From: Anaerolineales bacterium
GTDB lineage: Bacteria; Chloroflexota; Anaerolineae; Anaerolineales; E44-bin32
DNA: 64,000 nucleotides
Assembly: GCA_034430595.1 (NCBI GenBank)
Contig: DAOUEL010000078.1
Span: forward strand, 285,013 to 349,012
Direction: 5' to 3'
This document shows positions 1-64,000 of the stretch, in pieces. How positions within the stretch are numbered: the first letter of the stretch is position 1; each line of letters opens with the position of its first letter. The notes below the pieces were generated by a model. The model made no database searches, had not been told where the DNA came from, and saw only the letters and a program-made list of their open reading frames with translations. A program made the position numbers and the translations under genes.

Positions 1-353
1 GCAGTTATCGCGGCGTCAATATCGATGGCCTTGACCCGCTCATGCTGGTTGCGCTGCACGTCTCCTGTACGGGAAAGGAATTTGAGCCGTTAGCGGAGCA
101 GTACCTGCCAGTCGCGCAGGCATCGGAAAGCGGCCCCTGGTTGGTCCAGTTTCCAGCGGAGCTGACCGAATACATCGCCAGCTTGCAACCTCCCGATTAC
201 CCCGCTGCCGCAATGAGTTGGACCGCAGTGAACATGCCAGCCGGTGTGGAACTCTCAAACCAGGCTGGCGAGAAATTCCTAGGCCAAATGGGATATCTTG
301 CTCACACCGCGGTGTTTGACAAGAAAGTACTTTTCCTTTACGTATACAGTTGA
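1..353 (+). CDS. 3' end of a CDS entering from upstream of the window (hypothetical protein)
   Basis: Frame 3 is open from the window edge (SYRGVNIDGLDPLMLVALHV...) to the stop at 351-353. The listed ORF 42..353 starts at an internal Met. No family recognised. Confidence 0.45.
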   Translation, partial: SYRGVNIDGLDPLMLVALHVSCTGKEFEPLAEQYLPVAQASESGPWLVQFPAELTEYIASLQPPDYPAAAMSWTAVNMPAGVELSNQAGEKFLGQMGYLAHTAVFDKKVLFLYVYS

Positions 354-524
354 TAGGCGCTCGGTCCGGTGTAGCCACCTTTCAACAGGCATCAGAAAAC
401 ATCCCGACATGAATACCCCAACCCACCGATATGCATCGCGCTTGGTCCTGCGATCGGATAGTTATACCGGGGTAATTTCCCAGACGGTTCGTTCTGCAGG
501 CAGGCTGTCGGTGCGGGGGAAACG

Positions 525-965
525 ATGAACAGATTTGATTTCTGGATCCGCTGGTTGATCGTTGCGTCGGCAGGTGTTGTCGTTTTCGGGTTGATGCTGG
601 CCTTCTTTCCAAATATGCCGCTTCTGGGGCCGATCAATGACCAGCTTGAGACTGTCTTTGCGCTCGATCCACCCTCGCCAGGTTTTCACCCCTTCCAACA
701 CTGGATCTACGGTGCCTGGGGCGCGACCATCGCCGGCTGGGGTTTGCTGGTGTCTTTTACGGTCTGGCTACCCCTGCGTAAGAAGGAACGCTGGGCCTGG
801 TATGGATTAGCTGCCTCGCTACTGTTCTGGTACCTGCTCGACACCGCAATATCGCTTTCCTATGGCGTCACCGACAACGCTATCCTGAACACTGTCGTCC
901 TGATCTTCCTTGGGCTGCCTCTGTTCATGATTGGACGTGATCTGATTTCCAACCAGGCTACCTGA
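525..965 (+). CDS. small integral membrane protein (about 4 TM), function unknown
   Basis: 146-aa ORF with hydrophobic Trp-rich segments. GGGGGA Shine-Dalgarno-like sequence just upstream of the ATG. A decayed paralog lies at 2551..2769. Confidence 0.7.
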   Translation: MNRFDFWIRWLIVASAGVVVFGLMLAFFPNMPLLGPINDQLETVFALDPPSPGFHPFQHWIYGAWGATIAGWGLLVSFTVWLPLRKKERWAWYGLAASLLFWYLLDTAISLSYGVTDNAILNTVVLIFLGLPLFMIGRDLISNQAT

Positions 966-1002
966 GGCGCTGTTTATCCAGAAAGCACAGTAAACCTGGA
1001 GA

Positions 1003-1060
1003 CGGTGCGTGTCAGCTACTGTGATCTGGCTGAGGCCAGCCATCTTGCACCGCTCTTTTT
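1003..1060 (+). terminator. compound hairpin plus T-run, probable terminator of the 525..965 gene
   Basis: Outer stem CGGTGC (1003-1008) pairs with GCACCG (1047-1052). Inner hairpin is CTGGC-TGAG-GCCAG (1026-1039). CTCTTTTT follows at 1053-1060. Confidence 0.5.
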
Positions 1061-1345
1061 CAGGAGGACACAGCGAGTACAGAGGCAGCGTAATGGATTC
1101 TGCTGGAGAAGATTGGTACCAGTCGACTGAAGGTGAACCGAACAACTGGCCTTCACATCTGGCCGTAACCTTCCTGGTCTCCGCAACTTCAGGCGTGCCA
1201 TTGCATGGCTGACACTGGAATTGATGCGCGGGTTTATCTCGAAAAAACCCACCACCGCAGGCGAATAAAGCTTGATTGCCTGACAACTATCGTTTCACAC
1301 CATAATTTGGAATAATGGTTCCAGTACATTTTCCGCTGGTGGTCT

Positions 1346-2515
1346 ATGATCACTAAAGGTGGTTCTGTCCATTTTGAAAAGACACCGAGCTCGATGAAGA
1401 ATAGTGAACGTAATTATGTAGAACTTCTTGTCGCCGCGTTAAGTATCGTGACGGTCATAATCCTTTTTGCTGTTTTTTTCAGTCAAATACCAACCCAGCA
1501 CAACACCTTAGCCATGGATTGGAAAACCGAATGGGCAGCCATCCGGCAAGGTAATCTTCAATATCTCTCTGTAGACGGTATACGGTTTCCCCCCTGGTCG
1601 ATGGTTCCCCTGCTGCCCCTTGGGTTCTTGCCCATGCAAGCCGCCTGGGGAATTCTGGCAGGGATGGGCGTCATGATCCTGGTTGCGAGTGTACCAGAAA
1701 CGCGACCAAAACCACTTTATTGGGTTAGTGTCTTACTTGTGGTCATCTCCTTTCCAACCGTACGCAACATCGTTGATGGCAATATGGAAAATATTGTCGT
1801 TGCAGGCGTACTGTTGATTTTGATGGGGTATTCTTCGGAACGTGTACCTATCCTGGTAATCGGACTTTTACTGGCCACGATCAAACTACAAGAAGTGACG
1901 CTCCTGCTGGTCGTCCTGGTTATCTATGTCTTACGATCCTGGAAGCCCAGCACGATGTTGAAAGCGGGCTTGAGCATCACGGCGTTGATCGGCCTATCGC
2001 TCCTCTGGCGTGGAAAAGGCTGGTTCGAGGCTGTCTTTGGGCTGAACTATCAAAAGTACACTAACAGCATTATTGATATTAGCCTGACCGGCGCCCTCAG
2101 CCGCATCGGGATTACCTCTCCGATCGTTAGTACCTCCTTGTGGATTGCTATAGCTGTATGCTCGGTTCTCGTTGCCTGGAAGAGCCGCATGTTGCTGACC
2201 CGTGAAAAAGCGGGTATGCTGATCGCGGCCTCGCTTCTGACCGCCCCATACGCGGCGGGCAACAGTGTATTAAGTGTTCTCGCAATTGGTTTGATTCCGT
2301 ATTTTCAGTCCAACCGACTTCTGGGCGGGTTCTTCATCCTGCTAGTAAATCTGCCTTACCTTTGGTCAGTAGGTACCCTCTACGCTTATCAATCGATTTT
2401 CTGGTCAGCTTTGGTGTTCCTGTTCTGGATCGTTCTTGCGCGTAGGTGCTTGGCGATGGCCCGTGCGAGTGACCGCCCCCAGGGTGCGGACGAGCATCAA
2501 GTTCAAGAGGCCTGA
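1346..2515 (+). CDS. polytopic membrane protein (10 or more TM), possibly a GT-C-type glycosyl/mannosyltransferase
   Basis: 389-aa ORF that is almost entirely hydrophobic helices. Visibly more AT-rich than its neighbours. The family assignment is a guess from topology only. Confidence 0.7.
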   Translation: MITKGGSVHFEKTPSSMKNSERNYVELLVAALSIVTVIILFAVFFSQIPTQHNTLAMDWKTEWAAIRQGNLQYLSVDGIRFPPWSMVPLLPLGFLPMQAAWGILAGMGVMILVASVPETRPKPLYWVSVLLVVISFPTVRNIVDGNMENIVVAGVLLILMGYSSERVPILVIGLLLATIKLQEVTLLLVVLVIYVLRSWKPSTMLKAGLSITALIGLSLLWRGKGWFEAVFGLNYQKYTNSIIDISLTGALSRIGITSPIVSTSLWIAIAVCSVLVAWKSRMLLTREKAGMLIAASLLTAPYAAGNSVLSVLAIGLIPYFQSNRLLGGFFILLVNLPYLWSVGTLYAYQSIFWSALVFLFWIVLARRCLAMARASDRPQGADEHQVQEA

Positions 2516-2550
2516 CGACGAAGAGGAGTCTCCTAAAGCCCGTACTTTCA

Positions 2551-2769
2551 ATGCAGAGAAACAGCATCTTGTGGTCCGGTTCCTGTCCGGGCTTGCATGG
2601 GTCGGCCTGTCATTTTTCGCTCCCCTGGTCCTAGACGGCTTCGCTCGAAATCGGGCACCTGCTTGACAGCGAGATTTCTTTAACCTATGGCGCGACCAGC
2701 AATGCGGTTTTGAACACCGTCTTCCTGCTTTTCCTCGGGCTGCTGCTCATTTACGGTAGCCTGCCGTAA
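2551..2769 (+). pseudogene. frameshifted, shortened remnant paralogous to the 525..965 gene
   Basis: Frame 1 of 2635..2769 reads TASLEIGHLLDSEISLTYGATSNAVLNTVFLLFLGLLLIYGSLP*, matching AASLLFWYLLDTAISLSYGVTDNAILNTVVLIFLGLPLFMIG of the 525..965 product. The N-terminal-like pieces are split between frame 1 (MQRNSILW) and frame 3 (LVVRFLSGLAWVGLSFFAP). A TAG sits at 2632-2634. Confidence 0.45.
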
Positions 2770-2906
2770 GGCCTCCCCGATTTCCAAACTGCACGACTGA
2801 GATGACTCCAGCGGGAGGCGCTTGCCAGCTTGCGGTAAGCGTGATACGGTCTCCCGTCTTCCGAATGCCGTCTTGCGGGTGTGGCGCTGTGTGCAGGGGT
2901 GCGTGA

Positions 2907-4270
2907 ATGGGAACAGCAGACCCAGGGCGAAGCACAGCAGAAACGGGAAGCAAGCTGCGCGGCATGCAGGCGTTTTACGTCCTGTGGACCGGCCAGTTTG
3001 TCTCAATCTTCGCCAGTCGTATGACGGGCTTTGCCATCACGCTCTGGGCCTGGGACCTGACCGGCACCGCCACCGGCCTGGTGCTGGTAGGGGTTATCTC
3101 TTACATCCCGGGCGTCCTGCTCAGCCCATTTGCCGGGACACTTGTCGACAGGTGGAACCGCAAACCGGTCATGGCGCTGGCTGATACAGGAGCGGCGATC
3201 TCCACCGCGATCTTACTGGTGCTGTTTGCTGCCGGAAGCGCCCGCATCTGGCATCTGTATCTGCTCGGGGCTGTCGAGAGCGCCTTCGGCGCGTTCCAGT
3301 ATCCGGCCTATTCGGCTGTCGTCACGACATGGTCCCCAAATCCCAATTCGCACGTGCCAATGGCATGGCGACTGTGGTCCGGTCCGCCTCAGGTATTGCA
3401 GCACCGCTGCTCGCTGGTGCGCTGCTGGCGGTAGTCGAGATTCCCACCATCATGGTGATCGATTTGATCACCTTCGGCTTTGCGCTTTTCACTCTGGCGA
3501 TTATCTATATCCCGCAACCAGAGCTCTCTCAGGAAGCCCAGCAGGCAAGAGGATCGATCTGGGCGGAGACCCGCTACGGTTTGAGCTATATCCTGGCCCG
3601 TAAAAGCTTGACGGCTATCTTCCTGCTCTTCACCGCCTCCAACATCCACGCCGCGTTTGGTTATCCAATGATGACGCCGATGATCCTGGCGAAGACCGGC
3701 GACGATACGGTAATCCTTGGCCTGTCCAGATCGGCCGGATCGCTCGGCTTCCTTATCGGGGGCCTGGTGATGACCTTCTGGGGTGGCCCGAAGAAGCGCA
3801 TTCATGCGGTTAACATGAGCTTCATCCTGTGGGGCTTGATCGGGGCGTTTGTTTTCGGGCCAGCCTGGTCGCTGCCAGCCTGGTTGATCGGCTCGTTCAC
3901 TATGGCCGTTTTCAACCCGATCATCAACAGCGCATATATTGCCATCCTGCAGGCAAAAATTGAGCAGGACCTGCAGGGCCGGATCTTCGGACTCGAAAAT
4001 GCAATTTCGAAGGTGTCTTTTCCACTGGGTCAACTGCTTGCCGGGCAACTGGCTGATCGCGTTTTTGAACCAGCGCTGATGCAAGGCGGTGCTTTAGCTG
4101 GACTCCTCGGCCCGATCTTCGGCACCGGCCGGGGGGCAGGGATTGGCCTGGTAATTGTTATCGGTGGGGTCATCGCGATTGTCAACGGCTTGGCTGGATA
4201 CCTGATCCAGCCGATACGGGAGATCGAGTCCATACTCCCGGACCGGGGAGTGGCCGAGGGGGCTGCCTGA
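2907..4270 (+). pseudogene. MFS transporter (DHA3 / EntS-like macrolide-efflux type) split by an apparent 1-nt frameshift near 3326-3330
   Basis: ORF 2907..3434 carries the N-terminal half (YVLWTGQFVSIFASRM...AYSAVVTT). ORF 3329..4270 continues in another frame (MVPKSQFARANGMATVV...). Joined, they read like one roughly 12-TM MFS protein. The likely true start is the ATG at 2964 (MQAFYVLW). Confidence 0.8.
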
Positions 4271-4340
4271 GGCCCAGCTGGGGTTTTATCAGGTTTGGTG
4301 CTTTAATAGCCGGTCACAATGCCAAACATGGCAGTCCGTT

Positions 4341-4349
4341 TGGTATGAT
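4341..4349 (+). promoter_or_regulatory. extended -10 promoter element TGGTATGAT
   Basis: TGnTATGAT lies 27 nt upstream of the ATG at 4376. No convincing -35 was seen. Confidence 0.35.
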
Positions 4350-4375
4350 GACTGGTAGAGGTGCTGGCAGGAAAC

Positions 4376-5182
4376 ATGTTTCAACGAAGGAATCAACACT
4401 CACTCAAGCGGGCGCTCGATCAAGCGAGCGACGGCGAGCTGCGTGACCTGCAGGAAGAACTCAACTGGCGGCAGGAACGGGTCGCTCAGCTCGAGTTTGA
4501 GCTTTCGGATACGAACGCCAATCTTGGGCGATTTAACCAGAAGCTCGAAGATCGGCTCGGAGCGCTGCAAACCCGGCTGGAAGAGCTTGAACTTGAGGTC
4601 GAACAGGCCCGATTGCGTGCCGCCCGCAGGGCACAATGGGGTGACAGGGCTGATTCTCCAGACCTGCACGTCGATGTACTTGAGCAGTATCGGCGTACAT
4701 GGACTCCAAAGGAAAAGCCACCACCACCCCCAACCGAAGAGCCGGGTGTTTCTGAGCAGACCAAGGCTGAGTTAAAGTCGTTATTCCGGGCGCTCGCCAA
4801 GCGCTTTCATCCCGATCTGGTCACAGACCCGGAGGAGAAGCGCTGGCGGGTAAAAATCATGGCCCAGGTAAATGAAGCCTACGCCGCCCTGGATGTGACT
4901 GAGTTAAGGCGCTTGAGTACCAAGCCCGATCGAGCCGGGGCACCAGTTGAGAAGACACGCGAGCAAATCCTGACCGATTTACGGAATGAGATTCGGCGTC
5001 TGGACGGCGTTATTCGCAGCCTTGAGCGGAGTCTGGCTGATTTGATTAATTCGCACACGGTCCAGCTTATGCTGGAAGTGACCATTGCAGAACGCAGCGG
5101 GCGAAATCTACTGGACGAGATGGCCGTGGACCTGCGGCAGAAGATCGCCGATCTGGAAGCCGAATACGCCAGACTCACCTAG
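4376..5182 (+). CDS. J-domain protein with flanking coiled coils
   Basis: LFRALAKRFHPDLVTDPEEKRWRVKIMAQVNEAYAAL is a J-domain with the HPD motif. Heptad-like Glu/Leu/Arg-rich regions lie on both sides. The ORF track starts at GTG 4361; the ATG at 4376 has an AGGA SD. Confidence 0.8.
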   Translation: MFQRRNQHSLKRALDQASDGELRDLQEELNWRQERVAQLEFELSDTNANLGRFNQKLEDRLGALQTRLEELELEVEQARLRAARRAQWGDRADSPDLHVDVLEQYRRTWTPKEKPPPPPTEEPGVSEQTKAELKSLFRALAKRFHPDLVTDPEEKRWRVKIMAQVNEAYAALDVTELRRLSTKPDRAGAPVEKTREQILTDLRNEIRRLDGVIRSLERSLADLINSHTVQLMLEVTIAERSGRNLLDEMAVDLRQKIADLEAEYARLT

Positions 5183-5203
5183 ATCGTTGAAGATGGAACT
5201 TAG

Positions 5204-5243
5204 AAAGCATGAGGCGGGCTTGAGCCCGCCTCATGCTTTTCCC
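5204..5243. terminator. bidirectional intrinsic terminator between convergent genes
   Basis: Perfect 16-bp stem AAAGCATGAGGCGGGC / GCCCGCCTCATGCTTT with loop TTGA and flanking A/T runs. It lies between the J-protein gene and acnA. Confidence 0.85.
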
Positions 5244-5273
5244 GTGAGGTTGATGTGCGATGAAGTTACTGCC

Positions 5274-7988
5274 TCATGCCGAGTCATTCAACAACATCTG
5301 CCGCAGCACCATGTGTAAGATCCCCCCATTGCGATAGTAGTCAACTTCTACCGGCGTGTCGATGCGGACGCGCGCCTGGAATGATTTCATGTCCCCTGCC
5401 TCGTCCAAGACCTGGATCTGAACCACGTCCCCCGGTTTGAGATCATCCTCGAGACCGAGCACATTGTAGAGCTCCTCGCCGGTGAGCCCGAGCGATGCGG
5501 CATTCTCGCCGGGCAAGAACTCCAGTGGCAGCACGCCCATACCAACCAGGTTGGAGCGGTGAATGCGCTCGAAGGACTCGGCCAGAACGGCGCGCACGCC
5601 AAGCAACTTCGTGCCTTTCGCCGCCCAATCGCGTGAAGAGCCGGTGCCGTACTCCTTCCCGGCAATAACGAGCAGCGGTGTTCCGCGCTGTTCATAAATC
5701 TGCGCCGCATCGAAAATGCTCATCTGTTCCCCTTCGGGCAGAAGACGAGTGTATCCGCCCTCGACGCCGGGCACGAGCAGGTTCTTCAAGCGGATGTTGC
5801 TAAAAGTGCCGCGCGTCATCACCCGGTCGTTGCCGCGCCGGGAGCCGAAGGAGTTAAAATCGCGCACCTCCACTCCGTTCTCGATCAAGTACATTCCGGC
5901 GGGCCCATCGACCGGGATGGCCCCAGCCGGGGAGATGTGGTCGGTCGTGATCGAATCGCCCAGTAGGGCAAGCGCGCGCGCGCCCTCGATGCCCGTGATC
6001 GGCTCGGTTTCTGCCTCCAGGGCGAGGAAAAAGGGAGGCTCCTGGATGTAAGTTGATTCATCCCGCCAGGGGTAAATATCGCCACCCGAAACCGGGATCT
6101 CATTCCAGGTTTCATTGCCGGTGAAGACGTCGTGGTAACGGGAACGGAACATATCCGGCGTCAGGCTGGCTTCAACCACAGACCGAATCTCGGATGCCTC
6201 GGGCCAAATCTGGCGCAGGTAGACTGGTTTCCCGTCCTCACCCGTGCCGAGCGGTTCGTTCAGCAGGTCGATATCAACGGTTCCAGCCAATGCGTACGCA
6301 ACCACAAGCGGTGGTGAAGCCAGATAATTTGCGCGGACGTAAGGGTTGATGCGGCCTTCGAAATTGCGGTTGCCGGAAAGCACCGCGGCAGAGATCAGGT
6401 CTGCTTCGCTGATCGCTTTCACGACCTCGCCCGGGAGCGGGCCGCTGTTGCCGATACAGGTTGTGCAGCCATAACCGACGATGTTAAACCCAAGGGCGGC
6501 CAGCGGTTTCAGCAATCCCCCTGCCTGCAGGTATTCCGTCACCACGCGAGAACCGGGGGCGAGGCTGGTCTTGACATACGGCTTGACGCGCAGCCCGTGC
6601 TCGAGTGCTTTTTTGGCCAGCAGGCCGGCGCCAACCATGACATTCGGGTTTGAGGTGTTTGTGCAGGAGGTGATGGCGGCGATGACGACCGCGCCGTCCC
6701 CGATTGGCACACGGTCACCATTCGTCCGTAACTGAGCCGGCACACGGGGGGTATCCCGCGGGATTCCAAACCCGCCCTCGTTCTTCGACTGGTGGATTCG
6801 GCGTTCAAACTCCGGCTTCATCTGGGATAGGGCGATGCGATCCTGAGGTCGCTTCGGACCAGCGAGGCTGGTTTCAACCGTGCCGAGATCCAGCTCGAGC
6901 AGGTCGCTGAACACGGGCTGGGGCGAGCCGGGTGTGTGAAACAGCCCCTGAGTTTTGCAGTATCTTTCCACGAGCTCGATCAGGTCTTCGTCCCGCCCGG
7001 TCAGGCGCATATAGCGCAGCGTCTCAGCATCGACGGGGAAGAAGCCAACCGTTGCACCGTATTCCGGTGCCATGTTGGCAATCGTGGCCCGGTCTGGCAG
7101 GGACAAATGCTCCAGGCCAGGGCCGAAGAACTCGACAAACTTGCCGACTACCCCGCGCTGCCGCAGCATCTGCGTCACGGTCAGCACCAGGTCGGTTGCC
7201 GTTGAGCCTTCCGGCAGCTGGCCATCCATTCGAAATCCAACCACATCCGGCGCAGGCATGACCATCGGCTGCCCAAGGATCGCAGCTTCAGCCTCGATCC
7301 CACCTACACCCCAGCCGAGAACACCCAACCCGTTGATCATGGTGGTATGTGAATCTGTGCCGACCAGCGTATCCGGGAAAGCTTGCTGCTCGGTTCCAAC
7401 CTGGCGGGTAAGCACGACCTGGGCCAGGTACTCAAGGTTTACTTGATGCACGATACCCGTCGCTGGTGGGACAACCCGGAAATTATCAAAGGCGTCCTTC
7501 CCCCAGCGCAGGAACTCGTATCGTTCGCCGTTCCGCTTGAATTCGATTTCCGCATTCCGCTGCAGGGCTTCCGCCGTTGCAAAGAAATCGACCTGAACCG
7601 AGTGATCGATCACCAGATCGACCGGCACGCGTGGGTTGATATCCTCTGGATTTCCTCCCATGCGGGCCAGGGCCGAGCGCATGGCAGCGAGATCGACAAC
7701 GGCTGGCACTCCAGTAAAATCCTGCATGATGACGCGCGCAGGCTGAAATGGGACGTTTGCACGTGGTGTCAAAATTGGTTTCCAGCCGGCAAGCGCTGTG
7801 ACATCCGCAAGGCTGATTTCACGCTCGTTCACCTGACGCAGCACGGATTCAAGCAGCACTCGAATAGAATATGGGAGTTCAAGCAGCTTCGTATGGCCGG
7901 CCTCTTCCAACGCCGTTAAACGCCAATAAATAAACTCGCCTTTCGATGTGGCGAGCGTGGCCCGTGCATGAAATGGATCAAAGGTCAT
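5274..7988 (-). CDS. acnA: aconitate hydratase A
   Basis: 904-aa product colinear with AcnA/IRP-type aconitases. Recognisable stretches include [31 protein letters not shown] and the C-terminal swivel domain. Confidence 0.97.
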
Positions 7989-8206
7989 CTTGCCGCTCCG
8001 AATCCCGCTCAGGCAGCATCTCAGCTCCCCGACCGGTCGATATCTTCAATGCCCTGAGTATAATCGAATTGGTCTGCTCCAGTCGGATTTGAGTTGTTGG
8101 CGGCAGGGCATGTAGCCAGCACGAATACATTCTCACGCTTAGTGCGGATGCCCCATACCGCCACCCGGCGATTGAGAGTAAAGTATGGACCAGGGCAGCC
8201 TGCGGC

Positions 8207-8224
8207 GGGGGGGGTGCGGGCGGG
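8207..8224 (+). repeat. G8 homopolymer within a G-quadruplex-type motif (GGGGGGGGTGCGGGCGGG)
   Basis: Read directly from the sequence. It lies 39-56 nt upstream of the kinase start at 8263, in the acnA/kinase divergent intergenic region. Confidence 0.6.
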
Positions 8225-8262
8225 CTACATTGCATGCAGGTTGATCAATACAGGTTCATTGG

Positions 8263-11200
8263 ATGACAATCCGCACTTGGATGGAACAAATTCGCGAGCG
8301 GCTGCCGGATTTTAGCCACCGGAAGACGCTCTCTGCTTCCCGCGTTCAGCCATCGGACACGAACATGCTGCTTGATCTGCGCCGGCTGCTCATCCACACT
8401 CATGATCGGTCCGAATTGATAAGTGAGGTTTGCCGCAGGCTGGTTGAAACCTACGGTTTCAGCGTTGCCATGCTTGAGTGGATGGACGAACAGGAACAGC
8501 CGCCTGCGCTTGCATCCTGCCGCCATGCCAGCGGCAGAGCGGGGCTGGCTGCACGCCTCGAGCCAGCCGGTGATTTATTCCCACTGGTGGCGGTGGTTCT
8601 TGCAAAGGGCGAGATTTTGTATGAACCCGATGCTGGGACTGTAGAAGAACCGCTGGCGGTCGCCGTCATTCCGCTACAACATGGAACCAGTGTGCTCGGT
8701 TGGCTGGGTGTAATTCAACCTGGCGAGGGCGGGATTCCTGAGGGCGAGCTTGCCGTACTGCAGACACTTGCCCTGGACTTGAGCGTTTCCATCCTGCATC
8801 AGATGCAACAAGAGAAACTGCAGCACCGCGTTGCAGAGGTCGAGGAACTTCACCAACTGTCGGGAATGATTATTTCAGGCGTTGAGCTGCCTGAGATGCT
8901 TTCAACACTGGTGGCGCGTGCTACGGAATTATTGGGTGGTGATGCGGGTGGGCTCTATTTAGCTGAGCCCGAGCATCGAATCATGCGTTGTGTGGTCAGT
9001 TATCAGACGCGAGCGGATTACACCGGCACAATCTTAAACTATGGCGAAGGTGCAGCCGGAAAAGTGGCCGAGAGCGGAAGCGCCCTCAAAATCGATGATT
9101 ACAGCCAGTGGGAAGGTCGGGCAAGCATTTTCGATGATGATCAGCCATTCCACGCGATCATCAGCGTGCCGCTGAAATGGGAAGGGCGACTCTGCGGCGT
9201 GATCCACGTGCTGCGTGACAAGAGCACGATTCCATTCAGCCACCAAGACCTGGAGCAGTTGACGTTCTTCGCTGATCAGGCCGCGGTCGTAGTCGAAAAC
9301 ATCCGCCTGTTGACCGACGTGCGCCAGCGTGTATGGCAGCTGGACCAGCTGAACCAACTGACACGTGATGCACTGCGGGCAGGGACCATGCATGAGCTGG
9401 TCCAGCTGGTCGCCGGGCACTTTACGGAACTCTTTCGAGGTGAAGAATGTGTCATCACGTTCTGGGACGCTGCTCGGCAAATTCCGGTCGCGGCCAAGCA
9501 AGGGGTGCTGGAGGAAAGATTTCAAAGGCTTGAAATCCAAGAAGGTGAACGAACCCTGACGCGCGCAGTGCTCGAAGCAGGGCATCCAATCGTTATCCAG
9601 GATCCAGCCCACAGCGAACTGATCTCTCGCCGGGTCGGCGAAATCTTCGAGGGCCGCATGGTTCTGGCGATGCCGATGATCTTCGATGCCGTTTGGTTCG
9701 GTGCGGCATTAGTGACGTTAGCAGAGGCGCGCACACTTACCAAGCTGGAGCTCCAATTAGCGGAACAAGCGGCGGGCCAGGTTGCCCTGGCACTGGCGAA
9801 AATGCAGTCATTGGACCGAGAACGCCTGCGTACCAGGGAACTGGAAGCGGTGCGTGAAGCCAGCCTGAGTGTTGCATCCAACCTGGAATTGACGACGGTC
9901 CTATCCTCAATTTTGACCAGCACACTCAGCCTGGTCGCGGCGGATGATGCTCATATCTTTCTCTATGATGGAAACGAACTCACGTTCGGCGCGGCACAGT
10001 CGGCAGATGGTTCCGCGGGCCAGGTTTATACCGAGATCCGGGAGAATGGCCTCACGTACACCGTCGCACGAAATGGCGAGCGGATGGTGATCTCCGATGT
10101 TGATCAGCACCCACTCTACGAGGGATGGAATTGGGGCGGCGCGATTGTCGGCCTGCCGTTGAAGTTTCGAGATCGAGTTGTGGGCGTGATGAATGTGGCG
10201 ATGCGGAAACCGCATCAGTTCGACGAAGCTGAACTGCGCGCGCTGGAACTACTTGCCGATCAAGCAGCTCTGATGATCCAGAATGCCAGCCTGTACGAGA
10301 ACGTCGTTAAAGAGCGGCGATCCGTCCAGCTCGTATACGGGTTAGCCCAGGAACTTGCTAACAGCCTGGACCAGTCCGAAATACTAGACCGTGCGATCGC
10401 GCTGACAAACGCCCATCTCGGCGCACGGGCTGGTGAGGCGTTCCTGCTCAACCAGGAGGACGGGTATCTCTACCTCAACGCTTCCTATCGTGACGACGAG
10501 CTGCCACGCTCGTTGCTCGAAGAGAAGCTCAGGTTGAAGTTAGGGGAAGGGGTGGTGGGCTGGGTGGCAGAACACCGGATGCCGGTGCTGATCGATGACG
10601 TGACGACGGATAAGCGCTGGCTCCCGATCCATGGTGTGGATGATGATGCCCGTTCGGCAGTCTGTGCCCCGTTAATCTCGGGAGGCGAGGTGCAGGGTGT
10701 GATCAGCTTCCTGCACCGTGAAGTTGGCATGTTCAACGTCGAGCATCTCGACCTGCTGATTGCAATCGCTCGCCAGGTAAGCCTGGCGCTCTCCAACGCC
10801 CGTCAGTACAGTCAAGTAAACCGCCGCCTGACGGAGTTAACCGTAGTTCGCCAGGTGATGGAAATTGTCAACCTGCGCTTGGAGATGAACGCGTTGCTGG
10901 ATGAGGTTGTCCATCAGGTGGGTGAGGTCCTCGGCTATCCAGTGGTCGAAGTCTATCTGGTTGAGGAGACCGATCTTGTGCTGGGGGCGGCCTTTGGCGG
11001 CCCACGCGATACCAGTGTCCACATTCCGATCAACCAGGGGATTATAGGTCGGGTGGTCCGGACGAGCCGGCCGTCTTTTGTGCCCAACGTGGAATATGAT
11101 GCTGATTACGTCGTCGGTTTGAACGAAACCCAGAGCGAGATCGCAGTGCCGCTCCACAAAGAAGGGGTGGTGATCGGGGTTTTAAACATCGAATCGCCGA

Positions 11201-12102
11201 TATTGGGGGCATTTTCGGAAGATGACGTACGCTTGCTCTCACTGTTGGCGGATCAATTAAGCATCGCGGTTGAGAACGCAGCGCTCTATGAGAGGCTTCG
11301 CCGGCACGCGGCCAACCTGGAAGAGACAGTGAATGCACGTACGGCGGAGTTGGAGCTTGCGCTGGAACAAGCCCGGGCGGCCGAGCAGCTGAAAAGCCAG
11401 TTTGTCTCGGATGTATCCCATGAACTCCGCACTCCGCTCAGCAACATCCGTCTTTACCTGGATCTAATGCGGCGCGGGAAGACGGAGCGCTACGAAACCT
11501 ACCTGCGCACATTAAATCGTGAAACGGATCGCCTGGTCGTTTTAATTGAGGACCTGCTCGCTATCTCGCGCATCGATGCCGGGAGCGTCGTTCCCTATCC
11601 AGTGCAGTTCGATCTGAACATGCTGGCACGCGGCCTGGTCGAAGACCGCCGCCGCTTGTTTGCCGATCGCGGCCTGGAACTGGAAGTCCTGCTCAATGAA
11701 CGCCTGCCGAAGGTCACTGCCGACGAGCGCATGATCTCACAGGTTGTAGCGAATCTCATGACGAATGCGCTCAACTACACCCCGGCCGGGGGTAAGGTCC
11801 GCTTGAAGACGCAGATCGAGCGTGATGAAAGTAACCAGGCATGGATAGTGTTGAGCGTGGCAGATGATGGCCTGGGAATTGAGAAAGACGAGCAGGAGCA
11901 CATCTTCGAGCGCTTCTACCGCGGCAACGCCAGCCGGAAGATGGGCACTCCCGGGACCGGGCTGGGGCTATCCATCTGCAAGGAGGTGGTTGAGCGGCAC
12001 GGTGGGCGCATTACATTGCAAAGTGCTCCCCAGCGGGGAAGTACATTTTTCGTCTGGCTGCCAACCTTGCAGGCAGATGGGATCGAATCAAAATCCGCGT
12101 AA
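8263..12102 (+). CDS. multi-GAF sensor histidine kinase (about six GAF repeats, HisKA, HATPase_c)
   Basis: 1279 aa. Roughly 1040 aa of repeated GAF-like units, with recurring endings such as FLADQAAVVVENIRL, LLADQAALMIQNASLY and LLADQLSIAVENAALY. Then the H-box SHELRTPL and the N/G boxes of the ATPase domain. Confidence 0.9.
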   Translation: MTIRTWMEQIRERLPDFSHRKTLSASRVQPSDTNMLLDLRRLLIHTHDRSELISEVCRRLVETYGFSVAMLEWMDEQEQPPALASCRHASGRAGLAARLEPAGDLFPLVAVVLAKGEILYEPDAGTVEEPLAVAVIPLQHGTSVLGWLGVIQPGEGGIPEGELAVLQTLALDLSVSILHQMQQEKLQHRVAEVEELHQLSGMIISGVELPEMLSTLVARATELLGGDAGGLYLAEPEHRIMRCVVSYQTRADYTGTILNYGEGAAGKVAESGSALKIDDYSQWEGRASIFDDDQPFHAIISVPLKWEGRLCGVIHVLRDKSTIPFSHQDLEQLTFFADQAAVVVENIRLLTDVRQRVWQLDQLNQLTRDALRAGTMHELVQLVAGHFTELFRGEECVITFWDAARQIPVAAKQGVLEERFQRLEIQEGERTLTRAVLEAGHPIVIQDPAHSELISRRVGEIFEGRMVLAMPMIFDAVWFGAALVTLAEARTLTKLELQLAEQAAGQVALALAKMQSLDRERLRTRELEAVREASLSVASNLELTTVLSSILTSTLSLVAADDAHIFLYDGNELTFGAAQSADGSAGQVYTEIRENGLTYTVARNGERMVISDVDQHPLYEGWNWGGAIVGLPLKFRDRVVGVMNVAMRKPHQFDEAELRALELLADQAALMIQNASLYENVVKERRSVQLVYGLAQELANSLDQSEILDRAIALTNAHLGARAGEAFLLNQEDGYLYLNASYRDDELPRSLLEEKLRLKLGEGVVGWVAEHRMPVLIDDVTTDKRWLPIHGVDDDARSAVCAPLISGGEVQGVISFLHREVGMFNVEHLDLLIAIARQVSLALSNARQYSQVNRRLTELTVVRQVMEIVNLRLEMNALLDEVVHQVGEVLGYPVVEVYLVEETDLVLGAAFGGPRDTSVHIPINQGIIGRVVRTSRPSFVPNVEYDADYVVGLNETQSEIAVPLHKEGVVIGVLNIESPILGAFSEDDVRLLSLLADQLSIAVENAALYERLRRHAANLEETVNARTAELELALEQARAAEQLKSQFVSDVSHELRTPLSNIRLYLDLMRRGKTERYETYLRTLNRETDRLVVLIEDLLAISRIDAGSVVPYPVQFDLNMLARGLVEDRRRLFADRGLELEVLLNERLPKVTADERMISQVVANLMTNALNYTPAGGKVRLKTQIERDESNQAWIVLSVADDGLGIEKDEQEHIFERFYRGNASRKMGTPGTGLGLSICKEVVERHGGRITLQSAPQRGSTFFVWLPTLQADGIESKSA

Positions 12103-12104
12103 AG

Positions 12105-13178
12105 TCAATCCAGGCCAAGCGTCTGGAAGATAACACTGCTGTTCACGTTCTCCTCCATCAGCTTCAGGAAGGTCTGTAATTTCTCCGGCTGCCCCAGCCT
12201 GGTTTTACCCAAAGCCTGCTCCATGCGCTCGACTGTCTCCATTGTGTTCTCTTTTACCAGCAGGATTGGGACGTTGAGCGCGTCGGCTTGCTGAATGATC
12301 AATGGACTGGGACGCAAGTTGCCAGTCAGGATCAAGACTACCGTTGAAGTTTCCAGCGCTGCCAGTTGAATGTCGGTACGGTCCCCGCCGGTCACGACTG
12401 CTTTATTTGGATAACGTCGGAAGCGGGAGAGCGCGGCGTCGGCTGTCATCGCACCGACAGTCAATCTCTCGGCCAATGCATCAGGATTCATGTTCTTTGT
12501 AAGGACTTCGGCCTCGAGCAGCGTGCACAACTCACCGACACTCAGCGCTGAGAGACGCGGGACGCTGGGCAGGCAGCCCAACACCGGGATGTCCTTCGAC
12601 TCGAGAAACGGCAGCACGTAATCCTGTACGAAAACGGCATCCTCGAGCGGAACCTGGTTCAGGATTACGCCCAAAAGCTGCTCACCCAACCGGAAACGAG
12701 ATGTGAGGACGTCATCTACAATGCGCATCTCGCCGCGGTACGGCACAACAACCAGGGCTGGCGCTCCGAGAGCTTCAGCTACGCGCAGGTTAGATAACCC
12801 GATTGCATACCCCTCACGCAGGCTGCTGCCACCTTCAAGCAGCAGGACGTCTATGCCCTTGCTGGCTTGCTGCGCGGCTTCCTCAATCAGAACCAGCTTG
12901 TCGTCCTGATCGAGCCCCTTCAGGCGTTCACGCAGTTGAGTTGAGGTGACGATGACCGGCGCGGCCTTCAGCGGATCACCCTTCAACCCGAGCGAATTGT
13001 GGACGAAAACTGCATCCTCATCGGCCAACTGACCGTCCGGTGTGCGCCAGGGCTGTGTGCTGACCGGCTTCAGATAACCCACTTTTAGACCACGGGCAAG
13101 GAACTGCTGGCCAAGAGCAAGGCAGACTGCCGTCTTGCCCGAATAAGGTTCGACCGAAGTGACGTATAACGCTTTCAT
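12105..13178 (-). CDS. phosphotransacetylase N-terminal-domain-like protein (P-loop-like AAA_26 plus DRTGG domain), no catalytic PTA domain
   Basis: N-terminus MKALYVTSVEPYSGKTAVCLALG and the later VVTGGDRTD motif. Length 357 aa. Its start overlaps the upstream ACS gene by 4 nt (13175-13178). Confidence 0.85.
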   Translation of the reverse strand: MKALYVTSVEPYSGKTAVCLALGQQFLARGLKVGYLKPVSTQPWRTPDGQLADEDAVFVHNSLGLKGDPLKAAPVIVTSTQLRERLKGLDQDDKLVLIEEAAQQASKGIDVLLLEGGSSLREGYAIGLSNLRVAEALGAPALVVVPYRGEMRIVDDVLTSRFRLGEQLLGVILNQVPLEDAVFVQDYVLPFLESKDIPVLGCLPSVPRLSALSVGELCTLLEAEVLTKNMNPDALAERLTVGAMTADAALSRFRRYPNKAVVTGGDRTDIQLAALETSTVVLILTGNLRPSPLIIQQADALNVPILLVKENTMETVERMEQALGKTRLGQPEKLQTFLKLMEENVNSSVIFQTLGLD

Positions 13179-15331
13179 GAACCACTCCCTGATGAGTTAT
13201 GGGCTATGCGCGACGGGTCCGCAGGATTGGATTTTAGAATCAGCCGCATATCGAGCGCCGTTCCACCCTGACCGGATTCGTAAACCATGAATGGATTGAT
13301 GTCCAGCTCACTGATTTCGGGGAAATCCAGCACCAGCTGTCCGATGCGGAGCAGCGCCTCGATCAATACCTGCTTGTCCACAGGGGGCTCTCCGCGGACA
13401 CCGTCGAGCAGGGCGCTGGCGCGCAGCTCACTCAACATCTCGGCTGCTTCTGTGCGGCTGAAGGGCGCGATCCGGAAGGATGCATCCCGCAGCGTTTCGA
13501 CATAAATGCCTCCCAGGCCGAAGGTGACCAGCGGGCCAAACTGTGGATCACGGTTCATTCCAATCAAGATCTCGAGACCGGAGGGGACCATCTTCTGAAC
13601 CAGGCAGCCCCATAAGCGGGCTTCTGGCAGATAACGCTGGGCGCGGTACGTGATCAGATCGAAGGCATCGCGCACGTCGCTGGCGTTCTCCAACCCAACC
13701 TTTACGCCACCGACATCGGTCTTGTGCAGGATATCGGGTGAGGCAACTTTCAGGACAACCGGATATCCCATAGCGCTGGCGAACTCGACAGCTTGATCCG
13801 GCGTTTCAGCCAATTCTGATGGCGGGATGGTCAACCCGTAAGCCGTGAGAATTGAGCGAGCTTCCGAGTCGCCGATCGATACCCGTCCCTCCCGCTGAAC
13901 CCGGTCAAGGATCTCCCGCACCGCTTCACGGTTTACATCGAAAGTCTCAAAACTGGGCGGGGGCTCAGATTGAATGCCGCGGAAGCGGCTCATGCCCTTC
14001 AAGACCATCGCGGCTCGTTCCGGGAAGGCGAAATTAGGCACCTCGCGAGCATCGAGCACGCGATTGCCCTCGCTCACTCGCGCTTCACCCATGAAGCAGG
14101 CCAGAACTGGCAGGTCGGTCTTGTCTGCCACGTCGGCGATCACCTGCGCCGTCGCCACAATCTCGGTCATCGCTTGCGGAGTAAGGATCACCAGCACCGA
14201 ATCAACGTGGGGATCCTGGACGACCTGCTCCAGCGCGTACTTGTAACGATCGGCGCGGGCATCGCCCAGGACATCGACTGGATTCGCGGCGCTGGCCGCG
14301 TCCGGCAGGAACTGCTCGAGAACATGGATGCATTCGGGGTCAAAGCGTGAGAGCTGCAGTCCGGCTTTCTCAAGTGCATCCGTCGCCAGGATCCCCGGCC
14401 CGCCAGCATTGGTTACGATCGCCACCCGGTCACCCATCAGCGGTGGCAGGTAGCCGAAGCCCAGGGCGTAGTCAAATAAGTCTTGCAGAGATTCGGCGCG
14501 GATTACACCCGATTGCCGGAAGGCCGCTTCATAGGCTTGTTCCGATCCAGCCAGCGAGCCGGTGTGGGAGCTGACTGCCCGCGAGCCGGCCTGGGTCACG
14601 CCGGACTTGAGTGCCACCACCGGTTTGGTCCGGGTCACCTGCCGGGCAACACGAATAAACTCTTCTCCATCCGGCAGGCCCTCGATGTAGGCCAGGATCA
14701 CTTTGGAGGAGGGATCGGAACCCCAGATTCGCAGCAGGTCAATTTCGTTCACATCCGCCTTGTTGCCTAGCGAGACGAACTTGTTGATTCCGAGCCGCCC
14801 GGCTTGCGCCCAGTCGAGGATGGCTGTTCCGAGCGCACCCGACTGGGACATGAAATCCATTGGGCCACCTGGCGGCAAACCGGCAGAAAAGCTGGCATTC
14901 AGCGGGGTCAGGGTATCGATCACGCCCAGGCAGTTCGGACCGACGAGGCGGATGTTAAACTCATGGGCGATCTCGATCAATTCCTGCTCGCGTTCGAGTC
15001 CCTCCATGCCGGCCTCACGAAAGCCTGCACTGATCACGATCACGTTTGGAATGCTCTTTTCGCCACATTCCCGCAGAGCCTCCGGGACGTGAGTGAAGGG
15101 GATCACGATAACGGCCAGGTCGATCGGCCCTTCGACATCCTTCACCGATGGATAGGCGGGTAGGTCGAGAATTGATTCCGCGCCGGGGTTGATCGGGTAA
15201 ACTCTGCGCTCGGCCGTCAGGTAACCTCCGTTCACAAGGTTATTGAGTACGGCATAGCCCAATTTCTCGGGATGGGTTGAGGCTCCGACCACAGCAACGG
15301 AGCGGGGCGTGAAGAATCCGTCAAGCGACAC
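13175..15331 (-). CDS. ADP-forming acetyl-CoA synthetase (acetate--CoA ligase, fused alpha/beta)
   Basis: 718 aa. Starts with a CoA-binding region (PRSVAVVGAS...), then a succinyl-CoA-ligase-like middle (SQSGALG, SHTGSLAG) and a C-terminal ATP-grasp domain. Confidence 0.92.
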   Translation of the reverse strand: MSLDGFFTPRSVAVVGASTHPEKLGYAVLNNLVNGGYLTAERRVYPINPGAESILDLPAYPSVKDVEGPIDLAVIVIPFTHVPEALRECGEKSIPNVIVISAGFREAGMEGLEREQELIEIAHEFNIRLVGPNCLGVIDTLTPLNASFSAGLPPGGPMDFMSQSGALGTAILDWAQAGRLGINKFVSLGNKADVNEIDLLRIWGSDPSSKVILAYIEGLPDGEEFIRVARQVTRTKPVVALKSGVTQAGSRAVSSHTGSLAGSEQAYEAAFRQSGVIRAESLQDLFDYALGFGYLPPLMGDRVAIVTNAGGPGILATDALEKAGLQLSRFDPECIHVLEQFLPDAASAANPVDVLGDARADRYKYALEQVVQDPHVDSVLVILTPQAMTEIVATAQVIADVADKTDLPVLACFMGEARVSEGNRVLDAREVPNFAFPERAAMVLKGMSRFRGIQSEPPPSFETFDVNREAVREILDRVQREGRVSIGDSEARSILTAYGLTIPPSELAETPDQAVEFASAMGYPVVLKVASPDILHKTDVGGVKVGLENASDVRDAFDLITYRAQRYLPEARLWGCLVQKMVPSGLEILIGMNRDPQFGPLVTFGLGGIYVETLRDASFRIAPFSRTEAAEMLSELRASALLDGVRGEPPVDKQVLIEALLRIGQLVLDFPEISELDINPFMVYESGQGGTALDMRLILKSNPADPSRIAHNSSGSGS

Positions 15332-15448
15332 GGGCGCAACTCCAGATGTACCGATCCAACGCTTAGTCTATCGCAGATGTTTCGAGCTGGATACGGATGA
15401 CGTTCACGGCCTTAGCGGATGTTTGTCGTATTCCAAAGAGGGTTTGGT

Positions 15449-16108
15449 CTAAAGCAGCTCTTCCAATCGTAGCTGAGCTACGGGCCGATACGACTGGCGA
15501 TGGACCGGCGACGGTCCGAGTAGATGCAAGGCGTGCCGGTGCATTGCAGTCCCATAGCCCTTGTTATGGTCGAAGCCATACCCCGGAAAGATGCCGTCGA
15601 TGGAGCGCATGAGATGGTCACGGCTGACCTTGGCGATAATCGATGCGGCTGCAATCGATAACACCCGAGCGTCGCCGTGCGGCAATGCGGTCTGGTGCAC
15701 GTGCATCTCAGGCAGCAGGATGTAATCCAGCAGCAGGAACTCGACCGGGATTCCCAGGCCGTGCAACGCCCGCCGCATGGCTGTCCGTGTGGCCGGTAAA
15801 AGGCCACATTGATCGATCTCCAGGGCGCTTGCCGCCCCGACGCCGATGGCGGTAGCCACGGAATGGATCCGTTCTGCCAGCACTTCGCGCTCTGGCTCAC
15901 GCACAAGCTTGGAATCGCGCACGCCTTTCAATCTGCGGGCCAGATCGCGGTGTTCTAATGGCAATACTACCGCTGCGGCTACGACCGGGCCGGCCCAGGC
16001 GCCGCGTCCGGCCTCATCCAGGCCAGCAATGCACTCCATCCCGGCCTTATAAAGTGCTTTTTCAAGCTCAAGCCCGGGCAGTGCGTGGAAGTTATTCCGG
16101 GGGGTCAT
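15449..16108 (-). CDS. rnhB: ribonuclease HII
   Basis: IAGLDEAGRGAWAGPVVAAAVVL motif and the DSKLV motif. The start is trimmed to the ATG at 16108 (MTPRNNF...). The longer listed ORF would run deep into the upstream gene. Confidence 0.92.
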   Translation of the reverse strand: MTPRNNFHALPGLELEKALYKAGMECIAGLDEAGRGAWAGPVVAAAVVLPLEHRDLARRLKGVRDSKLVREPEREVLAERIHSVATAIGVGAASALEIDQCGLLPATRTAMRRALHGLGIPVEFLLLDYILLPEMHVHQTALPHGDARVLSIAAASIIAKVSRDHLMRSIDGIFPGYGFDHNKGYGTAMHRHALHLLGPSPVHRQSYRPVAQLRLEELL

Positions 16109-16820
16109 ACCGTCCACGCAGGCTGTTGAGGCGAATGCGGAAGAGATCGGCCAGCATCTGCAGCGAATCACGGAAGATCCTGACCCGGCTTCCGGCGCGG
16201 TAGTACCAGGGAATCGGGATCTCGAGCACCCGATAGCCGCGTCGAAGAGCTACGAAGAGCAGTTCCACGTCGAACGTCCAGCCGTCGATCGTCTGAACCC
16301 GGAAAAGATCATCAGCGACCTGCGCCCGGAAGCATTTGAAGCCGCACTGTGTATCCTGGATGCCAGGGAGCGTAATCGTACGCACCATGAAATTAAAGAT
16401 CCGGCCGATGAAGTGGCGGTAGGCCGGTTCTCCAAAGCGCTGGGCGCCTGGAACCTCCCGTGAGGCGATGGCGATGTCGTACTCGGGAGCGCTGGGTGGT
16501 AGGAAGCGGAGCACCTCCTCGATCGGCATCGAGAGATCTGCATCGCAAATGAAACGGTACTCGCCCTGCGCGTGCAGCATTCCACGCCGGACGGCCAATC
16601 CTTTTCCGGCGGGCGTCTCCTGCAATACATGGACGCTTGAGTGCTGGCGGGAGAACTCCTCCGCCAGGTATAACGTGCGATCTGAACTGCCATTTTCAAC
16701 GACGAGAATTTCGCCTTCGAAGTCCTGCTGCTGCAAAAAGGACCATACCTGCTCGAGTGTCCATGGCAGGCGGCTTTCTTCGTTGTGAGCAGGGATGACG
16801 ATTGATAGGAGAGGATGCAA
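16092..16820 (-). CDS. family 2 glycosyltransferase (polyprenol/dolichol-phosphate glycosyltransferase-like)
   Basis: SIVIPAHNEESRL...ILVVENGSSDRT...CDADLS are typical GT2 (GT-A fold) motifs. 242 aa. Confidence 0.88.
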   Translation of the reverse strand: MHPLLSIVIPAHNEESRLPWTLEQVWSFLQQQDFEGEILVVENGSSDRTLYLAEEFSRQHSSVHVLQETPAGKGLAVRRGMLHAQGEYRFICDADLSMPIEEVLRFLPPSAPEYDIAIASREVPGAQRFGEPAYRHFIGRIFNFMVRTITLPGIQDTQCGFKCFRAQVADDLFRVQTIDGWTFDVELLFVALRRGYRVLEIPIPWYYRAGSRVRIFRDSLQMLADLFRIRLNSLRGRYDPPE

Positions 16821-16845
16821 CGGAGATTCCTGCTACGCGGCGCAA

Positions 16846-17718
16846 TCAGCTGTACACGGTATTGGCCAGTACGACCATGATCATGACCGCGAGGACAAGG
16901 ATTTCGAAGAACACCATCACGGCCAGCAGGATCGTCTGCTGCCGTGTGAAGGGTAAACGCCGGACTCCCAGGGAGCGCTCCTTGCGAGGTGTGAGCGCCG
17001 AAGAATCGCCGGCATAGAAGGCACCCTGCTCGAGGGTCGATGGCTCCGGAAGATCGATCGGCGCGACGGGTCGTGGCTTGGCTTCCGGCTCAGGTGCGGG
17101 GCGCTCCTCGATCGGAGCAGGCGGCGGTTTGGTAAGCATCGCAGCCAGTTCGTTGATGTCGTCCTGATCCATCAGTGGCTGGTTTTCCAGCATTTTCGAG
17201 GCAAAGCGATCGATCGCGTCAGCCTGCACGATGCGGACGGAGGGTGTCTGGGTATCGATGTGGGTGCGCGCGTTGGTGAAGATGATCACCGGCTCGACTT
17301 CAGGTACGTCGTAGCCCTTGCCGCGTAAATAACTTTGTACGAGTTCGGCGAGTGAACTGACCTCGGTCAGGATGTTGGGCCGGGCTGGTGAGAAACGCTG
17401 CGTGCCTCCCCCGCCATATTTAAGCCAGTCCTCGCCCTTCGCCCGGAAAACACCGCTCAGAGGGCTGGGGTGCACGACCCAGATTCCTTGTGGGCTGAGC
17501 ACGATCATCGGGATGCTGATCGTCGTTCCGGCGAGCATCAAATTCGTGATCGCCACATGTTCAGGACCCAGGGTACGCGAGAGCATCTCGATCGCCTGGT
17601 CCTGAGCCTGCATATCGTTGTACCAGCGCAGCCCATGGCGCAGGCTGCCCTTGATCCTGTTCTCAAGGGTGATCTCGCCATCTTTATCTCGAAACTCTGA
17701 GAGTTCGATGTGTCTCAT
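16846..17718 (-). CDS. NERD-like domain protein with Pro-rich linker and C-terminal TM anchor
   Basis: The N-terminal roughly 190 aa resemble the NERD layout (...VAITNLML...IPMIVLSPQGIWVVHP...). The C-terminus has PPPAPIEERPAPEPEAKPRP followed by a hydrophobic helix. The start was chosen at the ATG at 17718, which has a GGGAG SD. Confidence 0.55.
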   Translation of the reverse strand: MRHIELSEFRDKDGEITLENRIKGSLRHGLRWYNDMQAQDQAIEMLSRTLGPEHVAITNLMLAGTTISIPMIVLSPQGIWVVHPSPLSGVFRAKGEDWLKYGGGGTQRFSPARPNILTEVSSLAELVQSYLRGKGYDVPEVEPVIIFTNARTHIDTQTPSVRIVQADAIDRFASKMLENQPLMDQDDINELAAMLTKPPPAPIEERPAPEPEAKPRPVAPIDLPEPSTLEQGAFYAGDSSALTPRKERSLGVRRLPFTRQQTILLAVMVFFEILVLAVMIMVVLANTVYS

Positions 17719-17835
17719 GCTGCTCCCTGCCCGTTCTCCCGATTCGATGCCCGACTTTAAGAACCATCGGCCGGAACTTACGCCCATTATATTCTAGACA
17801 GGGGCCGGGACAAGCGCTGATCGTAGATGTGCGGA

Positions 17836-17841
17836 TATAAT
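17836..17841 (+). promoter_or_regulatory. candidate -10 box TATAAT upstream of the NfeD-like gene
   Basis: A perfect TATAAT lies 20 nt upstream of the ATG at 17861, and an AGAGGAAG SD follows it. No clear -35 was seen. Confidence 0.3.
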
Positions 17842-17860
17842 CGAGGCAGAAAGAGGAAGA

Positions 17861-19204
17861 ATGCGAAGATCAATCACCCGCTGGCTCTTTCTGCTGGCTC
17901 TGCTGTTTATGCTGCACCCATCCGTTACGCAGGCGCAGGCCGTGCGCCGTGTGCTGCTGCTGGATGTGCAGGGACCGCTGACCCCGGCGACGGTGAGCTA
18001 TATCGAGCGCGGCATCTCACAGGCAAATCGTTCACAGGTAGAAGCCCTGATCCTGCAGTTGGACACTCCGGGTGGTTCGATCGATCTGATGAACAATATT
18101 GTGCAGGCGATCCGTGCCAGCGACACTCCGGTCATCGTATACGTCGCACCGCGCGGTGCAATCGCCGGGAGCGCTGGGACCGTTATCACGCTCGCAGGAC
18201 ACCTGGCTGCGATGGCGCCGGAGACGGCGATCGGCGCCGCCAGCCCGGTCGGGGGCCAGGGAGAAGACCTCGAACAAACCATAGAAACCAAGCAGAAGGA
18301 AATTATGAAAGCCACCGTTCGCAGCCTGGCCGTCAACCGGGGACCGCAGGCGATTGCATTGGCCGAGGCGACAATTGAAGAGGCAAAGGCCGCCTCGGCC
18401 GAAGAAGCGCTCCAGGTTGGCTTGATTGACGTTATCGCGGTTGATGTCTCTGACCTACTGCGCCAGGTCGATGGGCGCACCGTCTCTATCAATGGCGGGC
18501 GTACACTCGCGACGGCTGGCGCCGAGGTCGACATCGTCCCGCAGCGCTTCATCGAGCAATTTCTACAAATCCTCACCAATCCGAACATCGTCTTTCTGCT
18601 TCTGACAGTCGGCGTGCAGGCAGTTTTAATCGAGATTTCAAGCCCGGGTGGTTGGATCGCGGGCTTTATCGGGCTTGTCTGTTTGGCGCTGGGAACGTAC
18701 GGGCTGGGCATCCTGCCGGTCAACTGGTTCGGGTTGGCCTTTTTGCTCACCGCTTTCGTGCTCTTTATTCTGGATGTAAAAGCACCCACGCATGGTGCAT
18801 TGACGGTGGCCGGCGTTGCTTCGTTCATCGTCGGATCGCTGGTGCTCTTCAACTCTCCCTCCACCCCCGATTTCCAGCGCGTCTCGGTGCCGTTGGTGGT
18901 TGGAACCGGCATCGCCACGGCGGCCTTCTTTATGACCATTCTCGCCTTTGCCATACGCGGTTTTAAACGTCCTGTCGAAACGGGCGCTGAAGCGATCATC
19001 GGCAGGGTGGGCGAGGTGCGTACCGCACTTGCCCCGGTTGGAATGGTCCAGGTCGCGGGGGAATTGTGGTCGGCTGAGGTTGAAGAAGAGGATGAACCGC
19101 TCGGTGTAGGAACGCGTATCCAGGTGTTTGGTGTCGATGGACTGAAGCTGCGCGTGCGCAGATACGTGAAGCCTGCAGTTGACTCAGTTCCACCGAAAAT
19201 GTAA
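17861..19204 (+). CDS. NfeD-family membrane-bound serine protease (ClpP-class)
   Basis: Signal peptide, then a ClpP/S49-like domain (LLDVQGPLTP...LDTPGGSIDL...AGSAGTVI). Multiple TM helices and a C-terminal OB-like NfeD domain follow. Confidence 0.88.
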   Translation: MRRSITRWLFLLALLFMLHPSVTQAQAVRRVLLLDVQGPLTPATVSYIERGISQANRSQVEALILQLDTPGGSIDLMNNIVQAIRASDTPVIVYVAPRGAIAGSAGTVITLAGHLAAMAPETAIGAASPVGGQGEDLEQTIETKQKEIMKATVRSLAVNRGPQAIALAEATIEEAKAASAEEALQVGLIDVIAVDVSDLLRQVDGRTVSINGGRTLATAGAEVDIVPQRFIEQFLQILTNPNIVFLLLTVGVQAVLIEISSPGGWIAGFIGLVCLALGTYGLGILPVNWFGLAFLLTAFVLFILDVKAPTHGALTVAGVASFIVGSLVLFNSPSTPDFQRVSVPLVVGTGIATAAFFMTILAFAIRGFKRPVETGAEAIIGRVGEVRTALAPVGMVQVAGELWSAEVEEEDEPLGVGTRIQVFGVDGLKLRVRRYVKPAVDSVPPKM

Positions 19205-19234
19205 ACTTGCGCGCAAGCGTCAAGGAGGCTTTCT

Positions 19235-19843
19235 ATGACACCCTCTGCCTACAGAATGATCGTGAGGAGCGGTCCGAATCCAGGAACCGTCTTCGAGTTG
19301 ACCAGGGAAGTATCGACTATCGGGCGCGATGTGACGAACGAGGTCGTCATTGGCGATGCGGAGATCTCACGCCAGCACGCTCGCCTGACGCGCACCCCCG
19401 GCGGTTACGTGCTCGAGGACCTTGGTTCGACCAATGGCACCTTTGTTAACAGCGAGCGCCTGATGGCACCGCGCGTGCTCAATCCGGGCGATTTGATCGC
19501 CTTAGGCGAAAACGTTAACTTGATGTTCGACGCGGTTGCGCCAGAAGCAGCCGCGACGGTCGCGAGCCCGGTGGGTTCACCGGCAACGGTGGAACCACAA
19601 CAAGCTGCGCCACCTCGGAAAGCCGCCGCTCCTGCTGCCCCTCCCCCTGCAGCCAGCGCGCCCCCCATGGGAGCGATTCCTGCCCCACCGGCCGCTGAAA
19701 CACCAAGGAAACGCTTCGGAGGTTGGAAGCTGGCAGCGGTCGGATGTTTTGTCCTGATTCTGGCCTGCATCGGTACATTATTCTTCATGGATGCTTTCTA
19801 CCCGGACGTGCTCTACGCACCCCTGCGCTGGTTCGGTTTCTAG
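19235..19843 (+). CDS. FHA-domain protein with Pro/Ala-rich linker and C-terminal TM helix
   Basis: IGRDVTNEVVIGDAEISRQHARL...LGSTNGTFVN is an FHA core. A PA-rich stretch and then WKLAAVGCFVLILACIGTLFF follow. Confidence 0.88.
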   Translation: MTPSAYRMIVRSGPNPGTVFELTREVSTIGRDVTNEVVIGDAEISRQHARLTRTPGGYVLEDLGSTNGTFVNSERLMAPRVLNPGDLIALGENVNLMFDAVAPEAAATVASPVGSPATVEPQQAAPPRKAAAPAAPPPAASAPPMGAIPAPPAAETPRKRFGGWKLAAVGCFVLILACIGTLFFMDAFYPDVLYAPLRWFGF

Positions 19844-19866
19844 ACCGCACAAAGAAAACAGAACAG

Positions 19867-19894
19867 AAAGGACGGCCAGCGGCCGTCCTTTTTC
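19867..19894 (+). terminator. intrinsic terminator
   Basis: AAAGGACGGCC-AGC-GGCCGTCCTTT followed by a T-run. Confidence 0.8.
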
Positions 19895-19964
19895 GTTCTA
19901 CATGTAACCTCAGCCAGACTGCCGCATCGAATGAGGTTAGACCAATATGTAAGGAAACGATACT

Positions 19965-20375
19965 ATGGAAATGGAAATCACATTCCCCGGCGGAGCCCGC
20001 GTGGACGCGAATTTCGGGCCCTTCAGTGTGAAGACAGACCAGCCCCCGATGGGGGGCGGCGAGGGCTCCGCACCGACACCCTTCGCTACTTTTCTGGCTT
20101 CAATTGGCACCTGTGCCGGGATCTACGTGCTTGGTTTTTTGCGACAGCGTGGCCTGCCGACTGAGGGGGTCCGCATCATTCAGCGCACGCACAGCAACCC
20201 AATGACTGGTATGGTGACGAAGATCGACTTGCAGATTGTAGTCCCCGAGGATTTCCCCGAGAAGTATCATGAGGCACTGGTGCGGTCCGCTGAGTTATGT
20301 GCAGTGAAGAAGCATTTTGAGCAAGTTCCAGAATTTAACATCACGACCGAGGCCGTCGCACCAGTAGCAGGCTGA
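19965..20375 (+). CDS. OsmC family protein
   Basis: 136 aa with GGGEGSAPTPFATFLASIGTCAGIYV and the ELCAVKKH Cys pair typical of OsmC/Ohr-like proteins. Confidence 0.85.
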   Translation: MEMEITFPGGARVDANFGPFSVKTDQPPMGGGEGSAPTPFATFLASIGTCAGIYVLGFLRQRGLPTEGVRIIQRTHSNPMTGMVTKIDLQIVVPEDFPEKYHEALVRSAELCAVKKHFEQVPEFNITTEAVAPVAG

Positions 20376-20498
20376 AACGCTATTCGTCTAAATCGAAACG
20401 TTGGGCGACCGCCTTCCGATTGTTCTTCCTGGGCCTGCTTTGCTGCGTGGATCCTTCCAGCAGGCAGGGCTTTACGAAACCTAGTGAGTTAACCATCG

Positions 20499-20533
20499 CC
20501 GCTCAGGGGCCGGGTTACCCGGCCCCTGAGCGG
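20499..20533. terminator. bidirectional terminator hairpin between convergent OsmC and clpB genes
   Basis: Perfect 16-bp stem CCGCTCAGGGGCCGGG / CCCGGCCCCTGAGCGG with a 3-nt loop. Confidence 0.75.
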
Positions 20534-20554
20534 TCTCTGATAAGTGGATAAACG

Positions 20555-23158
20555 TCACGCAGCCTGTTCGGATACCTCGCGGGGCTTGATCGCCTCGAAG
20601 GTCAGGCCTTCTGACCCGTGCTCGACATGGATCGTATCTCCGGGTTTGAAGTCGCCGGCCAGGATGCGCAGGGCAAGCGGATCTTGCAGTTCGCGCTGCA
20701 GCGTGCGCTTCAAAGGCCGAGCCCCGTAAACTGGCTCGTAGCCCGTTTCCGCCAGGTAGGCTTTAGCCGCCTCGCTCAGGTCGAGACCAAATCCCTGTTC
20801 TGCCAACCGTGCACGCACCCGCCGGAGCTGGATTTCGACAATTTGCTTTAAATCGCCCATCGTCAGCCGGTGGAAGATGATGATCTCATCGATGCGGTTG
20901 AGAAATTCTGGCCGGAAGTGGCGGGTGAGGAGGTCACGCACCTTCGCTTCGGTTGCCTCGGTGCTGCCCTCGGGATCATCCCACAGTTCCGTACCCAGGT
21001 TGCTGGTCATAATGACAACCGTATTGCGAAAGTCAACGGTTCGGCCCTGGCCATCGGTCAGGCGGCCATCGTCGAGGAGCTGCAGGAGAACGTTGAAGAC
21101 CTCTGGATGGGCCTTCTCGATCTCATCAAAAAGGATCACGCTGTAGGGGCGGCGGCGGACAGCTTCGGTCAATTGGCCACCTTCCTCATAGCCGACATAT
21201 CCTGGGGGCGCACCGATCAGTCTTGAGACGGTATGTTTCTCCTGGTATTCCCCCATGTCAATCCGCACCATGGCGTGTTCATCATCGAAGAGAAATTCGG
21301 CCAGAGCCCGGCCGAGTTCGGTCTTTCCCACCCCGGTCGGCCCCAGGAAAATAAACGAACCGATTGGTCGATCGGGATCCTGCAGACCTGAGCGCGCCCT
21401 CCGAACGGCGTTGGCGACCGCCCGGACGGCTTCGTCCTGCCCGATGACACGCTGGTGCAGGCGGTCTTCCATATGAAGCAGCTTCTGCATCTCGCCTTCG
21501 AGCAGCCGCGAGACAGGGATCCCGGTCCAGCGTGAAACAACGTTGGCGATATCCTCAGCATCCACTTCTTCTTTCAGCAGTGGGGCTTCGGATTGAGCCT
21601 CATGTAAGCGCTGTTCAAGCTCACTCAGCTTGGTCTCAAGCTCGCGCTGGGTTCCATAGCGCAGGCGGGCAGCTTCCTCCAGGTTAGCCTGGCGTTCGGC
21701 GCGTTCAATCTGCAGCCGGGTATCTTCGAGCTGCCCCTTGATATCGCGTATCTCGCCGATAACCCCTTTCTCGGCCTGCCAGCGGCTGGTGAGCTGGCTC
21801 GACTCCTCGCGAAGGTCAGCCAGTTCGCTTTCCAGCTTATCAAGCCGGGTGCGGGAGGCCTTGTCCTTCTCCTTCTTCAACGCTTCGCGCTCGATCTCGA
21901 ACTGCATGATCTGCCGGTCGACTTCATCCAGCGCCTGGGGTTTAGAGTCGATTTCGGTCCGCAGCCTCGCGCCTGCTTCGTCGATCAAATCGATCGCCTT
22001 GTCGGGCAGGAAGCGATCGGCGATGTAGCGATGCGAGAGCGTGGCGGCAGCGATCACAGCGCTGTCCTGGATGCGCACGCCGTGGTGAATCTCATAGCGC
22101 TCTTTCAGGCCACGCAGGATGCTGATGGTATCTTCGACGCTCGGTTCAGCGACGAAGACTGGCTGAAAGCGGCGTTCGAGTGCGGCGTCCTTCTCGATGT
22201 ATTTGCGGTATTCATCGAGTGTTGTGGCGCCAATCATGTGCAGTTCACCGCGGGCCAGCATAGGTTTGAGCATATTTCCGGCATCCATCGACCCTTCGGC
22301 TGATCCTGCTCCGACGACGGTGTGCATTTCGTCGACGAAGAGCAGGATTTCCCCGGCGGCGTCGGTGATTTCGGTCAGAACCGCTTTAAGCCGCTCTTCG
22401 AACTCACCGCGATACTTGGATCCAGCAACCAGCGCGCCCAGGTCGAGCTGCACGATGCGTTTGTTCTTCAAACCCTCCGGCACATCACCGTTGACGATCC
22501 GCTGTGCCAGGCCTTCGACGATCGCCGTCTTGCCAACACCCGGATCACCGATCAGCGCCGGGTTGTTCTTGGTGCGCCGCGAGAGAACCTGAATTAAACG
22601 CCGGATCTCCTCATCACGGCCAATAACCGGATCGAGTTTGCCGCGCCGGGCAAGCTGGGTTAGATCGCGGCCGTATTTTTCGAGCGCCTGAAAGGTATCC
22701 TCTGGATTGGGCGTTACCACGCGCTGTGAGCCGCGAATCGAAGTCAAGACTTTCAGAATAGCTTCCGGTGTGACCCCAAAAGAGCTCAGCGTGTCAGACA
22801 GTGGTCCAGCAGTGAGCGCCAGCAGCAAGTGTTCGGTTGACACATATTCGTCTTTCATGGCCGCAGCCTGTTTTTCGGCTGCCGCGAGTGCCTGCGAGGT
22901 TGAACGTGCCATGCCAGGCTGATCGCCCCCACCAACCATCGTTGGACGCTTCTCGAGCTGTTGTTCAATCTCCTGCAGCAGCATGGCCGGGCTTCCAGCG
23001 ATCTGAGTGACGATAGCCGGAACGACGCCTTCCGGCTGGCGCAGCAGCGCCAGCAGCAAATGCTCTGGCTCAATCGAGGCATGACCCATCTCACGCGCCT
23101 GGTGTTGGGCGTCGATCAATGCCGCCTGGGCTTTCTGTGTATACCGTTCAAGGTCCAT
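20555..23158 (-). CDS. clpB: ATP-dependent chaperone/disaggregase ClpB
   Basis: Clp_N repeats, two AAA+ modules ([15 protein letters not shown] and [15 protein letters not shown]) and a long coiled-coil middle domain. The start is trimmed to the ATG at 23158 ([11 protein letters not shown]), which has a GGAGA SD. The listed 926-aa ORF carries an implausible N-terminal extension. Confidence 0.96.
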
Positions 23159-23281
23159 ATCAACTTCTCCTGAAATCAAGCGTAAGAAACCGTTTGGTTT
23201 GAGCCCTGTCCCCTGCTTCGTAATCCCAGGGCTCAGACAGCTTAATTGTAGGGTCCGCATATATGATGAACGTTGGCACAT

Positions 23282-23312
23282 TATTAACGCAGTATCTGGG
23301 GCGGCGTTAATA
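23282..23312. promoter_or_regulatory. perfect 9-bp inverted repeat TATTAACGC-N13-GCGTTAATA in the clpB/hsp20 divergent intergenic region
   Basis: Read directly from the sequence. It lies 96 nt upstream of the hsp20 ATG and 124 nt upstream of the clpB ATG. It matches neither CIRCE nor HAIR consensus. Confidence 0.4.
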
Positions 23313-23407
23313 GAGTTCCAATATACGTATTGCATCTCTCTGATAATGGACGGATATGATCTATATCATCTGAGAGTAAGTTCACCGAATTAAAGGAGTG
23401 AGAAACG

Positions 23408-23803
23408 ATGACGTACTATTTGGTACCGCGCAAGTATGGCCGTTGGGTTGGATATCGTCCGGTAGGCTTTAACGGCGGACGCCGGCTGCCAGTCGATGTG
23501 CACGCCAGCGGTGATGATTTTGTGATCAGCGCATCCGTACCCGGTTTGAAAGCAGAAGACCTTAAGATCCAGATTCTGGATGATGTTGTTACCTTACAGG
23601 CCGAGGTTCAGGATATGGAGGTGGAATCGGAGACGGTCCTGCTGCGTGAGATCCCCCAGGGAGGCTTTGAGCGCAGCTTGCGGCTTCCGGCTCCACTCGA
23701 TGCCCAGCACGCTGAGGCGAAGATCGAGAATGGATTGCTCACACTGCGAATCCCGAAGTCCGAAGAGGCACGCCCAAAGGTGATCGAAGTCAAGGCACGC
23801 TAA
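23408..23803 (+). CDS. Hsp20/alpha-crystallin small heat-shock protein
   Basis: 131 aa with an alpha-crystallin core (VDVHASGDDFVISASVPGLKAEDLKIQI...FERSLRLP...ENGLLTLRIPK). AAGGAG SD. Confidence 0.93.
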   Translation: MTYYLVPRKYGRWVGYRPVGFNGGRRLPVDVHASGDDFVISASVPGLKAEDLKIQILDDVVTLQAEVQDMEVESETVLLREIPQGGFERSLRLPAPLDAQHAEAKIENGLLTLRIPKSEEARPKVIEVKAR

Positions 23804-23823
23804 GGTATAAATCCTTCTGAGGT

Positions 23824-23859
23824 ACAATGGGCGGCAAATGCCGCCCATTGTTGCTTTTT
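23824..23859 (+). terminator. intrinsic terminator after hsp20
   Basis: ACAATGGGCGGC-AAAT-GCCGCCCATTGT followed by TGCTTTTT. Confidence 0.75.
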
Positions 23860-23869
23860 CGGAGACGGT

Positions 23870-24562
23870 ATGTTCCCCATTCGGGATACAATTCGAAGTC
23901 GTTCCATACCGATCGTCAATTACTCTCTAATCGCTGCGAACGTCCTGGTCTATCTTTTTCAATCAATCCTCTCCCAGCGCGGGTTTCAAACACTATTGGG
24001 GTCGTTTGGATTAATACCAGCCACCTTCACGCTAGCCAGTTCCCACAGCTTGCTGACGATTATTACATCGATGTTCTTGCACGGCAGTTGGTTCCACGTG
24101 CTGAGCAATATGTGGGTGCTATATATCTTCGGTGACAACGTCGAAGATCGGATGGGATCGATCCGCTATCTGATTTTCTACCTGCTGTCTGGAATTTTGG
24201 CAGCGTTGACCCATGTCTTCTTCGCACCTGGGTTGGCGGTTCCAACAGTGGGCGCAAGCGGTGCGATCGCAGGCGTGTTGGGAGCCTATTTCTATCTTTT
24301 CCCGCGCTCCAGAGTGCTGACTTTTGTCCCGCTCTTCATTCTCCCCTGGTTTATCGAAGTCCCGGCGGTAGTCTTTCTCGGTTTGTGGTTCATCTTGCAA
24401 CTGTTCAGCGGCCTGATGATCGGGGGGCTGGCGATGGAAGGCATCGCCTGGTGGGCTCATATCGGTGGCTTTATCTTTGGCTATATCCTGGTCCGGGCTT
24501 TCGTCCCCCGGCCGCGAGTGATGGTCGTCCGACATCAGGGAGATCCATGGTCCTATGGCTGA
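23870..24562 (+). CDS. rhomboid-family intramembrane serine protease
   Basis: Six or more TM helices, with HGSWFHVLSNM, the catalytic GASGAIAGVLGAY and AHIGGFIFG motifs. Confidence 0.9.
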   Translation: MFPIRDTIRSRSIPIVNYSLIAANVLVYLFQSILSQRGFQTLLGSFGLIPATFTLASSHSLLTIITSMFLHGSWFHVLSNMWVLYIFGDNVEDRMGSIRYLIFYLLSGILAALTHVFFAPGLAVPTVGASGAIAGVLGAYFYLFPRSRVLTFVPLFILPWFIEVPAVVFLGLWFILQLFSGLMIGGLAMEGIAWWAHIGGFIFGYILVRAFVPRPRVMVVRHQGDPWSYG

Positions 24563-24644
24563 TACAATCAGCTTGAGCTAATGAGATTTGGGGCAATTTT
24601 GTGCGAATGAAAGCGCAGCTCGAACTGCGCGGGGAGGTCGCGGT

Positions 24645-25406
24645 ATGTCTGAAAAGCCCGTGAAAATCGATGTCAACCAGGCAGGACTGGAGGCCTTAAC
24701 AGTTCTTCCTGGTGTTGGTGAGGAGATTGCCGCCCGGATTATCTCGCGGCGCCCCTACAAGGGGGCTGGCGAACTTTTGAACGTTCCAGGCATCGGTCCA
24801 AAGGGCGTCGAGCGCCTGACCCCCTATCTGGTGTTCAATGCAGAGCCGGGCTCAAACAACCAGGGTGTTCGAAGCACCTCCAGAGGAATGCCCTCACCGG
24901 GCAGTAGATCCGGCGCTGGAGTGGAGAAAGGCGCTCCGGAAGCAGGCCGCGGGATCACTCGCCAGACGCTGCTCTGGTTTTGTCTCGGCACCGGATTGGT
25001 TAGCGTCCTTGTCTCGGTGATCCTGAGCCTGGCGATCCTGGCCGGGATTAACGGCACCTTGAGCATAGAACGCAATGCAAGCATCCGGCAGTTGAATGGA
25101 CGAGCTTCAGCCGCGGAGCAGCAGCTTGAAGAGCTTGGTGCGAGCATCGATTCGCTCGAAACCCGCCTGAAATCCGTCGAAGGACTGAGCGGCAGGATGA
25201 CCACCATGGAAGACGAATTCGCTTCCATGCGAGAACAGGTGGATGCGGCGCGGGCTGAAGTGGATGGAATTCAAACGACTGTGTCGGGCTTGTCCGGGCA
25301 GATCGGATCACTCGAGAGCCGAGTCAGCGTGTTCGACGCCTTCCTGCGCGGGATCGAACGCATCCTGCAGGAGGTTCTCCCGCAGCAGCCAATGGAGGTC
25401 CCATGA
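24645..25406 (+). CDS. ComEA-like helix-hairpin-helix protein with one TM helix and a C-terminal coiled coil
   Basis: IDVNQAGLEALTVLPGVGEEIAARII...LLNVPGIGPKGVERL is a tandem HhH. A TM helix (LLWFCLGTGLVSVLVSVILSLAIL) and a heptad-rich tail follow. ATG at 24645 with a GGAGG SD. Confidence 0.75.
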   Translation: MSEKPVKIDVNQAGLEALTVLPGVGEEIAARIISRRPYKGAGELLNVPGIGPKGVERLTPYLVFNAEPGSNNQGVRSTSRGMPSPGSRSGAGVEKGAPEAGRGITRQTLLWFCLGTGLVSVLVSVILSLAILAGINGTLSIERNASIRQLNGRASAAEQQLEELGASIDSLETRLKSVEGLSGRMTTMEDEFASMREQVDAARAEVDGIQTTVSGLSGQIGSLESRVSVFDAFLRGIERILQEVLPQQPMEVP

Positions 25407-26275
25407 CCGAACAGAACCAGCTACCTGAGAGCGTACCTGAAACGAATCCAGAGGAATCCAGCTCAGCCGCTGCTTCCGGTCGCGGTCCTGGCCCTAGTCT
25501 GGCGGGAAGGATCGGCCGGGTTCTACTTCGCCTGCTGGTTGTTTTTATCCTTGGTGCGGCGTTGGGGGCGGGGATCTACTACGGTGCCATCAAGCTCTAT
25601 CGAGATGCGATCGAACCACTGCGGACGCTCGACACGCGCCTGGAGGACCTGCAGTTCCAGCTCGATCACCAGGCGGCGAACCAGCAGGACCAAATGGTGG
25701 AACTGCGTACTCGCTTGACCGAGCTCGAAGGCCGTGCAGCAGCTATCAACGAGCAGCTCTCCGAACTTGAAGCGCGGGTTGGCGTCCAGCAGGATGACCT
25801 GGGTGCTTTGCAATCTCAGGTTGGCGATTTAACCCAGTTCGAGAGGCGTCTGAATGCGCTGGTCGATGACCAGGAAGCTCTGACGACCCGCATGCAAGAA
25901 CTAGAAGACCTGGTTGCCGGCGGCGACCTGCCAGCGGAGCGAATCGACCGCAACCTGCAGCTGCTGCGGGCCATGACTATCATGACTCGCGCACGAGTGT
26001 CGCTAAACGATTTAAACCTGGGCTTGGCTCAGGCTGACCTTGGCGCGGCGAGTGATATATTGGCTATACTCACGGCAGGAAGCACCGGGCAAGCGGAAGG
26101 TGATTCAGCCGCCGAACCGGGGCTAGTTGAGGCGAGCGATCATCTTTCAGCTGCATTGAGCAATGTGCTCAGCAGGCCAGCGGTGGCCGAAGAAGAACTC
26201 GAGATCGCGTGGAAGTTGTTAATTGAGTTTACTTCATCAACTCTTGAGCCTTCTGTCGATGCGGTGACGGAATAG
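25403..26275 (+). CDS. single-TM coiled-coil protein, unknown function
   Basis: Acidic N-terminus, one TM helix (VLLRLLVVFILGAALGAGIYYGAI) and a long Leu/Glu/Gln heptad region. ATGA start/stop overlap with the upstream gene. GGAGG SD. Confidence 0.7.
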   Translation: MTEQNQLPESVPETNPEESSSAAASGRGPGPSLAGRIGRVLLRLLVVFILGAALGAGIYYGAIKLYRDAIEPLRTLDTRLEDLQFQLDHQAANQQDQMVELRTRLTELEGRAAAINEQLSELEARVGVQQDDLGALQSQVGDLTQFERRLNALVDDQEALTTRMQELEDLVAGGDLPAERIDRNLQLLRAMTIMTRARVSLNDLNLGLAQADLGAASDILAILTAGSTGQAEGDSAAEPGLVEASDHLSAALSNVLSRPAVAEEELEIAWKLLIEFTSSTLEPSVDAVTE

Positions 26276-26292
26276 CCTGGAGGGAGGCGGTA

Positions 26293-26955
26293 ATGCAGGA
26301 ACAGGAAAACGCAAGCCCGGGGCAGGAACCCGAATCGATCAACATGGACGCGGAAGCCGGAATAGACGAACAACGTTCCCCGGTTGAACCGCTGCCTGAA
26401 ACGTCCTCCGCCGAAATGCAACCAGCCCGACCAAGCAGACTGCGGCGCGTTCTCGTCTGGGTCCTCGCAATTCTGCTCGTATTCAGCCTCGGGGTGGGTG
26501 CGTGCTGGCTGACCCAGGTTCAACCCCAGCGTGAATTGATTGCCAGCCTCGAGAGTCGCACGGGGGATGCCGAAGCCCAGGCCGCGAACCTGCAGGCCGA
26601 GGTTACGAGATTATCGCCCTTCGAAGGCGAGAATGAAGCGCTGCGAACTCAGCTCAAGCGCAGCACACAGCATCTCGATCTGCTCTTCGTGCTCGTTGAT
26701 GTGACCAGTGCTCAGCTGGCGATGGTGCAGGAAGATATCCTTGCCGCCAAGGCCGCATTAAGTGGAACGGATGCTCGCCTCGGAAACCTGGAGTCGAATC
26801 TGAGCGGGGCGGAGGCTGAGACAGTGAAAGGGTTAAGTGAGCGGCTGACCTTGGTGCTGGATGAAGTTGAATCAGATGAATTCGCCGCCCGACGCGATCT
26901 TGAAATTCTCGCCAACAACCTGCTTTCGCTGGAGCGATCGCTATTCGGTGAATGA
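26293..26955 (+). CDS. single-TM coiled-coil protein, unknown function
   Basis: Same architecture as 25403..26275: acidic N-terminus, TM helix VLVWVLAILLVFSLGVGACWL, then coiled coil. GGGAGG SD. Confidence 0.7.
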   Translation: MQEQENASPGQEPESINMDAEAGIDEQRSPVEPLPETSSAEMQPARPSRLRRVLVWVLAILLVFSLGVGACWLTQVQPQRELIASLESRTGDAEAQAANLQAEVTRLSPFEGENEALRTQLKRSTQHLDLLFVLVDVTSAQLAMVQEDILAAKAALSGTDARLGNLESNLSGAEAETVKGLSERLTLVLDEVESDEFAARRDLEILANNLLSLERSLFGE

Positions 26956-26977
26956 CTTAATCGAACGGGGTGCGAAG

Positions 26978-27012
26978 GGGCCGCATGCAGCCATGCGGCC
27001 CGTTTTACTTTT
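26978..27012. terminator. intrinsic terminator between convergent operons
   Basis: GGGCCGCATG-CAGC-CATGCGGCCC followed by GTTTTACTTTT. Confidence 0.8.
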
Positions 27013-27104
27013 CCAGGTGCTATGCTTATCTGCTCATAATTTTGCTGATGGACGTACTGCGAGGAAACCGCTCCCCTGAAGGTTAGACCGTGAACGCTTA
27101 TGGG

Positions 27105-28211
27105 TCAGTACCGCAGCAATGCACCGATGTTGCCCATCTGGTCCATCTGCGGGTTGTTATGCATAACCTGCACTTCTCCCCCGTTTTCGATCACACGCTG
27201 AATGGCGAATTCAACCGCATCCTCGATGTACTCGAAATCACCACCGCAAAACGGGCAGGCCGGCATGGAACGCATTGAAAGGTAACCACAGTTCTTGCAG
27301 CGGTGGCCGGGAGCCCGGTACCCATCACGGATCACCAGCGTCTGTACCTTGCCGTCATGGACCGCGTCGAGCGTGTCTTCGAGCCTTATCACGCCTCCCT
27401 CGCCCTTGGCGGCAGAGGTGATGATTGACTCTATCAAGCGTTGATCCTTCAACTGCTCGGCCGATTTTGCCAAAGCCATCGCCTTTTCAAGCACCTGGGT
27501 ATGTCCGGCGGTCATTTCGATCGGGAATGTCCCCAGGGTAAGAGATTGCCAGCGTTTCGGTAGCAGGTCGATCAGGCGCTGTGGGATGGGATCGGTGCCT
27601 CCCACCAGCACCCGTCGGACCTGGTTGGTGGTGAAGAATTCGGTGGCAAACTCGGCAGCCTGACGCAAGTTGCGCTCAACCTTTTCATCACCGTCTCGCG
27701 CCGGATCCACGGAGCTGCTCCGTCGACCGGGTGCGCTCGAGCCTCGGCCGTGTTTGCTCGATCGAACGCTTTCACCAGCTGTGCCCTCCTGCGAGACCAG
27801 TTCCCCGAGATGAAAGTGGAATAAACGTGCTCCCTGACTGTCGACGACGGCCACGCCGAAGTGGCCATAATTATCAAGCAGGTCAGCAAGCGGTTTGACG
27901 TAGGGGGTCTCAAGCAAGCGCGCCCTGCTCCGGAGCGGGAGAGCAAAAATGAAATCGTGGAAGAAGCCAACTTCGGCGCAGGAAAACAAAGCCAGGCTGC
28001 GCCCCGAGCCGTCGTATTCGTGATCGACATACCGTAAAACCCGATCGACATCCTGCGGGGCATGGGCCTCATACTCTTTGACCAGCGCGCGCAGCCGGAG
28101 ACGCACAGTGTCGGCGGCGCCGCTCGAGGGATCCACATCCAGATAGACGCTGAGAACAGGGGCGGCGGGTTTAAATGCGATCATGTCCTGCAGAATACGG
28201 TCGCTGAGCAT
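27105..28211 (-). CDS. archaeo-eukaryotic release factor (eRF1/Pelota)-like protein, bacterial clade
   Basis: The central loop SSKHGRGSSAPG...EKVERNLRQAAEFATEFF resembles eRF1 [32 protein letters not shown]. A CxxC...CxxC ribbon (CKNCGY...CPFCGG) is present. The C-terminal ...GNIGALLRY resembles eRF1/Pelota domain 3 ends. Strong AGGAGG SD. Confidence 0.75.
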   Translation of the reverse strand: MLSDRILQDMIAFKPAAPVLSVYLDVDPSSGAADTVRLRLRALVKEYEAHAPQDVDRVLRYVDHEYDGSGRSLALFSCAEVGFFHDFIFALPLRSRARLLETPYVKPLADLLDNYGHFGVAVVDSQGARLFHFHLGELVSQEGTAGESVRSSKHGRGSSAPGRRSSSVDPARDGDEKVERNLRQAAEFATEFFTTNQVRRVLVGGTDPIPQRLIDLLPKRWQSLTLGTFPIEMTAGHTQVLEKAMALAKSAEQLKDQRLIESIITSAAKGEGGVIRLEDTLDAVHDGKVQTLVIRDGYRAPGHRCKNCGYLSMRSMPACPFCGGDFEYIEDAVEFAIQRVIENGGEVQVMHNNPQMDQMGNIGALLRY

Positions 28212-28258
28212 TGCATGCCTCCTGGCTGTCCTGGACGGGTTAAATCAGCCCGCCGAGG

Positions 28259-29467
28259 TTAAGGGCGTGGGCCAACAGTCAAGGTGAGTTCAACCTCCTG
28301 GTTATCACGAATAATGGTCAGGGTGATCTCCTGCCCAACCTCGGTTTTCTTGAACAGATAGGAGAGCAGGTCATCGAATTGGCGCACGGTGATCCCATCG
28401 ATGGCGATGATCAGATCGCCACCGGCAAGCAAGCCCGGGATGGCGGTCTCGCGTTCCCCGGCCCGCAAGCCTGCACGATCAGCCGGCCCGCCGGGGACGA
28501 CTTCCGTGATATACGCCCCATAAGTGCTGGTCGTGAAGCCCAGCTCCTCGATCGTCTTTAAATTCCAGCGCTCATCATTCAGGCTGCTGATGCCCAGGTA
28601 GGGATAATCATATTGGCCGTTGCTGATGATGTTCGGGACAACACGCCGCAGCAAATTGACCGGCACGGCGAAACCAACACCCGAGTTGGCTGCGCTTCCA
28701 TCGACGGTAAATGATTCGGTTTGAATGGCCCGGTTGATTCCGATGACCTGGCCTTCGAGATTGAGCAAGGGACCGCCCGAGTTGCCCGGGTTTATGGCAG
28801 CATCGGTCTGGATCAAGTCTCCGGCGGAGAAGATCCGGTTGACGCCGGGGGCGGCCCGCTCTGAAGTGAGAGAGCGACCGATGGCCGAAACGACCCCAAG
28901 CGTCATCGTGCCTGACAGGCCGAACGGATTGCCGATTGCAACGACAAAGTCGCCGACCCGCACAAGGTCCGAATCGCCAAGCGGGAGCGGCGAGAGCTGA
29001 TCAGCGGGAAGATCTACCTTCAAGACTGCGAGATCCGAATCGGGATCGGTGCCTATGAGTTCAGCCCAGGCCTTTGCACCGCTGACGAAATCGACCTCGA
29101 TCTCGACTGCTTCAGCAATCACGTGCTGATTGGTGACGATGTGACCCTCACGATCGATGACAAAACCTGAGCCCTGACCGGTAGGCAAGCTTTCGACCTC
29201 GGCGCTGCCCTGGTGTTCGAAGGACCAGATGGTGACAACGCCGGAATTCGCCAGCTCATACAATCCTGCCAGGTCTGCGGAACCGGACGGGAGCGCTTGA
29301 GCCGGAGCGGGTGGCGAAGCGACTGAGGGCGGAGCCTCGCTCGTGGGCAGAAGAACGGCCTGGCTGGTGGCCAGCGGTGGTTCCGTTTGAGGTGCCAACT
29401 GGATTCCACACGCAAGTGAGCTTAATAGCATTCCAATGAATACAAGAACGGTAACTCGTCTTTTCAT
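28259..29467 (-). CDS. HtrA/DegP-type S1C serine protease with PDZ domain (lipoprotein-type signal)
   Basis: Signal peptide ending LSSLAC. Trypsin-fold motifs HIVTNQHV, DLAVLKV and NPGNSGGPLLN. C-terminal PDZ domain. Confidence 0.92.
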   Translation of the reverse strand: MKRRVTVLVFIGMLLSSLACGIQLAPQTEPPLATSQAVLLPTSEAPPSVASPPAPAQALPSGSADLAGLYELANSGVVTIWSFEHQGSAEVESLPTGQGSGFVIDREGHIVTNQHVIAEAVEIEVDFVSGAKAWAELIGTDPDSDLAVLKVDLPADQLSPLPLGDSDLVRVGDFVVAIGNPFGLSGTMTLGVVSAIGRSLTSERAAPGVNRIFSAGDLIQTDAAINPGNSGGPLLNLEGQVIGINRAIQTESFTVDGSAANSGVGFAVPVNLLRRVVPNIISNGQYDYPYLGISSLNDERWNLKTIEELGFTTSTYGAYITEVVPGGPADRAGLRAGERETAIPGLLAGGDLIIAIDGITVRQFDDLLSYLFKKTEVGQEITLTIIRDNQEVELTLTVGPRP

Positions 29468-29510
29468 CGCTACCTATCCTCAGATTTGGGATCAACCGGG
29501 TGCGGCACTC

Positions 29511-30428
29511 TTATTTGTGCCGCTCTTTTGACAGGGATTCGAACAGCTCGCGTTCTTTTTTAGTAAGGTCCTGAGGCAGTTTAACATCGAGATGTGCGTA
29601 CAGGTCCCCCTGGCCCTTACCGCGCAGTTTTGGCATGCCACGGCGCTTTAATCGGAAGCTCTGATCGGGTTGGCTCCCGGCGGGAATGGTGAGCACGACA
29701 TCTCCTCCCGGCGTGGGGATGGTAACTTCACCGCCGAGAACCGCCGTGTAGAGATCGACCTCAACCTCCGTGTGCAGGTCGTCACCCTCACGCTTGAAAC
29801 GGGCGTCAGGTTGAATGTCGACCACCAGGAAGAGGTCGCCGGATTGACGTTGGCCGCTTTCGCCTTTACCGCTGACACGGATCTTTGTTCCGGTCTTCGC
29901 CCCGGGTGGAATCGTCACCTCGAGCGTTTTTCCATCACGCCGGAATGAGCGTGTAGTTCCCGCATAGGCTTCCTGCATCGTAATCTGAATGGGTTGCTCG
30001 ATATCGCGACCGCGGCTGCTAGCCGTACTGCGCGCCGAGCTCTCTTGGGCACCCGTGCCGCCAAATATGGCATTGAAGAAATCGGAAAATCCCCCCCCGA
30101 ACATTTCGCCCAGGTCGCCAACTTCGACTCGAACGCCGCCGGACGTACCGCCGCCCCACTGCGACCAATCGAAGCCTCCTGGCTGACCGCCCATCCTCTC
30201 CCAATCCTGGTAGGTTGAGCCGAGCTGATCATACTTAGAGCGCTTTTCCGCGTCGCCCAGTACTTCGTAGGCTTCATTGATTTCTTTAAAGCGGGTCTCA
30301 GCCTCCGGATTATCCGGATTCTTATCGGGATGATATTTCAAGGCTAATTTGCGGTACTGGCGCTTGATCTCGTCTGCGCTCGCCTTACGATCGACGCCAA
30401 GAACCTGATAGTAATCTTTGTATTCCAT
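29511..30428 (-). CDS. DnaJ-class co-chaperone without zinc finger (CbpA-like)
   Basis: DYYQVLGV...[15 protein letters not shown]-domain, a G/F-rich region and two beta-sandwich C-terminal domains. No CxxCxGxG repeats. Confidence 0.92.
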
Positions 30429-30451
30429 TGTCCTGCGATCTTCCCCTGTTG

Positions 30452-30470
30452 TGATTCCAGGCTGGAATCA
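30452..30470. promoter_or_regulatory. 19-bp perfect palindrome TGATTCCA-GGC-TGGAATCA upstream of the J-protein/HtrA/eRF1-like cluster
   Basis: Read directly from the sequence. It lies 24-42 nt upstream of the start at 30428, in the divergent intergenic region shared with the REC-GAF gene. Confidence 0.4.
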
Positions 30471-30569
30471 TATGAGGTTCGGCTTCTTTGATTCTAACAC
30501 GCGCTGCCTTCAACCCGGGTGACTACGGTAGGAGAGGGACCGGTTAACATTCCGTGCTATCATACTCAC

Positions 30570-31730
30570 ATGATGGAAGGGATCCGCCTGGAACGCATCT
30601 TGATTGTAGACGAAGATCCGGATACGCTCGACTTGCTGGCGCGTCAGATTCTCAAGCCCCAGGGCTACCAAGTGGCGACAGCAAGCGAAGCAGGTGCTGC
30701 GATTCAGAAGGCACTGCAGTTCGGGCCGGATATGATTATCGCCAGTCTGACATTGCCTGGGTTGAGCGGTAAGGACCTGCTGGTAGCGCTGCGTGCCCAG
30801 GGCACTGATGTCCCGATGCTCGTCACGGCCAAGAAGGGGATGGAGGCTGATGCGATCCAGGCTTTCCGCCTGGGAGCGCATGACTATCTGGTCAAGCCCC
30901 TGCGTGAAGCGGAAGTCATCGCCGCACTTGAACGTGTCATCACCGAGATCCGCTTGCGGCGTGAGCACCGTCAGCTGGCAGGGCAGCTGGCGGAGAGCAA
31001 CCGGCAGCTCGAACGCCGGGTGCGCGAACTGACCACGCTCTTTGGACTCGGAAAGACCGTCACCTCGACGACCCACCAGGGGCAGCTGTTCAACAAACTG
31101 ATGGAGGGCAGCCTGTATGTCACGGAAGCTGACATGGGCTGGGTGCTGCTGCGGATGGAGGACTCGGATACCTTGAACCTGAGGGCCGAGCGCAACCTGC
31201 CAGCGGGAGTGTCTGCCAAGGCTCATCAGGCGTGGGATGACGGCGTTAGTTCGCTTGTCATGCTCTCGGGTGAAGCGCTTGCTATTCATGGAGAAGGGTT
31301 AAGCAAATTCAAGCTCTCACAATTCGCCGGCGCGGCACTAATCGCGCCGATCAAGGTTCGCGACCAGCCAATTGGCGTGATCTGCGTTGCACGTACCTCC
31401 ACACGCCCTTTCACGGAAAGGCAGCTGGTCATGCTCGAGGCGGTGGCAGATTATGCCTCCATTTCGCTGGTCAATGCCAGGCTCTTTCAAGCACTTGAGG
31501 ATCGCGCCCAGCGGCTGGAAAGCCAAATCAAGGGCAGCCGCGGAGAAGTCGATGGGCGCTGGTTAAGCGACGTGCACCGCAGTGTGCGCGCGGCTCAGGC
31601 GGAACTGGCGACAATGATGGATGAAGACAAAGAAGGTATGTTCAAAGGACGTCTGGGCATCGTTCAGGAAGACCTGGACGTGATTTTGGATAAGATCTCA
31701 AAAGTCGGCCCACCCGACGAACAGGCTTGA
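30570..31730 (+). CDS. response-regulator receiver plus GAF domain protein
   Basis: ILIVDEDPDTLDLL...DMIIASLTLPGLSG...TAKK... is a REC domain. A coiled linker and a GAF-like domain follow. The start is trimmed to the ATG at 30570. Confidence 0.85.
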   Translation: MMEGIRLERILIVDEDPDTLDLLARQILKPQGYQVATASEAGAAIQKALQFGPDMIIASLTLPGLSGKDLLVALRAQGTDVPMLVTAKKGMEADAIQAFRLGAHDYLVKPLREAEVIAALERVITEIRLRREHRQLAGQLAESNRQLERRVRELTTLFGLGKTVTSTTHQGQLFNKLMEGSLYVTEADMGWVLLRMEDSDTLNLRAERNLPAGVSAKAHQAWDDGVSSLVMLSGEALAIHGEGLSKFKLSQFAGAALIAPIKVRDQPIGVICVARTSTRPFTERQLVMLEAVADYASISLVNARLFQALEDRAQRLESQIKGSRGEVDGRWLSDVHRSVRAAQAELATMMDEDKEGMFKGRLGIVQEDLDVILDKISKVGPPDEQA

Positions 31731-31817
31731 GGGCTTTTTAGAAAACCACGCTCCCGACCTGGCTACCCCTGCAGCTTAGGCGAATGAGTGTGATCAACCC
31801 ATGGAACGAGGTCCGTC

Positions 31818-33743
31818 TTGAAGATGGATGAGAAGTTGATTCTGCTCGCCGAGGACAACGAAGAAATTCGTACGTTCCTGCAGGAATCGGTGCTCATACC
31901 GGCTGGCTACCGTGTGCAGGCCGTTGAAGATGGGATTGCCGCCCTGGCTTTTGCCCACAGCTTACATCCCCAGCTTGTCGTTACCGATCACCAGATGCCC
32001 AACCTGACTGGCCTGGAGTTGGCAGAACGCCTGCAGCGCGATTTGCCCGAGATCCCTGTCATCTTAATGACGAGCGAGGCGAGCAAAGATCTCATTCTGG
32101 AAGCGCTGCGGGCGGGAGCAGTCGACTTCCTGACGAAGCCATTCGAATCCGAGCAGCTGCTCTCGGCCGTCGGCCGGGCGCTCAAACTCAAACGCCCGAG
32201 GTCACCATCAAGCTCTATTAACCAGGATACCCGCCCAGGAAATGGCCAGCTGGTGCGGCGGGTGAATGAACTCGAAGCGCTCTCGAAGATTGGCCGTACG
32301 GTGACCTCCGTGCTGGATCTTGACCGGGTCTTGACGACCGTGGTTGAAGAATCCGTGCGCTTGACCGGGGCGGAAGAAGGAAGCCTGCTGCTGCTCGAAC
32401 CAGAGAGCGGCGAACTGTACATGCGGGCTTCGAAGAACTTCGATGACGAATTCGCCCGAGCTTTCCGGCTGCAGGTGCACGATTCGCTGGCCGGTGCAGT
32501 GTTAGCGCGCGGTGAGCCGGTCCTGTTGGATGAGAGCTCCCCGCAAAAGATCAAAACTGCATACCTGGTCCATAGTTTAATTTACGTACCGCTGCGGGTC
32601 CATGGCCGCGTGATCGGTGTCCTGGGAGTCGATAACCGCAAAGCCGGTCGAGCCCTCACTCAGGAGGATATAAAGCTTCTAACAGCGATGGCCGATTTTG
32701 CCGCCATCGCGATCGAGAATGCCCAGTTGTATAACCACAGCAACGATCAGCGCCGCAAGCTTGAAACGATCCTGACCCAGTCCGAGAGCGGCCTGATCGT
32801 CGTGGACAACGAAAATCGAGTGCTGCTGATCAACCCCACGGTGCGGTCGATCTTTCATGTTGAGGGCGACTGTGAGGGCCGTTCTGCGGCCGAAGTTTTC
32901 GATGAGCCACGTCTGTTGTCATTACTGCGGGAGGGCGGCGACCTCAACCGGCATGATGAGCTCGCTTTCGAGGATGGGCGGGTGTTCAGTGCAACTCGCA
33001 CTCCGATTCGCGGCATCGGTCAAACGGTCATCCTCCACGACATCACCCATATGAAAGAGCTTGATCGCGTCAAATCGGAGTTTGTCACCACCGTATCCCA
33101 TGATCTGCGTTCACCCCTGACGGCGATTCTCGGCTACGTAGAGTTGATCGACCGTGTTGGACCGCTGACCCCGGAACAGGTTGATTTTCTCGACCGCGTT
33201 CGTTTAAGTGTTGAGCAAATCACAGACTTAGTTACCGACCTGCTTGATCTGGGCCGGATTGAATCGGGGCTCGATACGTCGAAGGAAGATACGCAGTTGG
33301 CAGTCCTGGCCCACTATGCCGTGCAGGGCTTGAAATCTGAGGCTGAGGTCAAGGGTGTCAGGTTGGTCACACGCATCGATTCTGAACTCCCGAAGGTGCA
33401 CGGTGACCCGATTCGGTTGCGTCAGATGATTGGCAATCTACTCAGCAATGCGATCAAGTACACTCCAACCGGCGGCGAGGTTCGACTGGAATTGAGCGTA
33501 GAGGACCAGCAACTTATCCTGCGGATCAGCGATACAGGAATGGGCATCCCCCCTAAAGATCAACCCTTCCTATTCGACAAATTCTTCCGTGCCAGCAATG
33601 TACCGATGGATACCAGTGGTACCGGCCTGGGACTCTCGATTGTGAAGTCAATAGTCGAACAACACGCAGGGCGTATCTGGGTCGAGTCCCAGGTTGGCGA
33701 GGGAACGACCTTCACGGTTGTCATGCCCAGCCTCACCAGCTAA
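31818..33743 (+). CDS. hybrid REC-GAF-PAS histidine kinase
   Basis: REC domain (LILLAEDNEEIR...VVTDHQMPNLTG), a GAF domain, a PAS-like segment, the H-box VSHDLRSPL and an HATPase domain (NAIKYTP...GTGLGLSIVK). Confidence 0.9.
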   Translation: MKMDEKLILLAEDNEEIRTFLQESVLIPAGYRVQAVEDGIAALAFAHSLHPQLVVTDHQMPNLTGLELAERLQRDLPEIPVILMTSEASKDLILEALRAGAVDFLTKPFESEQLLSAVGRALKLKRPRSPSSSINQDTRPGNGQLVRRVNELEALSKIGRTVTSVLDLDRVLTTVVEESVRLTGAEEGSLLLLEPESGELYMRASKNFDDEFARAFRLQVHDSLAGAVLARGEPVLLDESSPQKIKTAYLVHSLIYVPLRVHGRVIGVLGVDNRKAGRALTQEDIKLLTAMADFAAIAIENAQLYNHSNDQRRKLETILTQSESGLIVVDNENRVLLINPTVRSIFHVEGDCEGRSAAEVFDEPRLLSLLREGGDLNRHDELAFEDGRVFSATRTPIRGIGQTVILHDITHMKELDRVKSEFVTTVSHDLRSPLTAILGYVELIDRVGPLTPEQVDFLDRVRLSVEQITDLVTDLLDLGRIESGLDTSKEDTQLAVLAHYAVQGLKSEAEVKGVRLVTRIDSELPKVHGDPIRLRQMIGNLLSNAIKYTPTGGEVRLELSVEDQQLILRISDTGMGIPPKDQPFLFDKFFRASNVPMDTSGTGLGLSIVKSIVEQHAGRIWVESQVGEGTTFTVVMPSLTS

Positions 33744-33757
33744 AGCGTTCGATGAAG

Positions 33758-33794
33758 AACAAGCGCGGCCCTTTAGGGCCGCGCTTGTTGGTTT
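33758..33794 (+). terminator. intrinsic terminator
   Basis: AACAAGCGCGGCCC-TTTA-GGGCCGCGCTTGTT followed by GGTTT. Confidence 0.75.
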
Positions 33795-34031
33795 AAACGG
33801 CGCCTCCGCCGGGGCGGTGAGGGGGGTAACCCGGCGGAGGCCTTCGCCAAAGGAGGAGACAGCGATGAGCGTAGGGGTGCCCCGTCTCTCGTCTCCGAGC
33901 GTTATAATACTTGCTCGCGCGCGGGCGGGGTAATGTTGAAGGTCATCGGGGCTGTGTGACTTTCTTCACGAGCAATACCTACATGACAGCCCGGCGTTGT
34001 CCAAGGCCATGGGCGGGAGTGCTCAAGATCG

Positions 34032-35312
34032 ATGCAAGGTGGCGGGAATGAAAAAGATCGGGCAAGGCTCCACCAACGTTTGCGCCGACTGAGCGGAGAG
34101 CGTGGCGCTGGACGCACCCGCAAAATTACACCAAAACCTGCGGAACCTGACGCAAACCTCGGCCAACCGGTCGTAACTACCTCTGGACCAGCTTTCCTGA
34201 TTGAGCAGCTCTACACCCACGACTACGAACACGGTGCCTCTCCATTAGGGCAGCTGCTTCACTTTGATTCGAACCTGGCAGCGAGCGTGGCTCAGGATCC
34301 TGGGTTGGGTGCAGTCGAAGCTGAGGATCTAATCTTTCTCGATACCGAGACAACCGGTCTAGCAGGAGGCGCCGGGACGCTGGTCTTTCTGGTTGGGTTG
34401 GGTCAGTTCACGGCCGGCGGTTTCCAGCTGCGACAATACTTTCTGCGCGATCCGGCTCAGGAACGCGCCATGCTGTTGGCCCTGGGCGAATCGCTTGATC
34501 GTGGGGCTGCCTTCGTCACCTTCAACGGCCGCTCCTTCGACCTACCGCTGCTTGACATGCGCTACCAGATCGCCATCCGGCAGGCTGCCGGCTTGACAGC
34601 CTGGCCGCATCTTGACCTGCTCTACCCCTCCCGCAGGCTCTGGCGCAGGGCCCTTTCGGATTGCCGGTTAGGCACGCTCGAAAAGGAGGTGCTGGGTGTA
34701 CGGCGGACGGAGGAGGATGTGCCGGGCGCCCTCATCCCCGGCATGTACCTCGACTATCTGCGCAGTGGAGAAATCCATGACATGGAACGGGTTGTGTACC
34801 ACAACGCAATCGATATTCTCAGTCTAGTGGCGTTAACCGAGGAAGTGCTCGCCCGCCATCGGGCTGGTGTCATCCCTGATCTCTCCGGCGCAGAAGCGCT
34901 GGGAATGGCGCGCTGGCATCAGCAGCATGGAGAGCTCCGTCCAGCAGAAGCAGCCTATCTGGCTGCGATCGAGACTGGCCAGGATGCGCTGCGGCTCGAA
35001 GCGCTGCGGCATTTCACTGCGCATTTAAAGCATGAGGATCGACGCTCAGAAGCCCTTACCTACTGGAAACGATGGCACGTTCTCGACCCGGGCGATCCGC
35101 AGCCATGCATTGAGCTCGCAAAGTACTACGAATGGCATGATCAAGACCTGAGTCGGGCAGCCGGATGGGCGGAGAAGGCACTGCTGTGCTTGAGCCATTG
35201 GCCGCCAGGCTGGCGGACCGACCAGATCTGGAACGAGGTCCAGCACCGACTGGAGCGTATCAACCGCAAACGGACGCCGCAGCCCTCCCAGGGCTCTGAA
35301 ACGGCAGAATAA
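34032..35312 (+). CDS. RNase H-like (YprB-type) predicted exonuclease with C-terminal TPR-like region
   Basis: LIFLDTETTGLAGGAGTLVFLVGLG...FVTFNGRSFDLPLL...HNAIDILSL are DEDD-like motifs of the YprB/RNase_H_2 family. The tail is helical repeats. Confidence 0.8.
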   Translation: MQGGGNEKDRARLHQRLRRLSGERGAGRTRKITPKPAEPDANLGQPVVTTSGPAFLIEQLYTHDYEHGASPLGQLLHFDSNLAASVAQDPGLGAVEAEDLIFLDTETTGLAGGAGTLVFLVGLGQFTAGGFQLRQYFLRDPAQERAMLLALGESLDRGAAFVTFNGRSFDLPLLDMRYQIAIRQAAGLTAWPHLDLLYPSRRLWRRALSDCRLGTLEKEVLGVRRTEEDVPGALIPGMYLDYLRSGEIHDMERVVYHNAIDILSLVALTEEVLARHRAGVIPDLSGAEALGMARWHQQHGELRPAEAAYLAAIETGQDALRLEALRHFTAHLKHEDRRSEALTYWKRWHVLDPGDPQPCIELAKYYEWHDQDLSRAAGWAEKALLCLSHWPPGWRTDQIWNEVQHRLERINRKRTPQPSQGSETAE

Positions 35313-35371
35313 CCGGCTCGGCCAGGGCCATTAATTTACACGCTCGGGCGTACGAGAACCTCTTCCCGGGG

Positions 35372-35581
35372 TCAATTGATCCGCCAGGTACGCGGCTTGT
35401 AAGCAACCCCTGCCAGATTGGCAAGGGATGCCAGGCTTTCAGCCCGACTCTCTCCTACCGTCTTCAAATGTGCTTCGATCTTGTGTGGGTATTCTCCACC
35501 CCAGGGAGTCATGGTTTTAAGGGCGCGGCAGGGATGGAGAATCGATCGCACGCGAACTCTGACGGCGAGGTTGTCCTCCAT
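35372..35581 (-). CDS. doubtful small ORF (69 aa)
   Basis: It is the only ORF in a 328-bp gap. It has no SD and no recognisable family, so it may be non-coding. Confidence 0.2.
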   Translation of the reverse strand: MEDNLAVRVRVRSILHPCRALKTMTPWGGEYPHKIEAHLKTVGESRAESLASLANLAGVAYKPRTWRIN

Positions 35582-35639
35582 GAAGGTGCTCGTTTAAAGT
35601 TCAATCGTTTGGGGGGCTTGAACGGCGAGAACGTGCCGG

Positions 35640-36563
35640 TCAGGATTCCAGGCTGCTTTCATCCATCTCTTTGCGAACCGCCTGGTACAGGTGCTCGGCG
35701 CGCAGTTCCTGCAGCGTGTAGCACGGTCCACCCAGGCGATCGGCCAGGCTCTGGGCTAATCCCTGATCAAACGCGGCATGCTCCATGTTGATCACGACCG
35801 AGCGAATCTTGGCCTCGCGAATCAGGTCTGCAACAAGCAGAGCTTCTTCCTGTGGGGGTTTCGATCCCATGGAAACATTCCCGGCGCCATCCGTGAGCAG
35901 GATCATCAGGGGCAGGACGTCGGAATGCACGACCTGTTCTTTGCGGAAGGTCTCGTACGCCAGGGTCAAGCCGGCCGAGAGCGGTGTCTTCCCTCCGACC
36001 GGGATATCGATCAGTGCCCGGCGTGCGAGCTCCACGGAGTTGGTCGGTGGCAGGATGGTCAGGGCGCGGTCCTTCTGGAACACGATCAACCCCACCCGGT
36101 CACGCCGCTGATAGGCGTCCGTTAAAAGCGAAAGGATTGCGCCTTTGGTAGCCGACATCCGTTCGGCGACCGCCATCGACCAGGATGCATCGACCACGAA
36201 CAGCACCAGGTTGGCAGCTTTACGGACACGTACCTTGCGCTGCAGATCCTTGGGTAGGATTGCAAAGGAAACGTTTTTTCGCTGCTCCAGGCGAGAACGC
36301 TGGTAGGGTGCGGCGGCGCGAATGGTGGCATCGAAGGCGATGTCGGCTGTTTTTTCGTGGGCTGGTCGTGATTGGATGTAGCGACCGCGCTTGCGGTCCG
36401 TGCGGGTTTGAGTCCTGCGGCCGCTTTGCCGGCGGGTAAGTCGGTCGAGCTGGCCTTCGATGCGGCGCGGGATGAAGGATTTGCCGACTTTAACCTTATC
36501 GCCGCCTTCCCACCAGCGCGCGTTCAGCGACGGGTCTGCCGTCTGGCGTGTCGGCTCGACCAT
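35640..36563 (-). CDS. stand-alone VWA-domain protein (Mg-chelatase subunit D C-terminal-half-like)
   Basis: Basic N-terminus, then a VWA domain with MIDAS residues (VVDASWSM ... LLTDGAGN). It lies 38 nt downstream of the ChlI-like gene. Confidence 0.85.
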   Translation of the reverse strand: MVEPTRQTADPSLNARWWEGGDKVKVGKSFIPRRIEGQLDRLTRRQSGRRTQTRTDRKRGRYIQSRPAHEKTADIAFDATIRAAAPYQRSRLEQRKNVSFAILPKDLQRKVRVRKAANLVLFVVDASWSMAVAERMSATKGAILSLLTDAYQRRDRVGLIVFQKDRALTILPPTNSVELARRALIDIPVGGKTPLSAGLTLAYETFRKEQVVHSDVLPLMILLTDGAGNVSMGSKPPQEEALLVADLIREAKIRSVVINMEHAAFDQGLAQSLADRLGGPCYTLQELRAEHLYQAVRKEMDESSLES

Positions 36564-36601
36564 CCCACGTTCCTCACCGGCTTGTTCTTCCTCATCCGTG
36601 G

Positions 36602-37759
36602 CTAAGCGGGTCTGAGGCCTTTTTTTTTAGCCTGGGTTTCTTCTTCGCCGTCGGCGCTTTCACTCAGTTCTTCGCCGCCCTCAACCTCAGATTGAATTTG
36701 CTCGATGCGGGATTGCAGATCGTCGATGTTGACCTCAACCTGTTGGAACGGCCCGCGCCGGATGCGGTGCGGGAGGGCAAGTTCAGCCGCCAACGCGATA
36801 TCGCGTTGGTTGATCTGATCCCGGCCTTCGAATGCAGCGTGGGCGCGAGCAGCCTTGAGAATGACCAGGTCCGCGCGATGGCCATCGACGTGCATCGATG
36901 AGGTGAGGGCAGCGATGGCGAGCAGATTATATTTAGTATAGGAGACGCCCTCAAGCAGCTTGCGGGCGGCTTTGATTTCAGCCGAGAGCTTCTGCTCGCG
37001 CTCCATCCACTGCTCACGAAACTCGTCTGGATCGGCTTCGAAAGCCAGGTTGCGTTCCATGATCGCCACCCGGTCCTGGGGGTTCTGCAGGCCGCGAATT
37101 TCGACCGAGAGTGCGAAGCGGTCAAGCAGCTGCGGCCGTAGGTCGCCTTCTTCCGGGTTCATGGTGCCGACCAGGATGTAGCGAGCCGGGTGGCTGAAGG
37201 AGATGCCCTCGCGCTCGACGATGTTCATGCCCAGCGCGGCCGAATCGAGCAGCAGATCCACGACGTGGTCGTCCAGCAGGTTGACCTCGTCAATGTAGAG
37301 CAAGCCCCGGTTGGCCGCCGCCAGTACGCCGGGTTCGAAGTGGCGCTCGCCTTCTTTGATCGCCCGCTCAATATCGAGTGTGCCGACCACCCGGTCTTCG
37401 GTGGCTGATACAGGCAGATCGACGAAGGAGGTGTTGCGCAGCTCGACCGGAAGTGTTTCCCCGGCGGCAAGCCGTTCCTTGCATTCAGTGCACAGCTGGG
37501 TGGGGTTATGAGGATCGCAGCCGAAGCGGCAGTCTGCAACGACTTCGACCACCGGCAGCAAGGCTGCCAGCGCCCGGGCGGCAGTTGATTTCGCCGTGCC
37601 GCGCTCACCCCGGATCAGCACGCCGCCGATGCGGGGATTGACCGCGTTCAGGATCAGCGCCCGCCTCATCCGCTCTTGGCCGACGATTGCAGTGAATGGA
37701 TATACGACTGCCAATTCAATCTCCTGTCGGGCGGGATTATACACTATCCCCACCGCCAT
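36602..37759 (-). CDS. ChlI/BchI-like AAA+ ATPase (Mg-chelatase subunit I family)
   Basis: [40 protein letters not shown], a Cys-rich insert (CRFGCDP...CTEC), Walker [13 protein letters not shown] and an acidic C-terminal tail. Confidence 0.9.
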
Positions 37760-37837
37760 CCAACCCGTTGGTGTTTACAATAGCGGATAAGGCTTTTATA
37801 ATGCGGTCCAATCTTATCGACGGAGAGCAGATAGTTT

Positions 37838-39385
37838 ATGGAGAGAGAAAACGAGACCATCGGGGAAGAGATTCTGCATGACGCTGAAAACGAGAAGCCA
37901 ACAGAGCACCCGATGGATGCCCTGCTTGATGCAGAGGCTTACGAACTGGAAACACCACGCCGGGGCGAGATTCGCACCGGTACCATCGCACGTATTACCG
38001 AGAACGACATCCTGGTAGACATCGGAGCTAAATCCGAGGGCTTGATCAGCAGCCGCGAGATGGAACAACTCACAGAAGAACAGAAGGCTGAACTGGAGGT
38101 TGGTTCCGAGATCAGTGTCTATGTCATCCGCTCCGCAGATCGCGATGGCACGCTGCTGCTCTCTATTTCACGCGCGGAAGAGGAATCCGAGTGGCAGGAA
38201 GCGGAAGCGCTACTTGAATCGGAAGAACCCTACGAGGGCATTATTTCTGGCTACAACAAGGGCGGCCTGATTGTGAAATTCGGCCACTTGCGCGGCTTCA
38301 TCCCTGCCTCCCAGGTGAGCCTGGCCCGGCGGCGACGAGCGGAGGGGGAAACCCCCGACCAGCGCTGGGGTAAGATGGCCAGCGAGCCAATCATCGCCAA
38401 GGTAATCGAAGTCGACCGGCGACGCAACCGACTGATCCTTTCCGAACGCGCTGCGGCCCGCGAATCGCGCGATGCGCTCAAGGAACGCCTGATCTCAGAA
38501 CTCAAACCCGGCGAAGTCCGGACCGGAACCGTGATTAGCCTGGCTGATTTCGGCGCCTTTATCGACATCGGAGGAGCCGACGGGTTGGTGCACATTTCCG
38601 AGCTCTCATGGAAGCGTGTTGATCATCCCAAGGATGTGCTCAAGATCGGACAGGAAGTAGAGGTCAAAGTCCTCAATGTCGACGCGGATCGCAAGCGGAT
38701 CAGCCTGTCGCTGAGAGAACTTGAGGACAATCCTTGGGACGAGATCCTGGCTTCCTTCACCGAAGGACAGCTGGTGGAGGGCACGATCACCAAGCTAACC
38801 AAGTTCGGTGCCTTCGCAACCATCAAGGATATCGAGGACTACGAGATAGAAGGCCTGATCCACATATCCGAACTTTCCGATCAGCGCATCGAGCATCCAC
38901 GCGAAGTCGTGGAAGAAGGTCAGACGCTGGCACTGCGCTTGATCAAGATCGATCGTGAACGCCGGCGGCTGGGCTTGAGCCTCAAGCGCGTTGATTCGGC
39001 CGAATTTGCCGATGTCGATTGGCGTGCAGCGATGCAGGAAATGGAAACTGAGGATGAACCAGAGCCGCAGGTTGAGGCCGATGAAATCGAGGACTTCGAC
39101 GCCGAGCTAGAAGGCGAGATCCCCGATTTACCCTCGGAAGAAGTCGAACTCCAGGAAGAGGAACCCGAAGCTGGAGCGCCAGCAGCGGAAGGTACGCCAG
39201 AGAGCGAAGCCGAACTCGAACCAATCACAGACGTAAAAGAAGACGAGAACGTTGAGGATGCCGAGGCCGAAGAGCCGGTGGCCGAGGAAACATCTGTGAG
39301 TACAGCTGAACTCGAGCCGGCGGCAGACGCCCATGAAGAAGAAGTGGCTGAGAGTGCCGAAGAGGACGACGAGGCCGCAGGCTGA
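37838..39385 (+). CDS. rpsA: 30S ribosomal protein S1 with a long acidic C-terminal extension
   Basis: Four S1/OB repeats (GTIARI..., GIISGYNKGGLIV, GTVISLADFGAFIDIG, GTITKLTKFGAFATI). A Glu/Asp/Ala-rich tail of about 130 aa follows. Confidence 0.93.
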   Translation: MERENETIGEEILHDAENEKPTEHPMDALLDAEAYELETPRRGEIRTGTIARITENDILVDIGAKSEGLISSREMEQLTEEQKAELEVGSEISVYVIRSADRDGTLLLSISRAEEESEWQEAEALLESEEPYEGIISGYNKGGLIVKFGHLRGFIPASQVSLARRRRAEGETPDQRWGKMASEPIIAKVIEVDRRRNRLILSERAAARESRDALKERLISELKPGEVRTGTVISLADFGAFIDIGGADGLVHISELSWKRVDHPKDVLKIGQEVEVKVLNVDADRKRISLSLRELEDNPWDEILASFTEGQLVEGTITKLTKFGAFATIKDIEDYEIEGLIHISELSDQRIEHPREVVEEGQTLALRLIKIDRERRRLGLSLKRVDSAEFADVDWRAAMQEMETEDEPEPQVEADEIEDFDAELEGEIPDLPSEEVELQEEEPEAGAPAAEGTPESEAELEPITDVKEDENVEDAEAEEPVAEETSVSTAELEPAADAHEEEVAESAEEDDEAAG

Positions 39386-39424
39386 GACGTCTACCAAGTA
39401 AGCTTTACAGACAGATGGAAATCC

Positions 39425-39453
39425 ACCGGGCGTAGGTTCTCTACGCCCGGTTT
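39425..39453 (+). terminator. terminator hairpin after rpsA
   Basis: ACCGGGCGTAG-GTTCT-CTACGCCCGGT followed by TTCG (short T-run). Confidence 0.6.
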
Positions 39454-39505
39454 CGCCATCTATGGGGGAATTAAATCCCACTTTCCCATTCCGGCATGCT
39501 TTCTT

Positions 39506-39514
39506 TGGTAGAAT
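39506..39514 (+). promoter_or_regulatory. extended -10 promoter element TGGTAGAAT upstream of clpC
   Basis: TGnTAGAAT lies 60 nt upstream of the ATG at 39574. Confidence 0.35.
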
Positions 39515-39573
39515 ACGAGTCAATCAGGAGGAATTTGGCAAAATGGCTCGGAGGATTAACGGTGGCCGATAAG

Positions 39574-42054
39574 ATGGAGCGCTTTACGCAGCGGGCTCGT
39601 CGTGTGTTGAGTCTGGCACACGAGGAGGCCGAGCGTTTGCACCACAATTACATTGGTACAGAGCACCTCCTGCTGGGTTTGATTCGCGAAGAGGGGGGTG
39701 TCGCCGGACGTGTGCTGCGGGAACTGGGCCTCGAACCGGCACGTGTGAAAGAAATGGTGGAGCGCTTGACGGGCGTCGGCCGCCACAGCGGTGGCCGCAT
39801 CGAGCTCGCACCCGCCACCGAGCAGGTGCTGCAGCTGGCGATTGACGAAGCACGACGGATGGGCCATCACTACATCGGCACAGAACATCTCCTGCTTGGC
39901 CTGGTCCGACAGGGCGAGGGCGTGGGAGTCGATGTCCTGCGCCGCCTGGGAATTACGCCGGAGCAGGTGCGGCGCCAAACCAGGCGGGTGCTGCAGGAAA
40001 GCCCCACCAGGCGTATGGCTCAGAAAGCTGCTCCGAGCCAGACAAAAGAGCAGGCGAAGACACCTCTGGTCGACCAGCTTGCGACCGATCTGACAGAACT
40101 GGCAGAAGAGGGCAAGCTTGATCCTGTCATTGGCCGTGAGATGGAGATCGAACGCGTGATCCAGATCCTGGCCCGCCGCACAAAGAACAACCCGGCTTTG
40201 ATCGGTGAACCAGGGGTCGGTAAAACCGCCATCGTCGAAGGTTTGGCGCAGCGCATTGTCGCTGGAGAGACGCCAGGGCCATTGATCGGCAAGCGTGTCT
40301 TACAGCTTGACGTAGGCTCGCTGGTCGCTGGCACGATGTACCGCGGTCAATTTGAAGAACGCCTGAAGCGAGTGATTGACGAGCTCAAATCCTCCGAGGC
40401 AATTCTGTTCATCGATGAGGTGCACATGCTCGTTGGGGCGGGTTCGGCCGGTTCTTCGGTCGATGCCGCCAATATACTCAAGCCGGCACTCTCGCGCGGT
40501 GAACTTCAGGTGATCGGCGCCACGACGCTCGATGAGTACCGCAAACACATCGAAAACGACGCTGCACTCGAGCGGCGCTTCCAGCCGGTGATGGTCGAAG
40601 AACCATCGATCGAGGAAACGATAGATATCCTGCGTGGTGTACGCCGGCCCTACGAGGAACACCACAAGCTGATGATCACGGATGAGGCCATCCAATCGGC
40701 CGCCTACCTCTCAGCCCGTTATGTGACCGACCGCTTCCTGCCGGATAAGGCCATCGATCTCATTGACGAATCAGCCTCCCGGGTTCGCATGTACAAGAGT
40801 CCTGAGGCAGTTTCGCTTCGCACGATTATTGGTGAGTTGCGAAAGGTTCGCGAAGCACACGCATTGGCCCTCGAAGAATCGCGTTTCGATGATGCCGAGG
40901 AGCTCGTTCAACGCGAGTCCGAGCTGGAAGAGGAACTGGATCAGCTGCGCGGGGCTTGGGATCGCAGTGAAAGCGGACCGAGGGTTACTGAAGACGACAT
41001 TGCAGAAGTCGTATCGATGTGGACCGGAGTTCCCGTGATGCAGATCGCGGAAGCCGAATCGGCCCGTTTGCTGGAAATGGAAGGCGCGCTGCACGAACGC
41101 ATTATTGGCCAGGACGAGGCCATCAGCGCGATCTCGAAGGCCGTTCGACGTTCACGGGCTGGTCTGAAAGATCCGAAGCGCCCGATCGGTTCCTTTGTCT
41201 TTCTCGGGCCAACCGGCGTCGGGAAGACTGAACTTACAAAAGCCCTGGCGCAGTTCATGTTCGGCTCGGAAGATGCGCTGGTCCAGATCGATATGTCTGA
41301 ACTGATGGAGCGTCATACCGTAAGCCGCCTGGTTGGCGCTCCCCCCGGGTATGTGGGGTATGAAGATGCCGGCCAGCTGACGGAGGCAATTCGTCGTCGA
41401 CCTTATTCGATCGTGGTGTTTGATGAAGTCGAGAAGGCACATCCCGAAGCGCACAACATGCTGCTTCAAATCATGGAAGAAGGACAGCTGTCGGATGCGC
41501 GCGGGCGCAAAGTCGATTTTCGCAACTCGATTATCGTGATGACTTCCAACGTCGGGGCGGATCTGATCAAACGGCAGACCCAACTGGGCTTCGACCTTCC
41601 CAAGGATGCACTTGCAGCGGAACGTCTCGAATACGACGAGATGCACAAGAAGCTCACCGACGCGCTGAAGAAGGTGTTTCGACCGGAATTCCTGAACCGC
41701 GTCGATTCGATCATAGTCTTCCATGCGCTCAGCAAGGAACAGATCGCCGAAATCGTTGACCTGGAGTTGAACAAAGTCTCCGAACGCCTCACCGAACACG
41801 AGATCTCTCTTGCAGCAACCGATGAAGCGCGCTCGAAGCTGGCCGACCTTGGATATGATCCCGAGATGGGTGCACGCCCACTGCGGCGTGTGATCCAGAA
41901 CAAGGTCGAGGACAAGCTTTCCGACGAATTGCTGGCCGGGAGATTCAAGGCCGGCGATAACGTCCAGGTCGATGTCGAGGATGACGAGATTGTCTTAAGG
42001 CTGGCAAAAACCGAGCCAGAGGACGAATCGCAGGAAATCGTCCCGGCAACCTGA
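39574..42054 (+). CDS. clpC: ATP-dependent Clp protease ATP-binding subunit ClpC
   Basis: Tandem Clp_N repeats ([11 protein letters not shown] twice), two AAA+ modules ([15 protein letters not shown] and [15 protein letters not shown]) and a short UVR-like linker instead of the long ClpB M-domain. The start is trimmed to [10 protein letters not shown]. Confidence 0.95.
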
Positions 42055-42075
42055 GTCCCATCCCAGGAGACTTTC

Positions 42076-42109
42076 AGCCCGACATCCACCGGTGTCGGGC
42101 TCTTTTTTT
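42076..42109 (+). terminator. intrinsic terminator after clpC
   Basis: AGCCCGACA-TCCACCGG-TGTCGGGCT followed by CTTTTTTTC. Confidence 0.85.
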
Positions 42110-42124
42110 CGACCGGCTGCACTG

Positions 42125-42130
42125 TATAAT
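42125..42130 (+). promoter_or_regulatory. candidate -10 box TATAAT for radA
   Basis: A perfect TATAAT lies 19 nt upstream of the GTG start at 42149, just after the clpC terminator. A GGAGG SD lies between them. Confidence 0.3.
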
Positions 42131-42148
42131 CCCTTCAGTGGAGGTCGT

Positions 42149-43540
42149 GTGGCAAAAATCCAGACGCAATACGTCTGCCAGCAGTGCGGGCGAACTGCCC
42201 CCAAGGCGCTTGGCCGCTGCCCGCAGTGCGGAGCCTGGAACAGCATGGTCCAGGAGGTCATCGCACCGAGCGCGCGCTCGACGCCAGCTGCTGGCTTACG
42301 GGGTGCAACGCATGCAGTTCGATTGAACGAGATTGATGGGGATGCTGCCACCCGCATGCCGCTCCCGATTGCAGAATTTGCCCGGGTGCTCGGCGGAGGC
42401 ATCGTGCCGGGTTCCGTGACTTTGATCGGCGGTGACCCCGGCATCGGCAAGTCCACCCTGCTGCTTCAGATGGCAGCCCAGATGAGCAAGACCAGGCGGG
42501 TTTTATACGTCTCAGGTGAGGAGTCCGAGCCGCAGATCAAGGCTCGCGCCTTAAGACTCGATCCGGGGCCGGAGCTCCCAAACGATCTCTTCATCCTGAC
42601 CGAAACCGATCTGGAAGCTGTCCTGCTCCAGGCCGAAGAGGTTGGACCGGGTTTAATGATTGTCGATTCGATCCAGACGATGCACTCCTCGGATTTCGAT
42701 TCAAGCTCGGGTTCGATCACACAGGTTCGTGAATGCACTGCCCGCCTGCAGGTACTGGCAAAGAGTTCGGGAATTGCCGTCTTCCTGGTCGGGCATGTCA
42801 CAAAGGACGGCGCCATCGCCGGTCCGCGCGTAATGGAGCACATCGTTGATACCGTGCTCTACCTGGAAGGCGATCCATACCACGCCTACCGTCTCCTGCG
42901 TTCGGTCAAGAATCGATTCGGAGCGACGACCGAGGTCGGCGTTTTCGAGATGGCCTCCGACGGCATGCGTGAGGTTGCCAATCCTTCGGAGGCATTCCTG
43001 GCGGAGCGGGTGGTTAACGCTCCTGGTTCGGCAGTGGCGGTGACGATGGAAGGCACCCGCCCGCTGCTAGTCGAGGTGCAGGGTCTCACCAGCCGAAGCA
43101 GCTTCGGCAACCCGCGCCGGACGGCGAACGGGGTTGATTTCAACCGCCTGCTGCTGATCGCGGCCGTGCTGACGCGGCGCGTCGGCTTGCGCCTGGATGA
43201 CCAGGATATCTTCATCAATGTCGTCGGAGGGTTGCGGATTGGCGAGCCGGCGGCCGATCTGGCGATGGCGATGGCGATCAGCTCCTCAATGAAGGACCAT
43301 CCGCTTCCGGCGGACGTTGTCCTGATTGGTGAGGTTGGTTTGTCAGGCGAGATCCGGGCCGTCGCGCAGATGGAAGCACGGTTGAAGGAAGCAGCGAAGC
43401 TCGGGTTCAAACGGGCACTGATACCAAAGCGCGTCCGCACATCCGACGGCCGGGTGAAGGGAATTGAGATCGAACCCGTGCGCTCGATTTTCGACGCGCA
43501 ACGTTCTCTTTTTAATAAGGCGACTTCGGACGACGGCTGA
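42149..43540 (+). CDS. radA: DNA repair protein RadA/Sms
   Basis: N-terminal zinc ribbon (YVCQQCG...CPQCGAWNS), Walker A GGDPGIGKSTLLLQ, the KNRFG motif and a Lon-like C-terminal domain. GTG start at 42149 behind a GGAGG SD; the listed upstream start would cross the clpC terminator. Confidence 0.95.
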   Translation: MAKIQTQYVCQQCGRTAPKALGRCPQCGAWNSMVQEVIAPSARSTPAAGLRGATHAVRLNEIDGDAATRMPLPIAEFARVLGGGIVPGSVTLIGGDPGIGKSTLLLQMAAQMSKTRRVLYVSGEESEPQIKARALRLDPGPELPNDLFILTETDLEAVLLQAEEVGPGLMIVDSIQTMHSSDFDSSSGSITQVRECTARLQVLAKSSGIAVFLVGHVTKDGAIAGPRVMEHIVDTVLYLEGDPYHAYRLLRSVKNRFGATTEVGVFEMASDGMREVANPSEAFLAERVVNAPGSAVAVTMEGTRPLLVEVQGLTSRSSFGNPRRTANGVDFNRLLLIAAVLTRRVGLRLDDQDIFINVVGGLRIGEPAADLAMAMAISSSMKDHPLPADVVLIGEVGLSGEIRAVAQMEARLKEAAKLGFKRALIPKRVRTSDGRVKGIEIEPVRSIFDAQRSLFNKATSDDG

Positions 43541-44115
43541 ATTTGTCCACGTGCGCGGCATGCATGACGCGCTATTCGCGTTTTTCCCTACGCTCGGCGC
43601 AATTAGCTCCAAACGAAGCACTCGAATCGAAGGTTGATTGAAGCTCGCCCACCGGTCCCAGGCGTGGGTACTCATTTAAGATTTAATGTTTTTCCCGGCC
43701 GAGAGTGGACGAATTCTGAGCTCCCCCCTAGATCTGGGGGTTTACCACGAATCACGTCTGCCATATGGTGCAACGCATCCGCACGTTCAAATTGAAATTC
43801 CGGCATGATTTCCGTCGAGACGATTGTCCGCTTTAAGATTCACTCGCCTTAAAAGATTCGATCTTTTTAGGTTAACGGCGGGTTAAAGTATTGAAGCTCG
43901 GACCGGCTTTTGCTAAAATCCTGCCACCGTGGGTGTACGAGGCACAAAGTAAGAGGAGGAACACCTGCGGGCCCCAAATTGCTGTGGCTGGGGTGGTCGT
44001 CCCCTCGACGATCGCAGTTACATCACAGATGTACCTTTGGGTTCGTGCCATGAAAGTCACTGGTATATACCGGACATCAGCTTGATCCGCTGTCACGGGG
44101 ACCTCGGAGGTTTGT
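43541..44115. other. candidate chromosomal replication origin / dnaA control region
   Basis: 575 bp of non-coding DNA immediately upstream of dnaA, with AT-rich patches. TTTAAGATT occurs at 43675-43683 and 43832-43840, and AAAAGATTCGAT at 43851. Only degenerate DnaA-box-like 9-mers were found, for example TTGTCCACG at 43543-43551 (7/9 to TTATCCACA). Confidence 0.35.
44061..44069 (+). promoter_or_regulatory. extended -10 promoter element TGGTATATA upstream of dnaA
   Basis: TGnTATATA lies 47 nt upstream of the dnaA ATG. Confidence 0.35.
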
Positions 44116-45459
44116 ATGAATGCGGAGCGGCACTGGCAGGCAGCACTCGGACAACTTCAAATGGAGATGCCGCGTGCAGCCTATGACACCTGGGTCCGCG
44201 ACGCAGAATTTCTAACCTACGAAGATGGAACCTTCGCCATCGGTGTAAAAAATGCTTACGCACGAGATTGGCTTCAGGATCGCCTGCTTTCAACCGTAAA
44301 ACGCATTCTGACCGGCATCATGGGCCGCACCGTCGACGTGCACTTTGTCGTTTGGACCGGCAGCCCGGTTGAGCTGAATCCCGAACCCGAGCCGGTTCTC
44401 AACCAACCAGCAAGCGCAGGGGCTTCCGATGAAGCACGGCTCAACCGCCGCTACACATTCGAAACGTTTGTTGTCGGCACCAGTAATCGGTTGGCTCACG
44501 CTGCGGCGCAGGCCGTAGCCGAGAGCCCGGCCAAAGCCTACAATCCGCTTTTCCTGTATGGCGGGGTTGGCCTGGGCAAGACCCACCTCCTGCACGCGGT
44601 CGGGCAGGCCTGCCTTCAATCCGGCCTGAGCGTGCGCTATGTCTCCTCGGAAGAATTTACCAACGATCTGGTGAACTCGATCCGCACCCACAACACGATC
44701 GCCTTTCGCGATCGCTATCGGCGGATTGATGTGCTCCTGATCGACGACATCCAGTTCATCGCCGGAAAAGAATCGACCCAGGAAGAGTTCTTCCATACCT
44801 TCAACACCCTGCACGGCGGCGATAAGCAAATTGTGCTTACTTCCGACCGGCCGCCGCGGGCGTTAAACACCCTGGAGGAACGGCTGCGCTCACGCTTCGA
44901 ATGGGGTCTGACGGCCGATATTCAGGCACCGGATTTTGAGACCCGGCTGGCAATCTTGCGTTCGAAGGCCGAGCGACATGGCCGGCAGGTGCCGGCGGTG
45001 ATCCTGGAAGATATCGCCCGGCGGGTGCACAGCAATATCCGTGAGCTGGAAGGCGCGCTGACACGAGTGCTGGCCTATGCTGACCTGAGAGGCGAACTGC
45101 TGAGCGAGGAGCTGGTCAATACCGCTCTGGCTGATATGCTCGTCCGCACGGGAAGCCTGACCGGAGAGCAGGTGATCGAGGCTGTGGCGGGACGCTTCGG
45201 GCTGCAGATCGATCAGCTGCTGGGCCGATCCCGCTCACGCGAAGTGGCGCTGCCACGCCAGATCGCCATGTACCTCATTCGAGAAGAAACAGATACCTCA
45301 CTGCCAAAGATCGGCGAGATGCTTGGTGGCCGTGATCACACAACCATCCTCTACGGCGCGGAGAAGATTTCAGAACTGATCGAATCCGATGGATCCCTGC
45401 GTCGTGATGTGATGGTGATTCGGGAGCAGCTCTACCGAGCGGCGGGTGTCCCCGTCTGA
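44116..45459 (+). CDS. dnaA: chromosomal replication initiator protein DnaA
   Basis: 447 aa. Domain I start ([12 protein letters not shown]), AAA+ domain ([27 protein letters not shown]) and a C-terminal DNA-binding domain ([19 protein letters not shown]). Confidence 0.97.
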
Positions 45460-45486
45460 CCCCGGTTCGGTCAGGAGATAAAAATC

Positions 45487-45516
45487 ATGACCGCGCCTTG
45501 AGGCGCGGTCATTTTG
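45487..45516. terminator. bidirectional terminator between dnaA and the DegV gene
   Basis: ATGACCGCGCC-TTGA-GGCGCGGTCAT flanked by AAAA and TTTT. Confidence 0.8.
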
Positions 45517-45572
45517 GTCCTGTGTCCTGACCGGCGCGATGGATCGCGCTTCATCGATGAGGGGGCAGCCAC

Positions 45573-46412
45573 TCAGGCCGGGTAGGCGAACACTCCCAGG
45601 ATCCCCGGCCCGCCGTGAACTGCCAGCGAGGCAACCAGGTCCTCCATCAACAGCTCATCGACCGTGAAGCGAGTCTCCAACTCGTGTTTTACGTTCTCTG
45701 CCTCTCCAGCTGCCCGAGCGTGGATAACAGCTGCCCGCAGTGGAAGATCGGGTGCGAACGATTCGGACAGCAGTTGAATCAGGCGTTCCAACGCTTTCGA
45801 GCGGGTGCGAATGCTTTCTCCAGCTTCAAGCACGCCATCCTCGAGATAGATAATCGGCTTGACGTTCAGGAGTGAAGCCAGAGCTCCCTGCAGCCGGCCG
45901 ACCCGCCCGCTCATTTGCAGGTACTTGAGCGTCGCTGGAGTAAGGAATAGTTTGCTGGTTGAGCGGATGTGGTCGAGTCGGCGCAGGATTGCGTCCAGTG
46001 GTTGGCCAGCTTCGGCCGCACGGGCTGCCTCGAGCACCATCCAGCCGGTACCGAGCGAAATGCTGGCTGAATCGAAGACGGCCACCTCAGCTTCTGGGAC
46101 CATCTCCTTCGCCAGCATCGCCGAATCATAGGTCCCGCTCAGTTTGGCCGTGACCGTGATCACCAAGCCGGAGTTTCCCTGCTCGCGCAGCTGCTGATAG
46201 TAGTGGGCAAAGGATGGTGGCGGCGGTTGGGAGGAGGTGGGGATGATGCCCATCTCCTCGATCTTGGAATAAAAAAGCCCACGATCGATATTGATGCCTT
46301 CCTCGTAGGTTTCTTCCTTGAACTGGATCGCAATTGGCGCAATGCGGATATCGTGTTGCTTGATGAGCTCATCGGAGAGGTTGTTGGTACTGTCGGTTAT
46401 GATCTTTAACAT
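45573..46412 (-). CDS. DegV-family fatty-acid-binding protein
   Basis: MLKIITDSTNNL..., TSSQPPP and a typical DegV length. Start at the ATG at 46412 behind a GGGAGG SD. Confidence 0.9.
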   Translation of the reverse strand: MLKIITDSTNNLSDELIKQHDIRIAPIAIQFKEETYEEGINIDRGLFYSKIEEMGIIPTSSQPPPPSFAHYYQQLREQGNSGLVITVTAKLSGTYDSAMLAKEMVPEAEVAVFDSASISLGTGWMVLEAARAAEAGQPLDAILRRLDHIRSTSKLFLTPATLKYLQMSGRVGRLQGALASLLNVKPIIYLEDGVLEAGESIRTRSKALERLIQLLSESFAPDLPLRAAVIHARAAGEAENVKHELETRFTVDELLMEDLVASLAVHGGPGILGVFAYPA

Positions 46413-46543
46413 GGCTGATGCCTCCCTCGGCATTGTAGTCAGGCCAGGTGAAATGTCTTGATGCGATGCTGCGTTTGCTGACCGGATTCAGTCTCCAATT
46501 TTAGATGCATTTGACCGCAGATCACAAACGGCTATTCAACCCC

Positions 46544-47005
46544 TCAGGGAGAGAATTCGGGCGCCTGAAAAGGGGCGTTCCAACTGGGTGATTTGTGAAC
46601 GTGAACAACTTTCCAGTTCCCCTCCATGCGGACCAGTACACGGCTTTCGTTGTAGCTGATCACACGCACACCGGCTGCGGTTCCTCTCGAGATGAGCATG
46701 GTGTAGGAGCAGATGACGGTATCGCCATAGCGCTGCTCGTGATATCCAGCGAGGTCGAAGCGCATCCGGCTTTTATCGCCGGGTGCACCACCGGCAGCCA
46801 GCGGGTCCAGCGTGACACCAGCTGTGTCTGGCCTTGACGATTCCTGCATCATGAAGTCGTGAAAGGGCAGGCCGTCGATGCGGTGTGGGGTGACGTACCA
46901 TTCATATAGGGTCATGTCGGGAGTCGTGCTGGCATGATAGCGGTCAATGTCCCCGGCAAAAATGCTCTCCAGGTGCTGCTCGAGGATGGTCCGGATTTCG
47001 CTCAT
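46544..47005 (-). CDS. NTF2-like (SnoaL/DUF4440-type) protein
   Basis: 153 aa. The N-terminal helix ...HLESIFAGDIDRYHAS... and the ending GNWKVVHVHKS are typical of the NTF2-like fold. The assignment is approximate. Confidence 0.55.
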   Translation of the reverse strand: MSEIRTILEQHLESIFAGDIDRYHASTTPDMTLYEWYVTPHRIDGLPFHDFMMQESSRPDTAGVTLDPLAAGGAPGDKSRMRFDLAGYHEQRYGDTVICSYTMLISRGTAAGVRVISYNESRVLVRMEGNWKVVHVHKSPSWNAPFQAPEFSP

Positions 47006-47039
47006 CTCTCATCTCCCTTCTCCGCTGGTGTTATTTCAG

Positions 47040-49538
47040 TCACAGGAGGCTGACTGGATCGATATCCACGCCCCATCCCTCAGGCAGTGCTTCCGGGATG
47101 AACTCGGCTGGATTCGTGCCGCGCAGGATCAAGTGCCAGCGATAGAAGCCGCGCACCCGCCCAAAGAAGCATGGTGCGGGTCCGATCAGGTTGAGTTTCT
47201 TGCCGGATTCCTGTGCGCTGGCCTGAAGCCTGGTCGCAAGCCGCGTGGCACCCCGCTCGGCCTGTGTGGAGGAGGTATGGCGGTATACCAGCCGGGCCAG
47301 GTGCTGGAACGGCGGGTAAGCTAGCTCCTGTCGCAGCTTCAGCTCCTGCTGGTAGAAGCGTTCGTAATCGTGGCTGGACGCAGCCTGGATCGCGTAGTGC
47401 TCCGGCTGGTAGGTCTGCAGGATCACCCTTCCGCCGAGTAATCCACGGCCGGCACGCCCGGCGACCTGGGTCAAGAGCTGGAACGTTCGCTCGGCTGCGC
47501 GGAAGTCAGGCAGGTTCAGACCGGTGTCAGCCGAGACGACGCCCACCAACGTCACAAGCGGGATGTCGAGACCTTTGGCGAGCATCTGGGTGCCGATCAG
47601 GATGTCCGCCCGATGGGCGGCGAAATGAGCGAGGATGACATCGTGGGCACCCCTGGCCTGCGTTGAGTCGCGGTCCCAGCGCAGTGTGCGTGCGTCCGGG
47701 AAGGCGCGTTCAGCCTCGGCCTGAATGCGTTGGGTTCCGGCACCAAAGTGGCGAACACGCCGCCCACCACACTGTGGGCAGACCTCAACCGGAAAGCTGT
47801 TATATCCACAGTGATGACAGACCAGGCGGGCGGGATCCCGGTGCAAGGTCAGGCTGCGATCACAGCGCGGGCAGCGCGCCACCCAGCCACAGTCACGGCA
47901 GAAAACGTATGTCTCCGAGCCGCGTCGGTTGAGGAACAGGATGGCTTGTTCGCCATTATCCAGCGTGGCTTTGAGCGCTTCGCTTAACGCCCGGCTGAAA
48001 ATTGACCGGTTGCCAGCTTTCAGCTCGAGGCGCATGTCGACCACCCGCACGGGAGGGAGCTCGATCGAACGCGCTTCGCCGCCGGCGTCCTCGTATCGGT
48101 CAGGAATACCCAGCCTGGCGGCCTGTGTCGCCAGGCGGTTGCGATGAGCCATGATGCGCCGGGGAAGCCTGAGCAGCCTGAGATGGCCGCGCTCGGCCTC
48201 GTAGCGGGTTGTTATATCAGGGGTCGCGGTACCGAAGATCAAGGTCGCGCCGAGCAATGAGGCAAATTTGCGCGACGCATCACGGGCGTGATAGCGGGGC
48301 GGGCGCGTTGCTTCCTTATAAGATTCGTCATGCGATTCATCAAGCACGATCAAGCCGATCGATGGTAGAGGAGCGAAAAGCGCACTACGCGGTCCGACAA
48401 CCACCCGCAGGTTTCCCAGCCGGCACCTGCGCCAGGTGTCAAAGCGCTCACCTTCGGAGAGGTCCGAATGGATCAAACCCACCTGGCCGGGAAAGCGCGC
48501 CACGAAGCGACGGACGGTTTGTGGCGTGAGCGCAATCTCGGGCACGAGCACGATCGCCGATCGGCCGGAGGCGATCGTCTCGGCGACAGCCCGCAGGTAG
48601 ATTTCGGTCTTGCCAGACCCGGTAACGCCCTGCAGTAGAAACGCGTTGTGCGAGCCGGACCGGAGCGAGGCTTGAATCGGTTCCCAGGCCTGTTCCTGGT
48701 CTGAGGTGAGCGGGGGTGGGTCGGTCGGTACGAAGTCCAACTCTTCCAACGGATCGCGCCAGACCTGCGATTCGCTCAGCACAATCAGATCGTGCTCTTC
48801 CAGGATGTGCAGGTCACCTAGCGCGCCGCCGGTCTCGGCGTAGAGCCAGGTCACGTCGAGTGGTTCACCCTCCTGAATCAGCATCTCGATCATCGCCTGC
48901 CGGCGTTGATCGGCCTGGCTGCCAGAGCGGCCGATCTCCGCAACCAGGCGGCGTGCTTCATCTGGTGTGGTGCTCAGGCGTGCATTGCGGACGGATTTAG
49001 GGCGAACGCGCGGCGGGTCAAGCACCGAGCTGCGCTGCAGGACTCCGCCTCGAACCAATGCCTCAGCGGCGGGCTTCCAGCGCCGGCGCGGCAGCGCGTG
49101 GGCGAGCTGGCGGCCGCGCAGGTCACCACGCTCGGCGAGCATTGAAAGAATACGGCGCTGGAGATCGGTTTCAGGCTCGAATTCGGGCTGTATAAGGTGG
49201 TAAATCGAATCGGCCTGCTGGCTGAGTCCGGGCGGGATCATCAAGGTCAGCGCGTCGATCAGTGCCGCATGATAGACATCTGCTATCCAACGCGCTAACT
49301 CGATCTGAGTTTTGGAAAGTACCGGGTACGGATCAACCAGGCTTTCGACCGGTTTTGTCTCGGTGACGGCTGGTTCGGCAGGCAATTGGATGACTACCCC
49401 CTGGACCCGGCGTGTACCGAAAGGCACGGTTACCAGCTGGCCAATTGCAATCGCTGAACGCAGATGTGGTGGGACATGATAGTCGAATGTTCCACGCACC
49501 GGAGGCAGGTTGACGGCAACCCGGGCGTAGTTCGACAA
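47040..49538 (-). CDS. priA: primosomal protein N' (replication restart helicase PriA)
   Basis: YARVAVNLP...FDYHVP N-terminus, helicase motifs (GVTGSGKTEIYL, DESHDESYK) and a Cys-rich zinc insert (CRDCG...CPRCD...CHHCG...CPQCGG). TTG at 49538 gives (M)SNYARVAVNL, 4 nt after the upstream stop. The listed 884-aa ORF overlaps the upstream gene. Confidence 0.92.
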   Translation of the reverse strand: MSNYARVAVNLPPVRGTFDYHVPPHLRSAIAIGQLVTVPFGTRRVQGVVIQLPAEPAVTETKPVESLVDPYPVLSKTQIELARWIADVYHAALIDALTLMIPPGLSQQADSIYHLIQPEFEPETDLQRRILSMLAERGDLRGRQLAHALPRRRWKPAAEALVRGGVLQRSSVLDPPRVRPKSVRNARLSTTPDEARRLVAEIGRSGSQADQRRQAMIEMLIQEGEPLDVTWLYAETGGALGDLHILEEHDLIVLSESQVWRDPLEELDFVPTDPPPLTSDQEQAWEPIQASLRSGSHNAFLLQGVTGSGKTEIYLRAVAETIASGRSAIVLVPEIALTPQTVRRFVARFPGQVGLIHSDLSEGERFDTWRRCRLGNLRVVVGPRSALFAPLPSIGLIVLDESHDESYKEATRPPRYHARDASRKFASLLGATLIFGTATPDITTRYEAERGHLRLLRLPRRIMAHRNRLATQAARLGIPDRYEDAGGEARSIELPPVRVVDMRLELKAGNRSIFSRALSEALKATLDNGEQAILFLNRRGSETYVFCRDCGWVARCPRCDRSLTLHRDPARLVCHHCGYNSFPVEVCPQCGGRRVRHFGAGTQRIQAEAERAFPDARTLRWDRDSTQARGAHDVILAHFAAHRADILIGTQMLAKGLDIPLVTLVGVVSADTGLNLPDFRAAERTFQLLTQVAGRAGRGLLGGRVILQTYQPEHYAIQAASSHDYERFYQQELKLRQELAYPPFQHLARLVYRHTSSTQAERGATRLATRLQASAQESGKKLNLIGPAPCFFGRVRGFYRWHLILRGTNPAEFIPEALPEGWGVDIDPVSLL

Positions 49539-49542
49539 GGCT

Positions 49543-50892
49543 TTACTCTGGCGAGTAACTCGTCTGCCGACCCGGTCCGCGTTTCGGCAGCGGCTGAATC
49601 GATACGCGTGCGATGCGGAAGCCGTCCATCGCTTCCACGCGCAGCCGTACCCCATCGACCTGAATCGCATCGCCCACCTTGGCCATGCGTTCAAGACGAC
49701 CGAGGATATAGCCGGCGATCGTGTCGTAATTGGGATCCTGTAGCTTGATATTGAAGTGTTCGTTCACTTCCTCGATCAATGTCAAACCATCGACCAGCGA
49801 GGATCCGTCTGCAAGCGGCTGGATATCGGGTTCGTCGTCGAATGGATCGCTGACCTCGCCTACGATCTCCTCCAGCAGGTCCGCCAGCGTGACGATGCCG
49901 GCCGTGCCCCCGTATTCATCGAGCACGATGGCGATGTGGCGGTGGTGCATGCGGAAGAGTCGCAGGAGCGAATTGACATGGGCGGTCTCTGGAATGAAGA
50001 TCGCCTCGCGCATCAAATCGCGCGCCTTAAGCGATTCGGGATTGACGTTGATCTTCAGCAGCAGGTCTTTCAGGTGAACCACTCCCAGGATTTCATCCTG
50101 GTTTTCGGCATACACGGGAAATTTGCTGTAGGGATGCTGTGCTGCCAGATCGAGCATCTCCTTCAGGCTGGTGTCCTCGCGCACGGCGGCCATCTCTGTG
50201 CGCGGCACCATGACCTGCCGCACGAGAAGTTCGCCGAAATCAAAGACGGCATCGACCATCTCCTGGGCGTCGTTCTCAACCAGGCCCCCTTCGGCGCTGG
50301 CGCGCACAAGCATCTTTAATTCCTCGATCGAGTGAACCAGCTCGTGTCCAGCAGCAGGTTCGACGCCTACCAGCCGGAGCAGCGCATTACCTGTTCCATT
50401 TAGAAGCCAGATTGCGGGTTTAAAGATCCACTCGGTCCAGACCGTAGGCTGTGCTACGAACAGCGCCGTGCGCTCCGGGTTCTGGAGGGCGACCGATTTT
50501 GGCGCCAGCTCCCCAACCACGACATGCAGGAAAGTAATCAGCGCGAAGGCCAGCCCAGCCGAGATACCGTGGGATACTTCCGCCTGCGCAGCGCCGGGGA
50601 AGAGGTTTATGATCGGCTCGATGAGAAAGCTCAAGGCCGGCTCGCCGATCCAGCCCAGCCCGAGGCTGGCGAGCGTGATACCAAGCTGCGTGGCGGCGAT
50701 GAAGCGGTCCGGGTTCTCAATCGCAGTCTGCACCCAGCGGGCGCGTGGATTGCCCTGGCGAACGAGTTCGTGAACTCGCGTGCGGCGCACGCTGACCAGC
50801 GCAAATTCAGCTGCGACGAAGAATCCGTTGGCGCCAACCAGGAGTACGACAAAAGCCAATCGCAGAAGCGAGGATGATACGCTGCCTTCCAT
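49543..50892 (-). CDS. CNNM/CorC-type transporter (DUF21, CBS pair, CorC_HlyC); annotated in databases as hemolysin family
   Basis: N-terminal 4-TM DUF21 (FFVAAEFALVSVRRTR), a CBS pair and a C-terminal transporter-associated domain. Confidence 0.92.
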   Translation of the reverse strand: MEGSVSSSLLRLAFVVLLVGANGFFVAAEFALVSVRRTRVHELVRQGNPRARWVQTAIENPDRFIAATQLGITLASLGLGWIGEPALSFLIEPIINLFPGAAQAEVSHGISAGLAFALITFLHVVVGELAPKSVALQNPERTALFVAQPTVWTEWIFKPAIWLLNGTGNALLRLVGVEPAAGHELVHSIEELKMLVRASAEGGLVENDAQEMVDAVFDFGELLVRQVMVPRTEMAAVREDTSLKEMLDLAAQHPYSKFPVYAENQDEILGVVHLKDLLLKINVNPESLKARDLMREAIFIPETAHVNSLLRLFRMHHRHIAIVLDEYGGTAGIVTLADLLEEIVGEVSDPFDDEPDIQPLADGSSLVDGLTLIEEVNEHFNIKLQDPNYDTIAGYILGRLERMAKVGDAIQVDGVRLRVEAMDGFRIARVSIQPLPKRGPGRQTSYSPE

Positions 50893-51848
50893 CAGACCGG
50901 CCCGGTTCCTGGGTTACTGGTACGGTAAATCACCGCAGACCCGTACCCGACGACGGAAGTCATGTCACCGGTCACGTCGCCGGAGGTCGCATGCTGGAGC
51001 AGGCGGACACGATCGGCGCCGAGCCCGCGTGCTGCCCAGAGTGCTGCGGCTACCGCCCCCCGCCCGCATGCGAACCCGACGCCTTCGGTCTCGGCATCCA
51101 GGACCTGCTCGGGTTGAAAACTCTCGATTCGGTGCAGCATCTCATGATCCAATTTCTGCGCAATTTCCTGCGGGTAGAAATGTGAGAGGTCCGAACTGGC
51201 AACGATCAGGCTCCGGCCACGTTCGAGCACAGAGGCGAGCGCCTCCCCGACCGCACGTACAACCCGTTTGCTCTGGTCGCGCAGCATCAGTGGCAGCAGT
51301 CGAAATTCGGACCGGAGCGCCCGCTGCAGGAATGGAAGCTCGATCTCCAGCGCGTGTTCCTGGTCCCTGACAATCTGCTGAACATCGATCTGATCCACCA
51401 GGCGCAGCTGGCGTTCAAAACTCGCCTGCCGTTCATGATCGATGCTTATTTCACCGAGTGGGGTCGCGTAGGCGCTATGCCCGCTCGTCAGGACCTGGCC
51501 GGGAGCAAGGGCGTGCAGCGGTGAGAGTATGGCCACTATATCGGGCTGCAGCTCACGGATCAGTGCAAAGGCATATGCCGCGACCTGGCCGGAGTAGCGG
51601 TGGCCGGCGTGCGGCACGATCAAACCGACGATCTCACCTTCGACTGGAGCTGTTCCGGCAGCGTTTTCGAGGAAGCGATCGATTGACTCGGCAAGTCTGC
51701 GCGAATCGCCCGGGTACCAGGTTCCTGCGATCGGTGAGGGGCGGACATTTCTTGGGACAAGCTTTTCTGACACAGCAACGGCATTGTAGCACAAAGCGTA
51801 ACCTGCGTTCATCCGCGGTACGGGACGGCTCATCCGGCCTCTTGACAC
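50892..51848 (-). CDS. Memo-like protein (AmmeMemoRadiSam system protein B family)
   Basis: SPIAGTWYPG...LIVPHAGHRYSGQVAAYAF...SSDLSHFY are Memo/dioxygenase-B-like motifs. The true start may be the internal Met at 51812. Confidence 0.88.
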   Translation of the reverse strand: MSRGRMSRPVPRMNAGYALCYNAVAVSEKLVPRNVRPSPIAGTWYPGDSRRLAESIDRFLENAAGTAPVEGEIVGLIVPHAGHRYSGQVAAYAFALIRELQPDIVAILSPLHALAPGQVLTSGHSAYATPLGEISIDHERQASFERQLRLVDQIDVQQIVRDQEHALEIELPFLQRALRSEFRLLPLMLRDQSKRVVRAVGEALASVLERGRSLIVASSDLSHFYPQEIAQKLDHEMLHRIESFQPEQVLDAETEGVGFACGRGAVAAALWAARGLGADRVRLLQHATSGDVTGDMTSVVGYGSAVIYRTSNPGTGPV

Positions 51849-51917
51849 CAGAACACATGTTCGAGTAATATTAGAACACTCGTTCTATATGCCGCGACGG
51901 GTTATGGAGGTGTTGTG

Positions 51918-52889
51918 ATGGAAAGGGCGTTCTATTCAGAGGCGATGTTCGATCAGCAGGCCGATCAAATTGAATCGGCGTTGACGCGCCTGGCACTGCC
52001 GGCCAGGGTGGATGGCGGCGTGGTTCGAGAGAACCATGTGCGCTACCATCTGACGCCGGCAGTTGGCACGCAGCCGCTGGAGGTGGTGGAGCTGGCGGAG
52101 GATGTCGCCCAGGAAATCGGGGTGAAGGACGTGCGCGTGCTGCGCGAGGCGGGCGAGCTGGCGATCGAAGTGCCGCTCGAGCGCGCCAGTGGATTGGGGC
52201 TGCTGCCGCTGGTCCATGCTCTGCCACGTATGCAGCCGCTTTCGGCCGTGGTGGGCATGAGCCGCAGCGGGCAGCCGCTGCTGCTCGAACTAGAACAGAC
52301 CGCATCGTGGCACGTGCTGATTCGGGCCGGGGCCGGGATGGGCAAGTCGGAGCTGCTGCGCACGCTCAGTACTTCATTGGCCCTGGCCAGCCGTCCAGCG
52401 CAGGTTGGTTTTCTGGGAATTGACCTGAGCGGCCGCGAGCTAACGCACCTTGATTCTCTACCGCATACGCTGACCGATGTTGCCACCAACGCCGAGTACG
52501 CTGAGGAGCTCCTGCAGTGGTTGGTCGAGGAGATGGAGCGGCGAATGCAGGCCGGCATCTATCTACCGCACCTGGTGCTCTTTGTCGACGACATGGACCG
52601 GTTGCGTGATCGGCTCGGCGCAAAGCTGGATCAGCTGCTGGAATCGATCCTTGTTGATGGCCCACGTTCCGCAATCCACCTCTTTGCAGCAGCACGTGAG
52701 GCGGTCGCTGGAAGAGGACTGCTCGCGCGAGCGTCCACGAGCGCCGCGTGGATCGAAGGATACACGGAGGAACGGCGGGGCAGTTTCCATATTCGCTGTG
52801 GAGCGGAATCCGTCCAGGCCGACGCGGCCTGGATGAGCGCCAGCGAGCTTGATTCGGCGGTCCGCCTTGTCCGGTCTGGATTGCGTTAG
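51918..52889 (+). CDS. soluble FtsK/SpoIIIE-family ATPase (motor domain only; no TM region, no gamma domain)
   Basis: Walker A HVLIRAGAGMGKSELL and Walker B HLVLFVDDMDRL. The N-terminal segment (ALTRLALPARVDGGVVRENHVRYHLTP...ELAIEVP) resembles the FtsK alpha/beta lead-in. ATG at 51918, 8 nt after GGAGG. Confidence 0.75.
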   Translation: MERAFYSEAMFDQQADQIESALTRLALPARVDGGVVRENHVRYHLTPAVGTQPLEVVELAEDVAQEIGVKDVRVLREAGELAIEVPLERASGLGLLPLVHALPRMQPLSAVVGMSRSGQPLLLELEQTASWHVLIRAGAGMGKSELLRTLSTSLALASRPAQVGFLGIDLSGRELTHLDSLPHTLTDVATNAEYAEELLQWLVEEMERRMQAGIYLPHLVLFVDDMDRLRDRLGAKLDQLLESILVDGPRSAIHLFAAAREAVAGRGLLARASTSAAWIEGYTEERRGSFHIRCGAESVQADAAWMSASELDSAVRLVRSGLR

Positions 52890-52918
52890 GTCGGGTATGA
52901 GAAAGGTGTCGAAGCAGG

Positions 52919-53182
52919 ATGGGATCGGTAAGGGCTGAAGAGCGAATTCGCGTCCACCGCACCGTGATGGGTGCAATACCGCAGGAATTCACCTGGCGCG
53001 GACGACGCTATAGTGTGCAGCATATCGAGCATACCTCTCCGAGGGCGCACGAACGCAGCATGCCAGGGCTGCGCAAGGAGTTCTATGTGCTGCAGACGAA
53101 ACAAGGTTTGAAGTGCCGCATCTCGCATGAGCTTGAACGCGGAGTCTGGCGTCTGGAGCAGATGCTTGGTGCAGGAGGTTGA
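52919..53182 (+). CDS. small hypothetical protein (87 aa)
   Basis: The ORF follows the FtsK-like gene by 29 nt and is coupled to the next gene. Basic and Trp/Arg-rich (EFTWRGRRYSVQHIEH). No family recognised and the start is uncertain. Confidence 0.5.
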   Translation: MGSVRAEERIRVHRTVMGAIPQEFTWRGRRYSVQHIEHTSPRAHERSMPGLRKEFYVLQTKQGLKCRISHELERGVWRLEQMLGAGG

Positions 53183-53187
53183 GCAAG

Positions 53188-53433
53188 ATGAAAGTCGGGA
53201 TGCTCTGGTTCGATGAGGATCAAACGCGTTCGCTGGCTGCGCGTATCAGCCGGGCGGCCGAGTATTACCAGCGGAAGTACGGTGCAAGGCCGAACCTGTG
53301 CATGGTCCATCCACTGACGATGGAGCAGGAGGAGCAGGCCGCTCAGGAAGGGTTAAGGGTCTGTTCGAGCAACGCGGTTCTGCCAAACTACTTCTGGCTC
53401 GGTGTTGAGGATCGAGGCTTTCAGACTGCGTAG
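53188..53433 (+). CDS. small hypothetical protein (81 aa)
   Basis: ATG at 53188 is preceded by GCAGGAGG, which lies inside the end of the upstream ORF (stop at 53180-53182). Product starts MKVGMLWFDEDQTRSLAARI... No family recognised. Confidence 0.55.
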   Translation: MKVGMLWFDEDQTRSLAARISRAAEYYQRKYGARPNLCMVHPLTMEQEEQAAQEGLRVCSSNAVLPNYFWLGVEDRGFQTA

Positions 53434-53574
53434 GGGCAGACGGGACCTATCAAAGGCAGGCAGCTTATCAATGCGTCGGGCGGTGAAACGATATTCATTC
53501 AAGTGCGCGGTGCATCCGCAATCAATGGGCTGTAGCCAGGCATAAGGCAGTCGAAGGGGGCGGCTGCCTTTGCT

Positions 53575-54564
53575 TCAGGCCAGGGTGAGCGCGCCGATCA
53601 AGCTGTCCAGAGCGACATTCAAGTCAGCTTGGCTTGACTTGACATCCAAATCGATGCGCAGCAATTCATGATAGATGCGGTCGAGATCGGAAGGAGAGAA
53701 AGTCCTGGCCTGGTTTAAAATCCGCTGGACGATAAATGGCGGTAACGAAAGCACCTGCGCTGGGTCTGTGCCGAGATCAAGGGCTTCCCGGGCGAGGATC
53801 AACAGCCGGAACTGGCGGATAATCATCGCGAAGGCATAGCGCACATCCGAGTCCTGCAGCACGCGCGCAAGATGGAGCTGTGCTGACTGAGCCTGGCGTT
53901 CGCCGAGAGCATCCACAAAATCGAAGATGTTCCCCTCGCCACGGAAAGGGGTCAACTCTTCAACATCAGCGGCTGATACCGGTCGCTGCCGGTCAACGTA
54001 ATCAAGCAGCTTTCGAATCTCTTGATCCGCAAGGTAAGGATCCTCCGCGACCCAATTACCGAGCAGTTGACCTGCCTCGAGTTCAAAAAACCCCCCGAAT
54101 TCTTCAGCCCGGCTCAGGATCCAGCGGGTGAATTCCGCACCACGCGGGTGGGCAAACAGGCGCAGGTAGCAGCGGTCGGGGTTATTTTCCGCCCACTCCC
54201 GCAGGCTGGTGTGCCGCCATTCATCTCGTGACCGGCGTGGCCGGGAAAGATGTTCCAGACAGACCAGGGCAGCGCTCTCGTGCAGGTCTTCCAGCAAGGG
54301 TTGGAATTCGGTCTGGAAGTCTTTTTTTTGTGGGAGTGCCTCGGCATGTTCCAGGATGATTAACCGCCGGTCGGATAGAAAGGGGACCTGGGCACAAGCC
54401 TGGAAGAGCAGGTCAAGATCCAGCTTGCGGGCATCGAACTGCTGGGTGTTCATTGAAGCAGTAGTCCCATCCCCGAGCTTGCCGCGCAGCATGCCGAGAA
54501 AATCTTCCATCGCGAAGAGATCGTCCCCGTAGAGCAGGTACAGTACTGGCGTGGCGTCTGCCAT
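53575..54564 (-). CDS. holA: DNA polymerase III subunit delta
   Basis: YLLYGDDLFAMEDFL...FLSDRRLIILEHAEAL and a helical C-terminal domain. 329 aa. Confidence 0.9.
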   Translation of the reverse strand: MADATPVLYLLYGDDLFAMEDFLGMLRGKLGDGTTASMNTQQFDARKLDLDLLFQACAQVPFLSDRRLIILEHAEALPQKKDFQTEFQPLLEDLHESAALVCLEHLSRPRRSRDEWRHTSLREWAENNPDRCYLRLFAHPRGAEFTRWILSRAEEFGGFFELEAGQLLGNWVAEDPYLADQEIRKLLDYVDRQRPVSAADVEELTPFRGEGNIFDFVDALGERQAQSAQLHLARVLQDSDVRYAFAMIIRQFRLLILAREALDLGTDPAQVLSLPPFIVQRILNQARTFSPSDLDRIYHELLRIDLDVKSSQADLNVALDSLIGALTLA

Positions 54565-55080
54565 CTACAGGCTTGTGAGAACGCGGTGCACGATCATGCC
54601 AGACTTCTCGAAACGCTCAACCTTGCGCACTTGCAAAGAGCCGGGATTCCCCTCCGTCGTCAGATGTTCCTGCGCTGATCTACCAAGCGGTTGAGCGATG
54701 ATCAGCGCGATAAGTGTGGACAGGATTGCGAGCGGCAGTCGTTCGATGCGCTTGAGCCAGCCGTCCTTTTCGCTTCCCAGGAAGGCCAGGTAAGCGGCAC
54801 TGCCGGCCAGCAAGCCGGAGGTGACCAGGTTCGTCCCGCAGTTGGGGTGAATGGCGAGTGAGCGTTCACCTTGCTGCAAACGCTGTAAAGCCCGCGAGAT
54901 ATGTTCCGAGAGAGAATCAGTATCTACCTGGCCATAGAGGAAAAAGCCGCGCATGTCAGAACGACCCACGAAGGTCCGGTTCGGATAGTGCTGGCTTAGG
55001 AGATGAATGGTCGCATGTTCGAGTGCATGATTGCGTCGAATGTTGAGCAACGGCGGGCGGTTGAGAAGTGAACTTGGCAA
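54565..55080 (-). CDS. conserved hypothetical protein with an HxxEH motif and hydrophobic C-terminal half
   Basis: 171 aa with NHALEHATIHLL and AIHPNCGTN motifs and two hydrophobic segments. Its stop codon directly abuts the holA start (54564/54565). Confidence 0.7.
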   Translation of the reverse strand: MPSSLLNRPPLLNIRRNHALEHATIHLLSQHYPNRTFVGRSDMRGFFLYGQVDTDSLSEHISRALQRLQQGERSLAIHPNCGTNLVTSGLLAGSAAYLAFLGSEKDGWLKRIERLPLAILSTLIALIIAQPLGRSAQEHLTTEGNPGSLQVRKVERFEKSGMIVHRVLTSL

Positions 55081-55160
55081 GGTCGGCCTCCAATCTCATT
55101 CGCGATTATACCCAGCTTGCGCCAGGCGCACCGGGCTGGAGAGTCGATCTAAACTTGAAT

Positions 55161-56174
55161 TCAGTTGGCGAGCACCGGTGGCAGTCCTTCTGGAACGGGT
55201 TGCAGGATATCAATTGAGACCAGCAGGCCGAGCGACCTGAGATCCGAACGAAGCTCAGCGGGGTCCTTGCGACGTAAAAGTTGGGTCATTCGCTCTGGAG
55301 GGATATTCAAAGGGGCCAGGTAGCGCTTCAGGTGCTTGCGGAAGCGGAGCATGCCGGTTTCAAGTCCGTGAAAATCAAGCATGCGTGCCAGGTGAGTTTC
55401 AATGACCCGGGACAACTCCATCTGGGTAACCTGCTGGCGTGTCTTACGCTGGAAGATCCAGGGGTTGCCTATCGCGCCTCTTCCGATCATAACCCCGTCA
55501 CACGCAGTGTGTGCCTTGATGCTTTCGATGTCTATGATTGTATGCACATCACCGTTGCCGAGCACCGGCAGGCTGACATTAGCCTTGATCTCTGCGATCG
55601 CGTCCCAATCTGCCCGGCCGGAGTAAGCCTGGGCGCGCGTCCGGCCGTGGACAGCCAGCAGAGATGCACCCGAAGCTTCGACTGCGCGCGCAACTTGAAG
55701 ATAGTTGCGTTCGTCCTCGTCCCAGCCGAGCCGAATTTTCGCGCTGACAGGCACGGGGAGGGATTTCACAAGGCGGGACAGAATCCTCTCGACTTTGGAG
55801 GGATCGCGCAGCAAACCGGCCCCAGCACCGCGCCCTGATACCTTGCGAACCGAGCAGCCCATATTGATATCAATGGCATCGGGTTCGAGTGCCATCAACT
55901 CCTGGGCAGCTTGCAGCAGACGGTCCTCATCGCTGTCGAAAAGCTGGAATATGACTGGCCTTTCGTCCGGCAGGTACCGCAGTTCATGCCAGGCCGCCTC
56001 GACTTCAGCAAGAAGTTCGATCGCGCCGACGAACGCCGTATAGCTGATCGCTGAGCCATGTTCCCGGCATATCGACCGGAAGGGAAGATCTGAAAAGCCG
56101 TCCATCGGCGCCAGAATCAGATCACCGTAAACAGGGATCGGGCCAATGGAAAAGCTTGGTTGAGAGTCCGACAT
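55161..56174 (-). CDS. dus: tRNA-dihydrouridine synthase
   Basis: LAPMDGFSDLPFR, DINMGCSVRKV and HGRTRAQ are motifs of the Dus TIM-barrel flavoenzyme family. Confidence 0.93.
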   Translation of the reverse strand: MSDSQPSFSIGPIPVYGDLILAPMDGFSDLPFRSICREHGSAISYTAFVGAIELLAEVEAAWHELRYLPDERPVIFQLFDSDEDRLLQAAQELMALEPDAIDINMGCSVRKVSGRGAGAGLLRDPSKVERILSRLVKSLPVPVSAKIRLGWDEDERNYLQVARAVEASGASLLAVHGRTRAQAYSGRADWDAIAEIKANVSLPVLGNGDVHTIIDIESIKAHTACDGVMIGRGAIGNPWIFQRKTRQQVTQMELSRVIETHLARMLDFHGLETGMLRFRKHLKRYLAPLNIPPERMTQLLRRKDPAELRSDLRSLGLLVSIDILQPVPEGLPPVLAN

Positions 56175-56268
56175 AGCCCGAGTTATACCGGACAGATCGA
56201 GAAGCAGTCAAGGATGAGGATTAAAGAATGGGTTCGCTGCCTAATGGAATTGGTCAGGTCCAGCCAGG

Positions 56269-57306
56269 ATGGGTACAATGAGCGACATGACTTGGGACAT
56301 GATTGGCCATGAGTGGGCGGTTGATCTGCTGTGCGAGCATATCCGCCGCTCGCGAATCCAGCATGCCTACTTGATTACCGGTGCAGATGGCTTAGGCAAA
56401 CGCACTCTTGGGCTTCGGTTGACACAGGCGCTGTGCTGCACGAATCCACCAGAAATAGGAGAGCGTTGCGGGGAGTGCCGGGCATGCCGGCTGATCCAAT
56501 CTGGTGAGTACCCGGACCTTCATGTTATTCAATCCGAAACGATCGGTGGCCAACTGAAGGTTGAGCAGATTCGTGAGCTCTCGCGCCAGCTTGCCCTTGC
56601 CCCCTTTGAGGGCAAGTTGCGTGTTGCCCTTCTGCTCCGCTTCCACGAGGCGAACGAGAATGCCGCAAATGCTCTTCTGAAAACACTGGAAGAACCCGCG
56701 TCGCAGGTCGTCCTCATTCTAACTGCACGATCAAAGGAAGCGCTGCTGCCAACCATTGTCTCACGCTGTGAGGTCATCCCACTGCGACAGGTGAGCGAGA
56801 CGGAAGTTCAGACTGCATTGCAGGATCGAGGCGCCACAGCGCAGAATGCCAGCCTGTTTGCGAGCCTGGCCGATGGGCGGCCGGGATGGGCTATCCGTCA
56901 TTTCGAAGACCAGACTATGCTTGACCGCAGAGCGCAGCTCCTGGATGAGTTAATGGAGCTTGTCCAGAGCACCCGGGCCGGACGCTTTCAGTATCTTGAA
57001 GCGATGCTTGAGAAGAAGGACACCGAGGCACAGCGCCAGGCTGCCCTGGAAGCCCTGGATCATTGGTCAAGCCTGTGGCGGGACGCCATGCTCAGCAGCT
57101 TCCATGCAGACAAGGTCAATCTGCGTAATATCGACCGGGTAGATGATATTCGGCGGCTGGCGGGGGAACTCGAAACGCCGGTAATTACCCATGTTCTACA
57201 GGAAGCGGAGGCAACCCGGGCGGCTATCGAGCGCAATGTCAATGTCCGGCTGGCGCTTGAAACCTGGCTCCTGGATGTCCCGAAATTGGGATCAGAAGTG
57301 GGGTGA
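56269..57306 (+). CDS. holB: DNA polymerase III subunit delta prime
   Basis: HAYLITGADGLGKRTL, a zinc-module-like CGECRACR and NALLKTLEEP. In-frame ATGs lie at 56269, 56278, 56287 and 56299. A TACAAT at 56274-56279 would fit a leaderless start at 56287 (MTWDMIGHEW). Confidence 0.9.
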   Translation: MGTMSDMTWDMIGHEWAVDLLCEHIRRSRIQHAYLITGADGLGKRTLGLRLTQALCCTNPPEIGERCGECRACRLIQSGEYPDLHVIQSETIGGQLKVEQIRELSRQLALAPFEGKLRVALLLRFHEANENAANALLKTLEEPASQVVLILTARSKEALLPTIVSRCEVIPLRQVSETEVQTALQDRGATAQNASLFASLADGRPGWAIRHFEDQTMLDRRAQLLDELMELVQSTRAGRFQYLEAMLEKKDTEAQRQAALEALDHWSSLWRDAMLSSFHADKVNLRNIDRVDDIRRLAGELETPVITHVLQEAEATRAAIERNVNVRLALETWLLDVPKLGSEVG

Positions 57307-57371
57307 ACCCGGCAAGACCTAACCTGCCGTTATGCACTATCCTGCGGTGGGTTATTGCGAGTGTAGCATTC

Positions 57372-57395
57372 CCGCCGGAGATTCGAACCCAGCGG
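57372..57395. terminator. hairpin between convergent holB and spoVS (possible terminator, no T-run)
   Basis: CCGCCGG-N10-CCAGCGG, 7 bp with one G-U/mismatch position. Confidence 0.35.
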
Positions 57396-57404
57396 GGTTT
57401 GTGC

Positions 57405-57665
57405 TTACCGAGGCTCAACGACTAGTTTGATTGCGGTGCGCTCCTTACCGCTGATGTCGACGGAGGTGAACTCGGGCAGGCAGACAACTTCTATTCCATC
57501 CTCCTGCAGATATCCCCGGGCGATGGCGACAGCTTTGACAGCCTGGTTGACCGCCCCGGCACCGATTGCTTGCACCTCCGCACGTCCATGTTCGCGAACG
57601 ACTCCGGCAACCGCGCCGGCGACAGCCGAAGTGCGCGATTCGGACGAGACCTTGATGACGTTCAT
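57405..57665 (-). CDS. spoVS: SpoVS-family protein
   Basis: MNVIKVSSESRTSAVAGAVAGVVREHGRAEVQAIGAGAVNQAVKAVAIARGY...ERTAIKLVVEPR is colinear with the 86-aa SpoVS. Start at the ATG at 57665 behind a GGAG SD. Confidence 0.9.
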   Translation of the reverse strand: MNVIKVSSESRTSAVAGAVAGVVREHGRAEVQAIGAGAVNQAVKAVAIARGYLQEDGIEVVCLPEFTSVDISGKERTAIKLVVEPR

Positions 57666-57901
57666 CGGGCTCACTCCAATGGCGGCGAGAATGTCGAGCA
57701 CCGACATTCGACGCGAACACCTCGATTGTACAGGAACGGTGGTGTGCGGGCAAACAATGGCTCACATCGTTTCCTTCAAATTGGTGTTATAAAGCTAGGA
57801 AGGAAAAGGGACGAGAAGCGCGTGATATGCTCTGAACACGCTTTGACAGCCCGAATCGTTCCACAAATATTCCACATCCGAGTTACCTGGGAGGTTTTTT
57901 C

Positions 57902-58228
57902 ATGGAAGAGCAGCCACAGATCAGCAGTGACGATAAGTTATGGGCGGCGATCGGTTATCCCATTCCAATTCTTCCGCTCATCGTTCTTCTTTCTGAAGAG
58001 AAGAAGAATGTCCCGTTCCTGCGCTACCACGCGGTTCAATCGATCATGCTGAACGTTGCAATCTGGATTGTGATTGCGGTGATCGTACCTTTAACCCTCG
58101 GAATCGGCGCTATTTGTGCGCCGCTGCTCTGGTTGGTGACGCTTTGGCCCGCGTACGATTCGTACCAGGGTCATTACACCGAGCTGCCGGTTCTCACGAA
58201 ATTCATGAAGAATCAAGGCTGGGCATAG
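57902..58228 (+). CDS. DUF4870-like small membrane protein
   Basis: 108 aa with DKLWAAIGY...LRYHAVQSIMLN and three TM helices. Confidence 0.7.
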   Translation: MEEQPQISSDDKLWAAIGYPIPILPLIVLLSEEKKNVPFLRYHAVQSIMLNVAIWIVIAVIVPLTLGIGAICAPLLWLVTLWPAYDSYQGHYTELPVLTKFMKNQGWA

Positions 58229-58244
58229 GAAACAACCCTCTAGG

Positions 58245-58272
58245 AGCAGGCCCGCCGATAGGCGGGCTTGCT
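58245..58272. terminator. hairpin between convergent genes
   Basis: GCCCGCC-GATA-GGCGGGC core, extended by AGCAG/CTTGCT with one wobble. Confidence 0.5.
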
Positions 58273-58348
58273 CTGCATTCTGGCAGTACGTTCGGAAAAC
58301 CGGTTGCGATCGGGCGCTGCTTGCCAGCGCTTCTCGATCTGCAGCTGC

Positions 58349-59053
58349 TCAGCTTTGAGCTGTACTTCCGTTTACGCGGGCAACCTCCTCCGCTTCAAAC
58401 ACAACCTCCTCCTTTCCCGCTAGTTTCTCGTCGACCTTGCCCACAATCAGATCAAGATGGCTGCCGTAGGCGACGTAATCCAGGTCGTCGGCTGGCACGG
58501 TAAGGATCGGGCACAGTTTGAAGTTCTCAGTCCAGGCGTTATAGAGCTCATTCAGCCGCTGAAGATAGTCTGGCTGGATCTGGCGCTCGTAATCGCGCCC
58601 GCGCTGTTCGATCCTTCCCTGCAGTGTATTGACCGATGCCCGCAGGTAGATTACAAGATCCGGTGGCGGCAGGAAGCGCGTCAGCACCTGGTAGAGCTCG
58701 CGATAGGTGTTGTAGTCACGATCAGCCATATGGCCCTGGAGATAGAGATTATGAGCGAAGATTTCGGCGTCTTCATAGACGCTGCGGTCCTGGATCGCCG
58801 AAGTGGGATGATCAAGGAGTTGGCGGTGGGAGAGCAGCCGGCGAGTGAGAAAGAAAATCTGGGAATGGAAGGACCAGGCCGTCATATCCCCGTAGAAATC
58901 GGCCAGGTAGGGATTCTCTCCAACAGGCTCATAGAATGGAGCCCAACCCAGCCGCTTCGCTAACAGGTCGACCAGCGTGGATTTTCCGACGCCGATATTG
59001 CCGGCAACCGCCACAAAGTGCTTAACGGTGTCGCCTTTTATCCTATCGCTCAT
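58349..59053 (-). CDS. deoxynucleoside kinase
   Basis: VAVAGNIGVGKSTLVDLL P-loop, FYEPV..NPYL..FY, and the ERGRDYE and FLTR motifs of the dNK/dCK/dGK family. Confidence 0.9.
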   Translation of the reverse strand: MSDRIKGDTVKHFVAVAGNIGVGKSTLVDLLAKRLGWAPFYEPVGENPYLADFYGDMTAWSFHSQIFFLTRRLLSHRQLLDHPTSAIQDRSVYEDAEIFAHNLYLQGHMADRDYNTYRELYQVLTRFLPPPDLVIYLRASVNTLQGRIEQRGRDYERQIQPDYLQRLNELYNAWTENFKLCPILTVPADDLDYVAYGSHLDLIVGKVDEKLAGKEEVVFEAEEVARVNGSTAQS

Positions 59054-60042
59054 GCCCCATGCCTCTCAGCCCAGTGTTCGATCCAGCGCTGGTTCTTTTC
59101 AAGGAATTCCATAAGTTGATCCTGACGATGCGCATGCCATTCGGATGAAAGCCGCAATTCATCCAGCAGTGATTCCCAGGCTGGCTTGAATTCGGGCTCT
59201 ATGCCCAGCGATTCGAGCGTGTGGATTGACGTTTCCCAGGTTCTCAACAAATGCCAGATGAGAGCCTGTGTCTGGTGTTCCTCAGCCAGCACCTGAAAAG
59301 CGGAAAGGTAGTACTCCCGGCGTGGCGGGGTAAGCAGAGCGTGGTGATCATGCTGTGCTGCAGCATCAAAGGCCCGGGCCCAGGAAGATAGCAGCTCAGG
59401 TGTTGACCAAGACTGGAGCGCTCCAGCGCCGAGCAGACTAAGAAAGTTATCGGCCAGATGTTCGCATTCTAATTCGCGCGCCGCAGCCTCCAGCTCGAGT
59501 ATGACCCGCCGTCCGGCAACCGGAAAGCCTGTCAGGCAGGCGACCGAGTTAGCGGCTTCCATGACCGCCTTTAAGTAGATTTTTATCCAGCGTCCGGTGA
59601 CAGGCAGGATTGAACTCGCGCTCCGAGCCTGGCGTAGAAAGCCCTGCGCCCGAGCGTACATGTGGTCGGCGCGAAAGAACTGGCCTCGTGCACCTGCCTG
59701 TGCCCATTCAAAAAAGTGTTCGGGGTCAAAGAGGAAGATCGGTTCGCACATCGCTGGTCCAATCCAGCGGTGAATGCGCAGCTCACTTGGGCGGGAGTAG
59801 AGCTCACGGTCGTGATGGGCGATATCGAGATGCACTTCAGGAGAAAGATGGACGACTTCACGCTTGGCGGCAGGTTTATGGTCGTGGATCAACACCAGGT
59901 CAATGTCTGCTGTTCCTCCGATCTGCGGCTCACCCCTCGCCACGCTGCCGATCAGGTATCCGGAGACAATATCAGCCTCCGCCGCACGCCGCTCGGTCTC
60001 GCGTTTGCCCAGGTCGATCAAGAGCTGGCGTTCGATCTTCAC
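59050..60042 (-). CDS. Pol-beta-superfamily nucleotidyltransferase with a helical C-terminal domain of about 220 aa
   Basis: GSVARGEPQIGGTADIDLVLI (GS...DxD) plus a downstream HLDIAHH. GTG start overlaps the upstream kinase stop (GTGA). Its stop overlaps the downstream kinase start (ATGA). Confidence 0.75.
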   Translation of the reverse strand: MKIERQLLIDLGKRETERRAAEADIVSGYLIGSVARGEPQIGGTADIDLVLIHDHKPAAKREVVHLSPEVHLDIAHHDRELYSRPSELRIHRWIGPAMCEPIFLFDPEHFFEWAQAGARGQFFRADHMYARAQGFLRQARSASSILPVTGRWIKIYLKAVMEAANSVACLTGFPVAGRRVILELEAAARELECEHLADNFLSLLGAGALQSWSTPELLSSWARAFDAAAQHDHHALLTPPRREYYLSAFQVLAEEHQTQALIWHLLRTWETSIHTLESLGIEPEFKPAWESLLDELRLSSEWHAHRQDQLMEFLEKNQRWIEHWAERHGA

Positions 60043-60767
60043 CTGTGTACTTCTTTATCCATCGGAAAAGTCGATTGGTATGGCGGGATCCCAAGGACAG
60101 CCCTCACGCGCTGGACGATGTGCGCCAGATCTTCGGGCCGTGCGACGAAATCTAGCTGGTTGCTGTCGATCGTCAGGACCTTTTCTGGATCTCGGTCGCC
60201 GAAGAAACCTTCGTAAGCCCTGTTCACTTGGTCGATATATTCGCGATCCATATTGCGCTCGTAAGACCGGTCCCGGGTCGCAATTCGCTGCATGGCGATG
60301 TCCGTATCCACCCGCAGGTAGATGATCAAATCCGGGCGGTGGATGCGTTCAGCCAGCGCTTCATGGACCTGGGTGTAAGTTTCGAGCTCGTCATTCTGGA
60401 GATTAAGCCGAGCGAAGAGCGCATCTTTCTCAAAGGTGTAGTCAGCGATCAGGTTTCCAATTGCGAGGGCATCAGGGATGGTTTCACACTGCTGGCGATA
60501 GCGGCTGAGCAGGAAGAAAATCTGGGTTTGAAACGCGTACCGCTCCCGATCGCTGTAGAAATTACTCAGGAAGGGATTTTCCTCGAAGACTTCGAGGACG
60601 AGCCGGGCCTCGAACTCAGGCGCAAGCAGACGAGCGAGTGATGTTTTCCCGACACCGATCACACCTTCGATCGCCAGATACATAAGGTTAACCTGCCGTT
60701 GGTTGGATTGCAGTGCTGGATGCCAAGCATACCCAGAGTGGCGGTAGTGCGCAACTTTGAACCCCAT
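60039..60767 (-). CDS. deoxynucleoside kinase (second paralog)
   Basis: LAIEGVIGVGKTSLARLL P-loop, ENPFLSNFY and the RDRSYE motif. The true start may be the ATG at 60683 (MYLAIEG...). Confidence 0.88.
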   Translation of the reverse strand: MGFKVAHYRHSGYAWHPALQSNQRQVNLMYLAIEGVIGVGKTSLARLLAPEFEARLVLEVFEENPFLSNFYSDRERYAFQTQIFFLLSRYRQQCETIPDALAIGNLIADYTFEKDALFARLNLQNDELETYTQVHEALAERIHRPDLIIYLRVDTDIAMQRIATRDRSYERNMDREYIDQVNRAYEGFFGDRDPEKVLTIDSNQLDFVARPEDLAHIVQRVRAVLGIPPYQSTFPMDKEVHR

Positions 60768-60775
60768 CTGTCGCT

Positions 60776-61606
60776 TCAGGGTTCGAAACGGAATTGAAGA
60801 CAGTAATGATGGTGGATGTTGCTGACCCAGGCACTGCCCATGCCGTAAGGGGCAAGTGGAATGTTGTCCTGGATCCAGATTCGCTCATCTTTGAGCGTAA
60901 ATATACCATCCAGGCGACGTGCAAGATCCCAGGCGAGGGGATAGATCCGGCCCCCCTTCTTAACGTTCTTTACAATGATCGTCAGATAGGCACTCGGCCG
61001 TAGATGAGGACGCAAACCAGCGTAGATGAAGACAAGCCGATCAAGGAATTCATCGTAATCGCGAATGTTGCCGAGATCAGCAGGATTTTCGGAGTAGGTC
61101 ACGTCCAGTTCTGACTCGGCCCGCCGCCGGCGCTGGGTCTCGGCCCCGCGTGCATGGAGCATATCCCAGTATGGTGGTGAGGTAATGACGTAGTCGATTC
61201 TCGGCAGGTCGATCAACTCGATCTGCGCGGCATCAGCCTGACGCACCTCGATCTGCAGGTTTTCAGCTTGCTCCCCAAGAGCAGAACGTTCGAGCTTGAC
61301 CAATTCGGATGCAATCGAGGCATATGCAAGGTTGAGCTCGATCCCGATCCCATGACGGCCGCTGCGCATGCAGGCGATCAACGTAGATCCTGTGCCGACC
61401 ATCGGATCGAGCACGAATTCACCGCGCTTGGTGAAGAACTCGATAAACTCCTGGGCTAACGTTTCAGGAAATTTCGCCGGGTGGCGCAGCACGTCCTTGC
61501 GCCGCGGTGGTGGATTGTGCGCAAACCATGATTTCTGGAACTTGATCCACTCCTTCGGGGAGAGATCGTTAAGACGGTTACGGAAGGGACGCTTCTTCTT
61601 GGTCAT
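60776..61606 (-). CDS. N4/N6-type DNA methyltransferase (SPPY motif), no adjacent restriction gene
   Basis: HPAKFPETLAQEFIEFFTKRGEFVLDPMVGTGSTL (AdoMet motif, about aa 42-75) precedes ITSPPYWD (catalytic motif, about aa 141-148). Confidence 0.85.
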   Translation of the reverse strand: MTKKKRPFRNRLNDLSPKEWIKFQKSWFAHNPPPRRKDVLRHPAKFPETLAQEFIEFFTKRGEFVLDPMVGTGSTLIACMRSGRHGIGIELNLAYASIASELVKLERSALGEQAENLQIEVRQADAAQIELIDLPRIDYVITSPPYWDMLHARGAETQRRRRAESELDVTYSENPADLGNIRDYDEFLDRLVFIYAGLRPHLRPSAYLTIIVKNVKKGGRIYPLAWDLARRLDGIFTLKDERIWIQDNIPLAPYGMGSAWVSNIHHHYCLQFRFEP

Positions 61607-62433
61607 CAGGACGGTGGGGCGGCGGTTGCTGTAGGTGCCGGACTTGAGGGGCGGAGTATGAATTCATCGAACAACGCAGTGGTCTGGCCTGATTGGCGGG
61701 TGCGAACGAACAACCCCGTGCCTCCGGTTTGCAGAACCCGATCATGGGCGCTGAGGACTTCGCTGCCATTGATGAAGAGCTTGAAATTTTCACCTTCGAA
61801 TAATACTCCCAGGTGGTTATCAACCAGCAGCCCGGGGAAGACTGAATTCGTAGTTGTATTTGGAATGAGTACGTGTTCCCCATCGACGGTGATACGGGAA
61901 AGGCGCGCTTCGCCCGTACAGTTCAAAGAAAAGCGGTAATACTCTCCCTGCCCGTTGGCACGAAAAACAAGGCCGTATTCGTCATTGCCCGAGCACAATA
62001 CCGCCTGTGCGGCAACTTCGAGGTAGCCATTCTGGGTCCAATCTGCCGGGCTGCTGGCGATGGCGATCGAGAATGGTTCACGCACGGATAGGCTGTAGCG
62101 GCCATCGATCAACCCCGCGCCGCCAGCACCGAAGATTTGAAACTGCCAGCCGCGATCGCTGGAAAAGTTATCATCGAAGATAGCTGATCCCAACCCGGCC
62201 ATAATGTCGACCGTGGCCGTAGGCGATGGCGGCGGCGTGAAGGTCACGCTTGGAACGAGTGTCGGGAAATCAAAGGTCGGTGTGGCCGCTGGTGGGGTCG
62301 CGCTGGGGGATGGCAGGGGTGGTGGAGAGCTTGCCAGGCAGGAGGCCAGCAGCAGCGGCAGCAGAATGGCCGCCTGTTTAACTCGCTTGAGAGCTGATCG
62401 AGACCAGGAAGTAAACCGAGTACGGTGAGTCAT
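61606..62433 (-). CDS. lipoprotein with Pro/Thr/Ser linker and a beta-sandwich (concanavalin/LamG-like) domain, paralog 1
   Basis: Lipobox LLLASC, then a PPPLPSPSATPPAATP linker. The domain shows EYGLVFRAN...FSLNCTGEARL...FDEFIL. Its stop overlaps the methyltransferase ATG by 1 nt. The ATG at 62433 was chosen over the TTG at 62502. Confidence 0.75.
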   Translation of the reverse strand: MTHRTRFTSWSRSALKRVKQAAILLPLLLASCLASSPPPLPSPSATPPAATPTFDFPTLVPSVTFTPPPSPTATVDIMAGLGSAIFDDNFSSDRGWQFQIFGAGGAGLIDGRYSLSVREPFSIAIASSPADWTQNGYLEVAAQAVLCSGNDEYGLVFRANGQGEYYRFSLNCTGEARLSRITVDGEHVLIPNTTTNSVFPGLLVDNHLGVLFEGENFKLFINGSEVLSAHDRVLQTGGTGLFVRTRQSGQTTALFDEFILRPSSPAPTATAAPPS

Positions 62434-62541
62434 GCTTCTGATGTGCCGCCTGCTGGATGCCGGGTCCGTTTCGATGCTAACCCGAAGAATACACCGGTGC
62501 AAGACGCGCTGCGAAGTGTTCAGGTGTCCTGGAGAGCCGGA

Positions 62542-63375
62542 TCAGCGGTTGACGTACCAGAGCTTGAAGTCGTCGAAGAAGACCGTCAGCCCGGGTGTAC
62601 TGGCAGCGTTGGCATACAGCCCGTAATTTCCGCTGTAGAAACTCGTGTCTTCCACAGTAGCCAGCAAGCCCCCGTTGGCGAAGGCGGAAAGTTCACTGCC
62701 AAAAGCCTGGAAGCCCATCACATTTGTCGCCTGCGAGCCTGAGTGAATCGCACCGGCAGGGGTCCAATCCTGAAGTACGACTAGCGCACCGCCGATCAGT
62801 TTGCGAATGCGGAAGGCTCCGTCGCAGGAAAATTCAAGCAGGTAGCCGCTGTTGCGTTGATCAGGCTCAACCCGCAGCGCCAGGCCGTACGCATCCTTGC
62901 CAACGCAGTCCTCGGACTCGACGGTCACCTCGACATAAATATTGCCGGCGTCGATGTCAGGGATGGTTGTGCTCCACCACAGGTAGGTATCGGCCAGGTA
63001 ATCTATTGCCCGCAGGCGGCCGTCGGACCAGACATTGGAGGCTCCTTCAAAATTTGGTCCGACCCAGGTCAGGTTGGAGTTGAAGGCATCGAGGTAATTA
63101 GGCGCGGCCAGATTAAGTCCGTAGCGCGGGTCCTCTGGATCGAGCTCAGGAGCCGGTGGCGCTTCGGTTGGCCCGGGCGTGCCGGTCTCCGTCGCGGTGG
63201 CGCTGGGCGTGATGAGCGGTGTCGCGCTGGGTGGACGGGTGGCGCTGGGGAGCAGCGCCAGAGGAGCCGCCGTCCCCTGTGTTGCGGGAAGCGGCTCCTC
63301 AACAGGTGCTCTGCGCGTACAACCGATCAAGAAAAGCGATATGAGAAGGATTGTGGCCAGACGAATCCGAGTCAT
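62542..63375 (-). CDS. lipoprotein with Pro/Thr linker and beta-sandwich domain, paralog 2
   Basis: Lipobox LFLIGC and a PT-rich linker. The domain shows NIYVEVTVESEDCVGKDAYGLALRV...LEFSCDGAFRI...FDDFKLW. Confidence 0.8.
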   Translation of the reverse strand: MTRIRLATILLISLFLIGCTRRAPVEEPLPATQGTAAPLALLPSATRPPSATPLITPSATATETGTPGPTEAPPAPELDPEDPRYGLNLAAPNYLDAFNSNLTWVGPNFEGASNVWSDGRLRAIDYLADTYLWWSTTIPDIDAGNIYVEVTVESEDCVGKDAYGLALRVEPDQRNSGYLLEFSCDGAFRIRKLIGGALVVLQDWTPAGAIHSGSQATNVMGFQAFGSELSAFANGGLLATVEDTSFYSGNYGLYANAASTPGLTVFFDDFKLWYVNR

Positions 63376-64000
63376 GGGATGAATGGAAGATTCCAGTACG
63401 CGAAATCGTCAAAGCTCGCTGATAGAGGGTAGGTCACCTGCGACCGGACATAGATCGCGAAATAGCCGTAGCTATAGCCCTCCGGCATACCGTTGTCATA
63501 AAAGTGATCGATCATCGTGTTGTTGATGAACAGGTAAAAGTTGCCATCGTAACCCCAGATTCCGAGCCGATTGACGGCTCCCAAGCCCTGCTGGATCGCT
63601 CCGGAGGGGGTCCAGTCGATCAGCGTGGCGGTCGGCCGCCCGGCCTCGCGAAAGCGGATGAAGCGGTAGGAACCGTCGCACGACACTTCCATGCCGTACC
63701 CGCTTGGAGTTTTATCGGCTTGCACACGTAGCACCAGGCCGACCGCATCGCGTGCGGCGCAGTCCCCATTTGTAGCACTGATCTCAACATACACTCTGCC
63801 GGATTGCGCTGACGTGTACGACCAATACAGGCTTTTGTCCTCGGCGTCGAAGTCTGTGCCGATGAGCTTACCGTCCTCGATCTTGTACTCCGCTTTGCCG
63901 CTGGTTTTATCCGTTCCGTAGGTATACCAGGTCTTGGGGTCGTTGAAGTAGTCGGTGTAGAAGGGATTGGCCAGGTTGAGAATGGCGCGCGGATCATCGC
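63372..64000 (-). CDS. paralog 3 of the beta-sandwich protein (5' end outside the window)
   Basis: The frame stays open upstream of the listed GTG at 63794 to the window edge. My translation is ...DDPRAILNLANPFYTDYFNDPKTWYTYG...SGRVYVEISATNGDCAARDAVGLVLRV...MEVSCDGSYRF...FDDFAYW. ATGA overlap with paralog 2. Confidence 0.75.
   Translation of the reverse strand, partial: DDPRAILNLANPFYTDYFNDPKTWYTYGTDKTSGKAEYKIEDGKLIGTDFDAEDKSLYWSYTSAQSGRVYVEISATNGDCAARDAVGLVLRVQADKTPSGYGMEVSCDGSYRFIRFREAGRPTATLIDWTPSGAIQQGLGAVNRLGIWGYDGNFYLFINNTMIDHFYDNGMPEGYSYGYFAIYVRSQVTYPLSASFDDFAYWNLPFIP

Follow-up and report, generated by a model that had tools for sequence, protein, structure and literature searches.

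The described protein that comes closest to the first gene product analysed here is ComEA (2DUY; ComE operon protein 1, 8DSS), a membrane-anchored protein whose tandem helix-hairpin-helix (HhH) domain, with LPGVG and GIG hairpins, lies at the C-terminus and on the extracytoplasmic side, behind an N-terminal signal or anchor. A comparable membrane layout is found in several other systems. FtsB, FtsL and DivIC are small bitopic proteins with the N-terminus in the cytoplasm (N-in), which pair through their transmembrane (TM) helices and extracytoplasmic coiled coils. GspM and PilO (PF04612, T2SSM) have a short cytoplasmic tail, a TM helix, a coiled coil and a periplasmic ferredoxin-like domain, and E. 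coli HemX (PF04375), like other orphan bitopic coiled-coil proteins, has an acidic or disordered tail, a TM helix and a long helical ectodomain. The RseA-DegS-RseP system combines a bitopic N-in/C-out protein, which carries a cytoplasmic effector domain, with two proteases, one of the HtrA family and one intramembrane. In this study we analysed a stretch of 64,000 nucleotides from an Anaerolineales bacterium (the window), in which three consecutive genes encode proteins, here called P1, P2 and P3, that resemble each of these systems in part.

All three genes lie on the plus strand and form the co-oriented, operon-like triad described in an earlier sequence-only reading of this DNA, with every signal present: P1 and P2 overlap by ATGA (25403-25406), P2 and P3 are separated by 17 nt, GGAGG Shine-Dalgarno motifs stand 7, 4 and 5 nt 5' of the ATGs of P1, P2 and P3, respectively, and an intrinsic terminator follows (Table 1). 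The gene that ends 82 nt ahead of P1 was confirmed as a rhomboid protease gene. Its GASGA (catalytic Ser), AHIGG (catalytic His) and HxxxN motifs are all present, and the enzyme is predicted to be catalytically intact. The same reading had placed the start of the operon at P1. Our analysis puts the beginning of the transcription unit more probably at hsp20 or at the gene for rhomboid; no promoter-like site was found between the rhomboid gene and P1. Because the terminator of hsp20 ends 19 nt 5' of the rhomboid start, read-through from hsp20 into the triad is probable, and the two would then be co-transcribed. This hsp20 hairpin, near-invariant in sequence among related hsp20-rhomboid loci, is probably a partial terminator or attenuator. 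A palindrome, GCGCAGCTCGAACTGCGC (24613-24630), 5' of the Shine-Dalgarno site of P1, lacks conservation in relatives and is therefore probably without function. On the other side of hsp20, the likely start of clpB is the ATG at 23158 with GGAG upstream, rather than the ORF-list start at 23335.

Table 1. Genes, protein segments and nucleic acid signals of the locus (nt, position in the window; residues, numbering of the protein)
Feature	nt	Residues	Strand	Basis or remark
clpB (disaggregase)	20555-23158		-	divergent from hsp20
Inverted repeat, clpB-hsp20 intergenic	23273-23321		.	core TTAAC-N17-GTTAA at 23284-23310; candidate heat-shock regulator operator
hsp20 (small heat-shock protein)	23408-23803		+	PF00011, E=1e-19; first gene of the plus-strand unit
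12-bp hairpin plus T-run 3' of hsp20	23824-23851		+	ACAATGGGCGGC-AAAT-GCCGCCCATTGT; 19 nt to rhomboid ATG
Rhomboid intramembrane serine protease	23870-24562		+	PF01694, E=3e-37
P1 gene	24645-25406	253 aa	+
P1 HhH2 domain	24660-24830	6-62	+	HHH_3 match
P1 variable low-complexity linker		63-107	+	family alignment
P1 TM, LSLAILAGINGTL, near-invariant	24966-25067	108-141	+	hydropathy and conservation
P1 coiled coil with VEGLSGRM and FDAFLxG motifs	25068-25379	142-245	+	heptad periodicity
P2 gene	25403-26275	290 aa	+
P2 acidic disordered tail		1-31	+
P2 TM	25496-25591	32-63	+	Kyte-Doolittle
P2 coiled-coil helix, ~110 residues	25592-25918	64-172	+	heptad periodicity, AlphaFold2
P2 four-helix bundle	25934-26242	178-280	+	AlphaFold2
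P3 gene	26293-26955	220 aa	+
P3 acidic disordered tail		1-47	+
P3 RLRR plus TM	26434-26514	48-74	+	Kyte-Doolittle
P3 short coil (~50 residues)		75-124	+	heptad periodicity
P3 helical bundle	26665-26946	125-218	+	homologous to P2 bundle
Intrinsic terminator	26978-27011		+	10-bp GC-rich hairpin then T-run at 26978-27001; closes unit, between convergent P3 and baeRF10
baeRF family 10 (aeRF1-like release-factor paralogue)	27105-28211		-	PF18854, E=3e-33; convergent neighbour
HtrA/DegP-type serine protease	28259-29467		-	PDZ domain, N-terminal signal sequence
DnaJ/CbpA-type co-chaperone	29511-30428		-	J domain plus DnaJ_C

The tandem ComEA-like HhH module assigned earlier to the first protein is borne out by our searches. 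Residues 6-62 of P1 score 49.7 bits with HHH_3 (PF12836; cut-off 27, E=4e-13), and the nearest solved structure is the ComEA-related 2DUY of T. thermophilus (E=7e-13 over 57 residues). The LPGVG and G-h-G columns are invariant among 30 homologues. Unlike ComEA, however, P1 carries its HhH domain at a hydrophilic N-terminus with no signal or anchor ahead and with the TM helix and the coil after it; a hydrophobic N-terminal signal was found in none of the P1 family members aligned. The models of the full ComEA family also remain far below their cut-offs (TIGR01259, 30.1 vs 152.35; TIGR00426, 25.8 vs 53.1). Within P1, the conservation score is highest in the TM (0.68), followed by the HhH domain (0.61) and the linker (0.29), and the TMs of P2 and P3 score 0.61-0.62. 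An AGING motif, made up of helix-destabilising residues, is invariant at the outer end of the P1 TM, and wherever the GLSGR motif is found its spacing from the TM is 44 residues.

The proposal that all three proteins have the same architecture holds for the N-terminal tail, the single TM (Kyte-Doolittle maxima of 2.5-2.7 at about 108-141 in P1, 32-63 in P2 and 48-74 in P3) and the heptad coil, but P2 and P3 are not coiled coil alone. The period-3.5 hydrophobic power is above 2000 of 2000 shuffles for P1 142-245 and P2 64-172, and above all but about 0.1% of 2000 shuffles for P3 76-125, and the AlphaFold2 models contain continuous helices over P2 33-172 and P3 49-145. The C-termini of P2 and P3 are conserved all-alpha bundles of about 100 residues each, the one in the P3 model having pLDDT>90. 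The N-termini of P2 and P3 are indeed acidic, with family mean net charges of -2.5 and -9.2, respectively. By hhalign, P2 and P3 match over the C-terminal bundle with a probability of 97.7% (E=2.4e-12), and P1 and P2 match over TM plus coil with 95.5% (E=1.6e-8), a similarity that TM/coil composition may inflate. The family HMMs of P1, P2 and P3 match each other, and natural fusion proteins (P0086-88) join an HhH domain to a P2-type body. On sequence criteria, P1, P2 and P3 are paralogous proteins, predicted to be bitopic in the membrane, that occur mainly in Anaerolineae.

That no characterised family had been recognised for P2 and P3 is also borne out, since searches of Pfam, NCBIfam, PADLOC, PDB sequences and Foldseek returned no curated family for either. 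Profile searches of the PDB gave generic coiled-coil matches only, PADLOC defence-system models gave only noise (coiled coil, 12-17 bits to LmuB, JetC and ZorA), and Foldseek of the models against the PDB gave no match at E<=1e-3, its top matches being mostly unrelated, such as cytochrome oxidase subunits and generic four-helix bundles (FliS, PsbQ, cytochrome b562 fusions). FcmC of a cyanobacterial actin-like system (14-15 bits vs a cut-off of 90) was dismissed as irrelevant, and the source annotations prefoldin subunit 5, SlyX, FtsB, RodZ and RecN are coiled-coil artefacts. In literature searches on rhomboid, heat shock and gene neighbourhood and on Anaerolineae, rhomboid and Hsp20, no description of the module was found.

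The K+R bias indicates an N-in orientation for 35 of the 38 P3 sequences and for P2 by 16 against 5, and is uninformative for P1 (13 vs 13). In the HhH-P2 fusion proteins a K/R-rich flank lies between the HhH domain and the TM. Because of this charge bias and this flank, the HhH domain is probably cytoplasmic, the opposite of ComEA. Such a cytoplasmic-side HhH domain of ComEA type is unlike the arrangements in ComEA and PsbU that we compared and suggests that the state of the membrane or envelope is linked to the nucleoid. Mean net charges of -9 to -26 make the ectodomains strongly acidic, the stalks change length in 7-residue units (94 to 101 in P1, 58 to 51 in P3), and PDB matches of the P2 coil include trimeric coiled coils, namely reovirus sigma-1, P22 gp26 and the HR regions of coronavirus spike. 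We propose that all three proteins are N-in and C-out, and that the conserved TMs and length-locked heptad stalks most likely build a parallel coiled coil, heteromeric and probably made of three chains. This would stand out by about 8-16 nm on the outer side of the cytoplasmic membrane and would carry the homologous four-helix bundles of P2 and P3 as its cap. P1 would be an accessory subunit, holding the HhH2 domain in the cytoplasm on a flexible linker for non-specific DNA binding. Eight species retain P2-P3 without P1, which makes DNA binding an accessory and not the core function of the module.

Comparison with the other known systems reveals clear differences. Like RseA-DegS-RseP, the locus is predicted to encode a bitopic N-in/C-out protein with a cytoplasmic effector domain, and within a stress cluster it has adjacent genes for two proteases, one HtrA-family and one intramembrane. 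Unlike it, the locus has a rhomboid instead of an S2P protease, no anti-sigma domain and no nearby sigma factor gene, and the cytoplasmic domain of P1 is a non-specific HhH. P1-P3 are two to three times longer than FtsB, FtsL and DivIC, their context is heat shock and not dcw, and the C-terminal part of P2 and P3 is a four-helix bundle. P3 of the window has no match to DivIC (PF04977) at E<=1 and reaches 15.7 with FtsL_COG5462 (cut-off 50), and the weak DivIC matches seen in 4 of 38 P3 members cover TM plus coil only, below cut-off. Weak T2SSM matches occur in 17 of the 38 (16-20 bits vs 27.8, at profile positions of about 20-77 of 160); unlike GspM and PilO, P3 has an all-alpha bundle in place of the periplasmic ferredoxin-like domain, and no secretion or pilus genes lie nearby. 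An identity with T2SSM/PilO or DivIC was therefore rejected, the matches being sub-threshold and confined to TM plus coil. A weak NCBIfam match (PRK10920, N-terminal 127 residues), together with a motif resemblance, pointed to HemX, but hhalign was negative and detected no homology, with 9.5% for the P2 profile and 0.4% for the P3 profile against a single E. coli HemX sequence, a comparison of limited sensitivity.

The three-gene arrangement is conserved in relatives, as the module is kept in dozens of Anaerolineales MAGs and more than 40 loci show the arrangement. Of the three, P3 is the most conserved and the most widely distributed, and it alone forms 780 clusters at 50% identity; the named sources of this large, apparently taxon-restricted family are all Anaerolineae or Chloroflexota MAGs. 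The island order in 26 species genomes is ClpB / Hsp20-rhomboid-P1-P2-P3 / baeRF10-HtrA-DnaJ, with gaps of -14 to 37 nt between P1, P2 and P3 in nearly all loci. Of the 26 species-level genome loci, 24 include upstream sequence, and in all 24 Hsp20 lies directly upstream; a further 15 metagenome loci are linked to Hsp20. Rhomboid, ClpB, HtrA, DnaJ and baeRF10, the last in most islands, are the usual companions of the Hsp20-flanked module, and about 14 species genomes have the full Hsp20-rhomboid-P1-P2-P3 set with both the ClpB and the baeRF10-HtrA-DnaJ flanks. The linkage to Hsp20 persists in L002 despite a rearrangement that removed ClpB, HtrA and DnaJ. The linkage of the rhomboid gene to the triad is usual, and in the genome set P1 and rhomboid are jointly present or absent (14/0/2/8; Fisher p=6e-5, without correction for phylogeny), but P1 occurs without rhomboid in three island loci. 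L026 and L032 have rhomboid without P1. In L002 and L021 an inserted gene for an NfeD/SDH-type membrane protease separates rhomboid from P1, and in L019 and L025 these two genes are about 0.9-1.1 kb apart. Because a separate lineage of P1-P2 loci lacks Hsp20, rhomboid and P3 and adjoins a metallophosphoesterase or a two-component system, the link to heat shock is clade-specific and not universal. Near these free-type loci, genes for M50-CBS, HtrA-like and FHA-C11 proteins are present inconsistently, one to three genes off, as weak evidence at best of any association.

The reading we favour, with a probability of roughly 0.4, is that P1-P3 form a paralogous, N-in coiled-coil heteromer with P1 as accessory HhH subunit, which would serve as a membrane-spanning sensor or scaffold for the heat or envelope-stress response. 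The stress role is proposed from the location of the module in the heat-shock island, where it would be transcribed behind hsp20 and usually also behind rhomboid, within a conserved set of proteostasis genes. HtrA is extracytoplasmic, because it has an N-terminal signal sequence, and the ectodomains of the module would share its compartment, as the TM helices would share the membrane with rhomboid. The module may be under the control of proteases. Against this reading, synteny within one order could partly reflect inherited gene order and not functional coupling. The earlier suggestion of a role in DNA uptake or division is unsupported, since in the loci examined we noted no gene for competence, pili or division next to the module, the genome loci with upstream sequence are all flanked by Hsp20 and the HhH domain lacks a signal peptide. 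Of the DNA-to-membrane scaffold proposed with it, a possible nucleoid tether is left, and for P1 only.

A more specific version is a proteolytic switch, in which heat or envelope stress destabilises the extracytoplasmic coil and bundle, HtrA trims them or rhomboid acts directly, rhomboid then cuts the Gly/Asn-containing TM of P1, and the freed HhH domain binds DNA in the cytoplasm, where it would protect the nucleoid or control genes. We consider this chain as a whole unlikely, if slightly less so than the alternatives below. The joint presence and absence of P1 and rhomboid speaks for it, as do the P1 TM being the most conserved segment with AGING at its outer end, the signal-bearing HtrA and intact rhomboid as conserved neighbours, the membrane protease gene or similar gap between rhomboid and P1 in the four loci mentioned, and an N-in topology that would free the HhH domain into the cytoplasm. 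However, well-studied bacterial rhomboid substrates are mostly N-out, which makes P1, with its predicted N-in topology, atypical as a substrate, and the non-sequence-specific binding of ComEA-type HhH domains would be unusual in a regulator. The loci with P1 and no adjacent rhomboid, which include the entire free-type lineage, and those with rhomboid and no P1 also count against it. The fuller proposal that P1 is a membrane-tethered DNA binder freed by the adjacent rhomboid under heat or envelope stress, with the P2/P3 bundle as the stress or temperature sensor, is somewhat more doubtful still.

Two alternatives leave stress aside, and we regard both as improbable. A housekeeping nucleoid-membrane tether or division/segregation scaffold, with the heat-shock adjacency as inherited synteny, would suit a membrane-anchored HhH domain that probably faces the cytoplasm, the FtsB or RodZ names given by pipelines to some P3 homologues, and the weak DivIC matches. 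Yet DNA binding is dispensable to the core, as the species without P1 indicate, we noted no dcw, min, par or SMC genes on going through the called genes/ORFs of the examined loci, the DivIC and FtsL comparisons of P3 fail, and the Hsp20 link outlasts the loss of ClpB, HtrA and DnaJ in L002. A constitutive envelope element of monoderm filamentous Chloroflexi, that is a fixed-length spacer or anchor for wall, sheath or S-layer with the stress proteins as chance neighbours, is if anything the harder of the two to accept. It would explain the strictly conserved stalk lengths with heptad-unit indels, the acidic ectodomains and the apparent taxon restriction, but no wall-binding domain is present (no SLH, LysM or PG-binding match), and the tight position behind hsp20, with no room after the terminator for a promoter of its own, fits poorly with constitutive structural expression. 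Least credible of all, and already disfavoured, is a machinery for DNA uptake or of pilus type, with a ComEA-like receptor and PilN/PilO- or GspM-like bitopic alignment proteins. The HhH domain is nearest to ComEA-type domains and T2SSM matches recur in P3 members, but these are sub-threshold and limited to TM plus coil, the C-terminal domain of P3 is not a ferredoxin-like fold, the ComEA family models fail, the HhH domain is N-terminal without a signal peptide, and in the called genes/ORFs over about 6-8 kb of the loci examined we noted none for ComEC, ComF, a pilin or a secretin.

Few physiological substrates are known for bacterial rhomboids, and to our knowledge none in Chloroflexota. Release of P1 by rhomboid, if true, would provide such a substrate and would deliver a DNA-binding domain to the nucleoid by rhomboid-driven proteolysis, a pathway of which we know no earlier bacterial example. 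A rhomboid gene fixed between hsp20 and P1, whose TM is near-invariant, offers a concrete candidate substrate pair. The Anaerolineae have very few cultured and genetically studied members, and the P2/P3 family, whose roughly 780 clusters carry no curated assignment and only pipeline labels (FtsB, RodZ, hypothetical), appears to be a hallmark of their heat-shock island. Should the functional readings fail, the triad remains a well-defined family that merits a Pfam entry. Salmonella TlpA is a cytosolic coiled-coil thermosensor that binds DNA sequence-specifically; we liken P1 to it by description, as a DNA-binding protein with a possibly temperature-responsive coil in a heat-regulated context, and claim no homology.

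For regulation upstream of the module, a search of 23100-27200 against Rfam gave no family, the hsp20 hairpin included, and no CIRCE operator and no relevant HAIR element were found with up to 3 mismatches allowed. The inverted repeat between clpB and hsp20, a candidate operator, was found once against 0.03 expected, and 12 of 25 related loci have it at the same position.

The triad fills positions 24645-26955 of the window with three ORFs in one orientation (P1, P2 and P3), of which the first two share an ATGA overlap and the last two are separated by 17 nt, each with GGAGG 4-7 nt 5' of its ATG. A rhomboid protease gene, separated from P1 by 82 nt, lies upstream and retains its GASGA (Ser), AHIGG (His) and HxxxN motifs intact. 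This layout, including the terminator behind P3, had been described in the sequence-only reading and is confirmed in the sequence, as is one transmembrane (TM) helix per protein, since each contains exactly one strongly hydrophobic segment. The ComEA-like helix-hairpin-helix (HhH) domain claimed for the first protein is borne out as well: P1 residues 6-62 match HHH_3 at 49.7 bits (cut-off 27) and align to 2DUY, a Thermus ComEA-related protein (E=7e-13), and judged by sequence P1 is a genuine HHH_3 member at the domain level. The proposed long coiled coil stands only in part. Heptad periodicity after the TM helix is far above that of shuffled controls in all three proteins (0/2000 for P1 and for P2, 0.001 for P3), but AlphaFold2 models of P2 and P3 built from their family alignments show C-terminal bundles, and these two proteins are thus not coiled coil throughout. 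In the P2 model a single long helix (33-172) leads to a four-helix bundle (178-280; mean pLDDT 79), and the P3 model has a helix (49-145) that continues into a compact helical bundle with 218 as its last residue and pLDDT >90 from residue 50 on.

Features of the triad and its surroundings in the window
Feature	Positions	Strand	Location	Details
Inverted repeat TTAAC-N15-18-GTTAA	23273-23321 (core 23284-23310)		clpB-hsp20 divergent intergenic region, upstream of hsp20	
Hairpin GGTACAATGGGCGGC-N4-GCCGCCCATTG	23824-23851		3' of hsp20	also in related loci L001 (3571-3596), L032 (1384-1409) and others
Rhomboid protease gene	23870-24562		5' of P1	PF01694, E=3e-37
P1	24645-25406	+		ORF, 253 aa
P2	25403-26275	+		ORF, 290 aa
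P3	26293-26955	+		ORF, 220 aa
Hairpin, 10-bp, GC-rich, with T-run	26978-27001		3' of P3	
baeRF family 10 - HtrA - DnaJ/CbpA-like block	27105-30428	-	convergent with triad	conserved

From their sequences we conclude that P1, P2 and P3 are paralogues of an ancestral HhH-TM-coil-bundle protein, because the P2 profile matches those of P1 and P3, their family HMMs match one another and nothing else within the window, and natural fusions (P0086-P0088) join an HhH domain through a linker to a P2-type TM helix, coil and bundle. In profile-profile comparison of the family alignments (30, 31 and 38 homologues for P1, P2 and P3), P2 and P3 share the C-terminal bundle (probability 97.7%, E=2.4e-12), one helix of which reads like LxLLxxhxxhTxAxL and the last like [FV]Axx[DE][DE]LEIxxxxL; P1 resembles P2 over the TM helix and coil (95.5%, E=1.6e-8), perhaps partly through composition, and P1 has no significant profile-profile similarity to P3. 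In L004 (6001-7053) the HhH/P2-type fusion gene lies outside any heat-shock context, with genes for a SpoIIAA-like STAS protein and for a phosphoglucomutase as neighbours. The HhH domain is most likely cytoplasmic, with the acidic stalks and bundles outside, since the K+R bias predicts a cytoplasmic N-terminus for P3 (35/38 sequences) and P2 (16 vs 5), no signal peptide is found in P1 or its aligned homologues, and the fusions carry a K- and R-rich segment between HhH and TM helix; for P1 itself the bias is split 13 vs 13 and uninformative. The closest HhH relatives, ComEA and PsbU, are both extracytoplasmic, and the predicted topology of the triad is the reverse of theirs.

The named sources of homologues are all Anaerolineales, Anaerolineae or Chloroflexota MAGs, and the largest family is P3 (780 representatives at 50% identity, E<=1e-3). 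When 26 species-level genome loci were scanned with the P1, P2 and P3 family HMMs and those of the window neighbours, Hsp20 was directly upstream wherever the contig extends. Hsp20-rhomboid-P1-P2-P3 is present in about 14 species, most of them with the flanks seen in the window (divergent ClpB and the convergent baeRF10-HtrA-DnaJ block), and the same island layout recurs in loci retrieved via single proteins. Hsp20-P2-P3 without rhomboid or P1 is found in eight species that appear to form one clade; one further species has Hsp20-rhomboid-P2-P3, and one, a Ca. Aquidulcis MAG, Hsp20-rhomboid-P3. This presence/absence pattern makes P3, usually with P2, the core of the module and P1 an accessory. 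P1 tracks the rhomboid in this set (14/0/2/8, Fisher p=6e-5, uncorrected for phylogeny). Among 41 further metagenome loci from a P1-centred scan, P2 follows P1 wherever the contig is long enough to tell. Conservation of the triad, which the sequence-only reading had left to be checked, holds in about 14 species and in metagenome loci, whereas its linkage to the rhomboid holds in those species and 12 metagenome loci but fails in three with Hsp20-P1 and in a separate lineage with P1-P2 only, in unrelated contexts. This lineage comprises L048-L050, L055 and L067 (P1 about 5995-6876, P2 about 6876-7691), L005/L006 and L041. In L050 and L055 a 471-aa calcineurin-like metallophosphoesterase is encoded divergently from the pair, and it is probably also the neighbour in the near-identical L048, L049 and L067; in L005 and L006 a distant P1-P2 pair follows a PAS-GAF kinase and an RR-GGDEF and precedes an FHA-Peptidase_C11 protein; and in L041 P1-P2 follow a two-component system and a P3-like gene. 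Thus the heat-shock linkage is strong in one large clade but does not extend to every P1-P2 pair. In L002 (3334-4188; = L021) rhomboid and P1 are separated by a gene for an NfeD/SDH-type (ClpP-class) membrane serine protease, which may also fill similar gaps of ~0.9-1.1 kb in L019 and L025.

Conservation within P1 is highest in the TM helix (majority-residue frequency 0.68, against 0.61 in the HhH domain and 0.29 in the linker), whose sequence, LSLAILAGINGTL, is near-invariant; the TM helices of P2 and P3 reach 0.61-0.62 and the P3 bundle 0.73. The distance from the P1 TM helix to GLSGR is 44 residues in all loci where the motif is found. FDxF lies 94 residues from the TM helix (101 in one lineage), and P3 has 58 residues between TM helix and bundle, or 51 in the clade without P1; stalk length therefore changes by exactly one heptad. 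Among the PDB matches to the P2 coil are several coiled coils known to be trimers (reovirus sigma-1, P22 gp26, coronavirus spike HR regions). Together, these features suggest, without proving, that the proteins assemble into a specific heteromer, possibly a trimer, through the TM helices and in-register stalks.

The architecture class of these proteins is common, and searches of the PDB with P2 and P3 by sequence or fold return nothing but coiled coils and helical proteins of a generic kind, the latter chiefly four-helix bundles. No curated family among those searched fits either protein, in agreement with the sequence-only reading, which recognised no characterised one for them; DivIC, FtsL, T2SSM and HemX were each tried and rejected. 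PADLOC gave only noise, and our literature search found no description of the module, which is real, conserved and uncharacterised. What appears new is a ComEA-type HhH membrane protein of predicted inverted topology and the P2/P3 family of bitopic proteins, in which a coiled coil is combined with a four-helix bundle.

The architecture, paralogy and conservation of the triad are established, as is its constant neighbourhood of proteostasis genes: ClpB disaggregase, Hsp20 holdase, DnaJ/CbpA-type co-chaperone, secreted HtrA protease, rhomboid and baeRF family 10, to which some genomes add the NfeD/SDH-type protease. This gene context shifts the hypothesis towards stress and proteostasis, and we give a probability of about 0.4 to the triad being a heat or envelope-stress module. 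P1-P2-P3 would form a heteromeric coiled-coil complex spanning the membrane, its ectodomains placed with HtrA outside, its TM helices with rhomboid in the membrane, and P1 contacting cytoplasmic DNA. An attractive and testable version is a proteolytic switch: cleavage of P1 by rhomboid would free the HhH domain. P1 is a concrete candidate substrate, but a cytoplasmic N-terminus is atypical among bacterial rhomboid substrates and P1 occurs without rhomboid in some lineages, and we regard this version as doubtful. The RseA/DegS/RseP envelope-stress cascade is the nearest analogue in functional logic, although there is no homology and cleavage in the triad is only hypothesised.

A housekeeping role as a nucleoid tether or in division, which the sequence-only reading had entertained, is unlikely; for division, P2 and P3 fit neither DivIC nor FtsL, and the context is that of stress. 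A purely structural envelope spacer is about as unlikely. DNA uptake, likewise proposed earlier, or a pilus-like machine is very improbable and disfavoured. P1 is not a ComEA: it misses the family cut-offs and departs from ComEA in domain order, predicted topology and context. The stress module remains our preferred reading, and the triad offers a phylum-specific heat-shock island. Burroughs and Aravind (PMC6514570) singled out baeRF family 10 as keeping the catalytic glutamine and proposed baeRF-1 proteins for ribosome rescue or stress. An aeRF1-like release-factor paralogue inside a chaperone/protease island suggests a part in ribosome or nascent-chain rescue under heat stress.

We infer that hsp20, an attenuating hairpin, rhomboid and P1-P2-P3 form one unit ending at the terminator at 26978, since the distance from the end of the hairpin to the rhomboid ATG, 19 nt, is too short for a promoter, the rhomboid-P1 interval shows neither a promoter-like site nor a + strand terminator, and the genes of the triad are spaced by -14 to 37 nt in nearly all loci. 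The hairpin is near-identical across the hsp20-rhomboid loci compared, including the distant Ca. Aquidulcis, while its flanks vary; the exact pattern is present in 14/33 loci, with a single copy in each, and matches no Rfam family. Such conservation is unusual in a plain terminator, and the hairpin may act as an attenuator or as a palindrome bound by a protein. CIRCE and HAIR operators were searched for and are absent. The inverted repeat upstream of hsp20 keeps a fixed position in 12/25 related loci (-119 to -130 relative to the hsp20 ATG) and occurs once in the 64-kb window, where 0.03 occurrences are expected; we take it as a candidate operator for a regulator using neither. A perfect palindrome, GCGCAGCTCGAACTGCGC, directly 5' of the P1 Shine-Dalgarno (24613-24630), is not conserved in relatives' rhomboid-P1 spacers and thus probably incidental. 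Elsewhere in the window, a second ClpB/ClpC-like AAA+ gene lies at 39475-42051 (+; 795 bits against a ClpB single-sequence HMM). Upstream of dnaJ (30429-30560), next to a divergent response-regulator gene, which an RR-GAF-histidine kinase follows in related loci, are the conserved motifs GTATGATAGCA and TGTTAGAAT, with equivalents in 17-18/24 loci; the latter resembles an extended -10.

Follow-up and report, generated by a model that had tools for sequence, protein, structure and literature searches.

A baeRF-1 family 10 protein of the Balon/eRF1 superfamily encoded with heat-shock genes in Anaerolineales: a predicted ribosomal A-site factor

Introduction

Termination of translation in bacteria is carried out by RF1 and RF2. 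What is the role of a bacterial protein of eRF1 type, in which the GGQ motif reads GSS and whose gene follows those of a J-protein and an HtrA protease? The question is raised by a 64,000-nt stretch of DNA from an Anaerolineales bacterium (GCA_034430595.1), which is the window analysed here.

Bacterial aeRF1 homologues were a curiosity until 2024, when a mechanism was provided with Balon: Balon, Msmeg1130 and Rv2629 act as ribosome hibernation factors at the A site (Helena-Bueno et al. 2024, PMC10901736). Factors of this type bind vacant or translating ribosomes together with EF-Tu and inhibit translation. A computational study of 2019 had already described baeRF-1 family 10 together with its zinc ribbon, and the family is known from Chloroflexota and Actinomycetota (Burroughs and Aravind, PMC6514570). 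It is the most eRF1/Vms1-like branch, with the zinc ribbon and a GGxSQ loop retained; a literature search found no experimental work dealing with baeRF family 10 or with bacterial VLRF1. A previous reading of this locus, made from the sequence only, had stated that no biochemical function was known for bacterial members. As the Balon hibernation factors are the closest solved structures to the protein described here, this statement is outdated at the level of the superfamily.

Organisation of the locus

Three consecutive ORFs on the minus strand form the core of the locus. The features considered in this work are the following:

30491..30499, minus strand: TGTTAGAAT, tentative candidate for the extended -10 promoter element of the operon (upstream conservation)
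29511..30428, minus strand: class-II (CbpA-like) J-domain co-chaperone, 305 aa, first gene of the operon (DnaJ and DnaJ_C domains)
28259..29467, minus strand: HtrA/Do-type serine protease, 402 aa, Trypsin_2 and one PDZ domain (Pfam, NCBIfam)
5 nt 5' of the baeRF10 ATG, minus strand: ribosome-binding site AGGAGG of baeRF10 (sequence read)
27105..28211, minus strand: baeRF-1 family 10 gene, 368 aa, predicted A-site factor of aeRF1/Balon fold (Pfam PF18854, Foldseek)
27714..27755, minus strand: loop K153-S166, KHGRGSSAPGRRSS, counterpart of the eRF1 GGQ loop (eRF1 alignment)
27246..27299, minus strand: Cys4 zinc ribbon, CxxC...CxxC (C305/C308/C319/C322), within the C-terminal Pelota/eRF1_3 domain
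26978..27001, no strand assigned: GC-rich hairpin, probable transcript end (terminator scan and sequence read)
23408..23803, plus strand: small heat-shock protein Hsp20, within a conserved block of neighbours (Pfam HSP20)
20555..23335, minus strand, as the operon: ClpB disaggregase, about 3.8 kb downstream of baeRF10

The J-protein has the HPD motif and is devoid of a zinc-finger domain. HtrA begins with MKRRVTVLVFIGMLLSSLAC, a signal or anchor sequence, and carries the motif GNSGG at residue 228. The spacers measure 43 nt (J-protein/HtrA) and 47 nt (HtrA/baeRF10). Both gaps had been reported by the sequence-only reading, as had the ORF, the GSS loop at nt 27735-27755, the Cys4 ribbon and the GALLRY end of the protein, and all of them were confirmed. 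The hairpin lies between the convergent baeRF10 and a plus-strand coiled-coil gene, with a T-run only on the plus strand. ClpB, in the version starting at 23158, reaches 1368 bits with TIGR03346 (cutoff 1232); in the window a 3.8-kb block of opposite strand lies between it and the operon.

Regarding regulation, the window and three related loci (L001-L003) share a conserved GCGTGTTAGAATC 5' of dnaJ, and a consensus scan of positions 26900-30700 gave no internal sigma-70 promoter. Neither a CIRCE nor a HAIR heat-shock operator was found in the window; the HAIR search gave one match elsewhere with three mismatches, which is chance level. No hspR gene is present in the operon of the window, nor is there any MerR/HspR homologue in the window. 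With neither CIRCE, HAIR nor hspR, it is from gene content alone that we infer stress induction here.

Family and fold of the protein

The 368-aa protein is a member of baeRF-1 family 10, with the tRNA-shaped three-domain architecture of the Balon/eRF1 superfamily. The Pfam model baeRF_family10 (PF18854) matches residues 103-248 with 115.5 bits (cutoff 27.1; E=3.1e-33). The AlphaFold2 model has a mean pLDDT of 83.4, and its best Foldseek match is Balon 8v9l_z (E=1.8e-24, TM 0.75), followed among other Balon structures by 8v9k_z (TM 0.67) and 8rdw_B (TM 0.66). The aRF1/eRF1 structures give TM values of about 0.5, with the Balon structures above or among them. This similarity is far beyond chance, and the aeRF1 fold proposed from the sequence is well founded. 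Among solved structures, the Balon factors of mycobacteria and Psychrobacter are nearest, and the best PDB sequence match is Balon Msmeg1130, both with the single protein and with the ortholog profile, the match covering the N and M domains (E=1.6e-15).

The three NCBIfam models of Balon-type 'ribosome hibernation factor' match it over the full length, in favour of a Balon-like role, with scores far under their equivalog cutoffs, a point against it: MSMEG_1130 (84.3 bits against 480), Rv2629 (65 against 320) and AOC03_06830 (44.4 against 330). The aRF1_eRF1 equivalog TIGR03676 covers residues 104-368 only (40.5 bits against a cutoff of 234.7). The M and C domains can be aligned with aRF1/eRF1 (E about 1e-5 to 1e-8), whereas the eRF1-type N-domain, NIKS and YxCxxxF are missing. 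The examined sequence contains no NIKS motif, and as in Balon neither NIKS nor GGQ is present.

The N-domain aligns with residues 12-124 of Msmeg1130, which suggests that it is Balon-like and not Pelota-like; 'PFIHPL' of Msmeg1130 stands there opposite 'PYVKPL', invariant in the family, with IHPL facing VKPL. Balon-type factors have an extended N-domain loop with an HP motif that binds the decoding centre, to which this segment may correspond. The sequence-only reading had favoured a Pelota-like, non-hydrolytic or otherwise non-canonical role. Pelota/Dom34 offers a conceptual precedent for a member without Gln, being a catalytically inactive A-site factor of aeRF1 fold. However, a Pelota-like identity was rejected, given the weaker structural similarity (TM 0.26-0.44, Balon reaching 0.75) and the alignment of the N-domain with Balon.

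Neither Pfam acVLRF1 nor bVLRF1 matches the query protein at E<=1. A distant family 10 member (locus L093) passes acVLRF1 with 33.8 bits (threshold 27.1) and matches baeRF_family10 more strongly, with 130 bits. Relatives are named 'Vms1/Ankzf1 family peptidyl-tRNA hydrolase' at NCBI, names that are model-based and not experimental.

The zinc ribbon and the C-terminus

The four cysteines of the ribbon are complete in 80/80 orthologous loci and in nearly all of the 129 full-length distant representatives. The ribbon had been taken as an insertion in the C-terminal domain; its site is shared with archaeal aRF1, where it aligns with the insert of 4af1, and it is an ancestral aeRF1 feature, already described (PMC6514570), rather than a novel insertion. 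Balon has an insertion at the same site of its EF-Tu-binding C-domain, a beta-hairpin in place of an intact Cys4 ribbon. Related to this, Burroughs and Aravind considered a two-strand C-domain insert as possibly a degenerate zinc ribbon (PMC6514570). The full three-domain architecture and the ribbon are those of baeRF-1 family 10, and the Pelota-type C-domain with its ribbon separates the protein from the archaeal VLRF-1 family, which lacks them (PMC6514570). The C-terminal GNIGALLRY stands opposite GGIGGILRY of eRF1 (GALLRY for GGILRY).

The catalytic-loop counterpart and the loss of glutamine

The product includes SSKHGRGSSAPGRRSSSVDPARDGDEKVERNLRQAAEFATEFF, where KHGRGSS (residues 153-159, nt 27755-27735) stands for KHGRGGQ of eRF1, with G157-S158-S159 at nt 27735-27743. 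The correspondence of the HGRG loop with the GGQ loop, put forward in the sequence-only reading, was obtained in two ways. By phmmer, sskHGRGss of the query lies opposite kkHGRGgqs of wheat eRF1 (8ip8; E=4.4e-5), GSS replacing GGQ and being followed by a 6-residue basic insertion. The ortholog profile places GGGSQ onto GRGGQ of human eRF1, Gln over Gln. In the AlphaFold2 model residues 151-169 are disordered (pLDDT below 50).

The same reading had asked for the conservation of the ribbon and of GSS in orthologs; the former holds in all 80 loci, as described above, and the latter does not. Alignment-based extraction of the loop in 80 Anaerolineales orthologs gave the consensus KRGGGSQAPGRRGG, with Gln kept in 61/80 (in 59/80 as GSQ within GGGSQ) and absent from 19/80. 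As most orthologs have GSQ, the loss of Gln is a recent, recurrent and lineage-specific event and GSS is not family-wide. About nine independent losses can be counted among the 80 orthologs while the remaining loop is conserved, and Gln is therefore dispensable. The HGRG identity with eRF1 is peculiar to the species cluster of the query, orthologs having K[RH]GGG. No clade has a more divergent loop than that of the query, and KHGxGSSxPGRR is kept across clade members only 60-84% identical. In the wider family the position of Gln drifts (GGWAAQK, GGWAASR, GGWAADK), according to a regex census of the 129 distant representatives that is noisy and of qualitative use only.

Burroughs and Aravind found the catalytic Gln well conserved in family 10 and took it as a sign of potential activity (PMC6514570); in contrast, Ser occupies this position in the present protein (S159) and in its clade. 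The GGGSQ of orthologs corresponds to the Vms1-like GGxSQ motif: the catalytic motif of the VLRF-1 clade is GGxSQ or GxuQ (PMC6514570), and Vms1 uses GSQ (PMC9757039, PMC7026593). The protein also shares with Vms1/ANKZF1 and VLRF-1 a catalytic loop longer than that of eRF1, whereas it reads GRGSS and not GxuQ or GGxSQ. With respect to Balon, the loop differs in keeping an eRF1-like core, K-x-G-G...(S-Q), while Msmeg1130 has no KxGG..Q. The loop is far more eRF1/Vms1-like than that of Balon and most orthologs keep GGxSQ, an observation that goes against reading the protein as a plug of the ribosome. GGQ factors with certain substitutions of the Gln keep part of their activity, so that Gln-to-Ser need not abolish catalysis. 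The GSQ and Gln-less natural variants among close relatives constitute ready-made 'catalytic-dead' controls. For the Gln-less forms, caution is needed with annotations such as 'peptide chain release factor subunit 1' or 'Vms1/Ankzf1 family peptidyl-tRNA hydrolase'.

The chaperone neighbourhood across relatives

The linkage with J-protein and HtrA genes, noted originally in this single locus, is found in relatives: dnaJ and/or htrA lie upstream of baeRF10 in 57/69 Anaerolineales loci and in 33/36 distant family 10 loci. Taken separately, dnaJ is upstream in 54/69 and 26/36 loci, respectively, and htrA is directly upstream in 46/69 orthologous loci. An HspR-like repressor gene stands between dnaJ and baeRF10 in 14/36 distant loci (NF047375, 101.8 bits in L093), and a ClpB-type gene follows immediately downstream, on the same strand, in 38/44 distant loci. 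The ancestral-type order is dnaJ-(hspR)-(htrA)-baeRF10-clpB, which holds in relatives only 33% identical, where the linkage is rearranged: hspR inserted, htrA optional and clpB adjacent. Most Anaerolineales loci have a conserved Hsp20 gene downstream of baeRF10, and no RaiA/HPF gene was seen among the neighbours.

The family 10 gene is wired into a heat-shock operon across very divergent Chloroflexota. This neighbourhood is unmentioned in PMC6514570, where 'ClpB', 'DnaJ', 'HtrA' and 'heat shock' do not appear. Balon genes have a similar placement, since Balon homologues have been reported within stress operons including Hsp20, DnaK and DnaJ (PMC10901736).

A proteotoxic-stress or nascent-chain quality-control module had been suggested for the locus. 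The stress part fits the neighbours HspR, ClpB and Hsp20. With a signal or anchor at its N-terminus, HtrA has no way of acting on nascent chains in the cytoplasm, and the operon therefore points to co-regulation and not to a physical nascent-chain pathway. HtrA as a degrader of released nascent chains was rejected as a direct mechanism.

Proposed role and alternative explanations

On balance, the protein is probably an A-site factor induced by heat or proteotoxic stress, which plugs or parks ribosomes without peptide release. baeRF10 would be co-transcribed with the genes of the CbpA-type J-protein and HtrA within an ancestral heat-shock operon, which heat or proteotoxic stress would induce. 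The protein may then enter the ribosomal A site without codon reading, which we propose because its N-domain has no NIKS, and the Gly-/Arg-rich loop of the middle domain would extend toward the peptidyl-transferase centre. Since Ser replaces the catalytic Gln in this lineage, a non-hydrolytic plug is the most likely outcome: elongation would be halted, or ribosomes parked and protected, as with Balon. Meanwhile, the co-expressed chaperones would clear misfolded protein. In this scheme the fold, the family, the composition of the loop and the conserved operon are shown by the data, whereas binding to the ribosome, induction by stress in this organism and lack of hydrolysis are predictions.

The main alternative is that family 10 is an active rescue or release factor, either a Vms1-like peptidyl-tRNA hydrolase or a CCA-end nuclease, freeing the nascent chains of 70S or 50S particles stalled by heat for the J-protein/DnaK and ClpB to take over, with the GSS form keeping a reduced or altered activity. 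We consider this rather unlikely. The operon would be explained, given that freed chains need chaperones, and the GGGSQ of orthologs fits the motif of VLRF-1 and the GSQ of Vms1; moreover, family 10 was singled out as potentially active by Burroughs and Aravind (PMC6514570), L093 passes acVLRF1 and the NCBI label of relatives points the same way. However, that label is model-based and the query itself has no acVLRF1 match. The window protein lacks Gln and has Ser in place of the second Gly, the protein remains conserved after some nine losses of Gln, whose position drifts in the wider family, and the whole structure is nearer to Balon than to eRF1.

A non-catalytic adaptor, which would tag stalled ribosomes and recruit the co-encoded ClpB and J-protein/DnaK, is decidedly improbable. 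It would be a bacterial analogue of Vms1-Cdc48, Vms1 being the partner of Cdc48, an AAA+ ATPase (PMC6514570), and a comparable AAA+ partnership is suggested by the tight, same-strand adjacency of ClpB in distant loci, together with the upstream dnaJ. In addition, dnaJ is upstream in 16/16 Gln-less orthologs and Gln is kept in 15/15 loci without dnaJ, an association with Fisher p=0.015 before any phylogenetic correction. Nevertheless, gene neighbourhood is the sole basis of this proposal, with no interaction motif identified; one heat-shock regulon classically comprises dnaJ-hspR and clpB, so that their adjacency may reflect shared regulation only, and ClpB of the window stands apart from the operon.

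A more speculative view, which we also regard as improbable, places family 10 as the ribosome-recognition part of a Vms1-Cdc48-like, heat-shock-induced system for nascent-chain handling with the J-protein and ClpB. GSQ members would cut or release peptidyl-tRNA, and Gln-less members would have switched to an adaptor or plug passing stalled chains to DnaK/J-ClpB. The operon and the natural variants allow asking whether ribosome arrest or nascent-chain release is coupled to the disaggregase in heat stress.

Finally, the linkage could be inherited synteny devoid of functional meaning and the Gln-less protein a decaying relic, which is very improbable. The close orthologs all come from one order, Anaerolineales, where synteny could be simply vertical, and it is in the query clade that the loop diverges most. 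Against this, the linkage persists in rearranged form at 33% identity, orthologs keep the 368-aa length and the Cys4 ribbon and show 59 invariant columns, and within the query clade even the divergent loop is conserved.

Gene organisation and family assignment

The baeRF10 gene is the last of three consecutive minus-strand ORFs separated by gaps of 43 and 47 nt, as an earlier sequence-only reading of the window had described them:

29511-30428, minus strand: J-domain protein, 305 aa (DnaJ and DnaJ_C domains, no zinc-finger domain)
28259-29467, minus strand: HtrA/Do protease, 402 aa (Trypsin_2 and one PDZ domain)
27105-28211, minus strand: baeRF10, 368 aa (Pfam baeRF_family10)

Since it lacks the zinc-finger domain, the J-protein is of class II or CbpA-like. 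The N-terminus of HtrA is a signal or anchor, and the protease is predicted to work outside the cytoplasm. The baeRF10 product genuinely belongs to baeRF-1 family 10 (115.5 bits against a Pfam cutoff of 27.1, E=3.1e-33), and it also matches weakly the eRF1_3 and zinc-ribbon models of Pfam. The bacterial aeRF-1 clade was defined by Burroughs and Aravind (2019, PMC6514570), who noted that family 10 retains the conserved Gln and is possibly an active peptidyl hydrolase.

Structure prediction with AlphaFold2, based on 25 orthologs, reached a mean pLDDT of 83.4, with disorder confined to the loop at residues 151-169. When the model was compared with the PDB by Foldseek, the Balon factors ranked first (Msmeg1130, 8v9l_z, E=1.8e-24, TM 0.75; Balon from P. 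urativorans, 8rdw_B, TM 0.66; Rv2629, TM 0.67), followed by aRF1/eRF1 (TM around 0.5) and finally by Pelota/Dom34 (TM 0.26-0.44). At profile level, the orthologs align with Msmeg1130 over residues 7-304, which takes in the N and M domains (E=1.6e-15), whereas the match to aRF1/eRF1 starts only at residue 104. The N-domain thus resembles that of Balon and has no NIKS; the M and C domains are still recognisably similar to those of eRF1. Three NCBIfam equivalogs named 'ribosome hibernation factor' (MSMEG_1130, Rv2629 and AOC03_06830) match at full length and far below threshold (84 versus 480 bits for MSMEG_1130). The protein and the characterised Balons are distantly related.

Helena-Bueno et al. 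(2024, PMC10901736) showed that Balon, Msmeg1130 and Rv2629 sit in the A site of the ribosome together with EF-Tu under stress. Neither NIKS nor GGQ occurs in these proteins, which have an N-domain loop (HP motif), a lasso loop, a bL27 trap and an insertion in the C-domain. The same authors class every bacterial aeRF1 homolog as a Balon homologue; such homologs occur in about 20% of bacteria, and their genes often lie in stress operons including Hsp20, DnaK and DnaJ. Given this work, the statement of the sequence-only reading that such proteins have no known biochemical function is outdated at the level of the superfamily. A literature search for experimental work on family 10 itself found none: the family is known and experimentally untouched, and the window protein is a new, Gln-less member of it.

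The loop and the recurrent loss of glutamine

The replacement of GGQ by GSS falls in KHGRGSS (residues 153-159, nt 27755-27735). In a phmmer search against PDB sequences, sskHGRGss pairs with kkHGRGgqs of wheat eRF1 and a 6-residue insertion follows. The zinc-ribbon cysteines are residues 305, 308, 319 and 322, in a region that aligns with the insert of archaeal aRF1 4af1, and the C-terminal GALLRY aligns with GGILRY of eRF1. Loop position, substitution, likeness to the eRF1 loop, ribbon and C-terminus all agree with what had been read from the DNA. The ribbon of the Pelota domain is considered ancestral, a two-strand insert having arisen from it by degeneration in many families (PMC6514570).

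Nearly all of the 120 closest homologs have 366-370 aa, and those with names come from Anaerolineales or Chloroflexota. The consensus of their loops reads K-[RH]-G-G-G-S-Q-A-P-G-R-R-G-G. Among them, HGRG is restricted to the window protein and the representative of its 99%-identical cluster (P0001). At the position aligned to eRF1 Gln185, 61 of 80 species-level genome loci have Gln (GSQ in 59) and the remaining 19 have Ser, Thr, Ala, Lys or Met; all 80 keep the Cys4 ribbon. Fitch parsimony on a neighbour-joining tree gives about nine independent losses within Anaerolineales, and ten changes with the outgroup. Loss of the glutamine is lineage-specific and recurrent. The window protein, its closest loci (L001-L003) and the homologs P0002-P0007 have KHGxGSSxPGRR[ST]S in common at an overall identity of only 60-84%, from which it follows that the altered loop is itself constrained.

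In this Gln-less clade (loop at 27714-27755 in the window) RRGG has also become RR[ST]S, and GSSxPGRR[ST]S forms a Ser/Thr-rich basic stretch. An FHA-domain protein is encoded at 19235-19843. Phosphorylation of the loop would be pure speculation.

The wider family comprises 4,633 cluster representatives at E<=1e-3 (741 at E<=1e-30). In a qualitative census its loop is mostly K-Q-G-G-W-[SA]-[QA]..Q-R-H with a drifting Gln position, and the ribbon and a GALLR[YF] terminus are almost universal.

Conservation of the gene neighbourhood

Upstream genes were surveyed in those Anaerolineales loci, 69 in number, that extend 2.5 kb or more upstream of baeRF10:

dnaJ-htrA-baeRF10: 43/69 loci
dnaJ-baeRF10: 11/69 loci
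htrA-baeRF10: 3/69 loci
neither dnaJ nor htrA upstream: 12/69 loci

Downstream, a conserved convergent block precedes ClpB, which lies on the baeRF10 strand. The flanking genes in the window are:

23408-26955, plus strand: convergent block (Hsp20, rhomboid protease, HhH (ComEA-like) coiled-coil protein, two further coiled-coil or membrane proteins matching no Pfam family)
20555-23335, minus strand: ClpB, 926 aa from the first ATG
30519-31730, plus strand: REC-GAF protein, divergent to the operon
31818-33743, plus strand: REC-GAF-PAS-HisKA-HATPase hybrid kinase

The true ClpB start is probably 23158, because the version starting there has 867 aa and is matched by the ClpB model from its residue 6 on. 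The two signalling genes flank the locus in most Anaerolineales genomes and persist where dnaJ and htrA are missing, the REC-GAF gene then directly adjoining baeRF10. No DNA-binding domain was found in either product.

A distant branch of the family was covered by 80 metagenome loci (GGW-type loop, 33% identity to the window protein). Upstream sequence suffices in 36 of them: in 33 of these dnaJ and/or htrA directly precede baeRF10 (dnaJ in 26, htrA in 11), and in 14 dnaJ and baeRF10 are separated by a MerR-family gene; a ClpB-type AAA+ gene follows immediately 3' on the same strand in 38 of the 44 with enough downstream DNA. One such locus (L093) reads dnaJ, HspR-like repressor (101.8 bits against NF047375, cutoff 105), baeRF10 (130 bits with Pfam) and ClpB-like gene. 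The proposed linkage to J-protein and HtrA is thus kept in relatives, in 57/69 Anaerolineales and 33/36 distant loci. From both neighbourhoods the ancestral unit is dnaJ-(hspR)-(htrA)-baeRF10-clpB, and in the window lineage an opposite-strand block was inserted before clpB. So deeply conserved a neighbourhood points to heat shock. What is new here for family 10 is how deep the dnaJ-hspR-htrA-clpB linkage goes, and that GSQ and non-Q variants occur naturally.

Regulation and proposed role

Neither hspR nor HAIR nor CIRCE was found within the window, so stress control there is deduced from gene content. HtrA carries a signal or anchor and would act outside the cytoplasm, so the operon more probably represents genes co-regulated under proteotoxic stress than a single physical pathway. 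The observations of the sequence-only reading are confirmed and its interpretation is borne out in part: a stress module fits the gene content, and a physical nascent-chain pathway including HtrA is disfavoured.

On balance, and with restrained confidence, we favour a stress-induced, non-codon-reading A-site factor of the Balon superfamily. Under stress the protein would enter the A site, reading no codon, and extend its Gly-/Arg-rich loop in the direction of the peptidyl-transferase centre; without the Gln, it would arrest or park ribosomes with the nascent chain unreleased, while chaperones restore proteostasis. The main rival reading, that family 10 is a Vms1-like release factor of which this lineage keeps a partial or altered activity, is doubtful. 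The GGxSQ consensus speaks for it: GGxSQ and GxuQ are motifs of the Vms1-like clade (PMC6514570), Vms1 itself has GSQ and cuts the tRNA CCA end (PMC9757039, PMC7026593), and NCBI pipeline names on some relatives are 'Vms1/Ankzf1 family peptidyl-tRNA hydrolase' or 'VLRF1 family aeRF1-type release factor'. That Gln has been lost repeatedly, and that its loss is tolerated, nevertheless argues that the core selected function is other than catalysis.

An adaptor linking stalled ribosomes to ClpB/DnaK-J is improbable. It has one lead, namely that among the Anaerolineales loci dnaJ lies upstream in all 16 Gln-less orthologs and Gln is kept in all 15 loci without dnaJ (Fisher p=0.015, on small numbers and uncorrected for phylogeny).

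Related to the promoter region, many orthologous loci (L004-L080) have in common a strong promoter, TTGACT-N17-TACAAT, upstream of dnaJ. Some 20-30 nt further upstream lies a conserved, direct-repeat-like element, TTAGAAT...(A)TTAGA/ATAAGA, to which a regulator could bind. Of promoter and element, the window clade retains only GCGTGTTAGAATC in the dnaJ upstream region (30429-30518); the minus strand at 30491-30499 reads TGTTAGAAT. The 5' leader of dnaJ contains a perfect 15-nt palindrome, ATTCCAGCCTGGAAT, at 30454-30468, downstream of the putative -10 element and ahead of the RBS. The closest loci L001-L003 do not conserve it; it could serve as an operator, form an RNA hairpin or have arisen by chance.

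Other genes in the window

34032-35312, plus strand: 426-aa protein, RNase_H_2 superfamily domain (E=4.8e-36)
37838-39385, plus strand: ribosomal protein S1, four S1 domains
39496-42054, plus strand: second Clp-family AAA+ ATPase, 852 aa

The RNase_H_2 gene lies just past the two-component genes, and the C-terminal extension of its product matched no Pfam family. The second Clp-family gene, whose product is 47% identical to the window ClpB, directly follows that of ribosomal protein S1.
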